DNA from: Trypanosoma brucei
Taxonomy: Eukaryota
Direction: 5' to 3'
DNA length: 64,000 nucleotides
Assembly (NCBI GenBank): GCA_000002445.1
Contig: CH464491.1
Span: 640,001-704,000 of the forward strand
Part shown: positions 1 to 64,000 of the stretch, piece after piece
Position numbering within the stretch: the stretch's first letter is position 1
How the letters are laid out: each line of letters begins with the position of its first letter
Translations under genes and position numbers: made by a program
The notes under the pieces: generated by a model
Databases searched by the model: none
What the model saw: only the letters and a program-made list of their open reading frames with translations
What the model was told of the DNA's origin: nothing

Positions 1-2
1 GC

Positions 3-2516
3 ACAGCAAAGTTGGCCGAAGCATTGCACCAGAAAAATGCTTATTCGATTGAAAGAGCTGCGCAACTCTCTGCTTCCGCTTATGCTTATGCGGAATCTCT
101 CTCTGCATTTTCTCCAAAGCCGCCTCCTGCAATCACGACTGCTCCGCCCCAGCAACAAACGAAGGCGGCTGCTTCCGAGACCACCCCGTTTCTCAAAAGC
201 ATTTTGGAGTCTTATCAGAAGGAGCGCGAGGGCAAGACACGTGGGAAGAATGGAGAAGCCACTGATGTTCCCGTGAAGAAGGCGCTGTCTGTGGATATTA
301 TTCGTCAGCCGGAAGAACCGCTTCCGTACAAGCGCGTATATTATGTGCCTGTTGTGGAGGAGAAACCTAATAGTGTGAGCGCCGTCAGGGAAGATGGTGT
401 AAATGATGTTAACTCAACAGTGAGAGAAGGGAATGGAGCAGGAGCTTCCACTTCTTCCGTTAGTGTCGTTGCCGCAGGCCCTTCAGCGGCATCAAATTCC
501 GAAATTTCTATTGAAAGCGGCGGTGTATCAGCGAACACTTCTGTGGGGAGCTCTGAAGTGGGCACGAATGTGATTTCTCAGAGCTTGGACACGGATCAGG
601 TAAGTGAAACCAGATCCCTATCCGCTGCATCCTCCAGAAATTCACCTCCCTCTCCAACATCTTCGACACCATCCGTTAATGAGCTTTCCGCCTCAACGGG
701 GCATTCATCCATCGCCGACGAGACTGGAAGCAGCATTAAAAGCTCTCACTCGACTAATATCCTCGCCACGCGAAATGAAGGCAAAGCGGAACCGCTGGTG
801 ACGACACTTAAAGAATTTTATCGTGCCTGTGGAAATGCCAACCGTCTCATGCAGGCCCTACTTGGAAGAAATATTCGCCTGACAGCGGTAACGCCGAAAA
901 AGAAAGGAGACGCATATAAAGAGAGGGAAGAGCACTCTGCCTCGTCCGAAAGTAGCGATAGCCGAAATGTGAAACAGAGTGAAAAACCCGAGTGGTTGGC
1001 TGCTTTGAAGCGCGATGTGAGAGATATTCGGAAGCTCCGACGGTTTATTGATCGCATGAAGCGGAATATTAAGTCGATTGACTGTCATCACCGTGCTCAG
1101 GAAGTGCGGCGAAAACTGTTTGTGAAAGCACAGCGGCTCGCAAAAGCACAACGACGGGTTCGGAACAACATGGATGCGGTGTCGGACGTTATGGATGAAA
1201 TCGCGGACATAATTAGAAGTGATGCCAGTGGTGCTGGTGATGAAGACGAGGTGGTGGATGATATTTCTGTAGCATTTTCTGCGGAGGGTAGCGACAGCAT
1301 CATGGATGAAGTCGATGATGAATTTAACTTCGGCGGAACGACGCGAAGTGGAGGCGGCATCTCAGATGAGGTGGATGATGAGGTGGTGGACGAGTTGCAG
1401 CAGAGTCGCTTAGGGAGTGCTGATGATGATGTCGTAACCGATGTTGTCAGTGAACTCAGTTGGGCAAAGGAGGAGAGTGATTTTGCCGAGGCGCTCGCGG
1501 AAGTGAGTGACATCAATGACTTGTTGGATGACGAAGTTCCTCTTCCTGATGAGGAATCTCTGATGGACGATGTTGTTGATGAGGATCTACCACCTGCTTC
1601 CTCTATAGAAACAGAAGGGAGTATTGAAGACCGTGTCGCGGCCGCTGGTGTTGATGATGTCGCTGATAACGTTATCAGTGGCGCCGTCGACGGCATTGTT
1701 GATGATGTTGAGGATGCTGCCTCGTCCGCCGTGATCACTGAGGAGTCGAGTGCTGATAATGCTGATGTGTCCAGCGTTATGCCGGCCTCTTCCGCTTCTA
1801 CCCGATCGTCAGAAGACACTGAGGATAGCGTGAAGCGTATGAGAGATATGAGTATGAGCAGAATTTATGATGATACAGAATCGGCGGAGAGTGCTCTTAA
1901 TGAACTAGAACGCGCTATGAGGATACCGACGAAGCAGCGCTCTCTGTCAAGTTCTGGGGCTCACCCGGTAAACTTCTTGGGGCTGGACATACAAAATGCG
2001 ATGAGTGCCGAAACCCTTGTAACCGAGGAATTAAAGGACGGATACGTGGTCAGGTCCGACTCTCATACATGGGAAAGCACTCTCCATAATGACGTTGCTT
2101 TCCCCCCTGCTCCCGCCGATATTACCCTCAGTGCTGATATAAACACGAACCCACCCACTCTGCGAAGTCTTTCCACGCCGACGAGCGTTGCTTCAGTGGC
2201 GGGTCTACCAGTGAAGGCTCCAGGTTGCGCTAATTACGAAACCGATGATATCGTTGCTCAGCTTAACTGGAAGGAACGGCAGCTGCTTCTATTTGAGAAG
2301 ATTCACCCAAAAACGATGTGGACTCAGGCAGAGACTGAGGACACACCAGCGGATGCGGAGGGGCCCGTCGAGGGTCGAGCGGGGTACCACTGGGGAATGT
2401 TAGAGACGCTCCTTCAGTATCGCTTTGCCCTTAATGCCGTCGACGAAGCTCATGATGACATTACTGATTACGTTGATGATTTCGAAGACATTATTTTTGA
2501 TGATTACGATGCCTAG
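3..2516 (+). CDS. Acidic Asp/Glu/Val/Ser-rich repetitive protein, 5'-partial (frame open to window edge); hypothetical
   Basis: Uninterrupted 834-codon frame with recurring DDVVD / DEVDD acidic motifs and an S/T-rich N-terminal half. No recognisable catalytic motif. The antisense ORF 1097-1819 is a low-complexity artefact of it. Confidence 0.5.
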   Translation, partial: TAKLAEALHQKNAYSIERAAQLSASAYAYAESLSAFSPKPPPAITTAPPQQQTKAAASETTPFLKSILESYQKEREGKTRGKNGEATDVPVKKALSVDIIRQPEEPLPYKRVYYVPVVEEKPNSVSAVREDGVNDVNSTVREGNGAGASTSSVSVVAAGPSAASNSEISIESGGVSANTSVGSSEVGTNVISQSLDTDQVSETRSLSAASSRNSPPSPTSSTPSVNELSASTGHSSIADETGSSIKSSHSTNILATRNEGKAEPLVTTLKEFYRACGNANRLMQALLGRNIRLTAVTPKKKGDAYKEREEHSASSESSDSRNVKQSEKPEWLAALKRDVRDIRKLRRFIDRMKRNIKSIDCHHRAQEVRRKLFVKAQRLAKAQRRVRNNMDAVSDVMDEIADIIRSDASGAGDEDEVVDDISVAFSAEGSDSIMDEVDDEFNFGGTTRSGGGISDEVDDEVVDELQQSRLGSADDDVVTDVVSELSWAKEESDFAEALAEVSDINDLLDDEVPLPDEESLMDDVVDEDLPPASSIETEGSIEDRVAAAGVDDVADNVISGAVDGIVDDVEDAASSAVITEESSADNADVSSVMPASSASTRSSEDTEDSVKRMRDMSMSRIYDDTESAESALNELERAMRIPTKQRSLSSSGAHPVNFLGLDIQNAMSAETLVTEELKDGYVVRSDSHTWESTLHNDVAFPPAPADITLSADINTNPPTLRSLSTPTSVASVAGLPVKAPGCANYETDDIVAQLNWKERQLLLFEKIHPKTMWTQAETEDTPADAEGPVEGRAGYHWGMLETLLQYRFALNAVDEAHDDITDYVDDFEDIIFDDYDA

Positions 2517-3293
2517 GAGAAGAGTTCGTCAGGTGCTTCTGAAGGCCTCGCTACCTGAAGGTGCGTTGGGAAGCCGGAACATTATTGAATGCGGAGCGTC
2601 CAGCAGTGTGATGCCACTGTTGTTCTTTTATCGACTCAAAGTGCACTGTTGAGTCCAAACTTGGTGTCGGGTGAGCGTGTGCGTGCACACCTAAGACACA
2701 CCGCTATAGAATTGGAAATACACAAATGTACACGTAGACGCGCGATCTTCACCTACATTATGAATTGCACATCTTTCCATTTGCTACTCATTATTTTATA
2801 ATTATTTCACTTTGCTTTGGCACCATTCAAAGCAAATCCCATACACCTACACACTATAGATGCATATATTAGATGTTTTCATGGACTGCCCCGCCAGTAT
2901 CTTCCATTTGTCCCTTCCAGAGGGATATAAGAACCATTTTTTTGTTTTTTTACTTTATATGCTCATGTATTGTGTTTCCACTATAATCCTCGCCACACCA
3001 CTGTTCAGGAATAACCGATTTTGTGTACTGGCGATCCGTTACAACATTTTTTTCCCGTATCTTTTATATTCCGTCTTTTGCCGAAGCGATATTTGAAACC
3101 GCTGAGGAGACGAGGTGCCCCCCAAAACCGCTAGCGCGCTTACTTTATTCGGTTGGTACTCCTCGCACTGGGGCATTAAATCTCCTTGATTAAGTTGTGG
3201 TATTACGTGATTGTGGTCGCTACGCAAGAAAAAAAAAACATTTACCGTAGGGTGGGGGGTGGGGGATAAGGGGGCCAATTGTCTCTAGTGTAG

Positions 3294-6200
3294 ATGAGCC
3301 AACAAAAGGGGAAGAAACATCGCTCGGACTTTCTCGATGACGACTGTGGTCAGAGTGCATTGCAGCTCGCAGCACGTGGTAGTGCAATCATCGTGGAGTT
3401 GCTTCGCCTTTCGCAACACATACCACGGGAGTTTGTGCATCCAGAGGAGTCGGAATACGCGGCGATCATAAGTGACTTCTCCTACTTCAAGGCAACAGAG
3501 GCATTCGAGGAGAACATTTCTAAATCTGAGGTGCTACTTCAGAGGGATGAGGTCTTCGGCAATACCCATGTGGAGTTTCTTGACCGCTGCTTCAAGTTGT
3601 TTCGCGGTGTATTTGGTTACGTAGTGGAACTCAACCGATTCGTGGAGGAAATACTCGATGGTATGTACGTCTCACACACTATTGAGTCCATCTTGGCAGA
3701 TATCGATGGCAAGCAAATTCTTTGTGAAATATATCACCTCTACGGAGTTATGCTACTACTGCTTGACCACAGATTTGGTGGGAAAATACGGGAGTATATT
3801 CTCGTTAGTTACATACGCTATAAGGGGACTAGTGAGCCGAACATGATGGATGTGACGAGTTTGTGCCGCACAACCGGGTACCGTTGCGACTCAGCAAATG
3901 GGCTACCGCCGAATTACCCATTATCATACTTCAATCGCGTTCCAGTTGACAAAAAGGTCGTTGGAACCATTATTGGTCGTATTCGATCCGATGACATTTA
4001 TCAGATGTCGTACAACTTTCCGGTGCCCGAGCACCGTAGCGCTGCTTTGTCTTTACAAGGAGCTGTGTTGTACGTGCTTCTTTTTTTCAAACCTGAGATA
4101 CTCCAACATGAGGGGCCCGTTATGCGTGAAATTGTGGACAAACACTTCGCTGATAATTGGATCATTAATTACTACATGGGATTCACCGTGGACCTTATGG
4201 TGGCATGGCGTGAGTTCCCAGCCGCGAGGAATGCCATCAGTGGCACTGTGACTTTGGAAAACATTGGATATTATATGACGCGGCAACGGCAGAGCATGTC
4301 GAGCGTGTACGATTCAATCGAGGAGGTTCTCCGCCAAGGAGTTCTCACCGAGCAGTACGTGTTGGACAATATTCATTCCACATTGCTTCCACTCATTCGC
4401 GAGGCGAATGTTGTGCTGCGTTGGTTTGTGCTACACACACACCGACTTGATGGCCGCAATTTCTATCATGAGAAAAGTAGACAAATTTACGAAATGATTG
4501 CTGGGTGCGTAAGGGACGATGATATCATCATGTTGCTTCTGCGCACAGCTCAGCTAGAGTTTACTCTGCGAGCCATGTTTGCGAACCTGTTGAAGCAGAA
4601 AAGAGCCCGCTGGGAATCCTCCCGACAGGAGGGGGCAATGAAAATGGCCAAATTGTCCACTTTTTTCTCGGGAAAGCACGTTTTGAGTGATGACATGTGC
4701 GACCCGCAGCTGGAGGCGTGGTTTATGGAGATATCGCAAAGAATCGAGGGTTTGGAATATGCTAACAGTACCATTGCCAGCAGGAAGATTCAAAAACTGA
4801 TAAAGGCTTTGGAAAATGTGCAAGAGTTTCATCAGGTTGATAGCAACTTACAGGTGATTCAATTTGTACAAGACACTCGTTTCCTTCTACTCCAAATGAT
4901 ACGTTACATCAATATTGAGAATAAAGTTCTTATTACCATTGCCACTGTTGGGGATGTCTCCTACGCCTGGGAGAGTATGGCATACTACAACAATTATGTA
5001 ATTGCAATGCAGTTGAAGATTAAGCAGAAACCTGATCTTGCAGTGCAGATGCGCGCAGTTTTCATGAAACTGGCGTCGCTGCTCGAGCTGCCATGCAATC
5101 GGATCGATCAAGGAGCGCAGAATGATGCACGCCTTCTAGTAGCCCTTGAAAGCACCTCTGAGTATTACTCTGGGGAGTTGGTGGCCTTTGCTCGACGAGT
5201 TCTGCACATTATCCCTACTTCCATTTTCAGTATTCTCCGACAGGTTATGGACATTCTTACCAACCACCTACATGAGTGCCCAACGAAACTGGCAAGGAAA
5301 GAAATGAAGGGGCAAAGTCAACTGAACGTGCGGAAAGCACTTTCGACTCACACAGCTGACATTGTGAAATACGCAAGCGGCATTTTGGCGATGGAAAGTA
5401 CACTTGTCGGGATTATCCAGGTGGATCCTCATCAGCTTCTTGAAGATGGCATAAGGAAGGAACTTCTTCAACAAATAACGATGGAATTACACAACTCACT
5501 TCTCTTCGACGCGAAAAAACCGCCTTCGGCCGCCTCCTTTAATGAGGGGCTTGCTCGGCTCGCTCAAAAGTTGAACGGCATTCGCGCCTCCTTCGAGTAC
5601 ATTCAGGATTATGTAAATGTACACGGTCTTAGGATTTGGTTGGAAGAGTTCTCACGGATTGTGAACTTTAACGTGGAGATGGAGTGTAATGCGTTTTTAC
5701 AAAAGAAGTTATATCCATGGGAATCACAGTATCAGTCGGAGAGTATTCCCATCCCTTACTTCGAGCCAACACCTGGTCGATCAACATACAGTTTTCTTGG
5801 AGGAATTTCGCAGCATCTCATTGCCATCACTGACCCCTCACACGCCCTTTTCCTCAAGTCATATGGGGCTTGGTTCGAACGCAACTCACTCGAGGAAGTT
5901 GTTGGCTCACGAACCTTTGCTAGCATAGGAGAAGCCATCGGTTCCATGGGGCTCGTTGCACTTGACAGGATGTTGTGTTTCATTATTGCGAAGAACCTAC
6001 AACAATTGCTGAAGACCATTCGGGCCACTTTAGAGCCGTTGGAAGAAACGGTTATGAACCTGGCGGAGGAACTTTGTTCCAGTAGCCATGACCCTAGGAA
6101 GCTTATTGAAATTTACGAAAAACTGATGAAGTTGATCAATAGCAGTGGCGGTGAGGGTAGTGTCCCCCTGGAGACGAAGGAATACAACAATCGCGTTGTG

Positions 6201-6947
6201 ATTAAGGACCACCTGGCCGAGGTGACAAAACTTATGGTGCTCGTTGGAAGGATCCAGATCATGCGTGTGATGATTGCGCACGAGCTCCGTTCGTTTTGTA
6301 AACTTAATAGCGGCTCGCTCTTTGCTGCCTTATCTACGGTTAATGAAGCTCTGCTGACAGACCTGCAGCATCACTATCATAGTCCCGATTCCCATCCGAT
6401 GCCTGGTGAAATTATAAACGCTGTTTCGCCTTTTCTGGACTGTGCTGGTATAAGTGACGCTTTGACGAAAGTGTACGTTACATCCAAACCAATCCCATCG
6501 TTTGTGTTTTACCTGATTGCTCTCACATTACGAAACATACCGCGAATGCGTTACGATGATAAACTCGCCTCCATGGTGCCGTCAGAACTCAAGTACCTGC
6601 TGGATCCTGAGGCCCTCGTCATTGCTCTTGCTTTACTCCTGAAACAATTTCATTCAGATCAGCTGGTTCTGTTTTTGAACCACCTTTCCCGCGTGGTATG
6701 TGCTGTCGTCCGAAACTTTTACGAAGATTCGCAGCAACAACAACAACAGAAACAAAAGCAAAAGAAGAAGGATAGTGGTCCACAACAAAGGCTGGATGAT
6801 ATCCTGCCCGAAGACGCCGAGAAAATAGTGCACGTAATTCACGGAGTGGCAGAAGCCACAGGGGCCCCCACCTTAGATCTTCACCGCATGTTTCCGGCCC
6901 CGCTCTCTGGAGATTTTCGGTTGCCCGTTACTAAAGGAAAAGGCTGA
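3294..6947 (+). CDS. Strumpellin (WASH complex subunit 5) homologue
   Basis: 1217 aa. Long collinear similarity to the strumpellin N-terminus and core as I recall it. Examples: CGQSALQLAARGSAIIVELLRLS; DGKQILCEIYHLYGVMLLLLD...LVSYIRY; PNYPLSYFNRVPV...IGRIRSDDIY...PEHRSAAL...MREIVDKHF.DNW; QVDPHQLLEDGIRKEL; FEYIQDYVN.HGLRIW.EE. ATG at 3294; internal polyQ encoded by (CAA)n at 6727-6747. Confidence 0.8.
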   Translation: MSQQKGKKHRSDFLDDDCGQSALQLAARGSAIIVELLRLSQHIPREFVHPEESEYAAIISDFSYFKATEAFEENISKSEVLLQRDEVFGNTHVEFLDRCFKLFRGVFGYVVELNRFVEEILDGMYVSHTIESILADIDGKQILCEIYHLYGVMLLLLDHRFGGKIREYILVSYIRYKGTSEPNMMDVTSLCRTTGYRCDSANGLPPNYPLSYFNRVPVDKKVVGTIIGRIRSDDIYQMSYNFPVPEHRSAALSLQGAVLYVLLFFKPEILQHEGPVMREIVDKHFADNWIINYYMGFTVDLMVAWREFPAARNAISGTVTLENIGYYMTRQRQSMSSVYDSIEEVLRQGVLTEQYVLDNIHSTLLPLIREANVVLRWFVLHTHRLDGRNFYHEKSRQIYEMIAGCVRDDDIIMLLLRTAQLEFTLRAMFANLLKQKRARWESSRQEGAMKMAKLSTFFSGKHVLSDDMCDPQLEAWFMEISQRIEGLEYANSTIASRKIQKLIKALENVQEFHQVDSNLQVIQFVQDTRFLLLQMIRYINIENKVLITIATVGDVSYAWESMAYYNNYVIAMQLKIKQKPDLAVQMRAVFMKLASLLELPCNRIDQGAQNDARLLVALESTSEYYSGELVAFARRVLHIIPTSIFSILRQVMDILTNHLHECPTKLARKEMKGQSQLNVRKALSTHTADIVKYASGILAMESTLVGIIQVDPHQLLEDGIRKELLQQITMELHNSLLFDAKKPPSAASFNEGLARLAQKLNGIRASFEYIQDYVNVHGLRIWLEEFSRIVNFNVEMECNAFLQKKLYPWESQYQSESIPIPYFEPTPGRSTYSFLGGISQHLIAITDPSHALFLKSYGAWFERNSLEEVVGSRTFASIGEAIGSMGLVALDRMLCFIIAKNLQQLLKTIRATLEPLEETVMNLAEELCSSSHDPRKLIEIYEKLMKLINSSGGEGSVPLETKEYNNRVVIKDHLAEVTKLMVLVGRIQIMRVMIAHELRSFCKLNSGSLFAALSTVNEALLTDLQHHYHSPDSHPMPGEIINAVSPFLDCAGISDALTKVYVTSKPIPSFVFYLIALTLRNIPRMRYDDKLASMVPSELKYLLDPEALVIALALLLKQFHSDQLVLFLNHLSRVVCAVVRNFYEDSQQQQQQKQKQKKKDSGPQQRLDDILPEDAEKIVHVIHGVAEATGAPTLDLHRMFPAPLSGDFRLPVTKGKG

Positions 6948-7558
6948 CCACTTTTATTGCTTTCAGTGGCTCTTCTCGACAATAATCCACTTGCTCCTTG
7001 CGACTTTTTTTGTATGACCTGTCGGTTTGCTACATTACTGTTTTTTGCTTTTGCTAGTAGCTGTTGCCGTGTCTTCCCTCGGAGTTAACTTCTCTGCGAT
7101 CCCTGAGAAATGAAAAGGCTTCACTGTTTGTGTGCTACAGTTGTATCGGCTGATACGGAGGAATGAATGAAATGGATTACATAAACTTGTTCTCTGTTGT
7201 TGCACTTCTACGTTTGTGAGAGGTTATGTGCTTCCGCAATAGGAAGTGCCGCCTCCCTGCTGCCGTTGGTCCTTGCGATAATTCACCGCAAACCTATCAC
7301 CTGTGCTCCGCCCTCGTTTCGTCTATTCTTGTTTTTCGTGCGCAAACTTTCTCCAACGTGTTCCTGCACTTGCTTGGTCGTGGGTTCATTCTTTTGACGG
7401 TCTGTTGGAATCGCCCCAAATGGATGTGCGTCCAAAAGAGTTTAGGAGGGCGTTGAAGTAAGTACAAAGGGGAGGGAAGCAACCACCATCGTTAAATTTC
7501 GGCGAGAATATATATATATAAGTGGTCAAAGGCAAAGAAAAGGAGGCAAGTTGAGGTT

Positions 7559-9076
7559 ATGAATGTCCTTGAAGATCTTGAAGCTCAGGTAGCAACAGCA
7601 AGACTTAGACTTCATGAGCTGGAGGAGCGGCTGCACGAAGAGCGGAACCGAGTCAACTCGTGTGGAGCTGATGTGCTCACCTCTAGTGGCCCTTCTTCCA
7701 TTGACAATAGCGGAGGCTCTACTGCAGGAGAGACTCCGTCTTTCGTATCGTCGTCTGGTTCTTTGACGAAATCTGACGTTGAGAGGTTTTCCCGACAGAT
7801 TGTGCTGGAAGATATAGGCGCTAAGGGAATGGATCGCATTCGGCGAGGACGTGTTTTACTGGTCGGTGCTGGTGGTTTGGGTAGTACAGCTGCTCTCTAC
7901 CTTGTCGCTGCTGGTGTTGGTGAACTTTGCATTGTTGATTTTGACACTGTAGAGCACAGCAACCTTCATCGGCAGATAATACACAACACAATGCGTGTTG
8001 GTATGTCGAAAGCCGAGAGTGCGGTTCAGTCATGTTTAGCCCTCAACCCTCGAGCCAAGATTCGAGCCATCACGGCCCCCTTCACACCCGCAAACGCAGA
8101 AGAACTTGTGCGTGGTTGTGACGTTGTGGTGGATGGTTCTGACAATGTGGCGACACGTTACTTAATTAACGATGCAGCGGCGCGTTATCGTCGACCATTG
8201 GTGAGTGGCAGTGCGTTGCGATGGGAGGGGCAATTAAGTGTTTACTGCGGCGGCCTAAGCTGCCCCTGCTATCGTTGCCTCTTTCCAACGCCTCCACCAG
8301 CATCGGCTGTGGGAAGCTGTAATGACACTGGAGTGGTTGGCCCCGTGCCCGGTTGTATTGGGTGTTTGCAAGCCACAGAGGCTCTTAAGTTGTTGGCGGG
8401 TGCAGGTGATGTCCTCGAGGGTCGGCTGCTTTTGCTTGACGCCTTGCGGATGCAACTCCGCGTCGTTCGGTTGCGGGGGCGCCAGAAAGACTGCCCGGCT
8501 TGTGGGGAGGCTGCGAAACTTAACGTTGGCAAATCGCTTCAGCAACTTGCCGCGGAGCGACCAGAATATGTTATGCCATCGTGTGCCTCAGGAGCGCTGC
8601 GGAGCGCAAATATGTTGCCTGCTGAGGCCAACGTGGCTCCTTCTGTGTATTTTTCCGTGTTGCAGAAGCTTTTAAGGGGTGAAAGGATGTCGTGGATGAC
8701 CCTTGACGTACGGCCCAAGGAGCAGTACGACATGGCCCATCTGCCTCACAGTGTCTCTCTCCCATTAAAGCAACTGGAGATGTGGAAGCGTGACGGTGTG
8801 CTTCAAAACGAGTGGGAGAAATTTGTCAACAGCGTACCGTGCGCCAGCAGAGGGCCGATGGATGTCTACGTCATTTGCCGTCGTGGTATTTCATCCGTAA
8901 AAGCTATGCAGGTGCTTCTTCCGCTTCAGGAGTGGTGCCCTAAAAGTTGTGGAACGGATGTAGACGGCAAAGCAGCGATACATCAAAATCCCGGCAAACG
9001 GTTTCGCTTCATTAATGTGGATGGGGGGCTGAATCGCTACCACCGTGAAGTAGACAGAAACTTCCCCTTTTACTAA
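7559..9076 (+). CDS. UBA4: MOCS3/Uba4-type adenylyltransferase-sulfurtransferase (ThiF/MoeB E1-like domain plus C-terminal rhodanese)
   Basis: Rossmann nucleotide motif VLLVGAGGLGS. MoeB-type CxxC pairs (CPCYRC, CPACG). GCIGCLQATEALKLL motif. C-terminal rhodanese domain with active-site CRRGISS. N-terminal coiled-coil extension. Confidence 0.8.
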   Translation: MNVLEDLEAQVATARLRLHELEERLHEERNRVNSCGADVLTSSGPSSIDNSGGSTAGETPSFVSSSGSLTKSDVERFSRQIVLEDIGAKGMDRIRRGRVLLVGAGGLGSTAALYLVAAGVGELCIVDFDTVEHSNLHRQIIHNTMRVGMSKAESAVQSCLALNPRAKIRAITAPFTPANAEELVRGCDVVVDGSDNVATRYLINDAAARYRRPLVSGSALRWEGQLSVYCGGLSCPCYRCLFPTPPPASAVGSCNDTGVVGPVPGCIGCLQATEALKLLAGAGDVLEGRLLLLDALRMQLRVVRLRGRQKDCPACGEAAKLNVGKSLQQLAAERPEYVMPSCASGALRSANMLPAEANVAPSVYFSVLQKLLRGERMSWMTLDVRPKEQYDMAHLPHSVSLPLKQLEMWKRDGVLQNEWEKFVNSVPCASRGPMDVYVICRRGISSVKAMQVLLPLQEWCPKSCGTDVDGKAAIHQNPGKRFRFINVDGGLNRYHREVDRNFPFY

Positions 9077-9537
9077 AATCCATTGATTTACCTATTAAGG
9101 TAATCGGACGTCGTGCCCCCACATCTGGTAACGCAACACATATCACATCTTTGACAAAAAAAAGAAGGGAACATAGCCCGCCAACAAGCATTTTTGTCTC
9201 TCCCCTAAAATCAACCGAACTTGTTCTTTTCACTTGCTCCCTTCTGCATGGGATTGCTTTCGTGCCTGGCGTGCACCCTGAAAATGGATGGGAAACGAAG
9301 TATAAAAGTAAGTTTATTATATAACCTTTGCGTCTTTCCCGTCTTTGGCAGCACAAACGTGCGTTTCGTTTCGTCCGATTGCTGCATCGCTCGTGCTGTA
9401 TCGGATGGCTGATTGTGCTTTGTTTCTATTACCGATTCGTCGTTTTGCAACTTTTGCTTTCTTTTACCGCTAAACTCTTCCATGAGCTTCGTTTAGGGAA
9501 GGAAAGGAGTTCAGCAAATTGTGGTTAACTGAATACC

Positions 9538-11124
9538 ATGAGCCGTCCGTATACCAAAGGAGGTGGCCCCAACCGAGCCGACAGCCGAAGGCGACGGAAA
9601 GGTGACTACGATCGTGATGTCCTCACCGATCGCGGTGGACATAATAGCAGTTGGAATGCTAAACCTGATAGAAGTCGGCGAGGCAGTCGGGGTGGTTCCG
9701 GTCCGCCGGGAAAAGGGACTGGCGGTAGTGATAATCAAGTCCCGCAGTCAACAATGATGACAACTCTGTTGGACCTTCTCTTTCAGAAGTCTTCCAGTGT
9801 CATCTTCAACCGGGAGTCTGGCATGTTAAATCTTTCAAACTTCAGTCAGTCTCAGGATCTTACTGATGTTCGAAAGAGTGTGGACTTTAACAACGTCACA
9901 TTCTGCCGGAGCCTTGTGAGTGTCATCAAGAGTCACATGGGGTCGATGCTACGGGCTGTTGCTGTCAACGACAATAAGATAACCAAATTGTCTGTTTTCT
10001 TGTCGGCGTTGGTGGAGGCTGACCTTCACATTGGGATCACAGCGTTATCGGCCACCGGGAACACCATTGACGACCTCTCCTTTATTGGACCCCTGAAACG
10101 TTTTGTTAACCTTGGTGAATTAGTTTTAAAGGAGAACCCCGTAACGAGACGGGAGGATTACAATTCAAGTGTGATTCAAAAGGTCAAGTCACTCATGATG
10201 CTTGACGACAAGGTTATTAACCGCGCACCGTTGCGCCTCCCCAACCCAATACCATCAAGCCTTTCGCAACTTCAGTTTCAGGTTTTATATTTCCTTGAGG
10301 CTGACGTTTTCTCCGCTGCGGCGGAAGGGAAATGGGATACCCTGACGGGGGTCTATGCTAAAAATGCCCTCTTTAGTGTTAGTCGTTCAGAGGAACCCAT
10401 TGCGTGCCGCATCCCATTTGATGCGAAGCACAAATCAGACACACTAAACCCAACCCAGCGCAAGGTAATGACAGACGACTTCGTTTTTTTGCGTAAGAAT
10501 GTGCCATGGCGGAATCTTCACGTAGAAATTCATTCTTTACGTTCCATCGCTTGCGGGCAAACGAAGGCTGTGAAAGCCATCAATATCCTCGGAGGGGGTG
10601 AGAGAAAGTTTTTTTCCGTATCGCATGAACTCAATGGTAATGCCAATGTTGTGTTCCTATCGGACAACATGGCGGTACCAACATGTGTCCTAACAATTCA
10701 TGGAAGGTTGTTTTGGCACTGGTCACCAATAGATGGTGGCGAAAAGATATTTGCGCGCGATGATGCCCCTTTTGTGAGTTGTTTTTTCCACCGCACCATG
10801 TCCTTAACGTTGGACCCAAACGGGACGACATGGTCGGTGCACAATGATATGATGTTTCTTCGCCCTGACCGACTCCTCCGGCAGGAAAGTGGTGAAAAGG
10901 CCCTTCCTATGTTCTTTGCGAATGATCCCATGCGAATTGAGGAAATGCGGCGTCGGTACCTTCCACAAGCAAAAACTGATGTGATGAAAACCATTGTGGA
11001 AGCCGTAAGCAGCGATGCCGACGTTGTAGGTTTTATTCAGAATTGTCTTGCGAAACTGCCACCGGATCAACTGGAAATCGCCTTGTCGGCAAGTGATGTC
11101 ATGGCAAACTTACTTGGAGGTTAA
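9538..11124 (+). CDS. MEX67b: Nuclear RNA export factor paralogue (Mex67b-like): RG-rich N-terminus, LRR and NTF2-like domains
   Basis: Collinear similarity to the Mex67 ORF at 20345-22072 (LLDLLFQK / MLKLVFEK; LSNFSQSQDLTDV / LTQFKEIPDLTDV; LVLKENPV / IVLRDNPI; NTF2-like C-terminal half). Lacks the CCCH finger and instead has an Arg/Gly-rich N-terminus. Confidence 0.7.
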   Translation: MSRPYTKGGGPNRADSRRRRKGDYDRDVLTDRGGHNSSWNAKPDRSRRGSRGGSGPPGKGTGGSDNQVPQSTMMTTLLDLLFQKSSSVIFNRESGMLNLSNFSQSQDLTDVRKSVDFNNVTFCRSLVSVIKSHMGSMLRAVAVNDNKITKLSVFLSALVEADLHIGITALSATGNTIDDLSFIGPLKRFVNLGELVLKENPVTRREDYNSSVIQKVKSLMMLDDKVINRAPLRLPNPIPSSLSQLQFQVLYFLEADVFSAAAEGKWDTLTGVYAKNALFSVSRSEEPIACRIPFDAKHKSDTLNPTQRKVMTDDFVFLRKNVPWRNLHVEIHSLRSIACGQTKAVKAINILGGGERKFFSVSHELNGNANVVFLSDNMAVPTCVLTIHGRLFWHWSPIDGGEKIFARDDAPFVSCFFHRTMSLTLDPNGTTWSVHNDMMFLRPDRLLRQESGEKALPMFFANDPMRIEEMRRRYLPQAKTDVMKTIVEAVSSDADVVGFIQNCLAKLPPDQLEIALSASDVMANLLGG

Positions 11125-11180
11125 GAAGGGAATATAAAGAAGACATCAAAGTTGTAATACCAGTGCAGTCCTAGTTCGTC

Positions 11181-11209
11181 TGTGTTTGTGTGTGTGTGTG
11201 TGTGTGTGT
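11181..11209. repeat. (TG)n microsatellite
   Basis: Direct reading. Confidence 0.95.
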
Positions 11210-11820
11210 TTTAAGTGGGAGAAGCGACGAGTTGGAAAGAAAATATTAATCCTCCAGAAGCATGGACCCAAATAACTTTTTAAAAGGGCAGGGTACCTTT
11301 TTTTTTTTCGTGTGGTGCTTGAAACTAAAAGGGACCTGTGGCCCAATGTAAGTGCCGGAGAATGAAACAAATGGCGAGGTGACGCGTTTTAACAAACTGA
11401 CCCAGGGAAGAGGCAGTGCCACCTACTCAAGTGTGCATATATGTGCGCTAAGGTAGTTGATGGACAGGAACTAAAAAGAAAAAAAGGGGAAAAAGCAATC
11501 ATGGACTAAGGGGAGTGAAAACTAATAAAACAAAGTTTAAAAAAAATAGAGAGCAGGAAATGAAGTGTTTCCGTTTCTGCATCGCAGGATGTGGAAAAGT
11601 GCGGTTCAACGTGTCGTCCGTTTGGGTTGTCATTATCACGCAGGCACATCTCAATGATATTATCCGTGCACTCATAATGTTCATGTTTCGAGGGAATGCC
11701 ACGACGTACAAGTTGCAGAATTCACTTCGCTTATTTCTACGTCTCATTTCAACGTATTGTTTTAGTGGTAATTGATGCGAGGATTATGACTGTAGCGAAA
11801 CAAATATGCGAATGTTCAAA

Positions 11821-11846
11821 TGTGTGTGTGTGTGTGTGTGTGTGTG
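11821..11846. repeat. (TG)13 microsatellite
   Basis: Direct reading. Confidence 0.95.
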
Positions 11847-11905
11847 GGAAGCCTCAACGCTGCCGGCTGGAACTACACGCTGTTTCTCAACCGTATAAGC
11901 CAAAA

Positions 11906-11910
<5 letters not shown>

Positions 11911-11939
<29 letters not shown>
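11911..11939. repeat. (TA)14 microsatellite
   Basis: Direct reading. Confidence 0.95.
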
Positions 11940-11941
<2 letters not shown>

Positions 11942-12835
11942 TTGCATGTATGCATAAGATTGGAGTGGAGGACAATCAACTCGCTCCCCCCTCATCCTGT
12001 CGTAATTTTTCTCCATTTTCTTCTCCTTACCTGTTTGTGCAGTTGTATCTGGTCATGATTTTTTTCTTTCTCTCCTTCCCCCTTGTTTCTGTTGTTTCAT
12101 TCTGTGTTATTTACCTTCTGCGTTCTCTCTTTTAATTACACTCCAGAACTTGTGATCTTTTCGGCGTGTTATGTTTTGAGGAATCTCATGCACGCGGAGC
12201 GCACCTTCTTAAAATCACATGTGATAATTACTATTACAATTCTGTGGTAGCGGTTATCATTATAATAATAATAATTATTATTGCATGTGCCATCTGGTTT
12301 CAGAGAAGCTTTTAAAGGATATAAATATCCATTCAAGATGCAGCACAAGAGAACTTGTACACAAAGGTGTTAAGACATAGTCATTACATAGGGTAGCCAA
12401 GGTTCCATTCATTAGTTTACAATTTGCATTTTTAAAGGGATACAAGCGCATATTTGGTTTATTTTTGTTTTGTTTTTCACATTAGTTTCACATCTTCACA
12501 TATGTTCCGCTTTCTCTCCCGCCTCTTTTTCTTTCTTTTTCTTTCTTTCTTTTTGCATGCTCTTCTCTCTCCGTCATCTTCACCACTGAATGCTGATTTG
12601 TTATGCGGCTCGTAAGTCTCCCACCCGATTATTGGCTAACGTATAATTTGGAATTTTCACGAATACATGCACTCTTTAAATATGCTGATTTTTTTCTTTT
12701 AAAAAAAACAATAAGAAACAAATAAGTTATAAATAAATATATATATATATATTTATTTATTTATTTAATGTATTTACATATGTTTCGATGTATTTGTTCA
12801 CTTGTTTAAATTTTTTGTTTTTTTTTGTTGTTGTT

Positions 12836-12856
12836 GGAGGAGGAGGAGGAGGAGGG
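12836..12856. repeat. (GGA)7 microsatellite
   Basis: Direct reading. Confidence 0.9.
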
Positions 12857-13466
12857 ATGAAAGGGTGACGGATGTTACTTCACTGCGTTTGCCCTTAGGT
12901 CCGTTTTCATTTCAACAAAACAAAAACCTCCTCCCTTCCCTCCCTTCTGAAATGGAAAAAGAATTATGTGAGCGACGAACCAATGGAGGAATGGACGGCC
13001 ATACAAAAAAAAAAACAACACGCGCACAAAAAAAATAATAATAATAAATGGAACACACATGTACGAAGAAATTTAAACTATAACAAAGATACACAGACAC
13101 GAAAAAAAAAATAAATGAAAAAAATACAGAGATCATCAGTGCACACTGAGCGTGGGGGGTGGGGGTGCAAACGATGAATTACATTTAATTTGCACACCAT
13201 TCTCTGTGAGTCTTATGACTTCATGTCATGGCAGCGCCCCCTGAGCATATGGAAGTTTTTGTGTTTTACTTCTCGGAGCCGCTTCAACTGCGCTGGAGTG
13301 TTGTGCTGCTTTTACTGCTACTGCTTTTATAGCTTTTGCAGTATTTACTGTGGTGCTTAGCTCTTTTAGCGCCCCGGTCTAACACAATTCGCATATTCAC
13401 ACGTCAACATATTTCCTCTTTGGAGTACATAAACACATAAACACATACACGCATACACAAATATGC

Positions 13467-13493
13467 ATATATATATATATATATATATATATA
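13467..13493. repeat. (AT)13 microsatellite
   Basis: Direct reading. Confidence 0.95.
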
Positions 13494-13798
13494 CGCAAGT
13501 ACTCGCATCCATACGCACAGATGCGTGCATGTATTCATGAATAAATGATTATGTGCATGTGCATATTTGGGCGTTTGTTTCCCTTTTTTTTCTCTCTTTC
13601 CACCCTCCTTCCAATCAACACCTCCTGTTTCTTACGGGAGGAGGGAACGGGTCGGAAGCGCTGTGGTTTAGCCGTTTATAATTCCTTCCTTTTTTCTTTC
13701 CCTCTTCTTTGCGCGTCAGCCAGTTGGGAAGAAATATAATGGAAGTGAAGAGTGAAACGGTAATGGAATGCGTATTTCTGCTTGCGTTTATTTATATT

Positions 13799-13800
<2 letters not shown>

Positions 13801-13829
<29 letters not shown>
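13801..13829. repeat. (TA)14 microsatellite followed by a G11 run at 13866-13876
   Basis: Direct reading. Confidence 0.95.
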
Positions 13830-13833
<4 letters not shown>

Positions 13834-15302
13834 GTATTTGTATGTGCTTGTGTGCGTTTATGCCTGGGGGGGGGGGCGCTGTGTTTGCTTTAATTTATAT
13901 TTAATCGCACTAATGAGACAACTCACCTCAGGAAAGCTTGTGCCAACTCTGTTACGTGTGGTAAGACACAACAAAAAAAAGTTTCGTTTCAATATCAAAG
14001 ATAATAAAATAAAATAAAATACAAAAAAAAAGAGAACGATGTAGTTGAAACAAAATCACCAAAAAAAAAATATGTCTGGTCGTTTGTGGGTTTGAGGCAA
14101 GTTATCTCGCTTCTCTCCTTTTCCTCTCTTTTTGGTTTGTCGTTCGCTTATTTCTTCCTTTCGAGAAGGATGGAGGAGAACATTCTTTCACTTAATTATC
14201 CCTCTTTATTTAATTCATTTGCTTCTTCTGTTGACATGGTGTGGTGCGGTGCTTGAGGATGCAACTAATTTATTTATTTATTTTTTAAGTGAGCCTCGCA
14301 CCGGCTGTAATAATGTGAAAAAAAAACACTTTCTCACACCAGTGCGCGCACGAAGAAGCTGAAGCAAACATTATCGCTTGCATTCGTCGGTCATTTTGTG
14401 TGGGTGAAAAGGATGACGGGTGAGAGAAGGGAAAAAAGAAAGGAAAAGAAAGAAGTAAAAGAAAAGAGAGGCGTGTGTGTGTGAGAAAAGGAGAGTTGAA
14501 GAAAGGAGGAGCGGGGAAAAGACATAACATAACAAGACAAAACAAAATAAAAACAAAACAGAAATGAGAATCCGGACGCGGTGACTTCAGAGATTCCGTC
14601 GGTCTATGATTTATTTTTCTCTTTGGGCGATCAGGCGACTGTTGCGTGTGTGGGAGCGCAAACGTATTGCCTCCTTCCAAGTGCAGTTACTCACGTTATT
14701 AGCGGTCGGTTGTTCTTCCCCCCCTTTTTTGGTACTTGTGGGGTTACAATAGAGTTGTTGCTTTCGAACGAAGGAAAGACATGCAAATCTTTTTCAAAAA
14801 AACAAAAGAGAGGAGGAAAATGATGAAATCAACAACATTCCAACAGTAAATGCATTTTAATGAAAATCGAAACCGATGCGTAGTGAAGCGAACTTTTTTT
14901 TTTGTTTTGCTTTATCTTCTTTTTATTTTTAGCTACTAACCAGCGGAGAAGGAACCTTCTTCACCCCTGAAGGTTTGGTTACTTTCTAGGCATCTTTTGT
15001 CCGACGCCCTTCCGAGGCCAATGAATCTACTGAATTGTATACATTTGTAATTATGTATCACCACTGAAGCGTAATCGGTGTGATTTTCTCTATTTTCCAT
15101 TCAACATCTGCTTCATCATATTTATTACATGCACTCTTTCTTTTTTTCTTTTTTTTCCATTGTGGTGTTTTTTTTTTTTCAACTCTTTACAAGCTCACAA
15201 AGAAATAGACGTCGAGACAGGCAGGCATAAGTATATATATATATATATATATTACCTTTTATTTTCTTTTAGTTGTACTCCTCATATTTAGCTTTGGTTG
15301 TG

Positions 15303-16010
15303 ATGTATGCTTCGCATAAAAAGGATATTAACCGCCACAAAAGTTTCCACCCACTGACGTTTCAAAACCTCAGCCGGGTGGAGCGTGGCCTCGAAAAGGA
15401 GGAAGAAAAGAAAAAAGCGAAGGAGCAACGCAATGCTGAACTTCTTCATGATCAGGAACAGCGTCGCTACGATGATCTCGTTATTTCCGCCTCCGGTGAT
15501 TCCATAGCCGCACGTGTTGCGAAGTTTAGACAAGTGGAAAATGTTTTTGCGGCAGAGGAGGATAAGCCCGCATTGCAGCCGGAGGCGGTTGCCGTGATGG
15601 GGCAGAAAACCAGTGCACTCACATTCCAAAAAGATCCATTGGAAGCGAAAAAATTAACGCAAAAACGTCAACGTGATGATGTTACCACGAAAAATGAGAA
15701 AGGCGGTAGCGAGGGGCAGAGTTTTGGCGGGGCTGGTAGAAAGGAAGAGGAGAGAAAAGTGAGTGGGAGTTTAGTGACGGGTTTCATAACAAAATCTGAT
15801 GCGGCTCAGTTGCGAAAAGAACTTGACAAACTTCAAAAAGAACGGCACGACCCCCTGCGGAGAGTTGAGCAGTTTCAGAATCGCACGGTTGCGGCTGAGG
15901 CCAAACGGCGGGCTCTTGAGGCACGTGCCGCATCAAACAATAGTCGCGGGGATTTGCAGAAAGATATCATACACAGTCGCCTGCAAGAACTGCTGGATAT
16001 GAAAAAGTGA
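15303..16010 (+). CDS. Small charged coiled-coil protein, hypothetical
   Basis: Open frame from 15273, first ATG at 15303 (MYASHKK). Lys/Glu/Arg-rich with predicted coiled-coil segments; no diagnostic motif. It sits in line with the plus-strand array, which supports it being real. Confidence 0.45.
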   Translation: MYASHKKDINRHKSFHPLTFQNLSRVERGLEKEEEKKKAKEQRNAELLHDQEQRRYDDLVISASGDSIAARVAKFRQVENVFAAEEDKPALQPEAVAVMGQKTSALTFQKDPLEAKKLTQKRQRDDVTTKNEKGGSEGQSFGGAGRKEEERKVSGSLVTGFITKSDAAQLRKELDKLQKERHDPLRRVEQFQNRTVAAEAKRRALEARAASNNSRGDLQKDIIHSRLQELLDMKK

Positions 16011-16608
16011 AGGGCACGAGGAGGGGGGGGGGGAAACGTGCAGTGGTAGTAGTCGTGTCATTTTTGGTAGTATCGATTAGGTTTCCGAGATGTATACATA
16101 TTTTCAGGTATGCACTCATATGTTGAAATGCCGCGTAAACCACATGTGCATTCCTTGCTGGAGCTTCAATATCTAGCGAAGGAGCTGTGTGGTATGGAGA
16201 CACATTTTGATTCCTTCACCACACACGTAGCGTGCTGCACAAAGTCGCCGGTGGTGTATGAGCTACGATTCCTTTCTCAGGGAAGTCGGACCATGAGACA
16301 CGAGTGGAGTTACTTATGATTTTGCTTGTATTTCCATTAGCCTCTAGTTTCCCACCTCTGTTTGGAATGTCAAAAACCAACTTCTGGTATGCTTTCCCCC
16401 CTCTCTTCCACACCTTCTCACGTGATCATTATCTTTCTTTATTTGCTCTCCCCCTTTTCTGTGCTCGCCAGAGGTTAAACTCTCTTTTAAGAAAGTGATC
16501 GGTTTTGTTTGTTGTTGTTTTCGAAGAAGGAAACAAAAAAAAAAAAAGAACGATCGGCGGTGGTATTGACGGTTGCACAGACAAAAAGGAAATAAAATAA
16601 ATAGCACC

Positions 16609-18483
16609 ATGCCAACCCTCGCTGTTGTGCGTGATTATCTCTTTGATTTTATCGGGAAAAGCTACACGGAGGACCAATTCGAAGACATATGCTTTCAATT
16701 TGGTGTGGAGCTCGATGATGTGACAAGTGAGCGCGAGATGTTCCGCCGTGAGCAAGGCGAAGCCGTTGCAGCCAAGGGAGAGGAGCTTTCTGATGCCGTC
16801 ATCTACAAGATTGATACACCAGCCAATCGCTACGACCTTCTTTGTGCTGAGGGAATGGGTACTGCGATGAAGGTATTTCTCGGCATGACCCCTGCGCCTC
16901 GGTTCCAATTACTCAACCGTGCAAATCCACTCTACAAAGTAACGGTGGAAAAGTCCGTGCGCAATGTACGGGATTACATTGTTTGTGCCGTGTTACGAAA
17001 CGTTCGTCTTGACAAGCGCAGCTACCGCAGTTTTATTGATTTTCAGGACAAACTCCACTTGGGTCTTGCACGACGCCGTGCGCTTGCTTCTGTTGGGACG
17101 CACGACTTGGATAAGATTAATCAGAATGAGTTCCTTTACGCCGCCCGGCCGAAGGAGAGCATACGGTTTGTTCCACTCAATCAACAGGAACGGGTGCTGG
17201 ATTGTCGGGGCAATGGCCTCGCAGAGTTTTATAAGGACGACCGACACATCTCTAAGTTTATTCCGCTTATCTCTGAATTCTCCCATTACCCCGTGGTGCT
17301 GGACGGCAAGGGTGAAAACATTCTCTCCCTTCCACCCATTATCAACTCGGACTACTCGTGCATCAGTGCAAACACCAGGAACATCTTTATCGAGTGCACT
17401 GCACCAGATCATCACAAGGCGAGTGTTTTAGTGAACCAACTCGTTTGCGCCTTCTCAACTTATTGCGAGAAGCCCTTTACCGTGGAGGCGGTGCGTGTTG
17501 TGTACGATGAACCCACTCCTGATGGCACGAAGGAGGAAGTGACTCCCAACTTGGATCCTCGACTAGTCTCCGTAGAGCAGTCGAAGGTTGAGAAACTCAT
17601 TGGCATTAAACTTAACTCAGCCAATCATATGGGTGAACTTCTGGAGCGTATGCTGCACCATGTAGCAAAGGTGGAGGACAGCACCGTAACAGTAGAAGTC
17701 CCTCCAACGCGACCTGATGTATTGGGACCAACGGACCTTATGGAAGATGTTGCGGTGGCCTACGGTTACGATAATATTACCCACAAAGAGTGCTTGACAT
17801 TTGGTGACGTGGCGCAGCAACCACTGAGTAAACTCTCGCATCTTATTCGTATCGAGATGGCTAACGCCGGTTATATGGAGCTCTTGACCTTTTCGCTTTG
17901 CTCCCGCGAGGAGGGATTTACTCGTCTAAATCGCGTGGATGATGATGTGGCCGTACATATCGCAAACCCCAAAACTATGGAGTTCCAAATATGCCGCCCC
18001 TCACTCATGCCGGGCATCCTAAAGACACTTAATGCCAATAAATCGCACCCACTTCCCCTTCGATTCTTTGAGTGCGCTGATATAGTTCTCTTGGATAATG
18101 AAAAGAACTTTCCTCCTGTCATCACCCCAAAACTAGAGTACCCCAACTGCGGGGCGCGCAATCAACGGCATCTTGCCGCCCTACATTGCTGTAGTGAGTC
18201 TAGCAGTTTTGAAGATATACACGGACTTGTGGAATTTGTCATGGCTAAACTTGGTGTTGTGCGGAAAGTGGGGGAAGAGGTTGTGGATGGTGATTCATAC
18301 ACGCTGGAGAGGAGCAGTGATGGTGCCTTCTTTCCTGGTCGTTGCATGGATGTTTTTCTGCACCGCAGTGGGCAGAAGGTGTGTATTGGAGGCTTTGGTG
18401 TTGTTCACCCGAACACGCTGAAGGCGTATGACATCCCCTTTCCATGCTCATACATGGAGCTGAATGTTCAGTTTGCCCAGTAG
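16609..18483 (+). CDS. FARSB: Phenylalanyl-tRNA synthetase beta subunit (eukaryotic/archaeal type)
   Basis: N-terminus MPTLAVVRDYLFDFIGKSYTEDQFEDICFQFGVELDDVTSE closely parallels the eukaryotic PheRS-beta N-terminus. Length about 625 aa. B3/4 and B5 region motifs present. First ATG at 16609; the ORF-track start at 16573 is a TTG. Confidence 0.9.
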   Translation: MPTLAVVRDYLFDFIGKSYTEDQFEDICFQFGVELDDVTSEREMFRREQGEAVAAKGEELSDAVIYKIDTPANRYDLLCAEGMGTAMKVFLGMTPAPRFQLLNRANPLYKVTVEKSVRNVRDYIVCAVLRNVRLDKRSYRSFIDFQDKLHLGLARRRALASVGTHDLDKINQNEFLYAARPKESIRFVPLNQQERVLDCRGNGLAEFYKDDRHISKFIPLISEFSHYPVVLDGKGENILSLPPIINSDYSCISANTRNIFIECTAPDHHKASVLVNQLVCAFSTYCEKPFTVEAVRVVYDEPTPDGTKEEVTPNLDPRLVSVEQSKVEKLIGIKLNSANHMGELLERMLHHVAKVEDSTVTVEVPPTRPDVLGPTDLMEDVAVAYGYDNITHKECLTFGDVAQQPLSKLSHLIRIEMANAGYMELLTFSLCSREEGFTRLNRVDDDVAVHIANPKTMEFQICRPSLMPGILKTLNANKSHPLPLRFFECADIVLLDNEKNFPPVITPKLEYPNCGARNQRHLAALHCCSESSSFEDIHGLVEFVMAKLGVVRKVGEEVVDGDSYTLERSSDGAFFPGRCMDVFLHRSGQKVCIGGFGVVHPNTLKAYDIPFPCSYMELNVQFAQ

Positions 18484-20344
18484 ACGCGTGCGTGCGTAAT
18501 TCACTCGCGTTATGTTCGCTTCGGTTCCGACGAAATTTCTGTCAGTTTGTTTGGTTGATGGTGAGGTGAGAGGTGGGATGAGTGTACCGAATGGAAGGTA
18601 AATAAAGTAAATGAATGGAGCAGACCATGGAAAACTTTCTGAGCGGCATTGCATGCTTGTTGCTCATTTTCTCCCACTCACCAGTCGCATCACCGTTATT
18701 TCTCATTATCACTCGCGATTTTGTATGATTCTTATTAACATTTTTCTGCGGAAGCGCAGACCTTTTACATACTGTGAATGAGTCAGTAGGGATTTGCATT
18801 GCGAACTCGCATGGCGCGGAGATGAGAAATGAATCACATCTTAAATATATAATGGCGAAGGATTATTTGGATGAATTTCGTTCTTTAGGCGGAGTGGGGG
18901 AAGCTTATTTGTCGTTGAAGTAAGGAAGCGGTGACGGTGAATGAACCTCAGGGCAATACCAGAAACATTCATTAATGTCTTTTCATGCATTTGCATCCCT
19001 TCAAATTATCCTCCTCCCTGTCGTTATTTGAGATCCTTTATTTGACACACTGCGTGCCAATGGTGGCTGTAGATACATCCATCTCGTAGTGAGGAGAACG
19101 CGATATTTAAAAAACTCTTTCGACGTAGCTGCAAATGCAGCGAGTAGTCAGGTGAGTGAAACATGTGCGTGAAAGACAGCGAGAGGCTCCAGGAGGTTAA
19201 ACAAGACCAAAAAAGAAAGGAATAGAGAAGGAAGTTTAAAGGAAAATAAAACAATGTGGATAACGGAATTTAAGGCTGATTATAGTGGTGTCTGCACATG
19301 AGGATTAAGGGCGGAGGCAAAGCGTGGGACTTGTGTTTTTGCAATGTTCCACTCACCTCTTTCACTTACCTATCCATTTCTCTTTTTTCATTTTTATTTC
19401 TTAAGCAGAGGATATAAATGTGAGGCCCACTACCAAATCACTTCCAACCACCTAAACCGTATACGACACAGAAGTTCACAATTTGTGGTTGGCGCTTTGA
19501 TCTGAAAGAAGGCGATTTATTATTGCCGTGGGGTGTGAGGGAATCGAGAGAAAAGGAAAAGAAAAAGCAGGAAAAGGAGGAGGAGAAATAGAAGGAGAAG
19601 GAGGGAGGGATTGAGTCTCTCCTTTAAGTGTGTAAGAGACTCTTCCCTCCCTTTTTTGATAACTATCACCGTATTATTCTCTGCTGCCTTTTGCTTTCAT
19701 ATTTAACGGTAAATGAATATTCCCCATTCTCTCCTCCGTCTTTGGATTCATTGTACTTTTTTTTAAAAAATTTCCCCCGCGACCGCGTGGTGCACGCCCG
19801 TACGCAACCCATTACTGTTGTTGGTGCTGTAATTTACATACCTACATGTGGATAACCAACACACGTATACTCGTATATATATATACATACATACATACCA
19901 GCGGTAACGGCAACAACGTGTGAAATCGTTACATTGTTAACGGCGTGTGCGTAGCGGCAGACGCAGTGCAGGAAGAGAGAAGAAAAAAAGGGGGAAAGGA
20001 AAAGGAAAGAAAAGGAAAAGAAAAGAAAAAGCAGCCTCCATTTCGAATCGGTGGAGCAACCGAAGTGTGAGTGCTGAAACGCTTTGCTACGGGCAAAGTG
20101 GAAGAAGAGAAGGAAGACAGATATAAATTAAAAGAAAAAAAAGGGAAGACACGTGCGTACATTTGTATTGTGAGGAGGGGAGGTACAAAAGAATAAGAAA
20201 TATAATAATCGAAAGGAAATAAATTGAGGATCTAAAGACAAAGATCTACTCAAGAAATCTTCTCTAAAAGAAAAAAGAAGAATAGAGAAAAAAGGAAAAG
20301 AATCCAAGGCGTCAATTAATAATAAGGTGAGTTTAAAGGGTTAA

Positions 20345-22072
20345 ATGCCCAACCCATACAGGAAAAACAAGGATACATCGCGTATACCGTGTGTCTACTT
20401 TAAAAGAGGGTCATGCGCGAACAAGCACTGCCCATTTCTTCATGTGCGTGGCGGTGAAAAAGTCGGACACGAACCTGGGAAAGCACCAGGGGATGTGGGG
20501 ACAAACCTTCTTTGTACGATGTTGAAGTTGGTGTTTGAGAAACAGCAGCAGCGGGTGTATAACGCGGAAACAGGGGTCTTGAACCTGACGCAGTTTAAGG
20601 AAATTCCTGACCTCACGGATGTGGCGGGATCCATCAACTTTAACACACAGGCTTTCTGCCAGGCATTGTGTTCGACAATAAAGTCGCTTATTGTGCCTCC
20701 TCCATCAGCAATTCAACTGAAAGGCAATGGCATATTGTCGGTGTCACATCTAGCGATGCAGTTGGAAAAGGCAGACCTTCATCTGACGCTTCGTGCCATT
20801 TCATTAGAAGCCAACCTAATCAAGTCGGTTGAGTCATTGCAAGAGTTGAAGAAATTCACCAACTTGCGGGAGATTGTACTGAGAGACAATCCTATCGCAA
20901 ATCGGAGCGACTATCGGACAACTATTAAGAAATTGATGCCGTCGTTAATTGGTTTAGATGGAGAGTCCATATGTGTGCCCCCTTTAAGTTTACCGTGGCC
21001 TCAGTTCTCTCCGACGGGATACAGTGAGGCGCAGAAGCATGTGCTGCAGTTCATACAATGCGGGTTGTTAAACCCACTGGAAGGCGACGGTGCTTCCGGA
21101 GTTGCACACGGTGTAGACGCTGTTTCGGACTTGTACGCGGCAAATGCGGTTTTGACCCTCTCCCTCTCTTCGCCAGAAGTTGCTGTAAGCACGCCCATGC
21201 GCACGATGAACGGTGCGGCGGGTGTGCCGCAACAGCGGAACGTAATCAGGGATATTGTGAGTCTTCGGTTAAAACAAACTGAAAGTAATCACAACCTTCT
21301 GCACGGTGTAAAGTCGACTGTTGTTGCGCTTGGTCGGACGAAGGTGTGTTCTCAGATGGAGCACTGGTTGTACCCAAAGACCTTTAGGGTTCATCATTAC
21401 CTCCATAGCAGCGCTAGCACCGTCTTTCTTGACAATTCGTACCTCACAGGCCCGTCGCCCACAGCGATGAAAGTACCCGTGACAATAGTGACACTCCATG
21501 GCACCATGACGTGGAACAACACCGGTGTACCGGGTGATGCGACAACTATTGGCCCAATGACCATTCGGCGCAACTTCACTCGTGTGTTAAGTGTTACACA
21601 AGGGGATGCGGGACGCTGGCTAATCACTAATGACATGGTGTCGTTGTATTTGACGCCGAGTGGGTCATCTGCATCGTCGAAAAGTGGCAACGGAGTGCCT
21701 GAAACGACTCAACTGAGCGAGTGCCGCATTCTGCTCGACCCACGCAGCGACCGTAGCCGTGCGGAGGTACTCAGCCGAAAGAAGGACGTACCGGTAGAGG
21801 TGATTATGGCATTGTGTCAACACGTTGGTAACGATGCGGAGTTATTTACCGTGTTGGATGATATCCGCGGCGTGCCACTCAGTGCCTTTGAACACTGTGC
21901 CAACCTAGCAGGGGAGAATATCATGGAAAGCATTCAGATGTGTCGTTTAGTGAATCTTTTCGGGATGGCACCACAAAATGCATTGGAGATGCTTAGGCAC
22001 AATAACGGTAACTGGAGTGATACTGTTGCTGCGGTTGCTGCTACCGCGCCTGTGGCGGCAGTCCCGCAGTGA
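20345..22072 (+). CDS. MEX67: mRNA export factor Mex67/NXF with N-terminal CCCH zinc finger
   Basis: N-terminal C-x7-C-x4-C-x3-H finger (CVYFKRGSCANKHCPFLH), followed by an LRR region (LREIVLRDNPI), an NTF2-like domain and a UBA-like C-terminus. The CCCH finger is the known peculiarity of kinetoplastid Mex67. Confidence 0.8.
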   Translation: MPNPYRKNKDTSRIPCVYFKRGSCANKHCPFLHVRGGEKVGHEPGKAPGDVGTNLLCTMLKLVFEKQQQRVYNAETGVLNLTQFKEIPDLTDVAGSINFNTQAFCQALCSTIKSLIVPPPSAIQLKGNGILSVSHLAMQLEKADLHLTLRAISLEANLIKSVESLQELKKFTNLREIVLRDNPIANRSDYRTTIKKLMPSLIGLDGESICVPPLSLPWPQFSPTGYSEAQKHVLQFIQCGLLNPLEGDGASGVAHGVDAVSDLYAANAVLTLSLSSPEVAVSTPMRTMNGAAGVPQQRNVIRDIVSLRLKQTESNHNLLHGVKSTVVALGRTKVCSQMEHWLYPKTFRVHHYLHSSASTVFLDNSYLTGPSPTAMKVPVTIVTLHGTMTWNNTGVPGDATTIGPMTIRRNFTRVLSVTQGDAGRWLITNDMVSLYLTPSGSSASSKSGNGVPETTQLSECRILLDPRSDRSRAEVLSRKKDVPVEVIMALCQHVGNDAELFTVLDDIRGVPLSAFEHCANLAGENIMESIQMCRLVNLFGMAPQNALEMLRHNNGNWSDTVAAVAATAPVAAVPQ

Positions 22073-23969
22073 TTTTTGATTCTCTGTGGTATCTGGAGGT
22101 TTGCCGTTTCCGGAGCTTGTATTCAACTATTTATAATGGCGTTACAGCCACAACCATTTCTCTCTTCTCCATTTGTAGGTTTTACCTGGTGTGATCACCG
22201 CTGCTTGATCAGCAACCAAAAAAAAAAAAGAAAAAGAGCTGCGTTGATGTGTTCGCAACAACATCTTTAACAAGCCGTTTTTCCTCTTTGTTCAGCGCAT
22301 AAACAAAGGAATTCGGAGAAGGGAAGGAGGGAAATAAAGTTGTAACGTAGGATCGTGTAAGCAATGAAGTGCAGGAGGATGCGGTGGTGCGAGTGGAAGA
22401 GCGCTATGCATCATATTATAATAACATACGTGAGTTGGAGAGAAATGAAGGAATGGGAGTGTTGATACTGGGTGGTAGTGGTGATGCAAGAGGGGGAAAA
22501 AAAGGGATATGAGAAAACGGGTTGTGGCGCTAAATGTTCCTTTAAGTTGCGGTTGACCACTGAGCCAGACACCGTAGAGTGTTGCCATCTGTGCACTAAT
22601 AATGTGGCTGTATGGTGAAGTCCGTTGAACCGTGTGACGGTTTTCTTTCTTTTTGGCGTGGGTGGTGTTGTTATGCTTTTTTAAAAAAATTTCCTCCTCC
22701 CGTCTTTGAGGTGTGATATGGTGTGCCCAAGTCTAATGTGTTTGAGGGGCGGAAGGTACGTAAAGTAAATGTGCCTAACTGCACACGGAGAAGCGAAACG
22801 AAACCAAAATAAAAATACGATAGGAGGAACGAAAAAGAAAGGGGGAAAGAAGAAGAAGAGGAAAAAAAACATCAGATGATGACGTGGCCGCATTCCTTCC
22901 CTTTGTTTCCTACTATATACACAACGAGGGCTTCAATTACTGCGCGGTAGTTTGGATTACATTGGATTCTGCATCCCTCCATCTTAGCATGTTGGTGGAT
23001 GCACGGTTGTGTTTACACCAAAGCTACTTTTGTCTCTGGCACTGCTTCCTCCACTTCCTGAATTTTCTCATTTTGAGTTCCTGTTTACATTTGCACTAAC
23101 CTCCGTTTCTACACGAACGCAAGCAGTGACACTAGACAGATTGTGGTTTGCAGTCAATTAGTGCTTTTCTGACACGTACATTCTGTTGTGAATTTACGAA
23201 ATTTTTACAAGCGCTTCAGGGCGGTTGAGGTAACGACAGCGGGGTTTACAGCGGTGCGCCGCCAGAGGGAGGGGAAAGGGGGAAAAAAAAGGAAGAAAGG
23301 AAGGAAATGGGAAAGAGAAAAAGAAAAAGAAAGAAAATCAGCCAACAAAGGAACTGGCGACAGCGGCTTGTGTTCTAGTGACTTTTTTGACGTTTGTCGT
23401 TGTGAAGACACTTTATACGAAAAAAAAAAAACTGTGTCGTTATACGTAATCGAAAGGTACATCTACTTAGTTGCATAATGCCCACCACAATGTGTGATAT
23501 TATATCGTACTGTGTTGTACCATAACCTCATTACTCTTTCTCTATCCATTCGTATCGGCGAGGCCTCAAACCGTAAGAACCTCCGCCGAAAGGTAGTCCA
23601 CTTAGGGTTTATACAAAAAAAAATCTGTTGATAATAAGGACATCGCAGAATCAATAAACAGTTTTGTAAAGGACAAATTCAAGGATAAACTCAGGGGGTT
23701 CCCTGTGACTTCTTGTTTTCTCCCACAAGGTTTCAAGGAGGGTTGTATTTACCCTTTGTCGCGCCGAACTTGAGGGTCTCAGGTGCTCCGTGAAGACGCA
23801 GGTAGATACCCACAGGCATATATAAATATATACATATTACATATACGCATTTGTCTACACATCTGTACTTGTATACGTGGCTGTATATCCGCTCGGGGAG
23901 ATAACTAATTAGAGAAGAAAAAATATAAGTGAGGTACGATACCACATATAAAGAAAAAAGTTTCCCGCC

Positions 23970-26711
23970 ATGTCTCTTAGCGCCTTACGGTCCAAACGCA
24001 CCGTAAATGATATTTGGCCTGTCCGTTACAAACGTTTTTTTGTATTGACGGACCCTCAGAATATCATAGGAGAAACCACCGACGGACTGGCAACACTCAC
24101 AACCATTTCTTATCTACTGGAAAGGGAAGCTGCTGTTGTGGTTGCCTCATCCTTTGGCGACTTGAAGGGCATTCCTCTCAGTTTTTCAAGGGGACAGCGT
24201 GAGGAGGCGATTGAAATATTTCGAACTGAGGGTGGCATGGGATACACCAACTACTTCAACTCGCTTCCCATAAACCTCAAGGCAGAGGTTCTCAAGGTCG
24301 CAAACGGATGCGAAACACCCGTGGATTCCGTAACCCTATCTCCTGTGGAAGTAAATGGTGCATTTGCAGCGCTTTCCATACGTCAAAAGGCTGCTGCTCT
24401 TCACAATGTGTTTCCACGAGTGGAATTTTCTCAGTGCTCGACTTATGCCTTCGTGCGTGAACTCACCAATCGTTTCCCCACTGTCCCTGTGAAATTCTCT
24501 CCCGATCCGCTGAATGCCCCGATCAGTCAGCTGAAGCCGGGGGAAATACTGGTGCTTGAAAATTTAAAGTTTTACCAAAATGAAATTTCACCGAACCATG
24601 AAGAGCGTGTGGCGATGGCTGAGGTTTTGGCGTCCTACTGTGATTACTGTGTTAATGAATCCTTCGCAACAGTGTGTGCCGTCCACGCCAGTAACACCGA
24701 GTTACCCAAGATCCTCTACCATGGTGCTGCTGGTTTTTCCATGGAAAAGGAACTCGCCTTCTTCCTCAGCTTCCTCGCCCACCCTCCTCGTCCCATTGTT
24801 GTTGTTGTGGCCGGAAGGCAGTCCTCAAAAAAACTCCGTATGATTCGCAGTTTGGTTGGAAAAGTTGATAAGATTCTTGTGGCGGGTGCGTTGATCATGC
24901 CTTTCCTAGCAGCTAAGGGCCTTACAACTGACAAGTCTTTCAACAACTCCGAACGGGTGGAACGAAGGCGGCTGAATGAAGCCGCCGAAGTGGAGGAGCT
25001 GTCGGTACCTTGTGTTGGGTTTGCTCAAGAAATTATCACATTGTGTGAGAAAAACGGCGTTGAGTTGGTTTTCCCCGTGGACCACGTCGTGACAAGGAGG
25101 ATCACAAAAGCTACGGAGGACTCTGCGGCTATTGTTGAGTCAATTGCGGTCCCTTCGGATGTCTATGCTGTGGATTGCAGCGCGAACACGATCGCACTTT
25201 TTACGAAGTGTATTCGCCCTTGTCAGTGTGTCTTCTGGACTGGAACCTTTGGCTGCACGAGAATGGGCTATTCCGAGGGAACATATGCCTTCGCTAGGGC
25301 TCTGGCGCAACAAGGGAAGCTTTCTATTGTCAGTGGCAACAGTACGGCTTGTGTGGTACGGCAACTAGGGCTAACTTCCCAGTTCTCGCACATCTCAAGT
25401 GGCGGCAGCACGTGCCTGGATGCGTTACAGGGGCACCACCTTCCTGGTGTAGAGATGCTTTCTGATATTCCTGTGGCAGTGGACGTCAGGAGTTGCATAC
25501 TAGCAGACGATCTTCTCCGAAGCTTACCCCTCTTCTCGAACTGCTCTTCACACCAACTTAAGGCGGTAGCGCAGAAGTTTGTGCGGCGAGTCCATGCCTG
25601 TGGTGATTACCTGACGTATTATGGGGACAAGCACGCATGCATGTGGGTTGTTGCGAGCGGTGGGCTGGTGGCCCGGAGTGGTGACACCACACTAACTCTC
25701 CCTTCGCGTTATATCGGACGGGGACAGACGGTTGGTATGTACGGTTTCATCACTCAAAGCTTTGCAACAGATACAATTCAAGCGGCCGAAGACGAAACGG
25801 TCACATACCAGCTGACATTCTCCTCCCTCCAAGATCTCTTCAACGAGCAATCGGACCTTGCAGCGCAGCTCCTCCAAAACGTGTCAGAAACATTGCGGGT
25901 CATGGCAATTGAGGAGTATCGTGAACAGAGCTCTATTATGAACGTGCTGAGGCGTGCGGCTTTGTGCTCTCGGTTTCCCACATTCCTTGCTATACCAAAG
26001 GATTGGGGTTTCATGGAAGACGTCATTCAGGATATCATTTCGGGCACCGTGCTGAGTGGAATAACTCAAATATGCACGGGGCAAACGGCACTTTCCTCGC
26101 CTCGGACGTTTTCATTGGGTCTGGGTTCATCTACTTCCAGAGGTCACATGGTCCACTGCCTTTGCCGAGTAGTATTACGCGATTTGCTGTACCACAAGCT
26201 TATCGAGTACGGCATAATGCCTGCCACCTGCATTTCCTCCATTATTCTTTCCCCGTTTCGACTGAGGGCAATGGGTATGATGTGGAGCGATGTTACGTGC
26301 AAAGCCATGTTGGATGAAGCGCTGCTGTTGGCTGTTGAAATGTGCTCCCCTATTGCTGCGCACGGTACATTTCTTGTGGTGCAGCGCCGAATCGAAGTAT
26401 TACTGAGGCGGAAATGCGCCACCATCGTCAAGTTCTTCCTCACTGCACTGGTTGACGTCGGGTTTGGGTTCGTGTTGTTTCCGCTGACGTTTCACCGCCG
26501 TACAAGCGAAGCCATATCGCTTCCTGACCTTTTCCGTTCCAGTGTTTTTAAGCGTCACCAATGGAAAGTAGTGCTGCTTCTGGTATTACGGTGTGTGGTG
26601 CATGTGCTTTTGAATGGCGTCCGCAGAGTTCATAGGTTTTGGGTGATTAAGAGAAAATCCGAAAGTGGCTGCAACCTGACACCACAGCGGTTGCCCCGAG
26701 TAACAAAATAG
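23970..26711 (+). CDS. Phosphoglycerate-kinase-like domain fused to a cyclic-nucleotide-binding-like domain and C-terminal transmembrane helices (PGK-like protein, probably non-catalytic)
   Basis: The N-terminal ~470 aa are collinear with the PGK fold (KRFFVLTDPQN...; ILVLENLKFYQNE; FWTGTFGCTRMGYSEGT; IVSGNSTACV...ISSGGSTCLDALQGHHLPGV). The canonical RVDFNVP and HLGRP substrate-binding motifs are replaced. A cNMP-binding-like segment lies around aa 500-640 and several hydrophobic helices around aa 700-880. Confidence 0.7.
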   Translation: MSLSALRSKRTVNDIWPVRYKRFFVLTDPQNIIGETTDGLATLTTISYLLEREAAVVVASSFGDLKGIPLSFSRGQREEAIEIFRTEGGMGYTNYFNSLPINLKAEVLKVANGCETPVDSVTLSPVEVNGAFAALSIRQKAAALHNVFPRVEFSQCSTYAFVRELTNRFPTVPVKFSPDPLNAPISQLKPGEILVLENLKFYQNEISPNHEERVAMAEVLASYCDYCVNESFATVCAVHASNTELPKILYHGAAGFSMEKELAFFLSFLAHPPRPIVVVVAGRQSSKKLRMIRSLVGKVDKILVAGALIMPFLAAKGLTTDKSFNNSERVERRRLNEAAEVEELSVPCVGFAQEIITLCEKNGVELVFPVDHVVTRRITKATEDSAAIVESIAVPSDVYAVDCSANTIALFTKCIRPCQCVFWTGTFGCTRMGYSEGTYAFARALAQQGKLSIVSGNSTACVVRQLGLTSQFSHISSGGSTCLDALQGHHLPGVEMLSDIPVAVDVRSCILADDLLRSLPLFSNCSSHQLKAVAQKFVRRVHACGDYLTYYGDKHACMWVVASGGLVARSGDTTLTLPSRYIGRGQTVGMYGFITQSFATDTIQAAEDETVTYQLTFSSLQDLFNEQSDLAAQLLQNVSETLRVMAIEEYREQSSIMNVLRRAALCSRFPTFLAIPKDWGFMEDVIQDIISGTVLSGITQICTGQTALSSPRTFSLGLGSSTSRGHMVHCLCRVVLRDLLYHKLIEYGIMPATCISSIILSPFRLRAMGMMWSDVTCKAMLDEALLLAVEMCSPIAAHGTFLVVQRRIEVLLRRKCATIVKFFLTALVDVGFGFVLFPLTFHRRTSEAISLPDLFRSSVFKRHQWKVVLLLVLRCVVHVLLNGVRRVHRFWVIKRKSESGCNLTPQRLPRVTK

Positions 26712-27069
26712 AGGGTATTAACGCATATTTCAGGAAAAAACACATGCCCAAACCCAGAAAGAGGGGAACTGAGCTCCACAATCTGAATAAAAGGCGATGT
26801 CACAGTTTCTCTCCACTTCATTCACACGAAAGCGTGGTTAGCGATGCGTGGACAATTTGATCTTTTTTCAGCACTTACGTGTGCATGTCCACACTTGAGG
26901 TTATCCATGGAAATTTATGTGTAATTACTGTAGTTTATGGTACGCAGTAATTTCGCGGCGAAGGCTGCCTGAAAGCCTTCTCCGTTGCCTGTTTCAGTGC
27001 AGTTGTTAGCCGAAACAGCAGATATGCCGAAGCCGTTCCTGCGAAATGTTTCACCGGATCACGTAAGAC

Positions 27070-27630
27070 GTGGAACTCAAGCGGAAATTTGACCTTCGTT
27101 TCATCGTGGCAGTAAATTCCTTTACGTCGGAGCATTCCTCCTCCATGGAGGCGTACGTCTATAACACTTTCTGGACTCGATTTGCGCTAAAGGAATATTC
27201 ACTCGACGATTTTGACTGCTACGAAAAGCACTGGACGGTTATGAATTACACCAACCCCGAGGCATTGCTTCAGTTGCATGACCATGACTTTGTGAAAGAG
27301 TTTAACGAGGAATATGCCTCGAGTGGTTACGGTGAAGCAGCATGGGAAAAAATTGCATATCCGAAGATTCTGAAAATGCTTCGTGAAGCATTTGGCATGG
27401 TGGTAACGAGGGGTGGGGATCACAGTCGATGCCGTGCGATGTATGGTGTGGATGTTATGCTACGGACGGAGCGCTGTGTTGAAACGGGCGCTTTGACACT
27501 TGAGCCTTCGTTACTCGAAATCACCTTCAGTCCGGACTGCCGTCGCGCCTGCAAATATCATCCAACGTTCTTCAATGACATTTTCCACACACTTTTCCTT
27601 AGGGATCCAACGAACATGACACCACTGTGA
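27070..27630 (+). pseudogene. Inverted partial duplicate of the 3' end (last ~184 codons) of the TTL gene at 41679-43619; gene fragment
   Basis: 100% amino-acid identity to the C-terminus of the 646-aa TTL (RKFDLRFIVAVNSFTSEHSS...TNMTPL). Nucleotide identity begins abruptly at 27079. An ATG (MELK) exists only in the unique junction sequence. Upstream sequence is unrelated to TTL. Confidence 0.65.
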
Positions 27631-27853
27631 GCTATTTCATTGGAAACATTTTTCTTCCATCATCATTTATGTTGCATGTGGATTTCCATCAGAACTTTGT
27701 CACAGAGTGGTGTTGCTTAACATCAATTTTGTGTGAACCCAGATATATATGCGTATGTATGTGAATGTGTGTGTTCCCTTATGCCTATGCTTCTACCCTT
27801 TTTCTTTTTCCTTTCAGTAATATCTCAGCTTTCAGGATTACAATCAATAAACA
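27079..27853. repeat. Outer inverted-repeat arm (left), ~99% identical to reverse complement of 41444-42230
   Basis: Direct comparison: coding part identical; the intergenic part shows one substitution and one small T-run indel. Confidence 0.85.
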
Positions 27854-28015
27854 AGCGGACAGAGAGGTGGCTCGGGAGGAAAGCCTTTGCGGACAGTGCG
27901 AATTTCTGATTTTCACGTAATCATTCTTCGGGGAGGGGGAGAGACTGTTATTTACTGTCTATATAAGCGTTGATCCCAAAGTAATAACAGTAAGAAACAT
28001 ATAAGATATATCATT

Positions 28016-28672
28016 ATGGGTTGTGGCGGTTCCAAACCTAACGCGGTAAGCAGAGATGTGGAGGAGAAGGCTCTGTATCTTCGTGGTATCAAAGAATCAA
28101 TCGATAAGGCAGAGGGAAACATGCTTGCCACTCTCCATGCCCTGCAGGCGTTGATGAGATCATATGAATCCACTTCATACTCATTTGTTGAGCTTGCACA
28201 CGGTACGGACGGCAATACATCATTGAAGGCGAAGACATTTGAGTCTGATATGCGGACACTAAAAGACAGTGGCATCATGCCGAAACTGCAAAAGGACCTC
28301 GGCCAGTCCGTCAGTTCCTTGGGAAAAGACATCAGGGCAAAACATGACAAAGCGAATGTGGTGTACAGAGAAATGACACAAGCCAATGACGCGTACTGCA
28401 AGTTGCGCGAGCGAGTTAACGGCATAGAGAAGAGTTACGCCAAAAAAAACAAGCCCGTAAGTGAGTGCCCTTCGTACACAAAGAATTGTAAGGAACGTGA
28501 CGTCTGCTTAGCCAGGTATGAAGGACTTAAAAAAGTTTTCCTGACGTTGGTGGAAGAGCTGAGGACTCTCATCCGTTCCTATGTGACTGCAGGGCTTACG
28601 CGATACGCCTTCTCTACTGCGGATTATGCGCAACAGTTGGTGAATAGTCTCCAGAAGTACAAATCCGAGTAA
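28016..28672 (+). CDS. Small dually acylated (MGCGGS N-myristoylation/palmitoylation motif) helical protein; possibly flabarin (flagellar BAR-like protein) family
   Basis: 218 aa with an N-terminal MGCGGSK (Gly2, Cys3) motif. Predicted all-helical/coiled-coil. Paralogous (about 45% identity) to the minus-strand ORF 40733-41401. Last gene of the plus-strand array. The flabarin assignment comes from recollection of a flabarin/flabarin-like pair next to TTL in T. brucei. Confidence 0.5.
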   Translation: MGCGGSKPNAVSRDVEEKALYLRGIKESIDKAEGNMLATLHALQALMRSYESTSYSFVELAHGTDGNTSLKAKTFESDMRTLKDSGIMPKLQKDLGQSVSSLGKDIRAKHDKANVVYREMTQANDAYCKLRERVNGIEKSYAKKNKPVSECPSYTKNCKERDVCLARYEGLKKVFLTLVEELRTLIRSYVTAGLTRYAFSTADYAQQLVNSLQKYKSE

Positions 28673-30011
28673 TTAGCGCAATGAGCAGAAACATGGACTT
28701 AAGATGCAGTTTTCAGACAGGCAATAAAAAGGGGGAAAGGGAAAAAGGTATACATTAAAAAAAAAAAGAGGAAAGGGGACGTGGGGACGGAAGAAACTGA
28801 TTTTATGTTCGGTTGGGATGGGCGGGTTCCATTCCAGTCCCCCCTAGTAGCGGTGAATTTTTTTTTTTTTTGGAGGAGGGGGGGGACGGGAAAATAAGTC
28901 GTTTAGGTGACAGGTGTGTGGACGAGCCGCCGTGCTTATCATTCACATTTTAAACACGGGTTCTGCCGCATTTAAGTTTCGTTTTGCTTCCGCTTTGGTG
29001 TTCTGAAGGTGATGTTTTTTTTTTCTTATATTTTGACTTATGCAATCGGGATCATTTCCTTTTTTGTTCTCGGTGTATGTGATTTTGTGTTTGGCTTCCT
29101 TTTTTTTTTTTTTTTTCTTTTTTTTTTTGGTGTTTCTTTTTCGAATATCTCTACCCCACTTTTTTTCTGTTTGACACATCGTTTAAGTTGGGCTGTGCGT
29201 TGATGATGAAAAATAGATGCTTACCGCTGCTCTTTCCGGTTTTTTTTTCAGCTCCAACGTTGCCGTTACTTGTTGTAGCATTTGTTCTATTATATTACTA
29301 GAGCTATGAATAGATAAGACATGGGAGTAATCTGCCTAATCTTTACTGTTTTGTTTTGTTTTGGTCCCTGAGTATTAGGCGTGCGTGTGTGCGTGCCCAC
29401 ATATGTATTTAAAAAAAAAAAATAGTAATGAAAGACCTACACCTGTTTGTTCCCTTTCCTCATTGTTTCCTCTTTTTTTTTTCTGAGGCACCTTACAAGG
29501 TTTATGCGAGGGGCAGGTTGTTCATTTCACACGAAAAATCGCTATTATATTAGTAAATAATGTTTGCTGTTTCCACCTCCTGGAAAAAAAAAAGGGAGGA
29601 AAAGATATATGTAACAAAATAAAGTAAGAAAATTAAAAAAAAAACAACCTTCCGAAAATACATACAGAACACGGAACATATCCGTCAGAGAGGAGCTCCA
29701 TTATTGGAACATTCTTTTTCTTGCTTTTTCGTTTATTGCAGTGCTGTTGTTCGACCGTTGCGAATAAAAGTGACTAAAAATATATTCTGTCTTCTTCCAA
29801 CATTTTTCTCGTCTTTCTTTTTTCATTCACATGGGGCACAACATGCTTTACCAACAGATGATATTTCGACGAATCAAAAGACAACAGCGCGTAAGGCACA
29901 TACAACGTTAAGGGCAAGAAAAAAAAAAGGGAGGGGGGGGGCGGAAAGTAAATAAATTGCGGCAGCATTAACCATTTAGCGGTTAAAAAGAAGGAAGTGA
30001 ATAATCAAAAA

Positions 30012-30036
30012 AATAATAATAATAATAATAATAATA
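30012..30036. repeat. (AAT)8 microsatellite; a similar (AAT)7 lies at 40105-40125 in the same orientation
   Basis: Direct reading. Confidence 0.9.
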
Positions 30037-30415
30037 AGTAAGGGGAATAAATATGGCATTGATATTAACAACAACAATAATATAATTATTAGTATTATTT
30101 GTGAGCCGCTGCGAAGCAGGTTTCTAAATATAAACTCGCCGTTTCCACGCCGAATTTTCACATGGTGCGCGGACTCATCCGAGGTGTACCCGTGAGGTGC
30201 GGTATTTGCCGTTTAAAACATCCCTCATGTTTCTTTCCCAACTCGTTAAAAAAAATATATATATATAGCCAATGGATTTGCGTAAACTTCTGCAGACATA
30301 TCGCTCACCGCCAAATAATACCGCGGTGCAATTTCTCATACACGTGACTTGTGCTGTCGGGGAAAAGACATTTTTTTATTTTTTTTTGCACACTTCGAAA
30401 AGAAAAAAAAATTTG

Positions 30416-32137
30416 CGTTACCCGCTACCGCCATTCACGGCGAGGAAGCTGAGTTTGCCAGAAGATCCGTTTTCTTATCCTTTTTATTTTCTTCCCCTTT
30501 TATGTAACTGTTGAAAAACTCATTGTGCCACCTTTGTTATTCTGCAGAACACCAATGCTTCATAAGTCGACTGGGACCTTTTAATTGCTTTTCGAAATAT
30601 GGTGACGTTTTGGTTTCGTTTGCAGCATTGGGGGAGTAGAATAATGGTCATTAACTGAGGGAAAGATGTTGACGCGCTTCTTATGTTCCCTTTGGGCGTA
30701 TACTGCATGGTGATGGGTTTCTTCTTGTTCCAACAACTTGGAGAGCTTTAGAACTCGTCGCACTAGCTTCAAAATTAATAAGTGCGTTTGTTTCCCTTAT
30801 CTGCGACTTTGTCCGCTAATTCATTTTCCTTCATGCCGCAACTAAAAAAAAAAACAAAAAAACAGTAAATTTTGATATCACCGCGTTGCTACTAATGAAC
30901 GTCGGAACTGACCACTATATAACACACACAAAAATATTCCATCTTCCACCCGATGTGGAAGATGCCTTAAGAGAAATAGTGCCTGCCAATGCCTGCGATG
31001 TTATCCACGACGAAGGTTTGTCCTTCATTATTTATTTATTTATTTTAGTAGCCTATTCAACCATACCCCCACCACCACCAATTCCGCACGATAGCTGCTG
31101 CCCAACCTCCCAGCGCCCCTATGCTGTTTTATCCTTTTTTCCCCACCCGATTAAGGCGATGGCGGTCACACCCGGCGAAATCCTTTTCTCAATCCACCTT
31201 CCCCTTTGCAATGTGTGGGTCCTCTTCCCGCCGTCCAGTTCGTTAGCCTTCAAGTCTTCCAGTGCAAATGTTTTGATATAAATTATTGGGATGGGAGGCT
31301 CACCATGTTTTCCTCACGGAAAGGGAAGCCAGTTATCCGTTTCGAACCGCCATCTTTCCGCTGAACTGAGCCGCTTGTGAAGTGTTTTTTTTTTTTGTTG
31401 CAGGGATATGGCCGCATCCACGTATCGGGAAACTGGCCCTCTTTGGCCCTGAGTGTTCCGCAATATTCGATCATCCCTTTGCGCACCACCTTCCCCGCAA
31501 ATTCCCCAGCCGCGGTTCTTCAGCTGTGCTTGCTTATTTGGGCCGAGTGGAAAACCACCCGGCACCTGCACCATAACATATTCTCATTCGAACGGGGCCC
31601 AAACAGAAGGTTCGCGGGGTTTTGCACCCTTGGTTCCTACTGAGCCGGCGCTGTCACCCTTCGTCTTCAGTAAACTTGCCTTTTCACACTAAGCCGTTTG
31701 TTTCGTGTGTTGCGATGTCACTTTTATTGATTGGGAAGCGGGTGCCAGAAGGTTTGGGGGTTTTGCTTCTCTTACCCGCCCCTTCCCGCCACCACGGGAT
31801 ACGGTGAGTTCCGAGCGCACACGCCAAGTGCCGTATAATGTTGCATTCCCCAGTTGCCGGTTCTGTGGCCCGCCCCTCTGACCGCTGGAAAACGTGGTTG
31901 AGTTGTCGCTGCAGTTAATTTTCAGAGACTTCTACATTCCCGCAAGTGCATTCGATTACTTTTTTTCTTTTGTTAATCGGTGTGCTATTCGGCAATGTTG
32001 GTCAGTGAGAGCCCTTTGGCAAAGAAGATAGGGGCAATCCCAGGGCAGGTATGCGCCGTATGGAATTACACTAATCGTCGCAAGTTTCAACGATAACATT
32101 ATCAAGAATTATGAACTGAGAACCAACTTTGTATATT
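30416..32137. repeat. Inner inverted-repeat arm (left), 1.72 kb, ~99% identical to reverse complement of 37741-39462
   Basis: Mirror-image ORF pairs in the six-frame track (30886-31281+ vs 38597-38992-; 31622-31807+ vs 38071-38256-; 30581-30772- vs 39106-39297+). Nucleotide comparison shows only scattered substitutions and homopolymer-length differences. Confidence 0.9.
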
Positions 32138-32167
32138 TTGGAGGTGCGCAGGCAACGTTGAGTGAAT

Positions 32168-32179
32168 TATTCAGGGGAA
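32168..32179. repeat. Target-site duplication (TATTCAGGGGAA), 3' side of ingi
   Basis: Identical 12-mer at 37434-37445 immediately flanking the other end of the element. Confidence 0.8.
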
Positions 32180-32452
32180 TTTTTTTTTTTTGGAATTTTC
32201 TTCGTGCCTTCGTGGGAGTTTCCCCCCACTGGCGCGGCCATCAGCCATCACCGTAGAGCCCTGAGATGCTATCGGTCTGGCGACTGTGGCAGAGTCTCCC
32301 TTTTTTATTCATCCTAACACTCCCTCTATAATTTTTGTTGTAGCTCCGCAGTTGAACGGAATACAGCAGATGGGGCAAGAGGCCCCCCACTCCGGACTCT
32401 CCAAAAGATGTCAATTAGCAATCCTTTTGTTTTGATTTTTGTTATTCGTTTA

Positions 32453-34162
32453 TTATTCTCTCCCCCTCTTTCTGTTTCTGTTGCTTGTTGACTGCATACC
32501 TCCTCTGTCTCTGAGGGTGTCTGGACTATTCCTGCGTCCGGTGCTTTTCCTGCTGGCTCCACACTCGGCAATAAGGGGGGAAGTTGCAGAAGGGAGAGTG
32601 GGTTGTATGACTGTTACCTTAGGTGAGGACTTCACCTGTGGCCGGCTCCGTTCAACCGCAATGAGAAACTGCGCCAGCCTTTTGGAGAAACATACATCCT
32701 GCACACACACACCTTCTACCGCAAACCTGACACGTAACTCCTTCAAACCGGGACAGCTCATCAAGTGCAGCGACGTTTCTTCGCAGTCGCCGCGTTGGCT
32801 GGTAACAGCGCGCTCTACCTTCATACCGTGCATCTTCTTTTGATGTAGGGTGAGGCCAGTTTTGCTAGCACACTGCCTTCCGCATGTCGGGCACACCAAC
32901 ATGGATGCTTTTGTATGCGGGGAATCAGTGGCACAAAATTTTGTGCTTTTGCTGCATTTAAGCTCGACTCCCTCACCTTTGTGGAAAGCCTTGCAGTGTC
33001 GGATGAGGGAGTCCCTGCAACTGAGCACTTTTTGGCACACACCACACTGCACCTCGCCTTTCCCCGGGACGTCAACGTTTCCCTCACGGGCACGCTTACG
33101 AGGGAATTGCACCAACACCACGGTACCGTCCTCCGTCACTATGCTTTTATGTTTGAATTTCTTGTGTAGTGTCAGGGAAGAACGTGTACCGAAGCTCGCC
33201 TCGCACAGGTCACATTGAAACGGCAGCTTCCGTGTATCCTGAGAGGCTGGCGCTGCTGGGGCTCTACCATCTCCTTGCAATGAGTCCTCGTTCTCTCGCC
33301 CCCTTTTCACGCGGCAACTACCGCTGCCTATGCCATGTATTGTTCTAAGGTGGTGTAGTAGTCGGCCTGGCACTGCGAATTTGGAGGCACAGATGGTACA
33401 ATGAAGCACCTGCGGTCTCATCGGGACTCGTGTGCTCGATGGTAGAGGAACGATCGCCACCACTGGAGGGGGCTCCGGGGGGATATCCACTGCAGGTGTT
33501 GCATCGCCGTATTTGATCCTCCGGAGGGCATCAGCTCGCACAAAGCCATGTTTGTTTACCATGTGCGTTACAGCACTCGAGCGGCATTGGTATGTGGCAT
33601 CACATTCCGTACATTTGGTCGGTTCGGAGGTTCTCTGAAGAGTGCGTGTCGCAACAGTTGGGGCCGTTTGTATTGTTGGCCCTATCGCTGCATGTTGCGG
33701 GTTACACCATCGGCACTGTGGAGGCACACTCGGGTTGATCTTTCGCAACATCCATCCATAGTGTCTTGAAGACCCAACCCGAAAGCGTGCCAGTGCCGTT
33801 TCTTCTTCCCTCGTCAGTTCTTCTTTATGTTTTGTTGGAAAGTGGTTGCCCGTGATACCAAACCTATGAGTGTTCTCATGGACTTCTTCCGACCTAAGCA
33901 CTCGCTTCGCATAAGCAATGATGTCGGGGATCCATGTATCTCGCAACTGTGGTAAATCTGCGGCCTTTTTGGCCATTTCATCGCAAACCTCATTCCGTTT
34001 CACGCCACAATGGCCAAACACAAATTGCAGTCGGATACGTATCTTCCTTCTCTGAACTTGAAGCAGAAGCCTCCATAGTCGTCTTAGAATTGGGTCCGTT
34101 ACGGCTAGGGGGCCTGTCTGCAGTGCTGTTAACATTGATAGAGAGTCAGAGAAGATGGACAA
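32453..34162 (-). pseudogene. ingi ORF, 3' portion (RNase H remainder and C2H2 zinc-finger domain), different frame from the 5' portion
   Basis: C2H2 fingers (CTICASKFAVPGRLLHHLRTIHG; CDLCEASFGTRSSLTLHKKFKH; CGVCQKVLSCRDSLIRHCKAFH; CPTCGRQCASKTGLTLHQKKMH). The frame differs from 34288-37425 by +1. Confidence 0.8.
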
Positions 34163-34287
34163 CCTGCTCGGTGTGCTTCTGTATGCCAGAAGCCATTTCA
34201 GCAGCCGTTGCAGTCCTATCTCTAATGCTACGCATTCCGCTCTGTAACTGCATGAGAGTTCCCCTGCTCCGGTCTTGGGTGCACAAA

Positions 34288-37200
34288 TCAGCGCTTGTTT
34301 CTATAGAGCAGGGCAGCTGCTCCGGACTTCTCACCGAGGGACACGGATCCATCAGTCCACAATTCGTAGTGCTCTCGCCGCGGTGGCTCCTTCCCCCTCC
34401 GTGCAAAATGCCGTGCAATCCACTTTTCGGAAGCCTCCCTTTTGACATCGTCAGGGTCATCAGCGCACACAGGCTTTATCTGCGTGTGAAATAGTGGTCG
34501 GCAGCTGTGGCGGAGCGTCGATGTCTCTAGTGGGTGCTCGCGTGGCTCAATGCGGAGGTGGGGGTAGAACCGCATGATGCGGGAATGTGAGGCTCTGTCT
34601 GGGTGTTTGCTGTGGTATACTTCTTCAGCACTGCGCCGCAAACATCCGCCTCGTGACTCACACATCAGCATGAATTTCATGCTGCGCACAAGAGTGGTCG
34701 TCTTGAGTGGCAGGAGGTTTGCTTCCAGCAGAGAGTCCTCTTTGCGTGTCCCATGGGGTATGCCAGCTATGATGCAACTGGCTTTGTGTTGTGCTGCTGC
34801 AAGGAGATCGCGACTTCGTTCCGAAGCGTCCCAGTACCATACCTCAATGCCATACATGGTGTGTGCCTGTACGAGTGCTAGATAAAAAGCTCTCAGCACT
34901 TGTCGTCTTGGCCCCCATGTAGAAGCTGAGATGGCTGCTATCTGCAGTAGTCTGAAGTCCATCTTGCGTCTCGTTTCGGTCGTATGTGTTGCCATCCCTT
35001 GCAGACACTGGAATGTTACTCCTAGAAGCTTCGGTGTCCTGTCAGCTCCTATTCTTTCGCCGTCCAGTTGTAATGTAAGGGGGTGGCGCTCTATACACCC
35101 GAAGAGTTTGCACTTTGTTTTCGCTACGTTGACAGACATGAAATACTCTTTTGACCACTGTAACACCACGTTGAGACCGCATTGTAGTGTGTGGTTGATG
35201 ACATCCCTCTCGGTGTGCCTCGCAAGTAGCGTTAGGTCGTCTGCAAAGAATCCGTGCTGCAGTAACGGCACTTCTACAAGCCGCTGGCTCAACGAGTTCA
35301 TGACAATAATGAACATGATTGGGCCAAGGACAGTTCCTTGTGGCACTCCTCGCTCAAATGTTCTGCTTCTGGAAAGCTTCTCCTTGAATCTCACTCTGCC
35401 AGTTCGGTTACTCAGAAATGATACGCACCACTTCACAATGTGGGGTGATACCTTCATTCTGTGCATTTCCCTCGCAATTCTGTTGTGTTCTACTGTATCA
35501 AATGCCTTCTCGTAGTCAACGAATATAGCACCCGTACGAGATTGGTGCGTGGGACGGCAGAGGGCAGCGCGGACGTGCAGGAGTTGTTCGAGCGTTGAGC
35601 ATCCGCGGCGAAAGCCTGATTGCTGCGCCGTCAGCTGGGACTCAACAGTGTCTCTAAGCCTCGTGGCAATTATGCGCTCCATGACTTTGCATAGACAGCT
35701 CGTGAGCGTCACAGGCCTGTAAGAATCGAGGTCCTCCGCCTTTTTTCCGGCCTTCAGGATGGGGATGATAACACCAATCTTCCATGCAGGCGGCACGACT
35801 CCCGTTCGTAGGCTCTCATTGAATAGCCTCAGAACAACATTCAGCGCTGTTCTGCCGAGGTGTTGTAGTGCCTCGTTGTGTAAGCAATCAGGTCCGGCTG
35901 CGGATCCACTCGGTAGCAGTTTGATCGATCTCCGTAGTTCAGCCATCGTGATGGGACTGAACTCACTCGCTATCGTCTTTATTGGTGCCGGTGGGTGTGA
36001 GTCGGGGTGTCTTCTTGCGCGGGACGAGTACAGTTTAATGAACCTCTCAGCTTGACAGTAGTCCGTGATGGCCGCGTTATCAACAAGTACAGCCGGTGTG
36101 GTTAGTGGTCGTGGCGCATATACCTTCTTGACAATGTGCCAACTGCAGCGGTCTGACACCGCAAGTCTGGAGCATAGCGTGCTCCATCTCTTCTTTGTGG
36201 TACGGTCCAGGATCTGCTTACGCGTGGCTACCAACTTTTCCCTTCGGTGGGAGGGTCCGCATCCAGCGATCTCTTCATCGAGTTTCGCGAGCTCAGGTGT
36301 CCAATGTGGTGGCGTTGCTCTGCAGCCACGGGGGACGGAGACCTTCGTCGCAATGCGGATGGCGGAGCTCAATTTCTGTTCCAGGGTGTTGACGTTCTTC
36401 TCTCTACCAATTTTCCTGCAGAGCTCGTCAACCTTGAGACGGAAATTCCTCCAGTTAGCTTTTAGCCATGCGTACATGGGCTTTCGAAGCCGCGGGCAAC
36501 TCAGTGCATCTGTGTCGTCTCCAACGATAACGTCGAAAAATATGTGATGGTGATCGCTATCGGGAGAATACAGCGATGTCCACGTGTACACTGTGCAATT
36601 CCTTGACAGTGTCACATCAGGGGTGGACTCCCCGTGGTGGCGCGCGTACCTGGTGCACTCACCAGTGTTGCAGACCAGAAACTGGTTGTCAATGCACCAC
36701 TGTGTGAGGGTTTCACCCTTGGTATTTGGTGGGCTCGCGCGATCCCATGCCAACGCGTGTGCGTTAGCGTCTGCACCGATGAGCTGGGCACCGTCAGTCG
36801 TCAGAAGCGTATCTAGGTCAGTTGCCGTGAAGGTGTGTTTTGGTGGGATGTATGCCGACGTGACAGTCAGCGCCGTTCCACGTGCAAGGTGAATTGTTGC
36901 ATGCACTTGTTCAATGCGACCAATAACGGCCATACCGGTCTCGACTGGTAGGTCCTCCCTCACTAGTATTGATACACCACCTCCTTTGCAGTTACGAGCT
37001 ATTCCGTAATGTTGGTAGCCAGCAACGCTAAAGCAAGCCGCCTCTCCAGGCGTCATCCTTGTCTCGCTCAACAGACAAAAGGCGATCCGCTCATCAACAA
37101 GGGTTTTGTGGAGTGCTAATCTCTTTCCTTGAGATAGCCCGACGCAGTTCCACTGCATCCCGCGCAACGACGGGCCGGGATTCTCTTCCACATCACCGGA

Positions 37201-37425
37201 CAGCAGCATCTTAGTGCGGATGATACTGCTGATGGCACGCTGGCACGTGCCCAGGGACCGACAAATGAAAGACGGTGTCCCAGCAAGACGCTGCTGATCC
37301 CTGTGCTGTATGATGCCGTAGCCGGAGCACAGCAGTGTTCCCCATGAAAGGAACGCTGCTGGCTCTTGGCTTCCCCCGATGATACGGGGTACTGGACCCT
37401 GGCACCACGTTGAGGTGGCCGGCAT
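34288..37425 (-). pseudogene. ingi ORF, 5' portion (2A peptide, APE-like endonuclease, reverse transcriptase, start of RNase H); frame broken near 34162-34288
   Basis: ATG at element position 9. RT motifs (VTLTSCLCKVMERII; FVDYEKAFDTV; FFADDLTLLA). RNase H DGS motif at the C-terminal end (ELWTDGSVSLGEKSGAAALLY). Confidence 0.8.
37161..37184 (-). other. 2A-like co-translational 'self-cleaving' peptide motif (DVEENPGP) near the N-terminus of the ingi ORF
   Basis: Translation SGDVEENPG|PS, the canonical D-x-E-x-NPGP 2A signature. Confidence 0.75.
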
Positions 37426-37433
37426 CGCCAGGG

Positions 37434-37445
37434 TATTCAGGGGAA
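37434..37445. repeat. Target-site duplication (TATTCAGGGGAA), 5' side of ingi
   Basis: See 32168-32179. Confidence 0.8.
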
Positions 37446-37740
37446 CTGCGCCCGCAGAAAATAATACACACAAATGGGAACTGCCCGGTCTTGGCAGAAG
37501 AACTTAAACACTTCCCGCTATCACTTTAAATACTGCGAGCCACGCTGTCACAACGAGACAACGGGGGCTCCAACCCAAACGATCCAGGGCCGGAGTTACC
37601 GCGCAATTGATTGGTGTAATAAACGGGGGAGGGCCAACCAGAGGAGGCAGCGGTAATATTTACTAAATGCAAAATGGTATTAATCCAGTGGGTCATTGAT
37701 GCGGCATTGCGGCGCTAAAGGGCTGCGCAGCGGGCCCCTT

Positions 37741-39462
37741 AATATACAAAGTTGGTTCTCAGTTCATAATTCTTGATAATGTTATCGTTGAAACTTGCGA
37801 CGATTAGTGTAATTCCATACGGCGCATACCTGCCCTGGGATTGCCCCTATCTTCTTTGCCAAAGGGCTCTCACTGACCAACATTGCCGAATAGCACACCG
37901 ATTAACAAAAGAAAAAAAGTAATCGAATGCACTTGCGGGAATGTAGAAGTCTCTGAAAATTAACTGCAGCGACAACTCAACCACGTTTTCCAGCGGTCAG
38001 AGGGGCGGGCCACAGAACCGGCAACTGGGGAATGCAACATTATACGGCACTTGGCGTGTGCGCTCGGAACTCACCGTATCCCGTGGTGGCGGGAAGGGGC
38101 GGGTAAGAGAAGCAAAACCCCCAAACCTTCTGGCACCCGCTTCCCAATCAATAAAAGTGACATCGCAACACACGAAACAAACGGCTTAGTGTGAAAAGGC
38201 AAGTTTACTGAAGACGAAGGGTGACAGCGCCGGCTCAGTAGGAACCAAGGGTGCAAAACCCCGCGAACCTTCTGTTTGGGCCCCGTTCGAATGAGAATAT
38301 GTTATGGTGCAGGTGCCGGGTGGTTTTCCACTCGGCCCAAATAAGCAAGCACAGCTGAAGAACCGCGGCTGGGGAATTTGCGGGGAAGGTGGTGCGCAAA
38401 GGGATGATCGAATATTGCGGAACACTCGGGGCCAAAGAGGGCCAGTTTCCCGATACGTGGATGCGGCCATATCCCTGCAACAACAAAAAAAAACACTTCA
38501 CAAGCGGCCCAGTTCAGCGGAAAGATGGCGGTTCGAAACGGACAACTGGCTTCCCTTTCCGTGAGGAAAACATGGTGAGCCTCCCATCCCAATAATTTAT
38601 ATCAAAACATTTGCACTGGAAGACTTGAAGGCTAACGAACTGGACGGCGGGAAGAGGACCCACACATTGCAAAGGGGAAGGTGGATTGGGAAAAGGATTT
38701 CGCTGGGTGTGACCGCCATCGCCTTAATCGGGTGGGGAAAAAAGGATAAAACAGCATAGGGGCGCTGGGAGGTTGGGCAGCAGCTATCGTGCGGAATTGG
38801 TGGTGGTGGGGGTATGGTTGAATAGGCTACTAAAATAAATAAATAAATAATGAAGGACAAACCTTCGTCGTGGATAACATCGCAGGCATTGGCAGGCACT
38901 ATTTCTCTTAAGGCATCTTCCACATCGGGTGGAAGATGGAATATTTTTGTGTGTGTTATATAGTGGTCAGTTCCGACGTTCATTAGTAGCAACGCGGTGA
39001 TATCAAAATTTACTGTTTTTTTGTTTTTTTTTTTAGTTGCGGCATGGAGGAAAATGAATTAGCGGACGAAGTCGCAGATAAGAGAAACAAACGCACTTAT
39101 TAATTTTGAAGCTAGTGCGACGAGTTCTAAAGCTCTCCAAGTTGTTGGAACAAGAAGAAACCCATCACCATGCAGTATACGCCCAAAGGGAACATAAGAA
39201 GCGCGTCAACATCTTTCCCTCAGTTAATGACCATTATCCTACTCCCCCAATGTTGCAAACGAAACCAAAACGTCACCATATTTCGAAAAGCAATTAAAAG
39301 GTCCCAGTCGCCTTATGAAGCATTGGTGTTCTGCAGAATAACAAAGGTGGCACAATGAGTTTTTCAACAGTTACATAAAAGGGGAAGAAAATAAAAAGGA
39401 TAAGAAAACGGATCTTCTGGCAAACTCAGCTTCCTCGCCGTGAATGGCGGTAGCGGGTAACG
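37741..39462. repeat. Inner inverted-repeat arm (right)
   Basis: Reverse complement of 30416-32137 at ~99% identity. Confidence 0.9.
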
Positions 39463-40732
39463 TCATGTATAACTATAAAAAAATATATGAAATGTCAATA
39501 CTTTTTGTAATCCCTATGTCTCCTCCTCGTGCTGTTGCCCGCCAAAAAGTGATACTCTTTCATTAGAGTGCGTCAATTACCTTAAAGTGTCGCTCAATCT
39601 GCAATTCCCTATATTCAGTGGGAAAGGCGAAGGAAAGTAATGTTGCTTCTATGCTTCACTTGCCGGCACCGATGTGCAGTTGCTACTAGAGACAAAAAGA
39701 AATCCCCCTACTACGCTAAATAGAGAAGAACCAAGCAGAGAACGAAACCAGAAAGGAGGGTTCATTGGATAGAACGAAGCAAATATACGGAACAAAGAAT
39801 GAAATTTTTAAAAAAGGTGAAACTTTGTTGTTGGTGTTGATCATCACTCATTCATTTACCTCACTATTCGGTTGTCCTCCAGTGTTTCGGCCGCATGGCT
39901 CCTCATGAAGAAACAACCTGACAGGAAGGTTAAGTTCAACAAAATGCCCCTGTCACAAGCGTTTGGGGGGCAATGAGGTGACGTTTTATTACAAAAGTAA
40001 AAAAGAATTCTGACGCTCATTACAGAAATACGAAACAAAATTTAATGCCACCGTTTGTACTTACTGGAAATGTGGTGCGCACTTTGTGCTGCGGCCTTTA
40101 AAAAAATAATAATAATAATAATAATCAAGTAAACAGAAAATAGTATCGATCGTGGGAGGGAAAAAGGTATCAGAGCGAATGCACGGGCGACTATATATGT
40201 ATACAAATTCATATAAGCATATATATATGTGCACCTTCTGCCTCTAATGCATTTAAGTTCATGCATGGGTTTAGAAAGGAACGACGACAGAGGAGTGAAT
40301 ATTCTCACGATACATATGCGTATGCCTCCTCCGCAAACAGTTCCCCTTTCCCCATTTCTTATCTTCGATTTCTGCGTCGAAGTTGCTTTACCCCTGCTGA
40401 AACAATTCGAGTAAAGAACAAACAGTATCACACACAAAAAAAGTAAAAGAGTAAAAGATACATTTTAAAACAAAACAGTGAAGACAAAAAAAGCTTTCTA
40501 ACGCTAACAAAACTGAAGAAAGAAACTCCTGAGGGATATTGGTCAATCCTCCCTATTTGCGGTATTTTTTTTTCTCCCTACTTATATTTATTTACGCTCC
40601 ACTTTCTTTCTTTTCTCCCCGCCTCGCCAAGGAAACCTGCAACTACAGATCAGTTTGAAATATTTTAATTTCACATTCCTCGTTCCGCACGTTGTGGGGT
40701 TCCTACCTCTTTTTCGTTGACGCGCCCATGCG

Positions 40733-41401
40733 TTACGTCGAACTCGGAACAACTTTAAACTTCGCGAGCTCAGTGGCCATTTGCTGGGCAACAATGGCGC
40801 TGCACGCCGCATATTTTGGTAGTGCCGACCCAATGAATACCGGAATGAGACTCGCAAGTTGTTTAATCTCCGCGTTGAGAGTTTTCTTGGCCTGATCATA
40901 CTTTGCGAAGGCGGCATCACGGTCCTTGGATTCTTTTATGAACGATTTACTTTCCGTGAGGGGTTTGTCCTTCTTTGCGTAACTCTTCTCAGTTTCCTCC
41001 ACGTTATACTTGTGTTTGTCGTATGCGTGCCTGAGGGCCACGGCATTGTTGTAAAGTCGCATAACCTTTTCCTGCTGTATTTTGATGGGACGACCTGCTT
41101 CCTTCACATTGGTTACGAAGTCTTGCTGCAGGGTCGAAAGCATCGGGCCAATCTTAAGTTTCCGCACTTCCCCTTCGAAACTCACTGCCAACGAAGCCGC
41201 TTGCCCATCCGTGCCGTGTGCGAACTCCACAAATGATTGCGATGTGTTCTCATACGCCTTTATCAAGGACTGGAACGCCTGAGTTGTGGCGGTGACATTC
41301 ACCTCAAATTTTTCTATCACCTTCCCCAGACCTCGGATATACGCTCCCTTGTCGTCGAGATCCTTATCAACTGTTTCGGGGATGTTGCTGCAGCAGGGCA
41401 T
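40733..41401 (-). CDS. Flabarin-like paralogue of 28016-28672 (N-terminus MPCCSN: Gly2 lost, Cys3/Cys4 retained)
   Basis: 222 aa, collinear with the plus-strand paralogue (FVEFAHGTDGQ / FVELAHGTDGN; EKSYAKKDKP / EKSYAKKNKP). Last gene of the minus-strand array. Confidence 0.5.
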   Translation of the reverse strand: MPCCSNIPETVDKDLDDKGAYIRGLGKVIEKFEVNVTATTQAFQSLIKAYENTSQSFVEFAHGTDGQAASLAVSFEGEVRKLKIGPMLSTLQQDFVTNVKEAGRPIKIQQEKVMRLYNNAVALRHAYDKHKYNVEETEKSYAKKDKPLTESKSFIKESKDRDAAFAKYDQAKKTLNAEIKQLASLIPVFIGSALPKYAACSAIVAQQMATELAKFKVVPSST

Positions 41402-41443
41402 AATTGCTCCTTTTCTTCTCTGTCTTGCTTACCGTGTCTTGCT

Positions 41444-42230
41444 TCTCGACAATGTTTATTGATTGTAATCCTGAAAGCTGAGATATTACTGAAAGGAAAA
41501 GAAAAAAAAAGGGTAGAAGCATAGGCATAAGGGAACACACACATTCACATACATACGCATATATATCTGGGTTCACACAAAACTGATGTTAAGCAACACC
41601 ACTCTGTGACAAAGTTCTGATGGAAATCCACATGCAACATAAATGATGATGGAAGAAAAATGTTTCCAATGAAATAGCTCACAGTGGTGTCATGTTCGTT
41701 GGATCCCTAAGGAAAAGTGTGTGGAAAATATCATTGAAGAACGTTGGATGATATTTGCAGGCGCGACGGCAGTCCGGACTGAAGGTGATTTCGAGTAACG
41801 AAGGCTCAAGTGTCAAAGCGCCCGTTTCAACACAGCGCTCCGTCCGTAGCATAACATCCACACCATACATCGCACGGCATCGACTGTGATCCCCACCCCT
41901 CGTTACCACCATGCCAAATGCTTCACGAAGCATTTTCAGAATCTTCGGATATGCAATTTTTTCCCATGCTGCTTCACCGTAACCACTCGAGGCATATTCC
42001 TCGTTAAACTCTTTCACAAAGTCATGGTCATGCAACTGAAGCAATGCCTCGGGGTTGGTGTAATTCATAACCGTCCAGTGCTTTTCGTAGCAGTCAAAAT
42101 CGTCGAGTGAATATTCCTTTAGCGCAAATCGAGTCCAGAAAGTGTTATAGACGTACGCCTCCATGGAGGAGGAATGCTCCGACGTAAAGGAATTTACTGC
42201 CACGATGAAACGAAGGTCAAATTTCCGCTT
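41444..42230. repeat. Outer inverted-repeat arm (right), covering the TTL 3' coding end plus about 280 bp downstream
   Basis: Reverse complement of 27079-27853. Confidence 0.85.
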
Positions 42231-43619
42231 GCGCAGCGTCGCTGTGTTGGCGATATACTTACAGATTACCTTAGGTCCTGTTTCCACGGCTCTCAGCAGT
42301 TCAGTGAGGTTGGACGAAAGCGTCATGTCGATGCTTCGTGCCAAATTGGTGGGTTTGCTAATCCATAAATTTGTCCCGTCGTTGCTGCGCAACTTGCCGA
42401 TATCCTCATAGGTAACCAATGGGTCTGTATCAATCTTCTTGTCTAATGCGGCCTTGCGCACGATGAAGTCACCAATTAGTTCCTTTAGCTGTGTCGTCGA
42501 ATCGTAACTTGTTTGATACCAGTCGACGTAACCATAGGTCTCCTGAATTAGTCGTAACAGCCCCTGTTTACTTGTGAACTCAGACTCCTCAGGGAACTGC
42601 GAAATATATTGTGCGTGCCCATAGTCGTTTAAACCCTCGATAGAATGGTGAACAACCCATACGATGTGCGCTTCCTGCGGCAGATCGACCACCACAAAGT
42701 GATTCGCATCAGTGAGATTTTGTGAAAGCTGTTGACTGTCCGTGAAAACACGGAGCGGGCCACTCGGACACCTCTCCACCGGCGCTAGCGCACTCTGTTC
42801 CCGTTGGGCACGTCTTCCAGGAACGCTTTCCAAACGTTTCACCAGACGTCGCCACGCTTCTACGCAAAGAAGTTGGGCGGAGCGGTAGGGATCTTCTTCT
42901 GTTTCTTCCTCGTGTCGTGTGTTGTATATAAGCGACAGTATTTCCTTCCCGCTTGTCGCTTCGAGCGTTGATGCCGCCCGCCTCGTGGCAACTTCTTCCT
43001 CTTCCATGTCCTCTACGCACCACATCGCTGAGAACACACCGCCCTTTTCCGGGAAACAAATGGGTATCGGTTCCAACTTCATATTCGCTTTCTCATTCAC
43101 TACTGTTGTTATGGCGCTGCCCACTTCGTCATGGATAAACCAGTAGCTTTCGTACTGGGAATCATCTCCGTCCGCCGATGTCGGAAGGCGATACGAACCC
43201 ACCTTGTTCCACATGTGGTCAAATATCAGTTGCGCTCCATGTCTGTTATCGGCGCCCGAAAGGTTCACGGCCAAAACACGACCCAACCGCGTGCGGAGGG
43301 CCTCATTTGCTTCCAGATGAGCGCGAAAATCTCGCAGGCGGAAGGTACAGCAGTGATCAATAAGCCAAATATCGTCATTAGCCTTTAGATTCTTACTCGC
43401 CACAAGAACATAGTTACCAGCAGTTTCCGAGGACTGGTCCTCCGCGTCGACTTCATCCTCGTCCTCACGCGCTACAACCGCCAGCGAGAAAGAGGTTCCA
43501 GCGTCAAAGACGTCATTGACCAACTTTTCAAATAACGACCGCTGCAAGTGCTGAGGCACGCTGTGAACGACGAACCAGTCCGCTAGGACTCTCGAGAATG
43601 CTTCAAAGTCTTTCATCAT
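41679..43619 (-). CDS. TTL: Tubulin-tyrosine-ligase-like protein (TTL/TTLL family ATP-grasp)
   Basis: 646 aa. The C-terminal ~350 aa have the TTL-type ATP-grasp signature layout (ICKYIANTATLRKRKFDLRFIVAV...; GGDHSRCRAMYGVDVMLRTE). The N-terminal extension is unique. Confidence 0.65.
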   Translation of the reverse strand: MMKDFEAFSRVLADWFVVHSVPQHLQRSLFEKLVNDVFDAGTSFSLAVVAREDEDEVDAEDQSSETAGNYVLVASKNLKANDDIWLIDHCCTFRLRDFRAHLEANEALRTRLGRVLAVNLSGADNRHGAQLIFDHMWNKVGSYRLPTSADGDDSQYESYWFIHDEVGSAITTVVNEKANMKLEPIPICFPEKGGVFSAMWCVEDMEEEEVATRRAASTLEATSGKEILSLIYNTRHEEETEEDPYRSAQLLCVEAWRRLVKRLESVPGRRAQREQSALAPVERCPSGPLRVFTDSQQLSQNLTDANHFVVVDLPQEAHIVWVVHHSIEGLNDYGHAQYISQFPEESEFTSKQGLLRLIQETYGYVDWYQTSYDSTTQLKELIGDFIVRKAALDKKIDTDPLVTYEDIGKLRSNDGTNLWISKPTNLARSIDMTLSSNLTELLRAVETGPKVICKYIANTATLRKRKFDLRFIVAVNSFTSEHSSSMEAYVYNTFWTRFALKEYSLDDFDCYEKHWTVMNYTNPEALLQLHDHDFVKEFNEEYASSGYGEAAWEKIAYPKILKMLREAFGMVVTRGGDHSRCRAMYGVDVMLRTERCVETGALTLEPSLLEITFSPDCRRACKYHPTFFNDIFHTLFLRDPTNMTPL

Positions 43620-44585
43620 TTGTAAAACTGGTTATTGTTCGCGTTATTGCCCTGGTAGCCGGCTTATGAAACCGACCCTCAGTTGGCACCTCTAAGGATA
43701 GTAACCGATTGCCAGCCGCCTTTCTTTAGCTTCAAACTTCCACCGAAAACCACCGTTCCGCAGCTTGCTCAATGGTTTCGGTGCACCTGGGAGAGAAACA
43801 TAACAGATAGGGAAACAAGGGAAAAGGTCGGGTTTGGCGTGTAACCTCAAATGTTGGGACTCATTGTTACTGGCGCAAACGCAAAGGAGAAGATGAGCCT
43901 GCGGTCCCCTTTATGCATCAAAAAGTGCGAGGGAGAATACGCACCCCCCGTCACAGGATATACGAATGGGTGCCGACTACAACCACTTGGAGCAGGCTAC
44001 CGTACGGCGTCCCGCAACGGTGACTCTCCGGCCGTGATAAAAAAGTGGCAGCAATAACAATTGTTTCATCACCTACATCGAAAAGGATGGCACTGCCACC
44101 AAGGCACCGATTACCAACCCGATGTGCTCATGCACATAGAGGGGAAGTGCACAAAATTTAAAAAGCAACGACAACAACGAATGAGGCGCAGGAAGATGTA
44201 AGTGCAATCGAAAATACTTTATAAGGTGACACACCAGAAACATTTGTTCGAATGGGTGCCATGCCATGGCTTCATTTCAACTTGTTTCTACCTTTCTTAT
44301 CAGTAGGATTGATATATACTTCTTTCAATGAAGTATGTACATATATTTCTTCGATTCTTTGATTTCTCTATTCTGGAGTTGGATAAAACAGATGCTACTG
44401 TTATATGTACCTTCCTTTCACTCAACTTACTAGCTGTTACCGTTTTTCTTTTTAGTTTCCCATCTTTACATTATTTTCTGTCGCTCGTACTTTCAGTACC
44501 CACGCACTTCTTCTACCGCAAATAATGTGGTGATCCCAGTGTTACTCACCGCCAGCTTTCCGCTGCTGCTACCCCACTCATTCCA

Positions 44586-47500
44586 CTAAACAGACATGAG
44601 GAAGGCGGCCACTCCTCCAAGTAAGAGTTGTTCATCCTTTTCCTCACCGCCAGGGACGGAGATATCGAGAATTTTGGTGCTCCGCGTGGCGTTGGTGTAG
44701 AGAGGAATATGTGCACCGCCACTCTTATCGCTGCCATACATCCACCACACCTGCACTTCAGTGGGCATAGGCATGGAGGACGGCGAGCTTGACGAAACGG
44801 GTGAAACGGTGGCTTGAGCGTCAATCAGCGAACCCTGAACTTGTATGGACTCACCCTTTATCGTAATGCATGGGGTGCCAGAGGCTGGTGAGGCACTGCC
44901 CTTACCACCTTTTGGAACGGCGACGAGCGACATATCAACAAGGGGTGCTTTGGTAGTACGAGCTGTGTACTGCCGCAGTGCGATGAGAAATGTTTGGGGC
45001 CTTAGGAAGTCCACCAAGTCAAATACACCACCACTGGGGGAGAATGCCCGCTGCGCATTGGTTGTCATGACCGTCAGCCTCCGGTTCAAAAGTTGTAACC
45101 ATAATCCAATTTCCTTCGGCCCGTCCATTTGGTCTAGCCAATTAGAGGGGGCGCGGCCACTAATAAGCTCTGCCGCTTCCTCTCGTAGTGCTGCCGAAGG
45201 CATTAACAAACCATCTGCCACACACTGCAGGTCAGCAAACTTGGCGGCAACGGATTCCACGATCTCCCTGAGCAGCCCTGCCTCACTAATAAAGAATACC
45301 TTCATAGGGTCGTAGTTTCCTTGCCCTGCGCTCAGTGCCTGAGTGCTTCCACCCTTTAAACCGCTGTTTTTCCACACTTCAAGTACTGGCACGAGCAGGG
45401 AGCGCCACACATCCTTTGCAGATGCACTGACACCTGCACTGTGGACAAATGAGCGCAATTCTTCCCTTAGGCGGTCTGTGTGCTGCTCCTTCACCGCGCG
45501 GTCTGCGTTGTCTGGCAGGCACAAAAGGGCTGGCGTGTCTACATCGGAGACGTTATCGCGGATGAACTGTACAACCTCACTATGTTCACTGGTGGTTGGC
45601 ACGTGCAGTTTCTCGTGCAGGGCTTTGGTACACGAAACGAGAAGTTCCTCATTAAAGATCTTGGAAATAAGCTTCAGCAGCACCTGTTCATCACGTACAT
45701 TCTCCAACCTTCCACCATAGATACAGTTCTGCAACATACCTCGGAGCGTGACCCAGTCCATGTTGTTGTGACTTAGCATACAGAAAACGTCTGATGCCGC
45801 TTTCATGTCTGCAAGTGAAAACTCGTAGAACTTTATCCATCCCTGTGGAACATAGTTTCTCCTCTCCTGCAGCAACGCGTGGAACCAGGCTAAACCAAAC
45901 AGCATCTGCGAAAGCGTTTTTGTCTTCAACCGCAGATAACCTTCGTCCCACATGATGTAAGACCGCATAAGATTCTGCTTCACGCCAGGGGGTGCCTCAA
46001 TTGTCATCTTTAAGGACATCCGCAGCAGCACCGTTGGGAAGAGGTCGTGGGGTTCAGTGGTTATAATAAGACGGAAGTCTTGGTTAGGTGGGGGCATAGC
46101 ACTCAGCTCTTTTTCTAACACGTAAGCCCAGTCCAGCACAAGGTGCAAATTCTTCAAGAACAGCCAGTCGCCCTGTGCTGCGCAGCGGCGGAGGTGCAAC
46201 ATTGCATCGTCCGTCTGCCCACCACCTAACGCAATTTGGGTGAAGCGCTGTCGCTCCATGCGACGGTACGCTACTTCCTGCACCTCTTGACTTGGATCTG
46301 CTCCACCTGAAGTAATCAGAATTATTGGAGTGGTAGCACTGGCGCCAGTGAGCATCTCTTCCAACGATGTTAAAGGAGTCAAGGAATCAAGCTGTAATGA
46401 GTGCATAATAACATGGTGCGCGAGATCCGCAAGTCGATCCGGCCGGAAGGTGTCCACGATGAGCAGTTGCTCCATGAAACTCAGTCCCGAGTTCTTGGTC
46501 AAACTCTCCTCGGGCGTGTTCTCCAGGATCCAACTTCCCCATCGCTTCTCATCGTTCAAATCCCACTTCTTCACGTGTTCCGAAGCTGTTGCATCCGCAA
46601 GAAGGGCTGTAAATTTAGCGCGTGACATGGGTGGAGCCCAGATTGGAAGCTGCACACTACCATCTGAGGCGGCATTACCCTCAGTATTGGCACTTCCGGC
46701 GGAGGCACCAACAAGCAGGTTCCATAGCGATGAGGGGAATTTTTGTGGGAAGAAACCGTGAATGAGATGCATACCAAAGACAAGCCGATCGCGCTCTAGA
46801 AGGCCGCGGCTCACGTGGACAAAGCACTTTTGTATGAAATTAGTGGCAAGTCCCGCCATTTTCGCCTCTATGTCTGTCTCCCCCTTGTAGCCACTCAAAC
46901 ACTCAACGAAAAGCCGTACGAAGTCATTGAGACCAAAGTGATACATACGATTCAAGTTCTCCAAGTCCTTGACGAGGAAGAAAATCGTCGACCCGTTGCT
47001 GGCGAAGGGACGATAAACCTCTCGCTTTTCATTAAGCTCCGCTTCTAGTTTATGAGACTTCTCCAGTGCCTCGGTGATACTCGAAGCTTGCACTTTCACA
47101 TCATTCAAAGCTTGTATGAGAGCAGTGTTCTCCAGCAGATCACCAGAAGAGTTGGCGAGGTCACTTAACAGTCGTTCCTCCAGTTTATTGAGCTCCAGCT
47201 TAAGGCTTTCCTCTTTTTGAAGCAATGCAGCACGTTCCTGCTCCAACTCAGGTCTCTCGTGCTGAATAGTTACACCCAAAAGCTGATTTTCCAGACCAAA
47301 CTTCGTTACGGAGAAGTTCACCACCAATACCAACGCAGCGGCGCCTGGTGGAAGATCAATATCTGTTCGTCTGGTGAAGAGCATAATGCGGAACTTGTCC
47401 TGCCAATCTACTTGCTTGTTCCCAACCTGTACCACCTGCTTAGCCCCTGCTGTGAAGATATCGCGACGAAGTATTGGATACAGGATGGGTTCTACACCGT

Positions 47501-50500
47501 CAACATCCATGACGAGCAGCGTCTTACCGAAACGCACCGCGAGTTCAAGGGTGTGGGAGAACCGCTCATCGTGCATGGAGGTTACTTCCGACACAATGTT
47601 GTTGGTCTTTAGGTTCATTTTTACCCACTCAATAGCCTGATTGGAAGGATCGATAACCAGGGGTGTCTGCACAGAATCGAGCATTGCAATTGCATTCTCC
47701 TGACTGAGGTCGTCACTTGGAAGCCCTTCACTTTTCCACTGCAGAAGTTCACCGTCCGTGCGCATATATCCCGTAAGCTTGACAACGTCGGGTAGATTGA
47801 GCCGGCTTGACCACTGCTTCAAGTAGCGTTGGCGAACATCTTCAGTTTCACGTGCGATGTATGTGATAAAAGCCGCTGCAACGAGGGCGCGCTTTGGAAG
47901 CAGCTGGTTGCTTGATTGAATCTTCTGAGCATCCTGTGACCACCGTGTTTTCTCCCCACTGAGTTTCTCAAGCAAATCCTTCGCTTTGGTAAGCTCCTTC
48001 TGCGCCTTCTCAAGTGTGTCCTTGATTCGCTCCGCGTCTTTGCACTTCTCAGAGAACTCCTTCCGTAACTTCGCAACGGCTTCATCGATTTTTTTCAGCT
48101 TGCTCTTGAGTTGTTTGAGTTGTTCCTGACCCTTTGCGCTGTTTGTCTCCAAATCCTCAAGTTGCTTGTTGAGCGGACCAATGCTTTCGAGGATGGTGGA
48201 GTAATCGATCATAGCCTTCACCCACGCTGCCATCGGTGCGGCGGCGACAGAAGCACGACGGATAGTTTCCTGCTTGAAAGAACCGGCTTTTTGATTCATG
48301 AGCCGCGCGACGTTCTCTCGGATGGGAGTTGAGATATTCTTTGCGTCGAAATCAAGAATTCTCTCCTTGACACCACGCTCACCAAGAAACTTGCGCATAG
48401 ATTGCCATGACACATCATTCACACCAAGTAGCGCAAGGACAGCCTCCAGCACGTCTTTCACTGGCTCTGGTGGCGCCTTGAGTGACCGAATTTCGTTCAG
48501 TTGCTCACTTCGAATGGAGCTAACAGCCTCACGCGCGGATTCAAGCATTGGTGTGATGCCGCTCAACTCCTTCGTTACCTTCTCCCTCTTCACCGCAATT
48601 TCCTCTTGTTCAGTGCTCAGTCGCGCTTGCAACTCCTCTGCCGTGTCACGCTGCTCTTTTGACTCCTCCATCTTCTGTTGAATCTCCGTCAGGGCTTTAT
48701 CGGCTTCCTTTTGTTTTTCCTCCACCTTCTTTTTCTTGCGCTTAACGTCCGACTGGATCTTCGCCACGCTTTCCTCTGCCTCGTGCAGCTTCGCAAGGCC
48801 CGCATCAAGTCGCTTCAAACTAGCCTCACCGCTCTCACCTTTCTTTTGAAGAATTGATTCATAATTTTCCATCAGTACTCGGAAGCGTTCGGGCGTCGCC
48901 TCTTCGCCGAAGGACTCGTGCACAGAGAAGAGCTCACGGTGTAAATGAAAACCTTTATTCGCAGAATCGGCACCAATGTTATCAATTACAGCAGCAAGTC
49001 GTTTCTTGCATATATTGCGAGTGGCGTCGTTGCTCCACGCGCCCATCCACAGCAAATCGCAGTTGCTTATGAGCCCTGGGTTAGACTGTAGCCTAACCAA
49101 AAAGAGAGGGTGGCAGTTGTCCATCACTAGTGCGATGCGGAGGTTTCGGCGAAGGCGCTGAAGGTAGAAGGATGCAATAGATCCCATGTATCCATCATTG
49201 GCGGCATCCTCACGCAATGAGGCACACATTGTTTCCACCTCCTCCTGTGTAAAGAGACCAGGCACCTCACCGCTGCTCACAAGACTGTTGATCATCTCCA
49301 AGAAGGTTTCGTCGACGATGTTGTGATCTTCGAGCATAAGAACCAACCGCTCGTTCTGTGTCGTTGCTCGCTGTATAAACTGCCTCAAGTCTTGGCGAAA
49401 GTTTTTCAGTGCGTACTTCTGCATCATATTGAGTGTCACCACGTTCATTTTTAGGAGAAATGCAGCGAGGCAGACGGCGTTACGTCGCCCCACACCGGGG
49501 CGGCCCACCAAAATAAGATGACCGAACGGCCGGGTCAGCACACGGTCCACACGCGCGAGCCACCCAACAACTTCAGGAATTACGTGGATATTCAGAGTTT
49601 TGTGTTCACGGCTGTACTTCACTATTCCCTGCTCAACCTCAGCAGCAGCAGCTTCGTACGATACACCCTTCAGACGTTTCTGACCGCGTTCGTCTGCCTC
49701 ACTGAGCCACGAGACAAACAGGATGGAATTTGCGTCATCAGCAGATGAGGAGGAAGTGGAGGAGTACCCTATCGTGGCGAGGGACTCACTTATGGTTTTC
49801 CGGGCCTTCTTGATGTCTTCAGCGCGAGGGAGACAGTCAGCGAAGATGCACGTCGCTTCGTGTCCCAAAACAGCGGGAAGCGTTGTGGTTTGTGAGTCAA
49901 TCTCATACATGAGTACATTGGTGACCCAATTGGTGATACTGCGCGGGCAGAAGAGACAGTGGGCATACTCCTCCCCTTCGCGCTTACGGCAAATCTTCTC
50001 AAACACGTTAATCACAAACCCCGATAATGTAGGGCAGTTTGCGAGGTCACAACCCAGATCGGGTACACTGCTAATGAGTGATTTGAAGTATTCCGTATAT
50101 ATCTGGTTGAGGCCCGCCTTTGAAGGGTAGGACATGAAAACGATTCCCACAACGGCGAGAAGACGAGGTGTAACAGCGTAACGACCAGCTGACACTGTGG
50201 GGTTCATACTAGCCACCAGTTGAACCTTCTCGATGCCAATCCACTCTAGGTCGTTGTTGTAAAACCCTTGGTACATGATCAACTGCATCATGAAGGCGTG
50301 AAGTTCCACAGTGCCATACCTATCCGGTTTGGGAAGATTTACGTTCTTTAGAATAATCACTAGTCTTTCACCCTCCTTAGGACGGTACACATGCCCACTG
50401 CTTGTGCTGGATATGGTGCACATTTGCTCTAGTTTTTGAATGAGGTGAAGCGAAGTAGTTTGCGCGCTGCAATGAAGGACGGTGATCCTCACACCACTGT

Positions 50501-53500
50501 GGCGGGCAAAGCACTGTTGCAGAGTAATGCTCTTTCCACTTCCCTCCGGACCGACGAGGAACACTGGACGGCAGTTGGTGTCGCTCACCAAAGGCTCAAG
50601 GGTTGCCATAAGTCGCTGCACGTCCACAGTGGGAACAATTAACTCACCCTTCAGGAGTGATCCGGACGAACTGTCCACTGTGAGATTCGAGGCGAACTCT
50701 TTTAGACATTTTTTCTCGTGATCGTAGTAAGTATCCAATGGTCGCTTCTTGGACACAGGGCTAACTTTTCCCATTTCGTACACTGCTGTTGTGATAGTTT
50801 TGGCGCCTTCAGGGTGGAGCATACCACAGAGCCCGCGAAGCAGCGAGAACACGAAGTCTTCTTCATTGGCCACATGCAAAATGTGTGCAAGACAACAGTT
50901 AAGAATCCCCATACCGGTTGTAGGTACCACGAGGGCGTCCAGTCGCAGTGTTTGATGCACAGCGGGAATAAGGTATTTTTCAATAAGAGGCCCAAGGAGC
51001 TCCCGACGCTCCTCTGGTTGCTTGTGGAGAAACGAGCGTACAGCGGGCTCAAGACTAACATCATCTTCGGAGAACAGGATGACACCCATACGGGATACAG
51101 TGGCAGGAGAGGCATATGCGAGGCTGTGTGTCTCAAAAATAAAGTTCACATTCTTACCAAACTGGATACGCACACCATTGGGAAGTGTCAACAACTTGTT
51201 GTCGTCAAGGACAGAGTTGAGCGACTCAACCCATTCAGGGTCAATATCGCCATCACATAGAATCCACGGCCGAGATTCTTTCGGTTGTCTCACAACATCC
51301 CGCGCAGCGGCGGACAGCACACCATCGTACCACTCTCGTGTGTCCGGGTCCATATAACCCAAAAGCTGCTGTCGGTGAATAGCCTTAGGGTTCATTACAT
51401 GCAGCGGGACTTCAATCTTTAGTATTTGCATCGCTTTGCGGAGAATGCGAAGAAGTGTGCTCTTTCCACTACCGCTTGGACCAACAAGCACAACTCCCAT
51501 ACGCTGACCCAGCGCCTCGTATAACTGAAGGACCTTGTGAACCTGGGACTTGACGAGCTGCAAACCCAGCTCACGCACAGCCACTTCAATGGCAGATTCG
51601 AGCTCCCCGTACGCAATCTCGCGAATACTCACCTGCGGGAACACATCCACTGCTAATTCCCTGAAGAGTCGTGCGTCATCGACGGAGAGTTTGCTAAGCA
51701 TGTTGATGCTAAGCGATTGCAAAACCAGCTCTTCTTCCTGTTTCTCACTAGCTGCATTACCTCCGTTGTCTGCCTTCCACTTTTGCACCAAAGACCCTGC
51801 AAGGTGAAGCACAGCCTTCAGTGAACGCAGACCCCAGTCGTAGTGCTGCTGCTTTGACATTAGCTGCCCAGAAAGGCGGTACATTTCCACGATTTTCTTT
51901 GCTAGGTTTTTCGCATGAGTAAAACCCTCTGACAACAACATGGTCGACGTGATAAGCTCGTTGTTGGGCTGTGTCATGGCAACCTCACGGAACAGTTGCC
52001 TCAAGTTATCCGGTAACTTAGAACGTCCACCGTAACCTTTACCGGCGGGGTTCAGTGTAACGAAGATACCAGCGTTCTTGTTCACCTGAATAAGCCGGTT
52101 TAGAAGTGTGCAGGAGGGCTCGCGATTTTTAATTGCCTCCTGGATTACTTGAATCATTTGAGATATGGCTGAAAGCTGATCTATTTTGAGACGATTGAAC
52201 TCATCGAAGCAGCCCCAGGCACCGCACTTGACAATTCCCATGAAGATACGCCCCATAGACTTAAAGTCAATACCCTCATCGCAGTTGAAAACAAGCACTT
52301 GCCGCCCCATTGCACTACCCAGCGCTTTCACAGATTCCGTTTTACCTGTACCTGCAGGTCCGTACGGATTACCACCATAACCAAGTTGCATACCTTTGGT
52401 AAGAACCAAGTAACACTTGTCAGTCAGCGGAGTGTGCACAAGTTTTGCCGCATTGCCTTGGTATTCGTACGTATAATCAAACTTTGTGTCCATCATCGCT
52501 ACGTAGCATAGTTCGTTTTCGTTCATGTAGTAGCGCAACTGCTTCTGCCACCACCAAGACTCCGTGGAAGTCACTCCTTTCGCCACCAGTGCTTCTACGA
52601 CTTCAATGTGATGAATAACATCGAGGATAAGGGCTTTCACCTTCAACTTGGATACAGGGTCGGTATCAGCAGGAAACATTGTCAACTTGTTCAAAACGTT
52701 CTTCAACTCACCTCCCAGTGCTGATAAGGAGTTTTTGCTGATTGCTTCTTCTACAGCTGCACTGAACTGCACCTGCAGTGTCACTTGAAGTACTTGCGAG
52801 GGGTAACGGTTTATTGGCTCAGGGTCAATGATATTCTTCACTTTCACACAAGAGGCCAAAAGTCGTTGTAACGTTTCCTTCATGCACTGGTCCAACGCAA
52901 CCAGCCACTTCTCAACGTCATCCTCCTCGATAGACACGGGTTTTGCCAATTCCACTTGCTCTCGATCTGAGGACACCATATGCGTGATAAACTTATGATC
53001 CTCGCTGAAGATCACGGAGTTAATTCCCATAAAGAGTTTCTTGAGGTGGGCCTGAATAACAGATGGGCTCTTGCTGTGACCCAATATTTCAAGCATATCC
53101 TCGTCACTAATAAAATAGAAACGGGAGAAACTCTCACGTTTGGACTCGAGAAACTCCATCAGTGATTTCTGGCAACGCTCAATTTGGTCGAGAATAGTCT
53201 TCAAGCGGTCCACAATGTCCGCCTGCGATGCAATCGTCATCACGCGTGGATCTGCCTCTACATCTTGCATGATAGACACAAATTCTTTGTCCACACGCTT
53301 AAAGCGAGCCTGTTCCTGTGGTAACGCACCACGAGCGAAGATGGGTTCCAGGTATGTCCATTTCCGTTGTATCGTATTCATCAGCATAAGAGCTTCATAC
53401 AAGTTAGCAAGTTTGACCTCCCACCCGTTTGCCTCATCCGCAAAGTGGGAAAAGAATGGACTGTCTTTAAGTGACCCAATCAGTGACTGGTTGTCACTCA

Positions 53501-56500
53501 CTTGTGCTAAAGTCTCCTTCCACTCAGAGATGAGCTTCACCTTCGCCGGTGTTGCACTGTCTGCTGGGGCGATGAGAGTAAAATTGGCCTCCAAAGCCCA
53601 CGCTCGGAGGTCTTGCAGTGCCTCACGTATTTGCACTTCACCCTGAACCCTTGCATGAAGTTGTTTCAGCTCGGTTTCTGCTGCTACAAGCTGTTTGTGA
53701 TGGTCGAGGATATGACCGAACGTAAGATCCGTGCTCGTCATCCCCTTCTCTATTTCAAGCAGACGAAACATTTCGTTCCAGTGTTCCGTCATCATACCCT
53801 CACCGCGAACAAAACGGAACATGGGGACACAAATTGCCCACCCCTCAAGCATGTTATGAAGGTATTGTGCGATGACATCCGTATCACTACCCATATGGGA
53901 TGCGTTAGCAGTTGCAGTCAGCTTTGCTTTCCATTCCTTCATGAAGTCCTCAAATACGTATGTGTGCGACCGGAAGGTCAGCCAATCCTCCTTGCGCAAT
54001 GTATCAAGGCTCTCTCTGAAGTTATCATAGAGAGTCCACATAGTGGCTGTCTGCGAGACGTCATTAAGCGTGGTTTCCAGTTCATGGAAGTTTGGTGGTG
54101 GAAGTTTAAAGTGCAAGCATTTAGCTTCAAGCTCTTTTGATTGAGTTTTCAGCTCATCCAACTCGTTGTAGCTGTCCTTCATCTGCGTCAAGGTAGTATC
54201 GATCAACGCAGGTTTGCTCTCTTTAAACGCCTCGAGAAGCTGCGCTTTCATTTTATCCCACTTGGAAGAGAAGCGTTGCCCATCTTTCATATGCTTTTGG
54301 ATCATGCTGTCCAGCGAGACCCGCATTTTTGACATAGAAGCGTCAATAACTTTGTGGTGTGACGCGATTGCCTCGCGCAAGTGTTCCCAACGGGACTTTG
54401 TGGAACCGATGTCAATAACCGTTCCAGTGTGCTGCCGGAGCACCCGATTCAATTCCTCCGCCTCACTAAACTTTTCTTCATATGATGGCATTGCTGCCAC
54501 GAACTCTCGATAGGCCTTATTTGCCTGTCCAACCTCTTCCATAGTAACAGGTTGCCGTGTGATGACGTTAGAGGCGTTGTACACAAAGGTGTCAATTGCT
54601 GACAGCGTCTGCTGCATCGTCTTACGCATGGCGTTGAGCAATGCCTCCTCGAGGCGATGTAGCTGCTCCTCAACACTCGCCTTTATGGGAATAGTGCTAA
54701 TAGTGAATCCGTCAATTTTCATATTATCATCGATGTCACGAAGTTTATTTAACTGCTCCTTCACAACATTAAAACCATCCGAGTAGTTCTTGAGATTCGC
54801 GCAAGTTGCTTCGACAAGTGCGTCAATGTCAGGGCCACCATTTATGCCGCAAGTTCCTACCAGCACATGTGTGCGGAACGCTTTACGCACACGGTTAAGC
54901 TTTCCGAAGAGCTCCACCGCCTTGAGGTGGACGGTAACGATACGGTCCTTGTTTGAAAGTGGTATCAATTTGTACAACTCGTAAGGACCCCCCGATTCCT
55001 TCTTCTGTTGGAGGCCGCGGAAGCGGAGCGGAATACCCACCAACTCGCGCACCTGCTGGTAGTACGCCTCACGCACCGCTTCAAAACTGGGCTTGAACTG
55101 TACCTGGCCCTGTTTGAACACCAATTCCACCTTAAATTCCTGCATCTTCTCATGCATTGTTTCCAAACCTCGCTGGTATTGGTGCTCTAGCGCTTTGTAG
55201 ATTTGAGCATCGAGATGACGCCGCCAATTGTCATAATTGTCGATGTTGTGGGCATTCAGGAACTCCTCGAATAAGCGCCGCAGACCATCTACAGCCGTAC
55301 GCCACTGATCCGTTTGGCCGGCAAGTTCGAGGTTGTGCAACTCTGCCACCTGATTCATGAAGTCAACATGAAAACGGCGGATGCGGCGGTTTTCCACGCA
55401 CAGTGCGTCCACTGCGTTTTGGAACCGCATGTTGAGGCCGTCAATTTCGTTGTAGTTAGCAATAGTTACTAACCGCTTGTCGGAGCCCTTGTAGAGCAAC
55501 TGTGACAAGGCATGATTCGAGGCTGACTCAAGCATCGACCGCGTACAGTGAATGATTTGCCGTTGCACGGTGTTGTAGTTGCTCACGACCTGCATACTGC
55601 GAGTGGTGGCTTTAATAAGTTTTTCACAGGCCTTAATTACACCCTCCCCCTCCTCACTAATGCGCAAAAGCTCCTCGTGGCGACGACCGCACCAACTACG
55701 CATGCTGTATATCTCCTGTAAGCACTGTTTGATAGATGGATGCACAGTACATGTGATACACTGCTTGTTGGATCCGTTAAATACAACAGCATCTGGTAAA
55801 CTTGTTAACTTCTTGCAATGGTTTTCCATGTTCTGCCTCCAAGCTGCTAATGCCTCGCTCTCCTCTTTTTGCATTTCACCCATAATACCCTCAGCGACCT
55901 TCACAACCTGGTCAAGGCTTGTGGATTTTCCAAAGAGGATGCCAGCAATCTCTGGTATCTGCGCGCACTCCGTCTGGGCGGACTTGGCCATTTTTACAGT
56001 ATGCAGGTCTGTCGTAGACCGCCGCTTGTTATTCTCATAGCGCACTTGGATCTTTTGCAGCTGCTTGATGAGGTGTTCAGCAACACTGGCCATATCACCC
56101 TCGACGCCGTTTTTAATCCCCTCCCGGTTAAGCAGAGTTCTGTGCTGCTTGAGCGTACGGATCAAATCTTCCTGACCCCGCTGATTACTGCCGAAGAGCT
56201 GCTTCACGCGACCACGAAGATGGTCCTCCAGGAAAGAGAACTCTTTTTCAAATTTGCCGATGCACGTTTTCCAGCGGTCATCGGATGTCACCCTCCGGTC
56301 CGTAACGCTTTCTCCGTCAAACACAACTTCGGGTGCAATGCTCTCTGGCGCCTTTCCTGGTGAAAGATTCTCTGCACTGGCCAGCAGTTGCCGAATTCTC
56401 AACACGTCCCGCAAGCGTTGTTCAAAAGCACTCTGCACTCCACCCTTTTCAGATCCCACATCCACATCTTTCCACTCTCCTCTCAGCAGGACTTCCTTCA

Positions 56501-57509
56501 TTGATCCCCACTCCGCAATCAACTCCACGGATTTCTCCAGTTGATCAATATTCATACGCCATATGCCACGCCAGTCTCTTCCATCGAGTAGTAGTTGGCC
56601 TTTAACGTACTCCTGCAGATCCCCCGAAACTATGGAGAGCAGCACCGCCGCGTCCATTTTATTGCGCTCACTGTGAGGGTTGCGCTTCCAGTAAGAGCGG
56701 AGCGTCTCATACACAAGTCCCAGAACCTCCCGTGCCTCTGCCAAAGCGAAAGACTTTTGACGCCACTGAATTGGTAATTCATGTTCAACTGGGGTGGCCG
56801 AATAGGAAGCAACAGCACTGGCCAATACACGCATATTAACCCATACTTTTAGTTGCGGCTCCCCGGAAGACTTCTTGGTAGCAGCTGCCCCTCCACTAAC
56901 GCCGTTCGTATCGGCATCTTCATTTTCCTCCTCATCACCCGCGGGGCGCGAGGATTTGGCCCTTTCCATGGGAAGCGGGGTGGAGAGATTAGAGTACACT
57001 TGCACACAGGATGCTTTCCTCATTACCAGATCCAGCCGCTTACCCGTCGGGCACATAACCTTTGGGAACTTTTCCACCATCACCGCCCCACTAGGCAGGT
57101 CCGACACAACATCGTTGTAGAGCGTTTCCAACACAAGGTGAATGTTCGGTTGGTCGGATACCTCATCTATATTGTCGGGAAAGTCATCAACAGCCCCTAC
57201 CTCCTTCAAAAATTTATCGAAGGGCAGCACCTGCTTCTTCACCAGTGTAAAGTTTGTTTCCTCACTTTCTGAGGGAAGTCGGAGGCTCGTACGACCACCT
57301 GTCATATCCCGCACGATTGTCAGGCATAACCGCTGAAGATCATCTGTCAATCGTGCTTCCTCTTCACCACCAATGGGGATCGGCTGCGCAGTAAACAAAA
57401 TGCAACCATCACCACGCGTTAAGTTCCCTCCACCGAATATAACGCGCAGGTGACGCTGTACAACGTTCAGTAGTTGCGACTCAACAACGATGGGTCCTGA
57501 GCGCTCCAT
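44586..57509 (-). CDS. DHC2: Dynein heavy chain, 4307 aa; size and architecture fit cytoplasmic dynein-2 (IFT retrograde motor) heavy chain
   Basis: Four P-loops in the expected order: AAA1 GPAGTGKTE, AAA2 GPSGSGKST, AAA3 GPEGSGKS, AAA4 GRPGVGRRN. Coiled-coil stalk, AAA5/6 and C-terminal domain present. The length equals that of typical dynein-2 heavy chains. The subclass is inferred from length and synteny recollection, not from diagnostic residues. Confidence 0.85.
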   Translation of the reverse strand: MERSGPIVVESQLLNVVQRHLRVIFGGGNLTRGDGCILFTAQPIPIGGEEEARLTDDLQRLCLTIVRDMTGGRTSLRLPSESEETNFTLVKKQVLPFDKFLKEVGAVDDFPDNIDEVSDQPNIHLVLETLYNDVVSDLPSGAVMVEKFPKVMCPTGKRLDLVMRKASCVQVYSNLSTPLPMERAKSSRPAGDEEENEDADTNGVSGGAAATKKSSGEPQLKVWVNMRVLASAVASYSATPVEHELPIQWRQKSFALAEAREVLGLVYETLRSYWKRNPHSERNKMDAAVLLSIVSGDLQEYVKGQLLLDGRDWRGIWRMNIDQLEKSVELIAEWGSMKEVLLRGEWKDVDVGSEKGGVQSAFEQRLRDVLRIRQLLASAENLSPGKAPESIAPEVVFDGESVTDRRVTSDDRWKTCIGKFEKEFSFLEDHLRGRVKQLFGSNQRGQEDLIRTLKQHRTLLNREGIKNGVEGDMASVAEHLIKQLQKIQVRYENNKRRSTTDLHTVKMAKSAQTECAQIPEIAGILFGKSTSLDQVVKVAEGIMGEMQKEESEALAAWRQNMENHCKKLTSLPDAVVFNGSNKQCITCTVHPSIKQCLQEIYSMRSWCGRRHEELLRISEEGEGVIKACEKLIKATTRSMQVVSNYNTVQRQIIHCTRSMLESASNHALSQLLYKGSDKRLVTIANYNEIDGLNMRFQNAVDALCVENRRIRRFHVDFMNQVAELHNLELAGQTDQWRTAVDGLRRLFEEFLNAHNIDNYDNWRRHLDAQIYKALEHQYQRGLETMHEKMQEFKVELVFKQGQVQFKPSFEAVREAYYQQVRELVGIPLRFRGLQQKKESGGPYELYKLIPLSNKDRIVTVHLKAVELFGKLNRVRKAFRTHVLVGTCGINGGPDIDALVEATCANLKNYSDGFNVVKEQLNKLRDIDDNMKIDGFTISTIPIKASVEEQLHRLEEALLNAMRKTMQQTLSAIDTFVYNASNVITRQPVTMEEVGQANKAYREFVAAMPSYEEKFSEAEELNRVLRQHTGTVIDIGSTKSRWEHLREAIASHHKVIDASMSKMRVSLDSMIQKHMKDGQRFSSKWDKMKAQLLEAFKESKPALIDTTLTQMKDSYNELDELKTQSKELEAKCLHFKLPPPNFHELETTLNDVSQTATMWTLYDNFRESLDTLRKEDWLTFRSHTYVFEDFMKEWKAKLTATANASHMGSDTDVIAQYLHNMLEGWAICVPMFRFVRGEGMMTEHWNEMFRLLEIEKGMTSTDLTFGHILDHHKQLVAAETELKQLHARVQGEVQIREALQDLRAWALEANFTLIAPADSATPAKVKLISEWKETLAQVSDNQSLIGSLKDSPFFSHFADEANGWEVKLANLYEALMLMNTIQRKWTYLEPIFARGALPQEQARFKRVDKEFVSIMQDVEADPRVMTIASQADIVDRLKTILDQIERCQKSLMEFLESKRESFSRFYFISDEDMLEILGHSKSPSVIQAHLKKLFMGINSVIFSEDHKFITHMVSSDREQVELAKPVSIEEDDVEKWLVALDQCMKETLQRLLASCVKVKNIIDPEPINRYPSQVLQVTLQVQFSAAVEEAISKNSLSALGGELKNVLNKLTMFPADTDPVSKLKVKALILDVIHHIEVVEALVAKGVTSTESWWWQKQLRYYMNENELCYVAMMDTKFDYTYEYQGNAAKLVHTPLTDKCYLVLTKGMQLGYGGNPYGPAGTGKTESVKALGSAMGRQVLVFNCDEGIDFKSMGRIFMGIVKCGAWGCFDEFNRLKIDQLSAISQMIQVIQEAIKNREPSCTLLNRLIQVNKNAGIFVTLNPAGKGYGGRSKLPDNLRQLFREVAMTQPNNELITSTMLLSEGFTHAKNLAKKIVEMYRLSGQLMSKQQHYDWGLRSLKAVLHLAGSLVQKWKADNGGNAASEKQEEELVLQSLSINMLSKLSVDDARLFRELAVDVFPQVSIREIAYGELESAIEVAVRELGLQLVKSQVHKVLQLYEALGQRMGVVLVGPSGSGKSTLLRILRKAMQILKIEVPLHVMNPKAIHRQQLLGYMDPDTREWYDGVLSAAARDVVRQPKESRPWILCDGDIDPEWVESLNSVLDDNKLLTLPNGVRIQFGKNVNFIFETHSLAYASPATVSRMGVILFSEDDVSLEPAVRSFLHKQPEERRELLGPLIEKYLIPAVHQTLRLDALVVPTTGMGILNCCLAHILHVANEEDFVFSLLRGLCGMLHPEGAKTITTAVYEMGKVSPVSKKRPLDTYYDHEKKCLKEFASNLTVDSSSGSLLKGELIVPTVDVQRLMATLEPLVSDTNCRPVFLVGPEGSGKSITLQQCFARHSGVRITVLHCSAQTTSLHLIQKLEQMCTISSTSSGHVYRPKEGERLVIILKNVNLPKPDRYGTVELHAFMMQLIMYQGFYNNDLEWIGIEKVQLVASMNPTVSAGRYAVTPRLLAVVGIVFMSYPSKAGLNQIYTEYFKSLISSVPDLGCDLANCPTLSGFVINVFEKICRKREGEEYAHCLFCPRSITNWVTNVLMYEIDSQTTTLPAVLGHEATCIFADCLPRAEDIKKARKTISESLATIGYSSTSSSSADDANSILFVSWLSEADERGQKRLKGVSYEAAAAEVEQGIVKYSREHKTLNIHVIPEVVGWLARVDRVLTRPFGHLILVGRPGVGRRNAVCLAAFLLKMNVVTLNMMQKYALKNFRQDLRQFIQRATTQNERLVLMLEDHNIVDETFLEMINSLVSSGEVPGLFTQEEVETMCASLREDAANDGYMGSIASFYLQRLRRNLRIALVMDNCHPLFLVRLQSNPGLISNCDLLWMGAWSNDATRNICKKRLAAVIDNIGADSANKGFHLHRELFSVHESFGEEATPERFRVLMENYESILQKKGESGEASLKRLDAGLAKLHEAEESVAKIQSDVKRKKKKVEEKQKEADKALTEIQQKMEESKEQRDTAEELQARLSTEQEEIAVKREKVTKELSGITPMLESAREAVSSIRSEQLNEIRSLKAPPEPVKDVLEAVLALLGVNDVSWQSMRKFLGERGVKERILDFDAKNISTPIRENVARLMNQKAGSFKQETIRRASVAAAPMAAWVKAMIDYSTILESIGPLNKQLEDLETNSAKGQEQLKQLKSKLKKIDEAVAKLRKEFSEKCKDAERIKDTLEKAQKELTKAKDLLEKLSGEKTRWSQDAQKIQSSNQLLPKRALVAAAFITYIARETEDVRQRYLKQWSSRLNLPDVVKLTGYMRTDGELLQWKSEGLPSDDLSQENAIAMLDSVQTPLVIDPSNQAIEWVKMNLKTNNIVSEVTSMHDERFSHTLELAVRFGKTLLVMDVDGVEPILYPILRRDIFTAGAKQVVQVGNKQVDWQDKFRIMLFTRRTDIDLPPGAAALVLVVNFSVTKFGLENQLLGVTIQHERPELEQERAALLQKEESLKLELNKLEERLLSDLANSSGDLLENTALIQALNDVKVQASSITEALEKSHKLEAELNEKREVYRPFASNGSTIFFLVKDLENLNRMYHFGLNDFVRLFVECLSGYKGETDIEAKMAGLATNFIQKCFVHVSRGLLERDRLVFGMHLIHGFFPQKFPSSLWNLLVGASAGSANTEGNAASDGSVQLPIWAPPMSRAKFTALLADATASEHVKKWDLNDEKRWGSWILENTPEESLTKNSGLSFMEQLLIVDTFRPDRLADLAHHVIMHSLQLDSLTPLTSLEEMLTGASATTPIILITSGGADPSQEVQEVAYRRMERQRFTQIALGGGQTDDAMLHLRRCAAQGDWLFLKNLHLVLDWAYVLEKELSAMPPPNQDFRLIITTEPHDLFPTVLLRMSLKMTIEAPPGVKQNLMRSYIMWDEGYLRLKTKTLSQMLFGLAWFHALLQERRNYVPQGWIKFYEFSLADMKAASDVFCMLSHNNMDWVTLRGMLQNCIYGGRLENVRDEQVLLKLISKIFNEELLVSCTKALHEKLHVPTTSEHSEVVQFIRDNVSDVDTPALLCLPDNADRAVKEQHTDRLREELRSFVHSAGVSASAKDVWRSLLVPVLEVWKNSGLKGGSTQALSAGQGNYDPMKVFFISEAGLLREIVESVAAKFADLQCVADGLLMPSAALREEAAELISGRAPSNWLDQMDGPKEIGLWLQLLNRRLTVMTTNAQRAFSPSGGVFDLVDFLRPQTFLIALRQYTARTTKAPLVDMSLVAVPKGGKGSASPASGTPCITIKGESIQVQGSLIDAQATVSPVSSSSPSSMPMPTEVQVWWMYGSDKSGGAHIPLYTNATRSTKILDISVPGGEEKDEQLLLGGVAAFLMSV

Positions 57510-59639
57510 TGGTTTAATAATAGTATCAATAACAGCAAACTTCCTCCTCCTCTTTTCTTCTAGTTATATGTTCTGACCTTCACCACGACGCTTGTCTCTT
57601 TCCTTCCCTCTCTTTTCCGCTGCACTCGAGACACCCCAACACCACCAGCTCACACCTTCTCTCAACTCAGGCAAACCCTCCACAACACCTCTTTATTTCT
57701 TAATTACTTTCCCGCCACAGCTCGCAGGATACTAAATTCTGTTGCAGTGTTTGCCCGGTGATTTCAAAATGTATTTCTTTCCTTCCTCTTCCTTCCCCTT
57801 TGCTTTCTTTCTCTGGGTTGTCAATTTGTTTTGTAGTTTTGATTTTTTTTTTTTAAATTTCTCCTCTTGTTTATTGTTCTTTTTTTCCTTTTCGTTCTCG
57901 AAGGAAGCCTATAGCAACAGCAGCAACAACAAAACAGTGATATGTCGATGCTGGTGAGGCTCGACAGTACCGAATAAAAGAAGAGAGAAAAAAAGAAATA
58001 TTTCCTCTCCCCCGTTACCTCCGAATATTAGAGTCAAATGTGTTTGTTTTAGTGTGAAGTAAAGCAGGAAAAAAAAATAAAAAAATTAAGGATAAAGAGA
58101 AAGAGGAAGAGGGACGAAAAGCATGAATTCAGATTAGTAACAGAAGCATTTGACAGCGGAAAAAGGAATGGAAAACAAACAGCCGAATTAGAACAAACAC
58201 ATAGCACCGCTACGGATTGCAAACAGTGATGTGTGTGAGTGGAGAAGTAAAGATCTACGCAGTTGAAACAACACACCAAAAAAAAAAAGTGAGGCATGTT
58301 CAGTTGCTAACCACAAAGGCAGGAGAAACAAAAGATTCAAAGAGAAATGGATGAGAAAACGGGAGGAGGGAAGGGGAAGTGTGGGCGGGGTAAAAAGTCG
58401 TAAAAAGACGTTGCACGTATTTGTGTCGAGGAAATTAAACTGAGAGAGCAATTGAATTGCGCATGTAAAAAAAAAAAACCACCGATACACTTCATTCATT
58501 TTAACCCCGTGCGTTTAAACCTGCACACGATACTTGCATCGTACTTAAAAAGTAAATATAACAGATGCCACACTACCTTTTTCTCCTGTTCGCTCCCATT
58601 TTTTTTTTCTGTTCTTTTCTCTTTTCTCCTCACAGGTCCCCAATTCCCCCTACCCTTCAACATTGTGTATTTCAATGTAAATGCCTCACACCTTTATAAT
58701 CACTTCGATCTCGTGTCATCGCGCTTACATGCACGCAACATTTTGGGTGTTGGAGGCAAAAAGTACATACGAGGGAAAACAGACACAACAGAAGTAGTGA
58801 AAAGTTTTGCACGGCGCTACCAGTTTGCAGCTGAGAAAATATAAAAAGATAAAGAAGAGATCAAGAATTCAGAAATATCTCTCTTCCCGTCAACTGCAAT
58901 CAAACACCTGTATATAACGGGACGGATGGCTGCAAGGGGGAATGAATGGTAGAACCAAGCATACAAATGAATGTATGAATATATACTACGTATAAATATA
59001 CATATAAGTAAACAATATATATATATATATATTTATTTATTATGGTATAGGAACGGACAAATGTAAAAAAAAAAATGCGATCTGTTCACACTGTCCCCTT
59101 CTTCTGTCACAGCACAGTGGCCTGCGTTTCGAATACAGAAGTATATATGCACTTGCACACCTTCCATCATTTACTCTAACCTCAAAAAACGCCGTTCCCC
59201 ACCACCCATCCATCCATCCATCCAATTTTCACTGACTAATAACTATTTATATTGCAAATATAAATGAATATAAACGTATGTTTGCCACCACGCACACCCA
59301 AATCACCCCTCCTCACCAAAGGCAAGAGCGGAAACAGAACCTATGAAACACACAAACTTGGGAAGGAAGAAACGAACAGAGAGCAGAAAAACTGCATCGT
59401 TAATTCGCCGTCGGTTTGCCGGTGTGCTTCCTTACTCGTCCTTACACAATAAACACAAACATAATTTTTACTCATAGTTCTTAGGCTCAGAGCTCCGCAC
59501 CATTTCGTGTAAATGAAACCCACACACGCACCTCACTGTACCCTCTTTCTTCCTCGCCGGAGTAACAGACAATCACAAAACAAAAAAACAAAAACAGCAC
59601 AAATAATCCATCCACCCGTGGTGGACGCACTGATATGCC

Positions 59640-61289
59640 CTACGACTGGCCGTTCGCATTCTTACGGAGAAGGCTGGCCAGTACTCGCTCCTGCCCCACA
59701 CGCCGCAACCAGTCAACAAAAAGTGTGTGCACTTTTCCTCGTAACTCATCTGCTAAATCTTTCCTTCCATCCGCCTCGAGTCGTTCATATGCCTCCCGCA
59801 ACTGCCGCGAAGTTTCCTGAAAACGTCGCACGCGCCGCTCCATCGCGGTGGCATACGGCGGAGGCGGCGGACACGGATTCGTGCGGGTGGTCACCACAGC
59901 GCTGGTGTGCGGGGCGACGGGAAAACACACGGGGGTGAATTCATCTGGTGGTAGGATACAATGCGGGGAAGGGATACCAACATTCCATAAATTCATCATG
60001 GGGTTTACCCCGGAGTTTGCCAGATGCTCCTCTAAGGTGGAGTAGTGCGAGTTGTACGGGGCGAAGCGGACATTCTCTGAGTTCTCGCTTCCCTCGAGCT
60101 GGCAGAGTACGGGTGGACTGTTCGTACAGATGAATATGTTCACATTGCGGCATCGGTTCACCACCACAGCAGTGCACAAGGCTGAGATATTGGTGTTCTC
60201 GCAACGATCTATGTACAAAACTCCCCCGACTGGACCTAAAGCAACGGTGCAATTGACAAGTTGAGTGAGCCGTGTGTGAGGAAGGTCGGAAGTAACATAA
60301 AAGCTAGTTTGCGAGCACTTCTCGACGGTGTAGCTGGAGGATATAGCTAACTTCGGGCTATAAGTTACCACTGGGCACGTAGGGATGCAAATAGTTCCTT
60401 GCAAACCCTTAACTACAATGTTGTTGCTAAAAGGTGACGAGCGTGAAGTGGCGGCTAACTCACTAGGCACCGTTATCCTAGGACGTATGAACTGAGAGAG
60501 TATTGTAATGTCGATCGTTTTCTCAGACCGCGGCCACAGAAAGCCGATGCTGGTGCCAAAAGGTTGCTCCACGCCATTAACGAACTCCCGAAGCAAAATT
60601 CGAAGCTCTTTCGAATCACTCAACGTTAATCTTCCTGGTCGCGTGATGGCTACTACACTTATGTAGTCATGAAGGTGTTGACGCACACTTGCCATAACGC
60701 GCTCCCGCTCCGACTCACCCGGTAGTACTCGCTGAGTTTGCTCCACGACAAGTTGGGCGAGCAGAAATATGATGAGTGCCGGTAAACCTATTTGCCTAGT
60801 GGCGGAAACTACAGGCCAGCGGGCGACGTCTACCGTTCCGCCCATCTTTTTAAGTAATGACCGGCTTTCCTCCTGCCTGCATTCCACCGGCGACCTCACC
60901 TCAGGGCTGCCGTTGCCGCTCCCTGTACTGCTTCCTAGTGATGCTGCAGTGTATTGAGTGTATCCACCTGTTAATGCGTATACCACATCGAAAATTGAAC
61001 TGGCAACGGACTCGCGCATGCCAAGAACATTAATGGCAATATCTACCCAAACGGAGAGTGAGATGGCAGTACGATTTGGACACTCCTGACGAATTTTCAT
61101 CACTGATGAAGTTGTGAGACCACTGGGCACTTCAAGAAGGAGGCCACAGCTCTGAAAAAGAACCGAGTTGACACAAAACACCACCTGATTGGTGCCCAGA
61201 AGTGCAGATGTGGGAGAACTGTCCCCGTAATAGGGGTTTCCAGGGGCGTATTTGTTAGTCATTTGGACACTAAAGCGAGACAACACCAC
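59640..61289 (-). CDS. Hypothetical conserved protein, 549 aa
   Basis: Long clean ORF on the array strand with a Pro-rich mid region and a charged helical C-terminus. No motif recognised. Confidence 0.45.
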   Translation of the reverse strand: MVLSRFSVQMTNKYAPGNPYYGDSSPTSALLGTNQVVFCVNSVLFQSCGLLLEVPSGLTTSSVMKIRQECPNRTAISLSVWVDIAINVLGMRESVASSIFDVVYALTGGYTQYTAASLGSSTGSGNGSPEVRSPVECRQEESRSLLKKMGGTVDVARWPVVSATRQIGLPALIIFLLAQLVVEQTQRVLPGESERERVMASVRQHLHDYISVVAITRPGRLTLSDSKELRILLREFVNGVEQPFGTSIGFLWPRSEKTIDITILSQFIRPRITVPSELAATSRSSPFSNNIVVKGLQGTICIPTCPVVTYSPKLAISSSYTVEKCSQTSFYVTSDLPHTRLTQLVNCTVALGPVGGVLYIDRCENTNISALCTAVVVNRCRNVNIFICTNSPPVLCQLEGSENSENVRFAPYNSHYSTLEEHLANSGVNPMMNLWNVGIPSPHCILPPDEFTPVCFPVAPHTSAVVTTRTNPCPPPPPYATAMERRVRRFQETSRQLREAYERLEADGRKDLADELRGKVHTLFVDWLRRVGQERVLASLLRKNANGQS

Positions 61290-62550
61290 ACTTCCTTCTT
61301 TTTATTTCTTTCTTAATGATAGAAAGGTACGCTCTCCAAAAAATGAAAAAAAAAAAACTAACCTAGTGCTCTCCGCTTTGTTTCCTGCTCTTCTACGTGC
61401 TTTCCAGATAATCTATTTCCTTTTTTGCTTTTCTTCTTTTGGAAAAATAACTTCTCAAAAACTACAATAGCAGCTTTTGTATATGTGAGATGATAAATAA
61501 TTTTCTTACAACCCTTCCCTTTTTGGTGGTGGAGGCAATGCAAATACGCAGCTCCTCTCCCTCTATATAAATGTCTGCTTTTCAGTAGAAACAAGAAAAA
61601 GAAAAAAAGAAAGAAGAGTTTTCGACGATAAGTAGAGCAACACAAAGAAACCTGTTGAGGGACAGTTTCTTCTCTTTTTTTTTTTAAAGTATGTACGAGT
61701 TTGTGTGAGAGGGAGATGAAATGGAGAAACGGAAACAGAAGAAATACCATCAACAATGTTAGTGATACAGAGGACAGAAATTGGGAAGAGGAAAGTATAA
61801 AAAGGGGGAAAAAATAAAAATAAAAACAGTGTTTAGTGTATCCATTCATCCGATCAGCTACGCGCATTCAACACGCACGTGCAGTGCACGAGCGTAAAAG
61901 TATTTGTTAACGTATTTATTTTGTTGCTGATCCCATCGAGCATATCAATTCATCCCGTCCCTTCCAAACAGCGGAAAAGAGAAGAGGAGAAACGGGATGA
62001 AAAAGTAGCGGGGTGTAATGAAATAAGGAGAACAGATGGGGTACCGCACAGCAGCGGACTTCCATGTTTTAAAAATAAACAAATAAGTGATTAAGGGAGT
62101 ACGTGATAAAAACCTTGTGAATACACATCAATAACAATCGACAAAAACAAGTATAACACGGAAAACAGTTAAAAAAGATAAAACAAATAAAAACTCAGCC
62201 ACTGTTAACGATGATAGCAAAAAAAAAAAGAATAAATTAGCACGGGAACCACTTAAAAGATAGTTCGTCGCTGTGACGAAAGAGCCAAATAAAATAAGGA
62301 AGAGAATAGAGTGGTTACTTTCACCTTTACCTTCCTTGCCATTCCCCACCTTTTCAAAGTATCGCCCACATATCACCGGGGTCGGTACAACTGCGGCTAA
62401 TTCATACAATAACTGGAGAAATGACTAACTCTAACCACTTCTCCCCCCCCCCCCCGAGAAAAGGTTAGTGGATCATATTATTTCATTATTACACCACAAA
62501 TAATTCCCGTTTGTGACGCATTTTACGAACCTCTCCTGCACCCTCCCGTC

Positions 62551-63480
62551 TCAACTTTGAAACTTCCCTGGTGAAGGTCCAGTCATTTCCCTTTCCTGTT
62601 CAATCGGATGAATGGCGCTATGATAACCTGTTCCGGTACCCGTGATGGCAGCGGAGCCGGAAGGTACACACATTGAGCGCTGCAATGATAGCATGGAATT
62701 CAGAATATGTTGTTGCGGAATGTAACCGGGAGGCAGCGGTTGAGCAACAGAAGACGCAGCAAACATGGAAAATGGTTCACTCGGACTGTAGTTTTGTTGT
62801 GTATTGTTCAGGTTGTTGCCGGAATACATCTGAAGTGCACCACTGCTCTGCATTGGGTAGTTTGGCGGTATGCTCCCAATTGTCAGTGGGGGCGTCAAGG
62901 CGTACGATTGAGACGGAACCATTGCTGTTGGTTGCAGATGATCGTGCACTTGCTGCTGTTGTTGTTGTTGTTGCTGTTGCGTGTTGTTGTTGCTACCAAC
63001 ATATGTTTCGTCAGGTCTCCGATTATCCCCGGTGTCGTTACTCCCACTCCTCCGCCCTCCCATGAACTGACGCATGATACACATATTACAACAACCAGCA
63101 AGGAGGAAAAAGACAAGTGCTAATCCCACGAGTCCGAACAGCGGGTTGCGAACGATCTTAGCTAACGAGAAACCCAAGTAGCCGGAGGAATCGGTGTCGG
63201 TTGAGTTATCTTTTATTACTGATACGTTGCACCAAATGTACCGCGGGTTCAGTACGTCCTGCTGAACAGAAGTAATCCAGTCTTCATCGCACACGCATGT
63301 TTTATTTTCTTCAAACCACTCCCCATGCATGCATATATTCACAGTGTTTTTGAGGTACGGAGGCAGTTCAACACTTTTATTTGGGAGGGCAGCATATGAT
63401 GGCAAAGTACTGTCTTCCATTAATGACAGCAAAAGTAACACCCAGGACAGAAAACGCACTTCCGCCAGCATCGATAACAT
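62551..63480 (-). CDS. Type-I membrane protein: signal peptide, Cys/N-glycosylation-rich ectodomain, one TM helix, cytoplasmic tail with polyQ and Pro-rich segment
   Basis: N-terminal hydrophobic leader (FLSWVLLLLSL). NxS/T sites (NKS, NKT, NVS, NST). TM helix LFGLVGLALVFFLLAGCC. A Q11 run encoded by (CAA/CAG)n at about 62935-62990. Confidence 0.5.
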   Translation of the reverse strand: MLSMLAEVRFLSWVLLLLSLMEDSTLPSYAALPNKSVELPPYLKNTVNICMHGEWFEENKTCVCDEDWITSVQQDVLNPRYIWCNVSVIKDNSTDTDSSGYLGFSLAKIVRNPLFGLVGLALVFFLLAGCCNMCIMRQFMGGRRSGSNDTGDNRRPDETYVGSNNNTQQQQQQQQQQVHDHLQPTAMVPSQSYALTPPLTIGSIPPNYPMQSSGALQMYSGNNLNNTQQNYSPSEPFSMFAASSVAQPLPPGYIPQQHILNSMLSLQRSMCVPSGSAAITGTGTGYHSAIHPIEQEREMTGPSPGKFQS

Positions 63481-64000
63481 TTTTTCTTTCTTTGTTCCCT
63501 TCGTTTTTCTTTTTTACCTTCTCGTGATCCTACAAGCAAATACGACCAAAATAAGATTCGAAATGACGTCAGAACAAATGACGTGCATGCCCAGACGAAA
63601 GAGCATAAACACACGTATAAATAAATATATATTTATTTAAGTACAAGCGATATCAAATTGCAACAATCAAACACAGGAATTTTAAACAAAGTGGCGATAC
63701 CACAGATCCCAATTGATGTAACTGCCCTGTACCCACGTGCGCCGCTTAATGCGTATGCTTAACGATAGTAACAATATTAATCGTCATCACAATAATGAGA
63801 CTATATATTTTGATGATTTCTTCTATTATTTTCTTTTGTTGCATACACACACTCGTATTACATTTTTGAACAAGCCACTCAACAGCCGCGTCACCGTTTT
63901 CGCATAATTGAACAACGCATTTCTTCCTTTCCTTTTTCATTATTATTGTCATTGTTGCTGTTTTTTTTTTTTTCGTGCGTGTGTGTGCAGGTTGGGTGTG

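Follow-up and report, generated by a model that had tools for sequence, protein, structure and literature searches.

Two nested pairs of near-identical inverted repeats around diverged flabarin paralogues at a convergent strand switch on Trypanosoma brucei chromosome 11

Palindromes of the primate sex chromosomes (P1-P8 of the human Y, and those of the X) keep an arm identity of >99.9% through arm-to-arm gene conversion, and their boundaries are sharp; they are retained across species and are polymorphic for inversion of their spacers. In the plastid genome, which is organellar and multi-copy, the arms of the inverted repeat carry the rRNA operons and are kept identical by mutual correction, and the intervening segment occurs in both orientations (flip-flop recombination). 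In T. brucei, seven inverted repeats (IR1-IR7) are known from chromosome cores with arms of 0.4-10 kb and 99-100% identity, a high identity that Tschudi et al. (2012) remarked on as unexplained, and all seven yield AGO1-bound siRNAs (PMC3447711). Such small RNAs, mostly DCL2-dependent, came from 7 of the 7 long inverted repeats and 49 of the 49 convergent transcription units surveyed (PMC3447711).

The locus described here lies at ~0.67 Mb on chromosome 11, within a 64-kb stretch of DNA that was analyzed as a whole (the window). It is not one of IR1-IR7 (PMC3447711), of which IR7 is at 4.22 Mb on the same chromosome. Two polycistronic units converge at the locus, as they do at the siRNA loci of convergent strand-switch regions (cSSRs) (Tschudi 2012; Reynolds et al. 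2016, PMC4721609), and at least some of IR1-IR7 share this position at polymerase II convergence zones, with the coordinates of IR7 falling in a cSSR of Reynolds 2016. Unlike IR1-IR7, the locus is nested, consisting of two pairs of repeats, and it encloses an old, diverged and stage-specific gene pair; siRNA output has been shown for IR1-IR7, whereas here it is predicted. Compared with the primate palindromes it is ~1,000 times smaller and is situated at a transcription termination zone, and while genes within the primate arms are homogenized, here an island containing a gene appears to escape conversion, the two copies having diverged to 38% identity. The flip of the intervening segment familiar from plastids is seen here only between two assemblies.

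The enclosed genes are the published pair FlabarinL (Tb927.11.2400), which is bloodstream-form specific (PMC5078803), and Flabarin (Tb927.11.2410), which is procyclic-form specific (PMC5078803, PMC3785460). Their 38% identity and ~12-kb separation (PMC5078803), their stage specificity and their duplication in African trypanosomes have thus already been reported (PMC5078803, PMC3785460). Those studies call the intervening DNA non-coding only, with the repeats, the TTL fragment and the ingi element unmentioned, and these three features are what is new relative to them; the kind of locus is already known. In the window the gap between the two genes is 12,060 bp.

The gene order on chromosome 11 is PGK-like, TTL fragment, FlabarinL, convergent strand switch, Flabarin, TTL and DHC2.2. 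The identity of the locus was established with Pfam domains, and for PGK-like and FlabarinL the protein sequences agree fully with the TREU927 entries. Neither tRNAs nor Rfam families were found in the 64-kb window. A preliminary description of this DNA had claimed converging genes and two inverted pairs; the gene orientation is confirmed, and both pairs are real and were recovered by two methods, but its outer coordinates were off by 1-9 bp. At all four edges of the two pairs identity falls from ~100% to random within 1-2 bases, with a degenerate extension of 14-18 bp persisting at the inner edge of the inner pair.

The outer pair is formed by 27078-27853 (plus strand) and its reverse complement at 41453-42231 (minus strand), which are 99.2% identical; we counted three substitutions and one 3-bp indel rather than the one substitution and one indel first reported. 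The right copy, which is the source, comprises the final 184 codons of TTL, counting the stop, as had been described, together with 226 bp of 3′ flank. The full-length TTL gene (41679-43619, minus strand) is TTLL12-like with SET-like and TTL domains (Pfam SET_TTL, E=1.1e-11; TTL, E=2e-40), has orthologues across trypanosomatids and has its 3′ third inside the outer arm. In the left copy, the 3′ third of TTL and the TTL-Flabarin intergenic region lie between the PGK-like gene and FlabarinL. The resulting C-terminal TTL fragment (27070-27630, plus strand; Pfam TTL, E=1.5e-25) is open for 186 codons from a GTG, or 161 aa from the first ATG, is annotated in both T. b. gambiense DAL972 and T. equiperdum IVM-t1 as a gene of 161 aa, and differs from the full TTL at 1 of 553 coding bases. 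It is probably a pseudogene held intact by conversion from the real TTL. Trans-splicing in trypanosomes is signaled by a polypyrimidine tract and an AG. Since such a tract followed by three AG dinucleotides can be read at 27796-27835 (plus strand), inside the outer arm and just before its inner edge, this is a predicted trans-splice acceptor region for FlabarinL, and its mirror at ~41471-41513 would serve Flabarin.

The inner arms, 30416-32137 (plus strand) and 37741-39462 (minus strand), form a gapless alignment of 1,722 bp with 12 substitutions (99.30%), which reproduces the coordinates, length and ~99% identity given earlier. The arm is non-coding with 47% GC, and no similarity to proteins, transposable elements or RNA families was found. 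All 12 mismatches are private to the left arm of the window, clustered within 885 bp (arm positions 152-1036), and none is private to the right arm, which differs from the arms of DAL972, IVM-t1 and T. equiperdum OVI by just 1-7 substitutions.

Between the inner arms is a spacer that was 337 bp long before insertion of a retroposon, close to the ~340 bp first estimated, and that is uninterrupted (an empty site) in DAL972 and IVM-t1. Its short part (32138-32179) ends in the left copy of a 12-bp target-site duplication, TATTCAGGGGAA (32168-32179), and the right copy (37434-37445) begins the stretch that holds the long part (37434-37740). The 5,254-bp element in between (32180-37433, minus strand) is an ingi non-LTR retroposon with a poly(A) tail (12 T) and RVT_1 (E=9e-43), endonuclease, RNase H and zinc finger domains; it is degenerate, the ORF being broken into 1,061 and 569 codons. 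Because the target-site duplication is intact and two other assemblies have empty sites, the insertion is recent; it is polymorphic and belongs to the TREU927/OVI lineage, the OVI contig extending 28 bp into the ingi 5′ end.

Each outer arm is separated from the neighboring inner arm by an island of divergence. The left island (27854-30415, plus strand) consists of the remainder of the FlabarinL 5′ UTR, the CDS (28016-28672) and 1.74 kb downstream, and has no counterpart at the DNA level beyond the weakly similar CDS. The right island (39463-41452, minus strand) holds the remainder of the Flabarin 5′ UTR, the CDS (40733-41401) and 1.27 kb downstream. The segments 28673-30415 and 39463-40732 have no detectable mutual similarity, in line with the 1.3-1.7 kb of unrelated flank per side noted before. 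The two proteins are 38% identical without gaps, below the ~45% initially proposed, and the DNA identity is ~52-57%; third codon positions match in 33% of cases vs 25.5% by chance, and the silent sites of the two paralogues are saturated.

In T. vivax, the paralogues have the same arrangement (one by PGK-like, one by TTL) around a palindrome of its own of at least 5.4 kb, whereas in T. cruzi and Leptomonas there is only one flabarin, located on the PGK-like side, and the inverted repeat is lacking. A neighbor-joining tree unites FlabarinL and the PGK-side copy of T. vivax (79% bootstrap) within an African clade (95%); tree and synteny agree with the earlier suggestion that the gene pair goes back to an old inverted duplication, and place it before the T. 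brucei/T. vivax split. The outer pair is absent in T. vivax, T. cruzi and Leptomonas, and the spacer from PGK-like to the paralogue is 527 bp in T. vivax vs 1,304 - 776 = 528 bp in T. brucei. Since T. vivax has no TTL fragment, the outer pair is a later, separate addition in the T. brucei lineage, so that the alternative once offered, two separate duplication events, is partly right as well. Between the central arms of T. brucei and T. vivax no shared sequence was detectable, and an ISG65/75-like ORF is carried by the T. vivax arms only; because of this the two palindromes may be independent in origin rather than persisting.

Comparison of arms within and between genomes bears out the claim that the arms are being homogenized. 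Among T. brucei strains, no site separates left from right arms while 3 substitutions and 2-3 indels distinguish strains in both arms at once, which argues for arm-to-arm gene conversion, though these sites are few and come from draft assemblies where near-identical arms could have been merged (DAL972 has a 144-N gap in one arm, and PacBio coverage of IVM-t1 was only ~2.4x). The left arm of DAL972 has 3 differences from the window's right arm vs 15 from its own orthologue, the window's left arm. The pattern is much clearer in T. vivax, where two haplotypes show 159 concerted and no arm-specific sites, with 0 and 38 arm-to-arm differences in 5.4 kb vs 177-178 (3.3%) between haplotypes. Arm divergence in the window (0.4-0.7%) resembles the divergence between strains (~0.8%), and for this reason the T. 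brucei arms may have originated fairly recently in the T. brucei stem and then undergone only limited conversion.

The palindrome at this ancient cSSR is real and nested, and we consider the following history of it likely. The ancestral layout, kept in T. cruzi and Leptomonas, would have had PGK-like and then Flabarin on one side of the strand switch, converging with DHC2.2 and then TTL on the other. Before the T. brucei/T. vivax split, an inverted duplicate of flabarin would have arisen on the other side of the switch point, and the transcribed units of the two copies would then have diverged to saturation, the PGK-like-side copy becoming the bloodstream-form FlabarinL and the TTL-side copy remaining the procyclic-form Flabarin, with selection presumably purging conversions that overwrite one with the other. 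The central non-coding arms would stay ~99-100% identical via repeated intrachromosomal gene conversion, as site patterns show, though only at the assembly level. The outer pair, which is also undergoing homogenization, would be a later product of the T. brucei lineage, in which a copy of the final third of TTL and of the TTL-Flabarin intergenic region came to lie upstream of FlabarinL, at the mirror position. In the TREU927/OVI lineage, the 337-bp spacer has recently received an ingi.

By published precedent, siRNA production from the locus is plausible. If polymerase II ran on beyond the last poly(A) sites, it would give a 1.7-kb fold-back RNA, which the nuclear Dicer DCL2 would cut into siRNAs as happens with IR1-IR7; for a 942-nt section (arm end, spacer, arm end) the folding energy is -722 kcal/mol (z = -67). 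A hairpin of the outer arms is unlikely, as it would need a 15-kb read-through transcript spanning the whole termination zone. The region is listed as chromosome 11: 669,438-679,992 in Reynolds S2, with a small-RNA count, the only one published for it, of 3,229 RPM (3,010-3,658 RPM at every other cSSR with one ingi) that does not change significantly in an H3.V knockout (PMC4721609). These are probably multi-mapped ingi reads, and since the count equals that of other one-ingi cSSRs it says nothing about whether the arms or convergent transcription yield siRNAs. We see no sign that siRNA production is a selected function of the palindrome.

Three other explanations were weighed. Inverted repeats classically cause misassembly, and the related IVM-t1 assembly has a suspicious perfect palindrome of 4.5 kb; nevertheless, that the palindrome is a misjoined or collapsed contig is hardly credible. 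Both repeat pairs recur with near-identical edges in independent assemblies built from Sanger, short-read and hybrid data, including DAL972 and IVM-t1, the contigs of OVI and of Logan assemblies end exactly at the predicted repeat edges, and the arms bear 12 and 3 real differences and adjoin different unique sequences. The preliminary description had named an assembly artefact as a possible refutation; with both pairs found in two other Trypanozoon assemblies and edge breaks in a third, the palindrome is not one. Possible but rather unlikely is that independent, recent inverted segmental duplications occurred at a cSSR prone to fold-back or template switching, identity being mostly youth and conversion minor and later. 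The lack of the outer pair in T. vivax, the unrelated arms with their ISG-like gene, the sharpness of every edge and the similarity of arm and between-strain divergence all fit this reading, and retroelements at the same cSSR in four species suggest a permissive, break-prone zone. However, youth alone cannot explain 0-0.7% divergence within vs 3.3% between T. vivax haplotypes with only concerted sites, nor a DAL972 left arm that matches the right arm of the window better than the left, and the mirror placement of both pairs around old mirror-image genes would be coincidence.

That the RNAi-competent T. brucei and T. vivax both have a palindrome at this cSSR, and the RNAi-negative T. cruzi has none, would be expected if identity were kept by selection for arm pairing (of RNA or DNA) as siRNA precursor, polymerase II termination element or replication-fork barrier, and the fold-back is extremely stable. 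Against such selection, Leptomonas has RNAi genes but no palindrome here, and in TREU927 and OVI the ingi has no visible consequence, although with it the loop measures 5.6 kb instead of 337 nt. The primary sequence is unconserved across species and even between T. vivax haplotypes (3.3%); only arm-to-arm identity is retained, which conversion alone yields. Tschudi et al. raised the idea of pairing selection for the seven catalogued inverted repeats, yet in the dcl2 knockout mRNA was unchanged for the two convergent units tested (PMC3447711). We regard this explanation as improbable and retain gene conversion around an old gene pair as the preferred one.

The suggestion that the site is recombinogenic is supported at the assembly level only, in the presence or absence of the ingi and in rearrangements of the arms, spacer and island. 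Recombination between arms can flip the spacer, which in DAL972 is inverted relative to the window, IVM-t1 and OVI, and between strains the arm edges are displaced by 18-19 bp. Overwriting of an island between the repeat pairs by such recombination is also possible in principle, a candidate case being the IVM-t1 assembly, where FlabarinL is replaced by a second copy of Flabarin. FlabarinL was described as missing from T. equiperdum (PMC5078803, PMC3785460), whereas the OVI assembly has an identical copy on a 2.6-kb contig; contig L002 of OVI corresponds to 27822-30447 of the window and breaks exactly at both repeat edges flanking the left island.

Two pairs of long inverted repeats, nested around a strand switch, were the only long inverted matches found when the window was compared with itself. 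The inner arms (30416-32137 against 39462-37741) align over 1,722 bp without gaps and with 12 substitutions (99.3% identity), and are separated by 5,603 bp; the outer arms (27078-27853 against 42231-41453) align over 776 bp with 3 substitutions and one 3-bp indel (99.2%). When the arms are printed in register, identity falls at all four edges from about 100% to noise over one or two bases. The preliminary description of the two pairs was accurate apart from three points: its repeat coordinates were displaced by 1-9 bp, it counted 1 substitution and 1 indel in the outer pair, and it put the identity of the paralogous genes at about 45% of amino acids, for which we measured 38%. Both pairs lie within a housekeeping gene array of chromosome 11 and share the size and identity of the inverted repeats IR1-IR7 catalogued by Tschudi 2012 (at least ~400 bp, ≥99% identity, chromosome core; PMC3447711). 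Since the pairs are nested (O I ... I′ O′) rather than interleaved (X Y′ ... X′ Y), an origin by staggered-break inversion is out.

Pfam and homology searches gave the gene order Mex67, PGK-like, TTL fragment, a 218-aa protein, the switch, a 222-aa protein, TTL and dynein. On the plus strand, the PGK-like protein, which carries a cyclic-nucleotide-binding domain, is followed by the open, C-terminal TTL fragment (27070-27630) and the 218-aa protein (28016-28672); on the minus strand lie the 222-aa protein (40733-41401), the full TTL gene (TTLL12-like) to its right and, beyond TTL, a dynein heavy chain of IFT type (4,307 aa). T. brucei TREU927 has entries identical to both the 218-aa protein and the PGK-like protein. 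The paralogues have been described as FlabarinL (Tb927.11.2400), specific to the bloodstream form and not required in culture, and Flabarin (Tb927.11.2410), specific to the procyclic form, with 38% identity and ~12 kb of non-coding DNA between them (PMC5078803); their distance in the window is 12,060 bp. Genes of the plus strand extend to 28672 and those of the minus strand begin at 40733, as in a convergent transcription unit, and the sign of the GC skew flips over the switch region.

The palindrome is not an assembly artefact, since its pairs recur across assemblies and contigs break at its edges. Both pairs, with near-identical edges, are present in T. b. gambiense DAL972 and in T. equiperdum IVM-t1, which we take to be assembly GCA_003543875.1. 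In T. equiperdum OVI, contig CZPT02001083.1 (2,619 bp) corresponds to window 27822-30447 and holds the FlabarinL island with 32 bp of each repeat; these are the expected break points of a short-read assembly, and Logan contigs of other samples stop at identical edges. The FlabarinL gene on this orphan 2.6-kb contig is intact and identical to the window copy. The report that T. equiperdum is without FlabarinL (PMC5078803) is therefore wrong, and the gene was probably masked by its flanking repeats. In short-read assemblies the locus is broken or mis-traversed.

A hidden gene, transposable element or RNA within the arms was considered and rejected: a search of the whole window returned no tRNA or Rfam family, the largest inner-arm ORF holds no Pfam domain, and blastn and tblastx of the arms gave no match to ingi or to the T. 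cruzi, T. vivax, T. melophagium, T. theileri and Leptomonas loci. Compared with each other, the non-repeat segments of 1.3-1.7 kb gave low-complexity matches only. The spacer between the inner arms, 337 bp long without its insertion, is occupied on the minus strand by an ingi retroposon (32180-37433; 5,254 bp) with reverse-transcriptase, endonuclease, RNase H and zinc-finger domains (Pfam). Its ends are marked by a tail of 12 Ts and by a target-site duplication of 12 bp, perfect on both sides (TATTCAGGGGAA), and the length of ~5.2 kb, the apurinic-type endonuclease, the poly(A) tail and the duplication are those of the ingi class. Its reading frame is broken at 34162-34288, leaving ORFs of 1,061 and 569 codons, so this is a degenerate copy without self-mobility. 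The element is missing from DAL972 and IVM-t1, where the empty site is clean, and the OVI contig enters its 5′ end by 28 bp, which makes it common to OVI and the window. At the level of the assemblies, the DAL972 spacer is inverted relative to those of the window, IVM-t1 and OVI, and DAL972 has a gap of 144 Ns in the adjoining arm.

The age of the gene pair can be read from other trypanosomatids. In T. cruzi and Leptomonas pyrrhocoris, the PGK-like gene and a single flabarin gene converge on TTL and the dynein heavy chain gene (DHC2.2 in T. brucei), and no TTL fragment or inverted repeat was found at either locus. This common layout indicates that the convergence point is ancient and that the ancestral flabarin lay on the PGK-like side. 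Two paralogues are present in T. vivax, one of 242 aa, 527 bp 3′ of the PGK-like gene, and one of 237 aa, 3′ of TTL. Neighbour joining placed the four African flabarin sequences in one clade (95% bootstrap), within which FlabarinL groups with the PGK-side copy of T. vivax (79%), in agreement with the published phylogeny (PMC5078803). The tree and the side assignment together indicate that the inverted duplication across the switch is older than the T. brucei/T. vivax split and that the two genes have kept their sides. No side swap is in need of explanation, and an exchange of Flabarin and FlabarinL between the units through outer-arm recombination is thus unneeded. The outer pair appears to be a later, T. 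brucei-lineage insertion, because no TTL fragment lies between the T. vivax PGK-like gene and its paralogue and because the T. brucei interval between PGK-like and FlabarinL, less the 776-bp arm, measures 528 bp against 527 bp in T. vivax. Synteny is broken in the T. theileri group (T. theileri and T. melophagium), where PGK-like is followed by GP63 (Peptidase_M8) genes and no flabarin occurs within 10 kb of PGK-like or TTL in either species.

Divergence of the genes and identity of the arms stand side by side. The alignment of Flabarin and FlabarinL is gap-free, third positions match at 33%, where base composition predicts 25.5%, and four-fold sites under identical residues agree in 5 of 23 cases, from which it follows that silent sites are saturated. 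In the coding part of the outer arm, 1 base of 553 differs. The segments 3′ of the two genes (1.74 and 1.27 kb) have no detectable mutual similarity. Within the outer arm lies a polypyrimidine tract with AG dinucleotides, the diverged island begins 18-37 bp after it, and the island stops at the start of the inner arm. Judging from the known trans-splicing signal, the island would roughly coincide with a mature-mRNA unit of 5′UTR, CDS and 3′UTR. Conversion and selection would then coexist over a few kb, the stage-specific mRNA units having diverged while the DNA on either side was homogenised.

Evidence for conversion between the arms came from aligning seven inner arms drawn from four assemblies. 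The 12 differences between the window arms are all private to the left arm and fall at arm positions 152-1036, a clustering for which we estimate a scan-statistic probability of ~0.004. Against the DAL972, IVM-t1 and OVI arms, the right arm of the window shows only 1-7 substitutions, and the left arm of DAL972 is 3 substitutions from the window right arm and 15 from the window left arm. Window and OVI are distinguished from DAL972 and IVM-t1 by substitutions at 303, 1471 and 1529 and by 2-3 indels, in both arms together, and among the seven inner arms no site is arm-specific across T. brucei strains. The assemblies are drafts, in which arms so alike can be merged. Outer-arm polymorphisms are shuffled among arms and strains. 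The repeat edges also vary: in DAL972 and IVM-t1 the inner arms reach 18 bp further into the spacer, where the window keeps these 18 bp in degenerate form, and in DAL972 the outermost 19 bp of the left outer arm (positions 9063-9081 of its locus; window 27078-27096) give way to a 17-bp string that looks unrelated, IVM-t1 agreeing with the window there. This replacement could be another conversion end-point or a complex mutation.

A palindrome at the same convergence point was found in T. vivax. In SOPI01000099.1, the sequence beginning 4.6 kb past the PGK-side paralogue matches, inverted, that beginning 1.09 kb past the TTL-side paralogue, over at least 5,407 bp to the end of the locus examined (150794-156200 and 169343-174748) and with a sharp outer edge. 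A second haplotype, on SOPI01000175.1 and SOPI01000119.1, has the identical arrangement. When the four arms were aligned, two per haplotype, those of the first haplotype differed by 0 substitutions in 5,406 bp and those of the second at 38 sites (0.7%), while every comparison of an arm across haplotypes gave 177-178 differing sites (3.3%). At 159 sites the two arms of a haplotype agree with each other and stand against both arms of the other haplotype, and no site in the four-arm alignment splits left from right. In these draft assemblies, the pattern is the signature expected of concerted evolution by arm exchange, and it holds even with the two secondary contigs on different chromosomes. Each T. 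vivax arm carries an ISG65/75-like ORF (positions 14387-15478 of the TTL-side locus, L013; Pfam E=9e-22). The arms of T. vivax and T. brucei have no detectable similarity, and a search of the T. brucei arms for remnants of the ISG-like and 386-aa genes of T. vivax found none.

These comparisons bear on how the locus arose. The preliminary description had proposed, as its main reading, an old inverted duplication whose genes diverged while its flanks were homogenised; the old gene pair and the ongoing conversion are borne out, and the outer pair has to be set apart as younger and separate. The central arms may plausibly have persisted from the original duplication, though this is unproven because the arms of the two species bear no sequence relation. 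The chief rival view holds that recent duplications recurred at a termination zone prone to breakage; this could explain the origin of the present arms but, on its own, fails to explain the concerted-site patterns. Tschudi 2012 left open the cause of the near-perfect arm identity of T. brucei inverted repeats (PMC3447711), and at this one locus arm-to-arm conversion, seen as concerted change among strains and T. vivax haplotypes, is enough to account for it.

Whether conversion can extend across an island is a question raised by IVM-t1. There (CM010682.1), the locus reads as a single palindrome with arms of 4.5 kb and 99.9% identity (9175-13671 against 13978-18476 of the retrieved locus), in which everything on the left, from outer arm through inner arm, duplicates the right side, and a second Flabarin replaces FlabarinL. 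Between the arms there is 1 substitution, and of the 4 indels, each of a single base, three fall in homopolymer runs. Conversion with its tract anchored at the two repeat pairs would leave exactly this structure. A mistaken path through the assembly graph yields the same structure, and we do not accept IVM-t1, assembled from ~2.4x PacBio and MiSeq reads, as proof of island conversion; that the replacement is real we consider rather unlikely, if worth keeping in mind.

Inverted repeats of this kind are known sources of small RNA: AGO1-bound siRNAs, mostly DCL2-dependent, were reported at seven of seven long inverted repeats and 49 of 49 convergent units (PMC3447711). The present locus was not found in either list of that study; its Table 3 has a sole chromosome 11 entry, IR7, at 4,219-4,231 kb. 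Identity of the locus with IR7 is rejected, since IR7 lies at 4.22 Mb and table S2 of Reynolds 2016 lists the two sites separately in the same frame. In that table, the convergent strand-switch region at 669,438-679,992, with a small-RNA level of 3,229 RPM (PMC4721609), corresponds to the present locus in position (660-669 kb in DAL972) and length. Every single-ingi region in the table falls between 3,010 and 3,658 RPM (PMC4721609), and those at 5,776 and 6,441 RPM presumably carry two ingi copies. Because 3,229 RPM lies inside the single-ingi band, it probably reflects multi-mapped ingi reads and says nothing on the arms, and we rejected it, as uninformative, as a sign of arm siRNAs. The genes neighbouring the locus had no match in the Reynolds 2016 supplements, and Zheng 2013 holds no locus-level data. 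When folded, a 942-nt sequence of arm end, spacer and arm end forms a perfect hairpin (-722 kcal/mol, z = -67), so that read-through of either unit would yield a Dicer substrate. By the precedent of the Tschudi repeats, the inner arms are likely to give rise to siRNAs. Pairing of the outer arms, which needs a transcript over the whole 15-kb zone, is unlikely.

A more ambitious reading is that the palindrome is a conserved working part of the termination zone and not a by-product, a fold-back kept since before the T. brucei/T. vivax split that feeds nuclear RNAi or helps to stop polymerase II, with nested arms that make FlabarinL/Flabarin a recombination-replaceable cassette. We regard this as a long shot; if it were true, the overwriting of bloodstream-form FlabarinL in IVM-t1 would be a real natural outcome. 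Palindromes kept by arm-to-arm conversion are familiar from primate sex chromosomes and from plastid inverted repeats, to which the present locus may be likened. Three features set it apart: an island of selected divergence enclosed by the palindrome, the nested arrangement, and a concertedly evolving T. vivax palindrome at the same convergence point. Relative to IR1-IR7, the locus is an uncatalogued eighth pair with a ninth nested around it, and the T. brucei inverted-repeat catalogue is thus incomplete. The locus is most useful as a tractable test of why trypanosome inverted repeats stay identical and of any role they may have in termination or RNAi, for which natural variants are at hand: a spacer with or without ingi, two apparent spacer orientations, edge shifts of 18-19 bp and a possible island-replacement allele.

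Retroelement sequence recurs at the convergence zone. T. melophagium has, 3′ of TTL, an ingi-like element with 57-62% amino acid identity (L015, 15204-18342), T. cruzi has ORFs in which reverse-transcriptase/RNase H-like motifs were recognized by eye (L014, 13243-14755), and T. vivax has an ingi-like fragment (L013, 21703-21945). Occurrence in four species suggests a long-standing safe harbour or a preferred target. Elsewhere in the window, an imperfect 66-bp inverted repeat of 86% identity (13428-13491 and 13801-13862) occurs with AT/TA microsatellites, in an AT-rich stretch at ~11.1-15.3 kb (36-39% GC) without an ORF of 150 aa or longer. Reagents directed against the 3′ third of TTL will also match its truncated second copy.

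Follow-up and report, generated by a model that had tools for sequence, protein, structure and literature searches.

Seven large inverted repeats (IR1-IR7) have been described on the megabase chromosomes of T. brucei, an organism with an RNAi machinery, in which kilobase arms of at least 99% identity enclose kilobase spacers, and the high identity was remarked upon by the authors as unexplained (Tschudi et al., 2012; PMC3447711). Near-identical arms around a unique spacer are also found in the human Y palindromes of the P1-P8 type, where they go along with concerted evolution, spacer inversion and conversion events that add or remove arm genes (PMC6790999). At Drosophila hpRNA loci and mouse oocyte pseudogene siRNA loci, an inverted partial gene copy can give rise to dsRNA directed against the parent mRNA. 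The locus described here has features in common with each of these systems and in addition contains the genes for FlabarinL and Flabarin, opposite-strand neighbours that originated from a duplication in African trypanosomes (PMC5078803; PMC3785460). The two proteins are 38% identical, their split has been dated to early African trypanosomes, and FlabarinL is specific for the bloodstream form, Flabarin for the procyclic form (PMC5078803). These studies ascribed the lack of FlabarinL from T. equiperdum to genome incompleteness or secondary loss; they contain no mention of conversion, of an inverted repeat or TTLL12 fragment, or of processing signals shared upstream of the two genes (PMC5078803; PMC3785460).

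The window, i.e., the whole 64-kb stretch of DNA that was analysed, is part of chromosome 11 of T. brucei TREU927, and positions refer to it unless given otherwise. All ORFs of at least 250 aa in the ORF list are located on the plus strand up to position 26711, and the 218-aa ORF of FlabarinL extends this array to 28672, while the genes rightward from Flabarin (40733) are on the minus strand, the ingi ORFs in the centre aside. The plus-strand array includes Mex67, a PGK-like gene and FlabarinL, the minus-strand array dynein, TTLL12 and Flabarin, with a convergent strand-switch region between them. Comparison of the window with itself revealed nested, collinear inverted repeats with sharp steps in identity, which form a composite palindrome of ~15 kb with arms of 5060 nt (27078-32137) and 4491 nt (37741-42231). 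From the outside to the centre, it is composed of an outer repeat, FlabarinL/Flabarin, a 1.7-kb inner repeat and an ingi retroposon. Identity between the arms is random before 27076, ~100% for 27078-27853, 44-59% (ungapped) across the Flabarin coding regions, the 3′ UTRs of which cannot be aligned, and ~99% for 30416-32137. The TTLL12 fragment is the outer block of this palindrome, which straddles the strand-switch region. A preliminary description of the sequence had recognized the fragment as an inverted copy of part of a TTL gene, as is borne out here, but had missed the enclosing nested palindrome, the second inverted repeat and the central ingi. No tRNA gene was found in the 64-kb window, no Rfam match at E ≤ 0.1 between 22000 and 45000, the inner repeat included, and no match in the window to the CTU50 and IR3 probes. 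A search of main-text literature for Tb927.11.2390 or Tb927.11.2420 yielded no hits. Our preferred reading, which we hold with a probability of about 70%, is that the fragment is a relic at the palindrome edge that is kept alike to its parent gene by recombination between the arms, supplies processing signals for FlabarinL, and is transcribed in sense orientation only during normal transcription.

In the outer repeat, the left arm (27078-27853, plus strand) reproduces the final 183 codons of the parent gene with its stop codon (27078-27630), followed by 223 nt of 3′ flank (27631-27853), whereas in the right arm (41453-42231, minus strand) the gene itself ends and its original 3′ flank follows. 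Self-BLAST aligned 27078-27853 with 42231-41453 over 779 columns with three mismatches and one 3-nt gap (E = 0; 776/779 nt, 99.6%). The repeat listing gives 730 nt at 100% for part of this alignment, a rounded figure, since two mismatches are located within that stretch. The position of the copy, its inclusion in the plus-strand array (according to the ORF orientations) and its start at the KRKFDLRF codons, corresponding to parent residue ~463/464, are all as described previously. The “perfect identity” claimed for it applies to the protein level, at which the copy matches the C-terminus of the parent, but is only near-perfect at the DNA level: the coding sequences differ by one synonymous GAC/GAT exchange (27579 vs. 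41730), and the flanks by mismatches at 27726 and 27804 as well as by the 3-nt indel. The duplicated 3′ flank had been overestimated at ~280 nt. The parent gene (41679-43619, minus strand; EAN79213.1) encodes a protein of 646 aa and is tubulin-tyrosine-ligase-like, as had been proposed, but is not a canonical TTL; its SET_TTL (residues 75-215) and TTL (residues 336-637) domains in Pfam and the names of its orthologues identify it as TTLL12-type (the T. congolense TTLL12 orthologue is CCC94833.1). The fragment covers positions 114-281 of the 292 positions of the Pfam TTL profile (PF03133) and lacks the SET-like domain (PF25556), and is therefore a piece of a TTLL12-type family member rather than a member itself. 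Unlike a processed pseudogene, which would stop with an A-tail at the mRNA poly(A) site between target-site duplications, the copy continues within its 3′ flank through a polypyrimidine tract, an AG and 36 nt of the 5′ UTR of the next gene, and does not end in an A-run; it is a duplication at the DNA level. An older, larger and since decayed duplication was considered and rejected, as 26712-27077, aligned locally with the remainder of TTLL12, scores no better than shuffles (166 of 200 shuffles reached at least the observed value) and tblastn returned nothing; the breakpoint is therefore sharp. On our reading, the TTLL12 piece is a truncated gene relic, with a breakpoint that happened to fall into the TTLL12 coding sequence.

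The arms of the inner repeat (30416-32137, plus strand, and 37741-39462, minus strand) were likewise found by self-BLAST; they are 1722 nt long, differ by 12 mismatches (99.3% identity) and contain no recognisable gene or RNA family. The centre of the palindrome is occupied by a 5254-nt element on the minus strand (32180-37433), with two minus-strand ORFs (32453-37473) and Pfam matches to RVT_1, Exo_endo_phos_2, RNase_H and zf-C2H2, i.e., reverse transcriptase, endonuclease, RNase H and zinc-finger domains. Its length of ~5.25 kb and its coding capacity are those of an ingi non-LTR retroposon, as are the poly(A) tail, seen as a run of T starting at 32180, and the target-site duplication of 12 bp (TATTCAGGGGAA), the two copies of which occupy 32168-32179 and 37434-37445. 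Among the strains compared, the ingi is present in TREU927 only, and T. b. gambiense DAL972 has an intact empty site.

Between the two repeats, FlabarinL (Tb927.11.2400, 218 aa; 28016-28672, plus strand; exact match to EAN79212.1) and Flabarin (Tb927.11.2410, 222 aa; 40733-41401, minus strand) form diverged islands in the left and right arm, respectively. The duplicated flank stops 36 nt past a polypyrimidine tract of 20-23 nt with an AG, located upstream of both paralogs. A sequence scan placed the 20-nt tract and AG on the FlabarinL side at 27796-27817, with the candidate acceptor AG at 27816, and its mirror image upstream of Flabarin at 41513-41489, with the AG at 41490. The copy at 27796-27817 presumably serves as the spliced-leader acceptor of FlabarinL and determines the position of the poly(A) site upstream of it, a role suggested by the way in which trypanosomes couple trans-splicing to polyadenylation, and both paralogs probably use the shared acceptor. 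Inverted copying probably carried along the 3′ UTR of the parent gene together with the polypyrimidine tract and AG acceptor that precede Flabarin, so that the same block came to lie before FlabarinL. The practical contribution of the fragment would then be to provide RNA-processing signals for FlabarinL, with no action on TTLL12. The coding regions and 3′ UTRs of the two Flabarin genes are presumably kept different by selection that protects their opposite stage-specific expression; such selection on the islands would operate inside arms that otherwise remain alike.

The preliminary description had raised the possibility that the fragment is an antisense or hairpin partner of the TTLL12 mRNA. 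As a mechanism, polymerases that do not terminate in the strand-switch region would continue into the opposite arm, and the resulting RNA would form a duplex, either with itself at the 0.78-kb outer repeat or with TTLL12 mRNA. Nuclear DCL2 would dice this duplex, and siRNAs loaded onto AGO1 would lower the level of TTLL12 mRNA. The arm geometry is indeed as had been described, RNAi is functional in T. brucei, and DCL2-dependent siRNAs were found in AGO1 pull-downs for 7/7 large inverted repeats and 49/49 surveyed convergent units (PMC3447711); siRNAs are also produced from two annotated pseudogenes. However, normal polycistronic transcription of the fragment would yield sense RNA only, and, as judged from the arrangement of the arms, which are 13.6 kb apart, antisense RNA to TTLL12 would require polymerase read-through of at least ~13.6 kb past the convergence point and across the strand-switch region. 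A fold-back hairpin would require at least 15 kb in a single RNA (~10 kb in gambiense), and the polymerase would have to cross the termination zone, two inner arms, the ingi and the antisense Flabarin gene. A convergent region of chromosome 11 at 669,438-679,992, which by its position is most likely the present locus (661-668 kb in DAL972), is listed with 3229 RPM of small RNAs (PMC4721609 S2 Table). This region is the inter-gene centre, which contains the ingi in the reference, all alignments were reported, and ingi represents the largest class of siRNAs, so that the value is uninformative about the TTLL12 arms, being confounded by ingi and counted outside of them. No Tb427tmp.22 or TTL entries are present in Reynolds' supplementary tables. 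Moreover, two convergent units that were tested showed no change in mRNA in dcl2-/- cells, and the locus is outside the seven inverted repeats and 49 convergent units published (PMC3447711). Overall, we regard siRNA production against TTLL12 as unlikely, and the fragment probably has no regulatory role on this gene.

In the comparison between strains, the structure of the palindrome, its distribution and the signatures of recombination are directly observed. DAL972 has the same architecture without the ingi, with an outer repeat of 757 nt (two mismatches) and an inner repeat of 1645 nt (one mismatch). In T. equiperdum OVI, FlabarinL is present on a 2619-nt contig that coincides exactly with the unique FlabarinL segment and ends at the repeat edge on either side, implying the same palindrome there. 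Within the inner repeat, a lineage-specific variant common to both arms of one strain is seen at 12 sites, while no site sets the left arms apart from the right ones in the strain comparison. The seven arms of the outer repeat that were compared vary at four substitution sites; the variants at 27726 and at alignment column 726 are located on a single arm in one strain but on the opposite arm, or on both, in another, and 27579, with a variant confined to the right arm in two strains, looks like plain orthologous inheritance. Furthermore, the edge of homology extends 19 nt further in TREU927 and T. equiperdum IVM-t1 than in DAL972, which fits conversion tracts of varying length. In IVM-t1, the assembly of which we take to be long-read, a single uninterrupted inverted repeat of 4500 nt (99.89% identity) is found, with Flabarin on both arms and FlabarinL gone. 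After removal of the ingi, the central spacer has opposite orientations in TREU927 and DAL972; this inversion and the whole-arm homogenisation in IVM-t1 could each be an assembly error, as identical inverted repeats of 1.6 kb make orientation hard to resolve. The arms differ from each other by 0.26-0.39%, similar to or below the divergence of the unique flanks between TREU927 and DAL972 (0.2-0.85%). Taken together, the concerted inner sites, the exchanged outer variants, the shifted edge and the homogenised arms of IVM-t1 uphold the earlier suggestion that the near-identity of this non-functional fragment is due to gene conversion. The evidence for concerted evolution is strong if the whole palindrome is considered, but only suggestive if the TTLL12 block is taken by itself. 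Continued arm-to-arm conversion with an occasional crossover would keep the block ~99.6% identical to its parent, so that the fragment, as we propose, stays like TTLL12 because the arms keep recombining.

For the outer block, one might instead invoke a single recent inverted duplication, or a one-off homogenisation shortly before the Trypanozoon radiation, without continuing exchange. Such an event would account for most of the outer-repeat data, in which informative sites are few and most differences are confined to a single arm in a single strain, giving a star-like pattern; it would also agree with the lack of decayed TTL homology upstream of 27078 and with the syntenic sites of T. vivax and T. 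cruzi, where synteny is only partly conserved and neither a TTL fragment nor an inverted repeat was found. It does not explain why two outer variants are on different arms in different strains and why the edge is shifted by 19 nt, and it stands beside an inner block with clear concerted evolution after strain divergence and a whole-arm event in IVM-t1, making it quite improbable. A still slimmer chance is given to a variant of the siRNA explanation in which the outer repeat acts as a sensor of read-through: weak termination, caused by low base J or H3.V or by the life-cycle stage, would let polymerases reach the opposite arm and the 0.78-kb TTLL12 stem form, from which DCL2/AGO1 siRNAs lower TTLL12 mRNA, with the identity of the arms also being under selection. 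As recombination already explains the near-identity of the arms, the latter is no evidence for selection on pairing. If true, TTLL12 would be the first ordinary, housekeeping-type T. brucei gene under endogenous RNAi control.

The fragment is already annotated, in an entry of the Tb927.11.2390 type, as an ORF of 161 aa (27145-27630, plus strand; EAN79211.1/XP_828323.1, “hypothetical protein, conserved”) that begins with the first in-frame ATG. A 186-aa product had been predicted from a new in-frame ATG (MELK) at the junction, but the codon at 27070-27072 is GTG, preceded by a TAA at 27064-27066, and the “M” is an artefact of ORF calling with the bacterial code. An identical 161-aa product is annotated in DAL972 (CBH17147.1), and a variant with one changed residue in IVM-t1 (RHW68198.1). 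The sense transcript of the fragment might be either a short mRNA with this ORF or a portion of the 3′ UTR of the PGK-like gene. That this ORF is translated and the resulting C-terminal part of TTLL12 has an independent function, such as competing for TTLL12 partners, appears very improbable. The ORF is intact in three subspecies, where it is annotated as a protein, and upstream polypyrimidine tracts with AG are available as candidates at 26806-26831, 26861-26870 and 26976-26996; yet an intact ORF is the automatic outcome of conversion by an intact parent and thus no evidence of selection. In addition to the loss of the proposed ATG, the product lacks the SET-like domain and, of the ATP-grasp fold, the N-terminal and central portions, and alone has no match in the PDB. 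The central-domain stretches WI[AS]K and RKFD[IL]R of TTL bind ATP. They correspond to WISK (residues 418-421) and RKFDLR (residues 464-469) of the parent, aligned to TTL residues ~139-200 in 8ASN/3TIG, and are absent from the annotated ORF, which begins at Met486. With a partial TTL profile and, from Met486 on, without these stretches, the fragment cannot be a ligase.

An assembly artefact from a mis-joined or duplicated contig end has a negligible chance: old identifiers hint at a contig boundary here (Flabarin is Tb11.22.0001, and the genes next to it presumably carry Tb11.02 identifiers), but the arms differ at a few positions inside each genome, and the same junction sequence is present in independent assemblies, namely in DAL972, in IVM-t1 and, by contig breaks, in OVI and two Logan read sets.

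As an annotated relic, the fragment is unsurprising, and its palindrome context is worth slightly more. For practical work, it follows that reads, RNAi constructs, CRISPR guides and probes against the last 550 nt or the 3′ UTR of TTLL12 also match the fragment, and that constructs against the 5′ flank of FlabarinL or Flabarin match both arms. The location of the repeat boundary within the TTLL12 coding sequence provides an internal control for any test of endogenous siRNA regulation of a normal trypanosome gene. In the animal hairpin and pseudogene siRNA loci, a single promoter drives transcription of both arms, which are near each other. By contrast, the arms here belong to opposing polycistrons and would be joined only in a read-through RNA. 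For the Flabarin genes, the locus shows that conversion can homogenise everything except what ends up in the mature mRNAs of two paralogs with opposite stage regulation. It can also wipe out one of them wholly, as apparently in IVM-t1. Whereas the lack of FlabarinL in T. equiperdum had been explained by an incomplete genome or secondary loss, it appears to have been overwritten by Flabarin in IVM-t1 and is present in OVI. Compared with the sex-chromosome palindromes, which measure tens of kilobases to megabases, the arms are only kilobases long, the host is a mostly asexual protist, the site is a point of transcription convergence, and a strongly diverged island with paralogs of 38% protein identity is embedded in otherwise identical arms. 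IR1-IR7 represent inverted repeats of at least 400 bp with an identity of about 99% or higher, carried by the megabase chromosomes; the blocks of the present locus, with 776/779 nt (99.6%) and 1722 nt (99.3%), are within this range. Tb927_11_IR7 was considered as the same locus and rejected, as it is located at 4.22 Mb (4,222,111-4,229,999 in Reynolds' table) and the present one at ~0.66-0.68 Mb. The locus, which is not listed among the seven, thus appears to add an eighth member to the large inverted repeats of the T. brucei core genome. It differs from the others in being a composite, with two blocks of high identity parted by diverged paralogs; one of the two blocks holds part of a protein-coding gene. 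The comparative evidence for recombination between its arms bears on the puzzle raised by Tschudi et al. (2012) of why such repeats stay nearly identical.

The inverted copy of the TTLL12 3' end lies beside a convergence of two gene arrays in a window that exact protein look-ups assign to chromosome 11 of Trypanosoma brucei brucei TREU927. Up to 26711 every ORF of at least 250 aa is on the plus strand, and the 218-aa ORF of FlabarinL (EAN79212, 28016-28672 (+), exact protein look-up) extends this array to 28672. Minus-strand genes run rightward from Flabarin (40733), except for two minus-strand ORFs of a central ingi retroposon (32453-37473). Since the plus array ends at 28672 and the minus-strand genes start at 40733, the interval between them is a convergent strand-switch region. 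Protein look-ups identified the parent gene of the fragment (EAN79213, 646 aa, 41679-43619 (-)) and a dynein heavy chain (EAN79214, 4307 aa, 44586-57509 (-)). The parent product combines a SET-like TTL domain with a TTL domain and its orthologues carry the name TTLL12, so that the gene is TTLL12-type rather than a canonical tyrosine ligase. Upstream of the fragment is the gene of a PGK-like protein (EAN79210, 913 aa, 23970-26711 (+), exact protein look-up) that shows a weak match to a cyclic-nucleotide-binding domain and has a long hydrophobic extension at its C-terminus; the 3' UTR of this gene may extend into the TTLL12 fragment. Between plus-strand genes, 11870-15260 is AT-rich (G+C 0.36) and contains simple repeats, both long (TA)n and CA-rich, as well as short, imperfect inverted repeats; it is probably normal low-complexity intergenic sequence.

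Self-BLAST aligned 27078-27853 (+) with 42231-41453 (-) over 779 columns with 3 mismatches and one gap, so the copy reported in the preliminary description is real. The coding part (27078-27630) differs from the parent only by GAC/GAT at 27579/41730, which is synonymous, so that the protein sequences are identical, while in the 223-nt flank the arms differ by two mismatches (27726, 27804) and by a 3-nt indel within a T/C run; the "perfect identity" stated earlier holds for the protein but not for the DNA. The copy begins at the KRKFDLRF codons, at about parent residue 463, and the duplication breakpoint is sharp, since decayed TTLL12 homology was looked for upstream of the junction and is absent. 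The junction does not carry the new in-frame ATG (MELK) that had been proposed: the codon at 27070 is GTG and comes after a TAA at 27064-27066, and the first ATG is at 27145. Existing annotations of TREU927 (EAN79211.1/XP_828323.1) and of the T. b. gambiense strain DAL972 (CBH17147.1) include the 161-aa product from this ATG, and T. equiperdum IVM-t1 has a one-residue variant of it (RHW68198.1). An enzymatic role is unlikely: the fragment matches only positions 114-281 out of 292 of Pfam TTL, the product from Met486 lacks the WISK and RKFDLR stretches, which align to residues ~139-200 of TTL in solved structures, and no PDB match was found for the fragment alone.

Nested in this outer repeat is a second inverted repeat (30416-32137 versus 39462-37741, 1722 nt, 12 mismatches). 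In a global alignment, arm-to-arm identity is at random level before 27076, ~100% over 27078-27853 and ~99% over 30416-32137, and it falls to 44-59% without gaps over the two small coding regions, the 3' UTRs of which are unalignable. These genes are FlabarinL (Tb927.11.2400), specific for the bloodstream form, and Flabarin (Tb927.11.2410), specific for the procyclic form, which share 38% protein identity and were described as an old duplication in African trypanosomes (PMC5078803; PMC3785460). At the exact palindrome centre is a full-length ingi of 5254 nt (32180-37433 (-)) with endonuclease, RT, RNase H and zinc-finger domains, a poly(A) tail and a 12-bp target-site duplication, TATTCAGGGGAA (32168-37445 including the duplication); its coding region is split in the window into two ORFs (32453-34162 and 34288-37473). 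The nested repeats, the paralog pair and the central ingi together make the locus a composite palindrome with arms of 5060 and 4491 nt, for which our literature search found no published description.

Both inverted repeats are present in DAL972 (outer, 757 nt with 2 mismatches; inner, 1645 nt with 1 mismatch), where the spacer is 778 nt and the ingi target site is intact and empty. In T. equiperdum OVI, which retains FlabarinL (SCU68835.1), a 2619-nt contig corresponds to the unique FlabarinL segment (27822-30447) and ends at both repeat edges; two Logan read-set contigs begin at 27824. In T. equiperdum IVM-t1 one 4500-nt inverted repeat of 99.89% identity with a 306-nt spacer (locus L006, 11389-15887/20690-16194) takes in the whole arm, and both arms carry a 222-aa Flabarin; this second Flabarin copy takes the place of FlabarinL, which may be why the literature notes an absence of FlabarinL from T. 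equiperdum. The inverted repeats in DAL972 and IVM-t1 and the contig ends in OVI indicate that the palindrome is real and common to the Trypanozoon genomes examined, and the empty site in DAL972 and IVM-t1 confines the ingi insertion to the TREU927 lineage. In T. vivax and in T. cruzi TTLL12 is a single gene, and neither fragment nor inverted repeat was found within 10 kb. The single T. cruzi flabarin is downstream of the PGK-like gene, the position of FlabarinL (locus L008, 18615-21986), and the T. vivax flabarin is downstream of TTLL12, the position of TbFlabarin (locus L005, 12413-13126). A crossover between the outer arms would swap the paralogs between the arrays without disturbing transcription direction, and therefore position may not indicate orthology.

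Gene conversion, as suspected in the preliminary description, is supported as the cause of the near-identity of fragment and parent by concerted inner-block sites, a variable homology edge and arm-swapped outer variants. Among seven inner arms from four genomes, 12 sites carry a derived variant in both arms of one lineage, and none separates left from right arms across lineages. Variable sites are few in the outer block; variants at 27726 and alignment column 726 are confined to a single arm in one strain but sit on the opposite arm, or on both, in another, and that at 27579 marks the right arm alone, in two strains. Over the first 19 nt of homology, TREU927 and IVM-t1 resemble TTLL12, but DAL972 is diverged and has a 2-nt deletion, as expected if the end points of conversion tracts vary. 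Within a genome the outer arms diverge by 0.26-0.39%, and between TREU927 and DAL972 the unique flanks differ by 0.2-0.85%. All 12 TREU927 inner-arm differences are private to the left arm, clustered in ~900 nt (30567-31451) and carried by no other strain's arm; such a tract may have come from a divergent haplotype or from a third copy that escaped notice. Without ingi, the TREU927 centre aligns to that of DAL972 over 825 nt in inverted orientation only; the spacer (32138-32179 and 37446-37740) is inverted in TREU927 and IVM-t1 relative to DAL972 (locus L001, 14051-14828), reflecting either a crossover between the inverted inner arms or a mis-oriented spacer in assembly.

In trypanosomes, a polypyrimidine tract guides the trans-splicing of the gene that follows it and sets where the RNA upstream is polyadenylated. 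Each outer arm contains such a tract followed by AG (20 nt, 27796-27817 (+); 23 nt, 41513-41489 (-)), 199 nt before the start codon of FlabarinL and 88 nt before that of Flabarin, and the repeat stops 36 nt past the AG. Given this position and the known role of the tract, the duplicated block is best read, from its sequence, as the upstream processing region of Flabarin copied before FlabarinL with a TTLL12 piece attached. If the AG at 27816/41490 is used, the two genes share tract, acceptor and the first 36 nt of the 5' UTR. The shared stretches (27796-27853 and 41453-41513) precede paralogs of opposite stage-specific expression, the control of which would then sit downstream, in the unalignable 3' UTRs.

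The fragment had also been proposed as an antisense or hairpin partner of the parent mRNA, a regulatory reading that is a hypothesis with a low prior. The geometry was described correctly: normal plus-array transcription gives sense RNA, and antisense would come only from transcription that continues through the convergence zone for at least ~13.6 kb. To fold back into a hairpin, a single RNA would have to span at least 15 kb (about 10 kb in DAL972); such a role, although possible, is unsupported. On chromosome 11, a convergent region with small RNAs at 3229 RPM (669,438-679,992; Reynolds et al., PMC4721609 S2 Table) is most likely the present locus, judged by position, given that the DAL972 counterpart maps to 661-668 kb. 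This interval covers the palindrome centre, not the TTLL12 arms; as the reference sequence of this interval probably includes the ingi and all alignments were reported in the mapping (PMC4721609), retroposon siRNAs would dominate the value.

DCL2-dependent, AGO1-bound siRNAs were found at seven large inverted repeats, 49 of 49 surveyed convergent units and two pseudogenes, and in two convergent units tested mRNA levels were unchanged without DCL2 (Tschudi et al., PMC3447711). The palindrome is in neither the list of seven inverted repeats nor that of 49 convergent units; on chromosome 11 these lists place the repeat IR7 at 4.22 Mb and the convergent units closest to the palindrome at 447-456 kb and 1180-1186 kb (PMC3447711). 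The palindrome, of interest for the gene fragment at its edge, its diverged paralog island and its clear recombination signatures, adds one more member to an established class, the large and nearly identical inverted repeats of T. brucei, the identity of which Tschudi et al. call unexplained (PMC3447711).

Follow-up and report, generated by a model that had tools for sequence, protein, structure and literature searches.

The Trypanosoma brucei flabarin gene pair lies in a gene-converted palindrome at a convergent strand-switch region

The window, a stretch of 64,000 nucleotides of Trypanosoma brucei contig CH464491.1, carries two small open reading frames, ORF A and ORF B, which lie on opposite strands with 12,060 nt between their coding sequences. 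Among ORFs of at least 250 aa, all those left of 27 kb are on the plus strand and all those right of 41.6 kb on the minus strand, with only retroelement ORFs in between, so that A and B do close two converging gene arrays, as the sequence-only reading had proposed. From left to right, the region consists of the following features.

27078..27853, plus strand: left outer arm of the palindrome, with a truncated 3' copy of a TTL gene, the intergenic region, a polypyrimidine tract, an AG and then about 36 nt
27078-27630, plus strand: truncated 3'-end copy of a tubulin-tyrosine-ligase-like (TTL) gene (Pfam TTL 1.5e-25, profile positions 114-281 only)
27790-27815, plus strand: polypyrimidine tract in the left outer arm, with a candidate AG splice acceptor at 27816-27817
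27854..30415, plus strand: diverged cassette A (2562 nt), with the rest of the 5' UTR, the TbFlabarinL coding sequence and a 3' region of about 1.74 kb
28016..28672, plus strand: ORF A, TbFlabarin-like coding sequence (218 aa, N-terminus MGCGGSKPNAV)
30416..32137, plus strand: left inner arm of the palindrome, non-coding, no Rfam or Pfam match
32138..32179, no strand: left part of the central spacer, including the 12-nt target-site duplication TATTCAGGGGAA at 32168-32179
32180..37433, minus strand: ingi-type non-LTR retrotransposon (5254 nt) with the target-site duplication on both sides
32180-32191, minus strand: poly(A) tail of the ingi element, read as a T-run on the plus strand
32453-34162, minus strand: ingi RNase H and C2H2 zinc-finger frame (Pfam RNase_H, zf-C2H2)
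34288-37473, minus strand: ingi endonuclease and reverse transcriptase frame (Pfam RVT_1 9e-43, Exo_endo_phos_2 1e-12)
37434..37740, no strand: right part of the central spacer, with the second target-site duplication copy at 37434-37445
37741..39462, minus strand: right inner arm of the palindrome, near-identical to the left inner arm
39463..41452, minus strand: diverged cassette B (1990 nt), with a 3' region of about 1.27 kb, the TbFlabarin coding sequence and 51 nt of 5' UTR
40733..41401, minus strand: ORF B, TbFlabarin coding sequence (222 aa, N-terminus MPCCSNIPETV)
41453..42231, minus strand: right outer arm of the palindrome, with the TbFlabarin 5' flank and the 3' end of the TTL-like gene
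41490-41489, minus strand: AG following a polypyrimidine tract in the right outer arm
41679-43619, minus strand: intact TTL-like gene, whose 3' end lies inside the right outer arm

The inverted flanks around the pair, for which an identity of about 99% had been claimed, are indeed that similar: the outer arms (27078-27853 vs 42231-41453) are 99.2% identical over 779 columns, and the inner arms (30416-32137 vs 39462-37741) are 99.3% identical over 1722 nt. In the cassette interval, blastn between the two sides found no significant match and only a 33-nt low-complexity one. Cassette A is also present in contigs of T. b. gambiense and T. equiperdum OVI at 98.6-99.8% identity. A 131-aa ORF within the inner arm has no Pfam match, tRNA and Rfam scans of the strand-switch region returned nothing, and no RNA gene is recognisable in the inner arms. 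The ingi element, whose reading frame is split in two, is polymorphic, being missing from T. b. gambiense and from assembly GCA_003543875.1, where its site is empty; a single-copy empty site is seen in L011. The spacer of T. b. gambiense is inverted relative to that of the window. The interval between the two genes was termed 'non-coding' by Cicova et al. 2016 (PMC5078803), in whose text the inverted-repeat arms, the TTL fragment and the ingi element are not mentioned ('inverted', 'ingi' and 'retro' give 0 matches).

ORF A is the equivalent of TbFlabarinL (Tb927.11.2400) and ORF B that of TbFlabarin (Tb927.11.2410). The ORF A protein is 100% identical to TEOVI_000665900 and the ORF B protein is 100% identical to a T. 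equiperdum protein; T. b. gambiense chromosome 11 encodes the exact A and B proteins, adjoining PGK and TTL, and Tbg972.11.2660 and Tb927.11.2410 have been reported as identical proteins (PMC3785460). BLASTP aligned A and B with 82 of 216 residues identical (38%), 60% positives, no gaps and an E-value of 8e-54, which bears out their paralogy, far above chance, at the coordinates listed, and shows that the initial figure of about 45% identity was too high. According to Cicova et al. 2016 Sci Rep, TbFlabarinL and TbFlabarin share 38% identity and 60% similarity, and lie about 12 kb apart on opposite strands of chromosome 11, with Flabarin having 222 aa (PMC5078803). Because these figures for identity, length, spacing and strand agree, the two ORFs are recognised as the published pair, from which they show no difference at the protein level; all reported properties agree. 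The gene pair, its paralogy, both N-terminal signals, the flagellar location and the stage specificity were thus already published in 2016.

Word-indexed homologue searches returned nothing beyond the identical T. equiperdum entries and a single protein from T. congolense. An exhaustive search (E<1e-3) with a profile built from this protein, A and B reached other species. This search recovered 55 proteins and established homology of A and B to described flabarins, including a protein named 'flabarin [Paratrypanosoma confusum]' at its source (P0011, E 1e-23) and a Leishmania-type MPLCASVPATVD protein of the MPLCAS type (P0007, E 2e-30); the flabarin and flabarin-like OrthoMCL groups are OG5_148786 and OG5_185161. 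In the window, in T. b. gambiense and in T. vivax, Flabarin is located directly downstream of the TTL-like gene and FlabarinL directly downstream of the PGK-like gene. The duplication that gave rise to A and B appears, from sequence comparison, to be ancient, because third codon positions are only 33% identical (51.5% for the coding DNA as a whole, with synonymous sites saturated), because T. vivax has one family copy after PGK and another after TTL, and because of the neighbour-joining tree, in which the African-trypanosome clade has 72% bootstrap support and TbFlabarinL groups with T. vivax P0004 at 60%.

No BAR match was found in a Pfam scan of A and B even at E<=10, and their sub-threshold matches (RasGAP_C, RLL, Seryl_tRNA_N) were dismissed as coiled-coil noise that makes no family call. 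Among 27 family members, PF03114 BAR was matched by seven (best 4e-6), Vps5 by four and Arfaptin by four. The family profile searched against PDB sequences ranked a designed coiled coil first, with weak BAR matches to MIM (0.0076), amphiphysin (0.043) and arfaptin (0.28). AlphaFold models, computed as monomers from only 3 sequences, predict for A helices at 13-61, 66-143 and 152-216, interrupted by short breaks (pLDDT 86.6), and for B helices at 13-61, 66-144 and 152-213 (pLDDT 80.5). In Foldseek searches against the PDB, nearly all of the top 50 matches of both models were BAR domains (BAR, F-BAR, arfaptin), at marginal E-values of about 1e-3, and the A model matched arfaptin-2 with a TM of 0.71/0.77. 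The profile search for homologues and the predicted folds agree with the proposed flabarin assignment, the pair being the T. brucei flabarins themselves. The three-helix BAR module would dimerise on the membrane; only LdFlabarin has been shown to tubulate liposomes (PMC3785460).

The N-terminus of ORF A, MGCGGSK, has putative signals for myristoylation (Gly2) and palmitoylation (Cys3). Its G2, C3, S6 and K7 fit the N-myristoyltransferase consensus, and it shows the features of dually acylated flagellar-membrane proteins of the FCaBP/calflagin type: Met-Gly2 followed by a permissive position 3 and a small residue at position 6, with a Cys and basic residues close by. ORF B begins with MPCCSN, where Pro2 takes the place of the Gly2 needed for myristoylation and Cys3 and Cys4 are candidates for palmitoylation. 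Both proteins thus have an acylatable Cys within the first four residues (Cys3 in A, Cys3 and Cys4 in B), and Cys3 is invariant in A, B and the T. congolense protein. The start codons of both genes are secure. ORF A starts at the first start codon after a stop. For ORF B, the possibility that an upstream in-frame ATG had been overlooked was rejected, since the frame, read back from the start (...TR*ARQRRKGAI-MPCCSN), meets a stop 10 codons upstream without any ATG, and the T. congolense orthologue likewise starts with MPCCGD. The initial reading of the N-termini agrees with published proposals for Gly2, Cys3 and the lysines of FlabarinL and for the two cysteines of TbFlabarin: the FlabarinL residues were noted to resemble those of FCaBP, N-terminal tagging mislocalised FlabarinL (PMC5078803), and TbFlabarin is cited as needing its two N-terminal cysteines for flagellar localisation (Tetaud et al. 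2016 Exp Parasitol, cited in PMC5078803). From motif and tagging phenotype, FlabarinL would be N-myristoylated on Gly2 and palmitoylated on Cys3; from motif and mutant phenotype, Flabarin would be palmitoylated on Cys3 and Cys4 only.

These different acyl codes, myristate plus palmitate vs palmitate, had been expected to give the paralogues different membrane association or localisation, and on this reading they would send the two proteins to different membranes or compartments, with the duplication retained for that purpose. The N-termini do show this difference, the family as a whole has a wide range of N-terminal acyl codes (MGLC, MPLC, MSCC, MGCC, MG[AS]G, MCTK), and FlabarinL was found in a detergent-soluble membrane fraction as well as in the paraflagellar-rod/cytoskeleton fraction, co-precipitating PAR1, with Flabarin reported as strongly membrane-bound (PMC5078803). 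However, both proteins are flagellar by immunofluorescence and tagging (PMC5078803, PMC6529878), FlabarinL serves as a reference landmark of the flagellar membrane (PMC6529878), and Flabarin expressed ectopically in bloodstream forms and FlabarinL expressed in procyclic forms still reach the flagellum with overlapping patchy patterns (PMC5078803). The expectation thus fails at the level of the organelle, though membrane association may differ on a finer scale, and sorting to separate compartments by acyl code is unlikely. The established difference between the paralogues, which had not been foreseen, is the stage of expression: bloodstream forms make FlabarinL, which they do not need either in culture or in mice, and procyclic forms make Flabarin (PMC5078803). 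We put at roughly 90% the probability that A and B are stage-specific isoforms of a small BAR-domain protein held at the inner face of the flagellar membrane by an N-terminal lipid anchor.

The arrangement of the locus bears on how this stage specificity could be controlled. Since the 5' flanks of A and B, including the polypyrimidine tract and AG acceptor, are 99% identical and the 3' regions are unrelated, stage control would lie in the diverged cassette, chiefly in the unrelated 3' regions. Cassette B has two UAUUUUUU motifs on the minus strand, which begin at 40108 and 39485. A single UA(U)6 motif is also present at the far end of the A 3' region, so motif count alone does not explain stage specificity. 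RBP10, a bloodstream-form repressor, was reported to bind the mRNA of Tb927.11.2410, in whose annotated 3' UTR there is one UA(U)6 (PMC5568443), and flabarin mRNA was found to depend on ZC3H20 (bioRxiv 10.1101/646547). The Flabarin 3' region with its UA(U)6 motifs, in an mRNA bound by RBP10, is a candidate route of stage control.

The pair sits in a palindrome at a convergent strand-switch region, and the arms of this palindrome are near-identical through arm-to-arm gene conversion. The concerted evolution of the arms in the T. brucei group is indicated by the few left/right differences within a genome (one in T. b. gambiense, two in GCA_003543875.1 and 12 in the window, vs 6-23 between genomes), by genome-specific arm variants that, in two genomes, are common to both arms and missing from other genomes, and by the flipped spacer. 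Within the homogenised palindrome, the two gene cassettes have stayed apart as an island of ancient divergence. Alternatively, the T. brucei lineage could have gained the flanks recently in one step, through a segmental inverted duplication or the replacement of a cassette, with no continuing conversion and the palindrome young and incidental. T. vivax has no TTL fragment upstream of the gene at the FlabarinL position, and between the inner arms of T. brucei and the downstream regions of T. vivax no homology could be detected (blastn and tblastx found none between the palindrome arms of the two species), so the arms could be a lineage-specific addition. Against a single event, the genome-specific variants on both arms in two genomes require exchange between the arms after very close lineages split, the different spacer orientation in T. 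b. gambiense and in the window points to recombination between arms, and downstream of its two paralogues T. vivax likewise carries an inverted repeat, at least 5.4 kb long and 99.98% identical. We regard a single recent event as rather unlikely.

In GCA_003543875.1, which we take to be possibly T. equiperdum IVM-t1, Flabarin is present in both arms and no FlabarinL is found at the locus. It is conceivable, at slightly less than even odds, that the palindrome is long-lived, that conversion homogenises everything except the cassettes, which are kept apart by selection or heterology, and that it occasionally crosses a cassette, as in this assembly, leaving a natural FlabarinL knockout. The identical flanks, or the double-Flabarin version, could instead have arisen through faulty assembly of a region rich in repeats. 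Palindromes are easily mis-assembled, gaps are the main difference between the two 4.5-kb arms of GCA_003543875.1, and this assembly may be a merged long-read assembly scaffolded on a reference; Metassembler plus Companion was used for that of T. equiperdum IVM-t1 (PMC6395869). However, the window, T. b. gambiense and T. equiperdum OVI each show the flank structure independently, and GCA_003543875.1 keeps the natural 306-nt spacer and an empty ingi site, with unique flanks that are correct on both the PGK side and the full TTL side. A simple chimeric-read artefact does not account for this, and an artefact as a whole seems distinctly improbable. If the conversion reading is true, a strain of the T. 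brucei group would naturally lack the bloodstream-stage isoform, and the behaviour of the palindrome may explain reports of FlabarinL missing from some genomes.

The gene pair as initially noticed adds little, having been published in 2016, with FlabarinL already in routine use as a marker of the flagellar membrane. Because the 5' flank is near-identical, stage control is narrowed to the diverged cassette, which offers a clean natural design for 3' UTR swaps. Moreover, with its concerted evolution, spacer flip, ingi polymorphism and possible cassette conversion, the palindrome is a compact example of inverted-duplication evolution at a strand-switch region.

Compared with LdFlabarin (Lefebvre et al. 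2013), A and B are similar in having a palmitoylatable N-terminal Cys, which LdFlabarin (MPLCASI) needs to reach the membrane and the flagellum, a central BAR domain, predicted in A and B, and a flagellar-membrane location, and LdFlabarin belongs to the same orthologous group as Tb927.11.2410 (PMC3785460). Unlike LdFlabarin, which has about 340 aa, is only about 18% identical to TbFlabarin and owes its flagellar specificity to a disordered C-terminal domain (aa 256-339; PMC3785460), A and B have no such tail, their last residues (218 and 222) coming directly after the final predicted BAR helix. To judge from PMC3785460 and the title of Tetaud 2016, this missing tail is a known difference between Trypanosoma and Leishmania flabarins. 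The models resemble arfaptin and classical BAR domains (PDB 4dcn, 1i49, 3caz) as a three-helix coiled coil of about 200 residues (TM 0.66-0.77, rmsd 3.8-4.4 Å), with a sequence identity of only 12-15%, and their predicted membrane anchor is an acyl chain, whereas N-BAR proteins use an amphipathic N-terminal helix. The MGCGGSK of FlabarinL resembles the N-termini of T. cruzi FCaBP and T. brucei calflagins, with Gly2 myristoylation, palmitoylation of a nearby Cys and lysines, and 75% identity to the FCaBP-type targeting peptide was reported over the first 24 residues (PMC5078803). However, FCaBP and the calflagins are EF-hand calcium sensors, not BAR-domain proteins, and the likeness is confined to the targeting peptide.

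Finally, large palindromes with arm-to-arm gene conversion include the ampliconic palindromes of the human Y chromosome and the inverted repeats of plastids. The flabarin palindrome shares with them near-identical inverted arms, a short unique spacer, within-genome homogenisation and a spacer inversion polymorphism. Its arms are small by comparison (about 0.8 plus 1.7 kb), and, unlike the large ones, it has a non-homologous gene cassette interrupting each arm and lies at a convergent transcription-unit boundary.

Two small open reading frames (ORFs) proposed from the sequence alone, here called A and B, are both present exactly where they had been placed, and they are not new but an already published gene pair. 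The locus consists of the following features.

Features of the flabarin locus (window coordinates)
27078-27853 and 42231-41453, inverted: outer arms, 99.2% identical
27078-27630, + strand: truncated tubulin-tyrosine-ligase-like (TTL-like) copy, C-terminal ~185 codons, in the left outer arm between the phosphoglycerate-kinase-like (PGK-like) gene and FlabarinL
28016-28672, + strand: ORF A, 218 aa, N-terminus MGCGGSK
30416-32137 and 39462-37741, inverted: inner arms, 99.3% identical
32180-37433, - strand: ingi-type non-LTR retrotransposon, 5254 nt, within the spacer
40733-41401, - strand: ORF B, 222 aa, N-terminus MPCCSN

A and B are paralogues, as the sequence-only reading held, and align end to end without gaps (BLASTP, 38% identity, 60% similarity, E 8e-54), so that its figure of ~45% identity was too high. 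Their coding DNA is 51.5% identical overall and 33% identical at third codon positions, and therefore the duplication is old. They also end two converging arrays as it had described, since all large ORFs lie on the + strand left of 27 kb and on the - strand right of 41.6 kb, with only retroelement ORFs between. Within the + strand array, the G+C content dips markedly to 0.364 at 12001-14000, compared with 0.45-0.51 in adjacent segments; the AT skew there is negative, and ORFs of 250 aa or more are absent between 11124 and 16573. As well, the 913-aa PGK-like protein (23970-26711, +) extends at its C-terminus into a long hydrophobic stretch and gives a weak cyclic-nucleotide-binding match. A mis-assigned start codon for MPCCSN had been set beforehand as a refuting test; an in-frame stop lies 10 codons upstream with no ATG between, and the start stands. 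The T. congolense orthologue of B begins with MPCCGD.

Cicova et al. (2016, PMC5078803) described Tb927.11.2400 as TbFlabarinL and Tb927.11.2410 as the 222-aa TbFlabarin, two chromosome 11 genes on opposite strands with ~12 kb between them, whose products share 38% identity and 60% similarity; TbFlabarin is identical to its T. b. gambiense counterpart (Lefebvre et al. 2013, PMC3785460). Because A and B match this pair, our finding is a rediscovery. T. b. gambiense chromosome 11 encodes both exact proteins, with the PGK-like gene, TTL fragment and A on one strand and B plus TTL on the opposite strand, while B shares 73% identity with a T. congolense 'BAR domain-containing protein'. Both proteins are also 100% identical to T. 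equiperdum proteins, that of A being encoded in strain OVI (TEOVI_000665900; CZPT02001083.1, 195-851 of the locus). T. equiperdum was listed without FlabarinL by Cicova et al. (2016), who named genome incompleteness as a possible cause (PMC5078803).

The gap between the two genes was called 12 kb of non-coding sequence (PMC5078803); here it is a palindrome, consisting of outer arm, cassette, inner arm, ~340-nt spacer, inner arm, cassette and outer arm. The near-identical (~99%) flanks reported around the diverged pair are thus borne out for both outer and inner arms, while the 2.0-2.6 kb that separate outer from inner arm cannot be aligned left versus right. The ingi element in the spacer encodes endonuclease, reverse transcriptase, RNase H and C2H2 zinc fingers in a reading frame split in two, and it has a poly(A) tail and is flanked by a target-site duplication of 12 nt (TATTCAGGGGAA). 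Besides the window, T. equiperdum OVI apparently carries the element, its contig stopping inside it; T. b. gambiense and assembly GCA_003543875.1 have a single-copy empty site. The TTL fragment is near-identical to the 3' end of the intact TTL-like gene at 41679-43619, and a 161-aa gene is called at its position in T. b. gambiense. It is probably a non-functional remnant preserved by arm-to-arm conversion.

The inner arms differ between left and right at 12 positions in the window, one in T. b. gambiense and two in GCA_003543875.1, while 6-23 differences separate these genomes from each other, and genome-specific variants are common to both arms of the same genome. Moreover, the spacer of T. 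b. gambiense DAL972 (L001, its locus, 14123-14453) lies in the opposite orientation to that of the window (32138-32179 plus 37446-37740), a flip that recombination between inverted arms would yield. Together, the shared variants and the flipped spacer indicate that the arms continue to recombine with each other.

GCA_003543875.1, which may be T. equiperdum IVM-t1, has 4.5-kb arms that are 99.89% identical (CM010682.1, L011 9175-18476). Both arms carry the exact 222-aa Flabarin, the second copy at the FlabarinL position, and no FlabarinL cassette was found at the locus. Such a doubling could arise either from an assembly artefact or from genuine conversion across the cassette. Since the spacer is the natural one and the unique flanks are those expected, genuine conversion between the arms is favoured over a simple chimera made in assembly. 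A palindrome with concerted evolution and possible cassette conversion is of modest interest beyond the published work on the proteins.

In T. vivax, one copy directly follows PGK (MGAGGS) and the other directly follows TTL (MGSGGS), convergent and ~30 kb apart. Downstream of both paralogues, SOPI01000099.1 has its own inverted repeat, 99.98% identical over 5.4 kb or more (L005 15323-20729 versus L007 11800-17205); it reaches the end of the locus examined and may be longer. No TTL fragment adjoins the T. vivax PGK-side copy, and no homology was detectable between the T. vivax and T. brucei arms. In a neighbour-joining tree, TbFlabarinL and the PGK-side copy of T. vivax fall together with weak support (60% bootstrap) within an African-trypanosome clade (72%), which fits the published view of a duplication originating in African trypanosomes.

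According to previous work, the two are stage-specific, FlabarinL being confined to bloodstream forms and Flabarin to procyclic forms; both are located in the flagellum, and each remains flagellar, with patchy overlapping signals, when produced ectopically in the stage of its paralogue (PMC5078803). The different localisation predicted from the divergent N-termini is therefore unsupported at the organelle level, and what is established to differ is the stage at which each is expressed. The outer arm holds a polypyrimidine tract, a candidate AG acceptor and the first ~36 nt beyond it, so that A and B have almost exactly the same 5' processing signals. They differ only in the sequence 5' of the ATG (162 versus 51 nt), the coding sequence and the unrelated 3' regions (1743 nt at 28673-30415 for FlabarinL, 1270 nt at 40732-39463 for Flabarin). 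The Flabarin 3' region contains two UAUUUUUU motifs, at 40108 and 39485, and that of FlabarinL one, at its far end. The Tb927.11.2410 mRNA, whose annotated 3' UTR holds one UA(U)6 motif, is a listed RBP10 target (PMC5568443), and Flabarin mRNA drops upon ZC3H20 depletion (bioRxiv 10.1101/646547). We infer that stage control is located in the diverged 3' cassette.

The acylation motifs had been read in agreement with the literature: Gly2, Cys3 and lysines of FlabarinL resemble the FCaBP flagellar address (PMC5078803), and two N-terminal cysteines of Flabarin are required for flagellar localisation (Tetaud 2016, as cited in PMC5078803). N-terminally tagged FlabarinL stays cytoplasmic, the protein fractionates into the soluble/membrane and flagellar cytoskeleton fractions and co-precipitates PAR1, and it is dispensable in culture, mice and differentiation (PMC5078803). 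It also serves as the 'flagellar membrane' reference landmark in T. brucei (PMC6529878).

Across the family, the acyl code is highly labile, including MGCGG, MG[AS]GG, MPCC, MSCC, MPLC, MGLC, MGCC and MCTK (profile-search proteins P0004, P0006, P0005, P0007, P0009, P0011, P0017 and P0021), and both T. vivax copies (MG[AS]GG) have Gly2 without Cys. Gly2 forms reach the earliest-branching trypanosomatid sampled, Paratrypanosoma (MGLC), and dual acylation may therefore be ancestral in flabarins rather than a FlabarinL novelty.

The profile search (1.8 billion representatives) recovered 55 relatives at E<1e-3, including two T. vivax proteins, one T. rangeli protein, a Leishmania-type MPLCAS protein and a Paratrypanosoma protein named 'flabarin' by its source, so the proposed flabarin-family assignment was right. 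Several distant relatives (P0024, P0030, P0031 and others, E 1e-11 to 1e-4), one of them a T. theileri 'BAR domain-containing protein', start with MKKFFLDTK and have no N-terminal Gly or Cys. Non-acylated BAR relatives thus exist in the family, in contrast to the report that homologues are restricted to the flabarins of Leishmania and Trypanosoma (PMC3785460). Neither A nor B has an above-threshold Pfam match, as was also noted for FlabarinL (PMC5078803), but among 27 aligned members BAR was matched by seven (best 4e-6), and Vps5 and Arfaptin by four each. Assignment to the BAR fold, FlabarinL included, is thus supported transitively by sequence and by the predicted structures. The AlphaFold models (pLDDT 86.6 for A, 80.5 for B) comprise three long helices, and the top 50 Foldseek matches in the PDB are nearly all BAR, F-BAR or arfaptin structures, with E-values of only ~1e-3. 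Unlike Leishmania flabarin, A and B lack the C-terminal flagellar-targeting tail; their models resemble arfaptin-2 with TM-scores of 0.66-0.77 and an rmsd of 3.8-4.4 Å (Foldseek).

Follow-up and report, generated by a model that had tools for sequence, protein, structure and literature searches.

Non-LTR retrotransposons of the ingi clade are represented in Trypanosoma brucei by Tbingi (subclade ingi4), an element of ~5.25 kb with a 3' poly(A) tail (PMC3447711, PMC2323293) and, as a rule, a 12-bp target site duplication (TSD; PMC3820030). Its potentially functional ORF of 4,971 nt (1,657 aa) encodes APE, RT, RNase H, and C2H2 motifs (PMC3447711), activity of ingi 2A-like sequences has been reported (PMC3708506), and the published ingi4 target signature is AxxxxxxxTxxxGTxGGxTxxx^xTxTxxTxxxxx (PMC3820030). 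TbRIME, the 0.5-kb nonautonomous partner of ingi, has the 5' signature, the 3' end, the 12-bp TSD, and the target signature in common with it (PMC2323293, PMC3820030). L1Tc of T. cruzi, another member of the clade, displays the same single-ORF 2A/APE/RT/RNase H/C2H2 layout and a 12-bp TSD, and its Pr77 hallmark doubles as internal promoter and HDV-like ribozyme (PMC1874656, PMC4035085, PMC3820030); for T. brucei LINEs, promoter and ribozyme activities are cited as unpublished only (PMC4035085). TbDIRE and TbSIDER share the 5' signature and ancestry with ingi but are truly degenerate, extinct, and riddled with stops (PMC3820030, PMC4748587).

The element described here lies in a 64,000-nt stretch of T. 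brucei TREU927 chromosome 11 (positions 640,001-704,000; hereafter, the window, whose numbering is used throughout). It spans 32180-37433 on the minus strand (chromosomal positions 672,180-677,433; 5,254 bp by direct reading and scripts) and is a full-length Tbingi, i.e., subclade ingi4 in Bringaud's nomenclature. The 5.25-kb length, 5' signature, ORF start at nt 9, domain order, poly(A), and 12-bp TSD are all shared with Tbingi (PMC3447711, PMC3820030, PMC3708506), with no difference at the family level; what is specific to this copy is a frameshift (CA->G) within the RNase H region, plus 28 residues that are private to it among the copies compared. In contrast to TbRIME, which is devoid of the central 4.7 kb, it has the full coding region. 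L1Tc comes from another species and another subclade (given inconsistently in PMC3820030) and has a different upstream target signature. Tcoingi and Tvingi, from T. congolense and T. vivax, have the same domain order and provide the best non-brucei protein matches (42% identity with 66% query coverage and 39% with 75%) but, at ~40% identity, belong to other subclades with a different target signature. A TbDIRE or TbSIDER identity is ruled out by the single lesion and the protein identity of at least 94% to annotated ingi proteins. The features of the locus are as follows.

30416-32137, no strand: inverted repeat, left-hand inner arm (context)
32168-32179, no strand: TSD copy adjoining the poly(A) end, TATTCAGGGGAA; present as a single copy at the empty sites in L007/L006 and L001/L005
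32180-32191, minus: A12 tail, pure (T12 on the plus strand)
32192-32452, minus: 3' untranslated region of ingi, a noncoding tail aligned to the L011 copy
32453-34288, minus: ORF piece B, with a stop (32455-32453) after 611 codons, shifted to the -1 frame with respect to piece A; carries the C-terminal portion of RNase H and the zinc-finger region
32828-33613, minus: five motifs of the C2H2 type (CX2CX12HX4H), at aa 1272-1533 once the frame is repaired
33959-34371, minus: RNase H domain, aa 1019-1156 (Pfam RNase_H), straddling the frame break
34291-37425, minus: ORF piece A, 1,045 codons; 2A-like peptide, AP endonuclease, RT, N-terminal part of RNase H
34294-34295, minus: the single frame-breaking lesion, CA->G, net -1 nt (DNA alignment to L011 and protein alignment)
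35014-35739, minus: reverse transcriptase domain, aa 563-804 (Pfam RVT_1), FADD box at aa 727
36541-37158, minus: AP-endonuclease-like domain, aa 90-295 (Pfam Exo_endo_phos/Exo_endo_phos_2)
37171-37194, minus: 2A-like ribosome-skipping motif DVEENPGP, aa 78-85
37357-37433, minus: 5' 77-79-nt ingi-clade signature (Pr77 hallmark), with CCACC and with CGTG at +25 to +28
37434-37445, no strand: TSD copy adjoining the 5' end of the element (direct reading)
37446-37467, minus: putative endonuclease recognition region, the 22 nt preceding the TSD in the element orientation
37741-39462, no strand: inverted repeat, right-hand inner arm (context), with 99.3% complementarity to its left-hand counterpart

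The initial annotation had described a nearly intact ingi with intact ends, a TSD, and one lesion, and the anatomy and alignments bear this out. Direct reading finds the canonical 5,254-bp length, the A12 tail, and the conserved 5' start (CCCTGGCGATGCCGGCCACCTCAACGTGGTGCCAGGGTCCAGTACCCCGTATCATCGGGGGAAGCC) that it reported, and the two TSD copies (plus-strand reading) are identical at 12/12 positions on reinspection, a match with a chance expectation of ~4^-12 at fixed positions. Of the 5' signature, whose motif has been described previously (PMC4748587), 75/77 nt are shared with an independent ingi copy (L011). The noncoding tail (element nt 4982-5254, including A12) has 14 mismatches to the same copy in 273 nt; in the literature, the two ends of ingi are equated with the two halves of RIME, the 3' untranslated region being the 3' half (PMC3447711). 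[quoted passage not shown] No RIME sequence is found within the window or in any of the compared loci.

The ORF opens at element nt 9 with an ATG (window position 37425) and encodes a 2A-like peptide and AP endonuclease, RT, and RNase H domains, as originally proposed and confirmed here by reading, Pfam, and a motif scan. The predicted 2A-like peptide, which fits the consensus D(V/I)ExNPGP, is located directly N-terminal of the AP endonuclease domain (aa 78-85 versus a start at aa 90), and the ORF contains the putative catalytic motifs SETR, GADANAH, SDHH, FADD, WTDGS, and FSDS. Where four C2H2 fingers had been counted, there are five CX2CX12HX4H motifs; the Pfam zf-C2H2_4 match covers aa 1403-1426. 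The distance from the ATG to the last sense codon is 4,970 nt, 1 nt below the published 4,971 nt, and restoring 1 nt gives 1,657 codons; the earlier estimate was ~1,650 codons, the size of an intact ingi protein. As it stands, the copy has no uninterrupted 1,657-codon ORF: piece A terminates after codon 1045 at an in-frame TGA (34290-34288). Apart from this junction, neither ORF piece contains an internal stop.

The initial annotation was right in seeing a single frame break but placed it at 34162-34288, whereas the lesion lies at 34294/34295, 6 nt outside that interval. Possible positions are bounded by a TAG in the frame of piece B (~34304-34302) and the TGA of piece A. In the DNA alignment, the window reads AACAA-GCGCTG against AACAACACGCTG in L011, and at the protein level ...LLYRNNTLICAPK... 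becomes ...LLYRNKR*, followed by the frame shift. Seven other copies have N/S-N-T-L at this site in the protein alignment. Comparison with 11 other copies reveals no further frameshifts or stops in the TREU927 copy. Because the CA->G change truncates the product after 1,045 aa, this copy would be unable to make the full 1,657-aa protein and is probably nonautonomous.

The encoded protein is 92 to 97% identical to 15 annotated proteins of IVM-t1 and Trypanosoma brucei gambiense DAL972, and the placeholder at the junction is the sole indel in the alignment to the ingi proteins of these strains, which match it at 94 to 97% and include a 1,656-aa ORF. At the nucleotide level, identity to L011 is 96.0% over 5,251 nt, i.e., the full length. 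The differences from L011 are distributed 48/46/93 over codon positions 1/2/3, with a pN/pS of ~0.35; this skew argues that most of the divergence accumulated under selection in active lineages and not by decay in place. L011 itself is the older copy, with six indels relative to the TREU927 copy and a TSD decayed to 8/12 (by-eye reading of the flanks). The earlier statement that most ingi copies are heavily degenerate does not hold: ingi and RIME show very low divergence and include several potentially active copies (PMC2323293), TREU927 has 90 "Complete INGI" labels, with at least the present copy entered twice (PMC4660242), and IVM-t1 carries an annotated 1,656-aa ingi ORF (P0045). Full-length, little-diverged copies are thus common, and the present one is an already known, ordinary member of a common T. 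brucei mobile element, catalogued as "Complete INGI" on chromosome 11, 672181-677433, minus strand, with an identical 100-nt upstream flank (PMC4660242, Suppl. 1).

The element resides in the spacer of a palindrome whose arms are 99 to 100% identical. It had been placed exactly in the center of the inverted repeat; it is indeed inside the spacer (306 to 337 nt long) but off center, with the target lying 17 to 30 nt from one arm (12-mer at 17 to 28 nt in IVM-t1 and DAL972 and at 31 to 42 nt in TREU927). The length of the palindrome arms and the orientation of the spacer vary between strains. A transcription termination zone, as labeled earlier, is not supported beyond convergent gene orientation, and the site is a convergent strand-switch region; the locus is absent from both the CTU list and the IR list of PMC3447711. 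Upstream of the TSD, the ingi4 signature is moderately matched, at 6/10 specified positions, a score equaled or exceeded at 2.4% of window positions (P = 0.024, all window positions). Such a match is compatible with, though not decisive for, a "relative" site specificity.

The suggested search for an empty site in other strains was successful: DAL972 and IVM-t1 contain a single TATTCAGGGGAA and no element. Specifically, window segment 30416-32179 corresponds to positions 11937-13699 of L007 and segment 37434-44000 to positions 13688-20249, so that the two mapped L007 segments overlap by exactly the 12-mer; the same is seen in L006 and L001/L005. Since both strains have the palindrome, with a 306-nt spacer, in an element-free state, it is older than the insertion. 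The DAL972 assembly, whose ordering followed the TREU927 scaffold, is interrupted by a gap 255 nt away from the empty site, and the IVM-t1 chromosomes were assembled with TREU927 as a reference; a precise single-TSD empty site cannot be created by an assembler without spanning reads. In T. equiperdum OVI, the contig stops after the first 28 nt of an ingi/RIME 5' end, with a junction identical to the base; with 28 nt visible, the OVI element could be RIME instead of ingi. From the filled TREU927 and OVI sites and the empty DAL972 and IVM-t1 sites, it follows that the insertion is young and presence/absence polymorphic within the diversification of Trypanozoon. This polymorphism already explains the good preservation of the copy, and the proposed recent conversion from an active master is therefore unneeded. 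OVI-type strains trace back to East African T. brucei, and IVM-t1 groups with the West/Central African evansi type B (PMC8549356), a geographic pattern that fits one insertion event.

It is quite unlikely that the frameshift is a Sanger-era sequencing or assembly error, or a one-haplotype variant, and that the copy is actually a full 1,657-aa, potentially autonomous, recently active master. The lone lesion, perfect TSD, pure A12 tail, retained catalytic-type motifs, youth and polymorphism of the insertion, and error-prone assembly of repeats would all agree with such an error, but the compound CA->G change is unlike a homopolymer-length miscall, and TREU927 chromosome 11 is finished sequence. 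Further, the exact 1,045-aa product is missing from the protein collection, suggesting that annotators called the locus a pseudogene. Very little probability likewise attaches to a more elaborate scenario, in which the copy would be a very recent East African product of an active ingi master (itself live, should the lesion be an error or heterozygous), the endonuclease would prefer extruded or loop DNA near a palindrome arm, and the insertion would alter dsRNA/siRNA output and termination.

An old, ancestral element, lost from DAL972 and IVM-t1 by precise TSD-TSD recombination and preserved in TREU927 by gene conversion, appears highly improbable. Ingi copies could plausibly undergo ectopic conversion in a repeat-homogenizing genome, as the near-identical arms illustrate, and with four genomes only, parsimony alone lacks the power to polarize the change. 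However, precise excision of a 5.2-kb non-LTR element via 12-bp repeats is rare, and this scenario calls for it in each of two West/Central African lineages, or a single time in the ancestor that they share; the filled state is confined to East African-derived genomes, and the 12/12 TSDs and pure tail differ from the decayed condition of the older L011. The direction of change is therefore probably insertion, not excision. That the repeat was merely misplaced into the TREU927 palindrome spacer during assembly is scarcely credible. Palindromes and dispersed repeats are classic sources of misassembly, but a misjoin would not create the exact 12-bp TSD, expected of ingi, at both junctions, the independent OVI assembly has the same 5' junction, and an independent published survey places the copy at the same coordinates.

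Thus, a Tbingi was very probably inserted by target-primed reverse transcription (TPRT) into the short spacer of a preexisting inverted repeat in a convergent strand-switch region. The TPRT model, which is well established, and the cleavage scheme of ingi4 suggest the order and position of the nicks: the ingi AP-type endonuclease would nick the plus strand between GGGGAA (32179) and the next preinsertion base, CTGCGC (now at 37446). The freed 3'-OH would then prime reverse transcription of polyadenylated ingi RNA, producing the ...GGGGAA|T12... junction at 32179/32180, and a second nick 12 nt away on the opposite strand would generate the 12-bp duplication. The source was presumably an element lineage still under purifying selection; the CA->G compound mutation was either acquired since insertion or copied along.

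Beyond bookkeeping, the importance of this copy is small, as ingi is the textbook T. brucei LINE, of which a published catalogue of the reference genome already lists this very copy. The present analysis narrows its single lesion down to 2 nt and shows that the palindrome predates the element and differs between strains. As a polymorphic copy, filled in TREU927 and OVI and empty in DAL972 and IVM-t1, it could be used to mark lineages, and it is evidence of ingi activity within the Trypanozoon radiation.

The element between the two target-site duplications (TSDs) is a 5254-bp copy of Tbingi. Direct reading of the window bears out the coordinates, TSD and element ends of the initial annotation:

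32168-32179, repeated at 37434-37445: TSD, TATTCAGGGGAA
32180-37433, minus strand: the element between the TSD copies, starting with CCCTGGCGATGCCGGCCACCTCAACGTGGTGCCAGGGTCCAGTACCCCGTATCATCGGGGGAAGCC and ending in exactly twelve A
37425, minus strand: ATG, at element nt 9
34290-34288, minus strand: TGA, after 1045 open codons in the ATG frame
from 34288, minus strand: 611 open codons in the -1 frame, with a stop at 32455-32453

From the ATG through the final sense codon, the ORF measures 4970 nt. The potentially functional ingi is a 5.25-kb element with an ORF of 4971 nt, or 1657 aa (PMC3447711), so the ORF of the window copy is exactly 1 nt short. Pfam, run on the conceptually joined protein (the ATG-frame piece fused at the join to the -1-frame piece), and a pattern scan assign the following features:

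aa 78-85: DVEENPGP (pattern scan)
aa 90-295: AP-endonuclease-type domain (Pfam)
aa 563-804: RVT_1 (Pfam)
aa 727: FADD (pattern scan)
aa 1019-1156: RNase_H, spanning the join (Pfam)
between aa 1272 and 1533: five CX2CX12HX4H motifs (pattern scan), where four C2H2 fingers had been proposed
one C2H2 finger (Pfam)

At its 5' end, the window copy contains a CCACC...CGTG core (+16 to +28). Across the ingi family, an internal promoter resides in the 5' 77 nt, which in L1Tc also act as an HDV-like ribozyme (PMC1874656, PMC4035085, PMC4748587). No Rfam ribozyme model matches this 5' end of the window copy, and the few hits from a permissive scan of it are at chance level and belong to unrelated families.

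Seven other copies read LLYR(N/S)NTLICAPK at the join in the protein alignment, whereas the window copy reads LLYRNKR* and resumes with LICAPK in the next frame. In the DNA alignment, L011, an independent full-length ingi from T. b. equiperdum IVM-t1, has AACAACACGCTG in place of AACAAGCGCTG. Together, these alignments resolve the break to 34294/34295, where G replaces CA, a compound change with a net loss of 1 nt. The single break originally described therefore stands, but its interval does not: the change maps, in the alignment to L011, 6 nt outside 34162-34288. No further stop or frameshift is found in the window copy. Programmed frameshifting is rejected because the other copies keep one frame straight through the site. 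With the stop after codon 1045, the remaining RNase H and zinc-finger region is lost; at best, the window copy makes a 2A-released N-terminal peptide and an APE/RT protein that ends shortly into the RNase H domain. Given this stop, it would not be autonomous.

A full-length protein search matches only T. congolense and T. vivax proteins (~40% identity) and no T. brucei ingi protein, and the 1045-aa product is absent from the protein collection by exact look-up. Searching instead with the C-terminal 560 aa leads to a cluster of 60 IVM-t1 and T. b. gambiense DAL972 proteins derived from ingi. The joined ORF is 92 to 97% identical to the ingi-derived proteins of these two strains, including 95.8% to a 1656-aa ORF of IVM-t1 (P0045), and an 801-aa ingi-derived protein aligns across the join without gaps. 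The window holds no second ingi/RIME copy, and hence no internal reference; RIME is likewise absent from every comparison locus. The one full DNA copy recovered, L011 (chromosome CM010675), is 96.0% identical to the window copy over 5251 nt, with six indels. The differences number 48/46/93 at codon positions 1/2/3, with pN/pS of ~0.35, indicating that most of the ~4% divergence between the copies accrued under selection in active ancestors, not by decay in place. L011 (4513-9767 of its locus in CM010675.1) adjoins a VSG gene, has an A9 tail and retains a TSD decayed to 8/12, with the flanks read by eye. By contrast with the one in the window, it represents an older copy that has decayed.

The window copy shows all the defining features of Tbingi that were tested except ORF continuity (one break) and the target signature, which it matches in part (6/10); it is a real, correctly identified Tbingi, and both the element and its position were already known. 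The target match was scored over the recognition region plus TSD (34 nt) against the ingi4 signature as quoted second-hand in PMC3820030; these 6 of 10 specified positions are equalled at only 2.4% of window positions, which makes the match supportive, if weakly so. In the published scheme for ingi, cleavage of the first strand falls immediately 5' (upstream) of the 12-nt TSD (PMC3820030). Under the established model of target-primed reverse transcription, the endonuclease would nick the window plus strand after ...TATTCAGGGGAA, the nicked 3' end would prime reverse transcription from the poly(A) tail, giving the GGGGAA/T12 junction at 32179/32180, and a cut in the other strand 12 nt away would produce the duplication.

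Exact-protein look-ups with two genes flanking the strand-switch region reached the orthologous loci of three other genomes. The TSD-flanked empty site that the initial annotation proposed looking for in other strains is present in two of them, each with one TATTCAGGGGAA:

IVM-t1 (L007): window 30416-32179 corresponds to 11937-13699 and window 37434-44000 to 13688-20249, overlapping by exactly the 12-mer
DAL972 (L001/L005): the same single-copy empty site, in a spacer of opposite orientation, 255 nt from an N gap
T. equiperdum OVI (L008): contig stops 28 nt into an ingi/RIME 5' end, with the junction identical to the base

The IVM-t1 site reads ...GAGTGAATTATTCAGGGGAACTGCGCCCGCAG..., with a single TATTCAGGGGAA and the element absent; L006 is the same region reversed. 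These empty sites and the OVI 5' junction show that the insertion is polymorphic within Trypanozoon. The presence/absence pattern fits one insertion event in an East African lineage, TREU927 being Kenyan. OVI-type strains descend from T. brucei of East Africa; IVM-t1 clusters with the evansi type B of West/Central Africa (PMC8549356). T. b. brucei and T. b. gambiense have been reported to differ in ingi presence elsewhere in the genome as well (PMC2854126).

The flanking ORFs exactly match T. brucei brucei TREU927 chromosome-11 proteins, namely, the PGK-like EAN79210, MEX67 paralogues, a TTLL12-like protein and a dynein heavy chain. Long ORFs run on the plus strand up to 28672 and on the minus strand from 40733, which places the window copy in a convergent strand-switch region, sense relative to the right-hand gene cluster. 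The earlier label of a "transcription termination zone" is read from this gene orientation. A tRNA scan of the window finds none, leaving the region without a tRNA-type terminator landmark, and an Rfam scan of the window at gathering thresholds gives 0 hits. Set against the siRNA lists of PMC3447711, and corrected for the 524,930-nt shift in coordinates that the dataset implies, the locus matches 0/7 inverted repeats and no convergent unit listed for chromosome 11. The surrounding inverted repeat has two pairs of arms:

30416-32137 and 37741-39462: inner arms, 1722 nt, 99.3%
27078-27853 and 41453-42231: outer arms, 779 nt

Once the element and one TSD copy are subtracted, 337 nt of spacer remain in TREU927, with the target at nt 31-42; in IVM-t1 and DAL972 the spacer is 306 nt, with the target 17-28 nt from one arm. 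The insertion thus lies in the spacer, close to one arm, and is not, as had been stated, exactly in the center of the palindrome. As the palindrome occurs without the element in two genomes, it is older than the insertion.

The repeat itself differs among strains. In TREU927, it is composite: the inner (1722-nt) and outer (779-nt) arm segments, each nearly identical between the sides, flank mirrored, diverged paralogous genes, a 218-aa ORF (28016-28672, plus strand) and a 222-aa BAR-like ORF (40733-41401, minus strand) that are 38% identical. In IVM-t1 (L007 9175-18476), the 222-aa version is found on both sides and the ~4.5-kb arms are 100% complementary, indicating that the extent of arm homogenization (gene conversion) varies by strain. 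The 306-nt DAL972 spacer (L001 14141-14446) is flipped relative to those of TREU927 (window 32138-32179 plus 37446-37740) and IVM-t1; this could reflect inter-arm recombination or an assembly choice, with an N gap at L001 14685-14828. At 32137-32146, where the left arm ends on its inner side, TREU927 reads TTTGGAGG, whereas IVM-t1 and DAL972 have TAAGGGGCCCGC, which continues the palindrome; this small substitution/deletion cluster lies 25 to 40 nt from the ingi poly(A) junction. The outer left arm (27078-27853) carries a 161-aa ORF (EAN79211/CBH17147), which duplicates a C-terminal portion of the TTLL12-like gene located on the opposite arm (41679-43619). Annotations of DAL972, IVM-t1 and OVI include the 222-aa BAR-like ORF, with no TREU927 accession among the matches listed; the neighboring TREU927 accessions EAN79212 and EAN79213 are consecutive, and the original TREU927 record may have left this ORF unannotated. 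The MEX67 paralogue at 20345-22072 has 575 aa in the window reading and the T. equiperdum annotation and 517 aa in those of TREU927 and DAL972, which differ in start codon choice.

In PMC4660242, supplementary file 1 has a "Complete INGI" entry for chromosome 11, 672181-677433, minus strand, whose 100-nt upstream flank is identical to the reverse complement of window 37434-37533; this places the window at 640,001-704,000 of chromosome 11 and means that the window copy is already catalogued. What had made it look interesting was the premise that most ingi copies are heavily degenerate, which finds no support: ingi/RIME divergence is described as very low, with several copies potentially active (PMC2323293), the TREU927 table has 90 "Complete INGI" labels, with at least the window copy entered twice (PMC4660242), and P0045, of 1656 aa, is a nearly complete ingi ORF in the annotation of another Trypanozoon genome. 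The additions made here are small, namely, the polymorphic status of this insertion, the precise lesion it carries and the ways in which the surrounding palindrome varies among strains.
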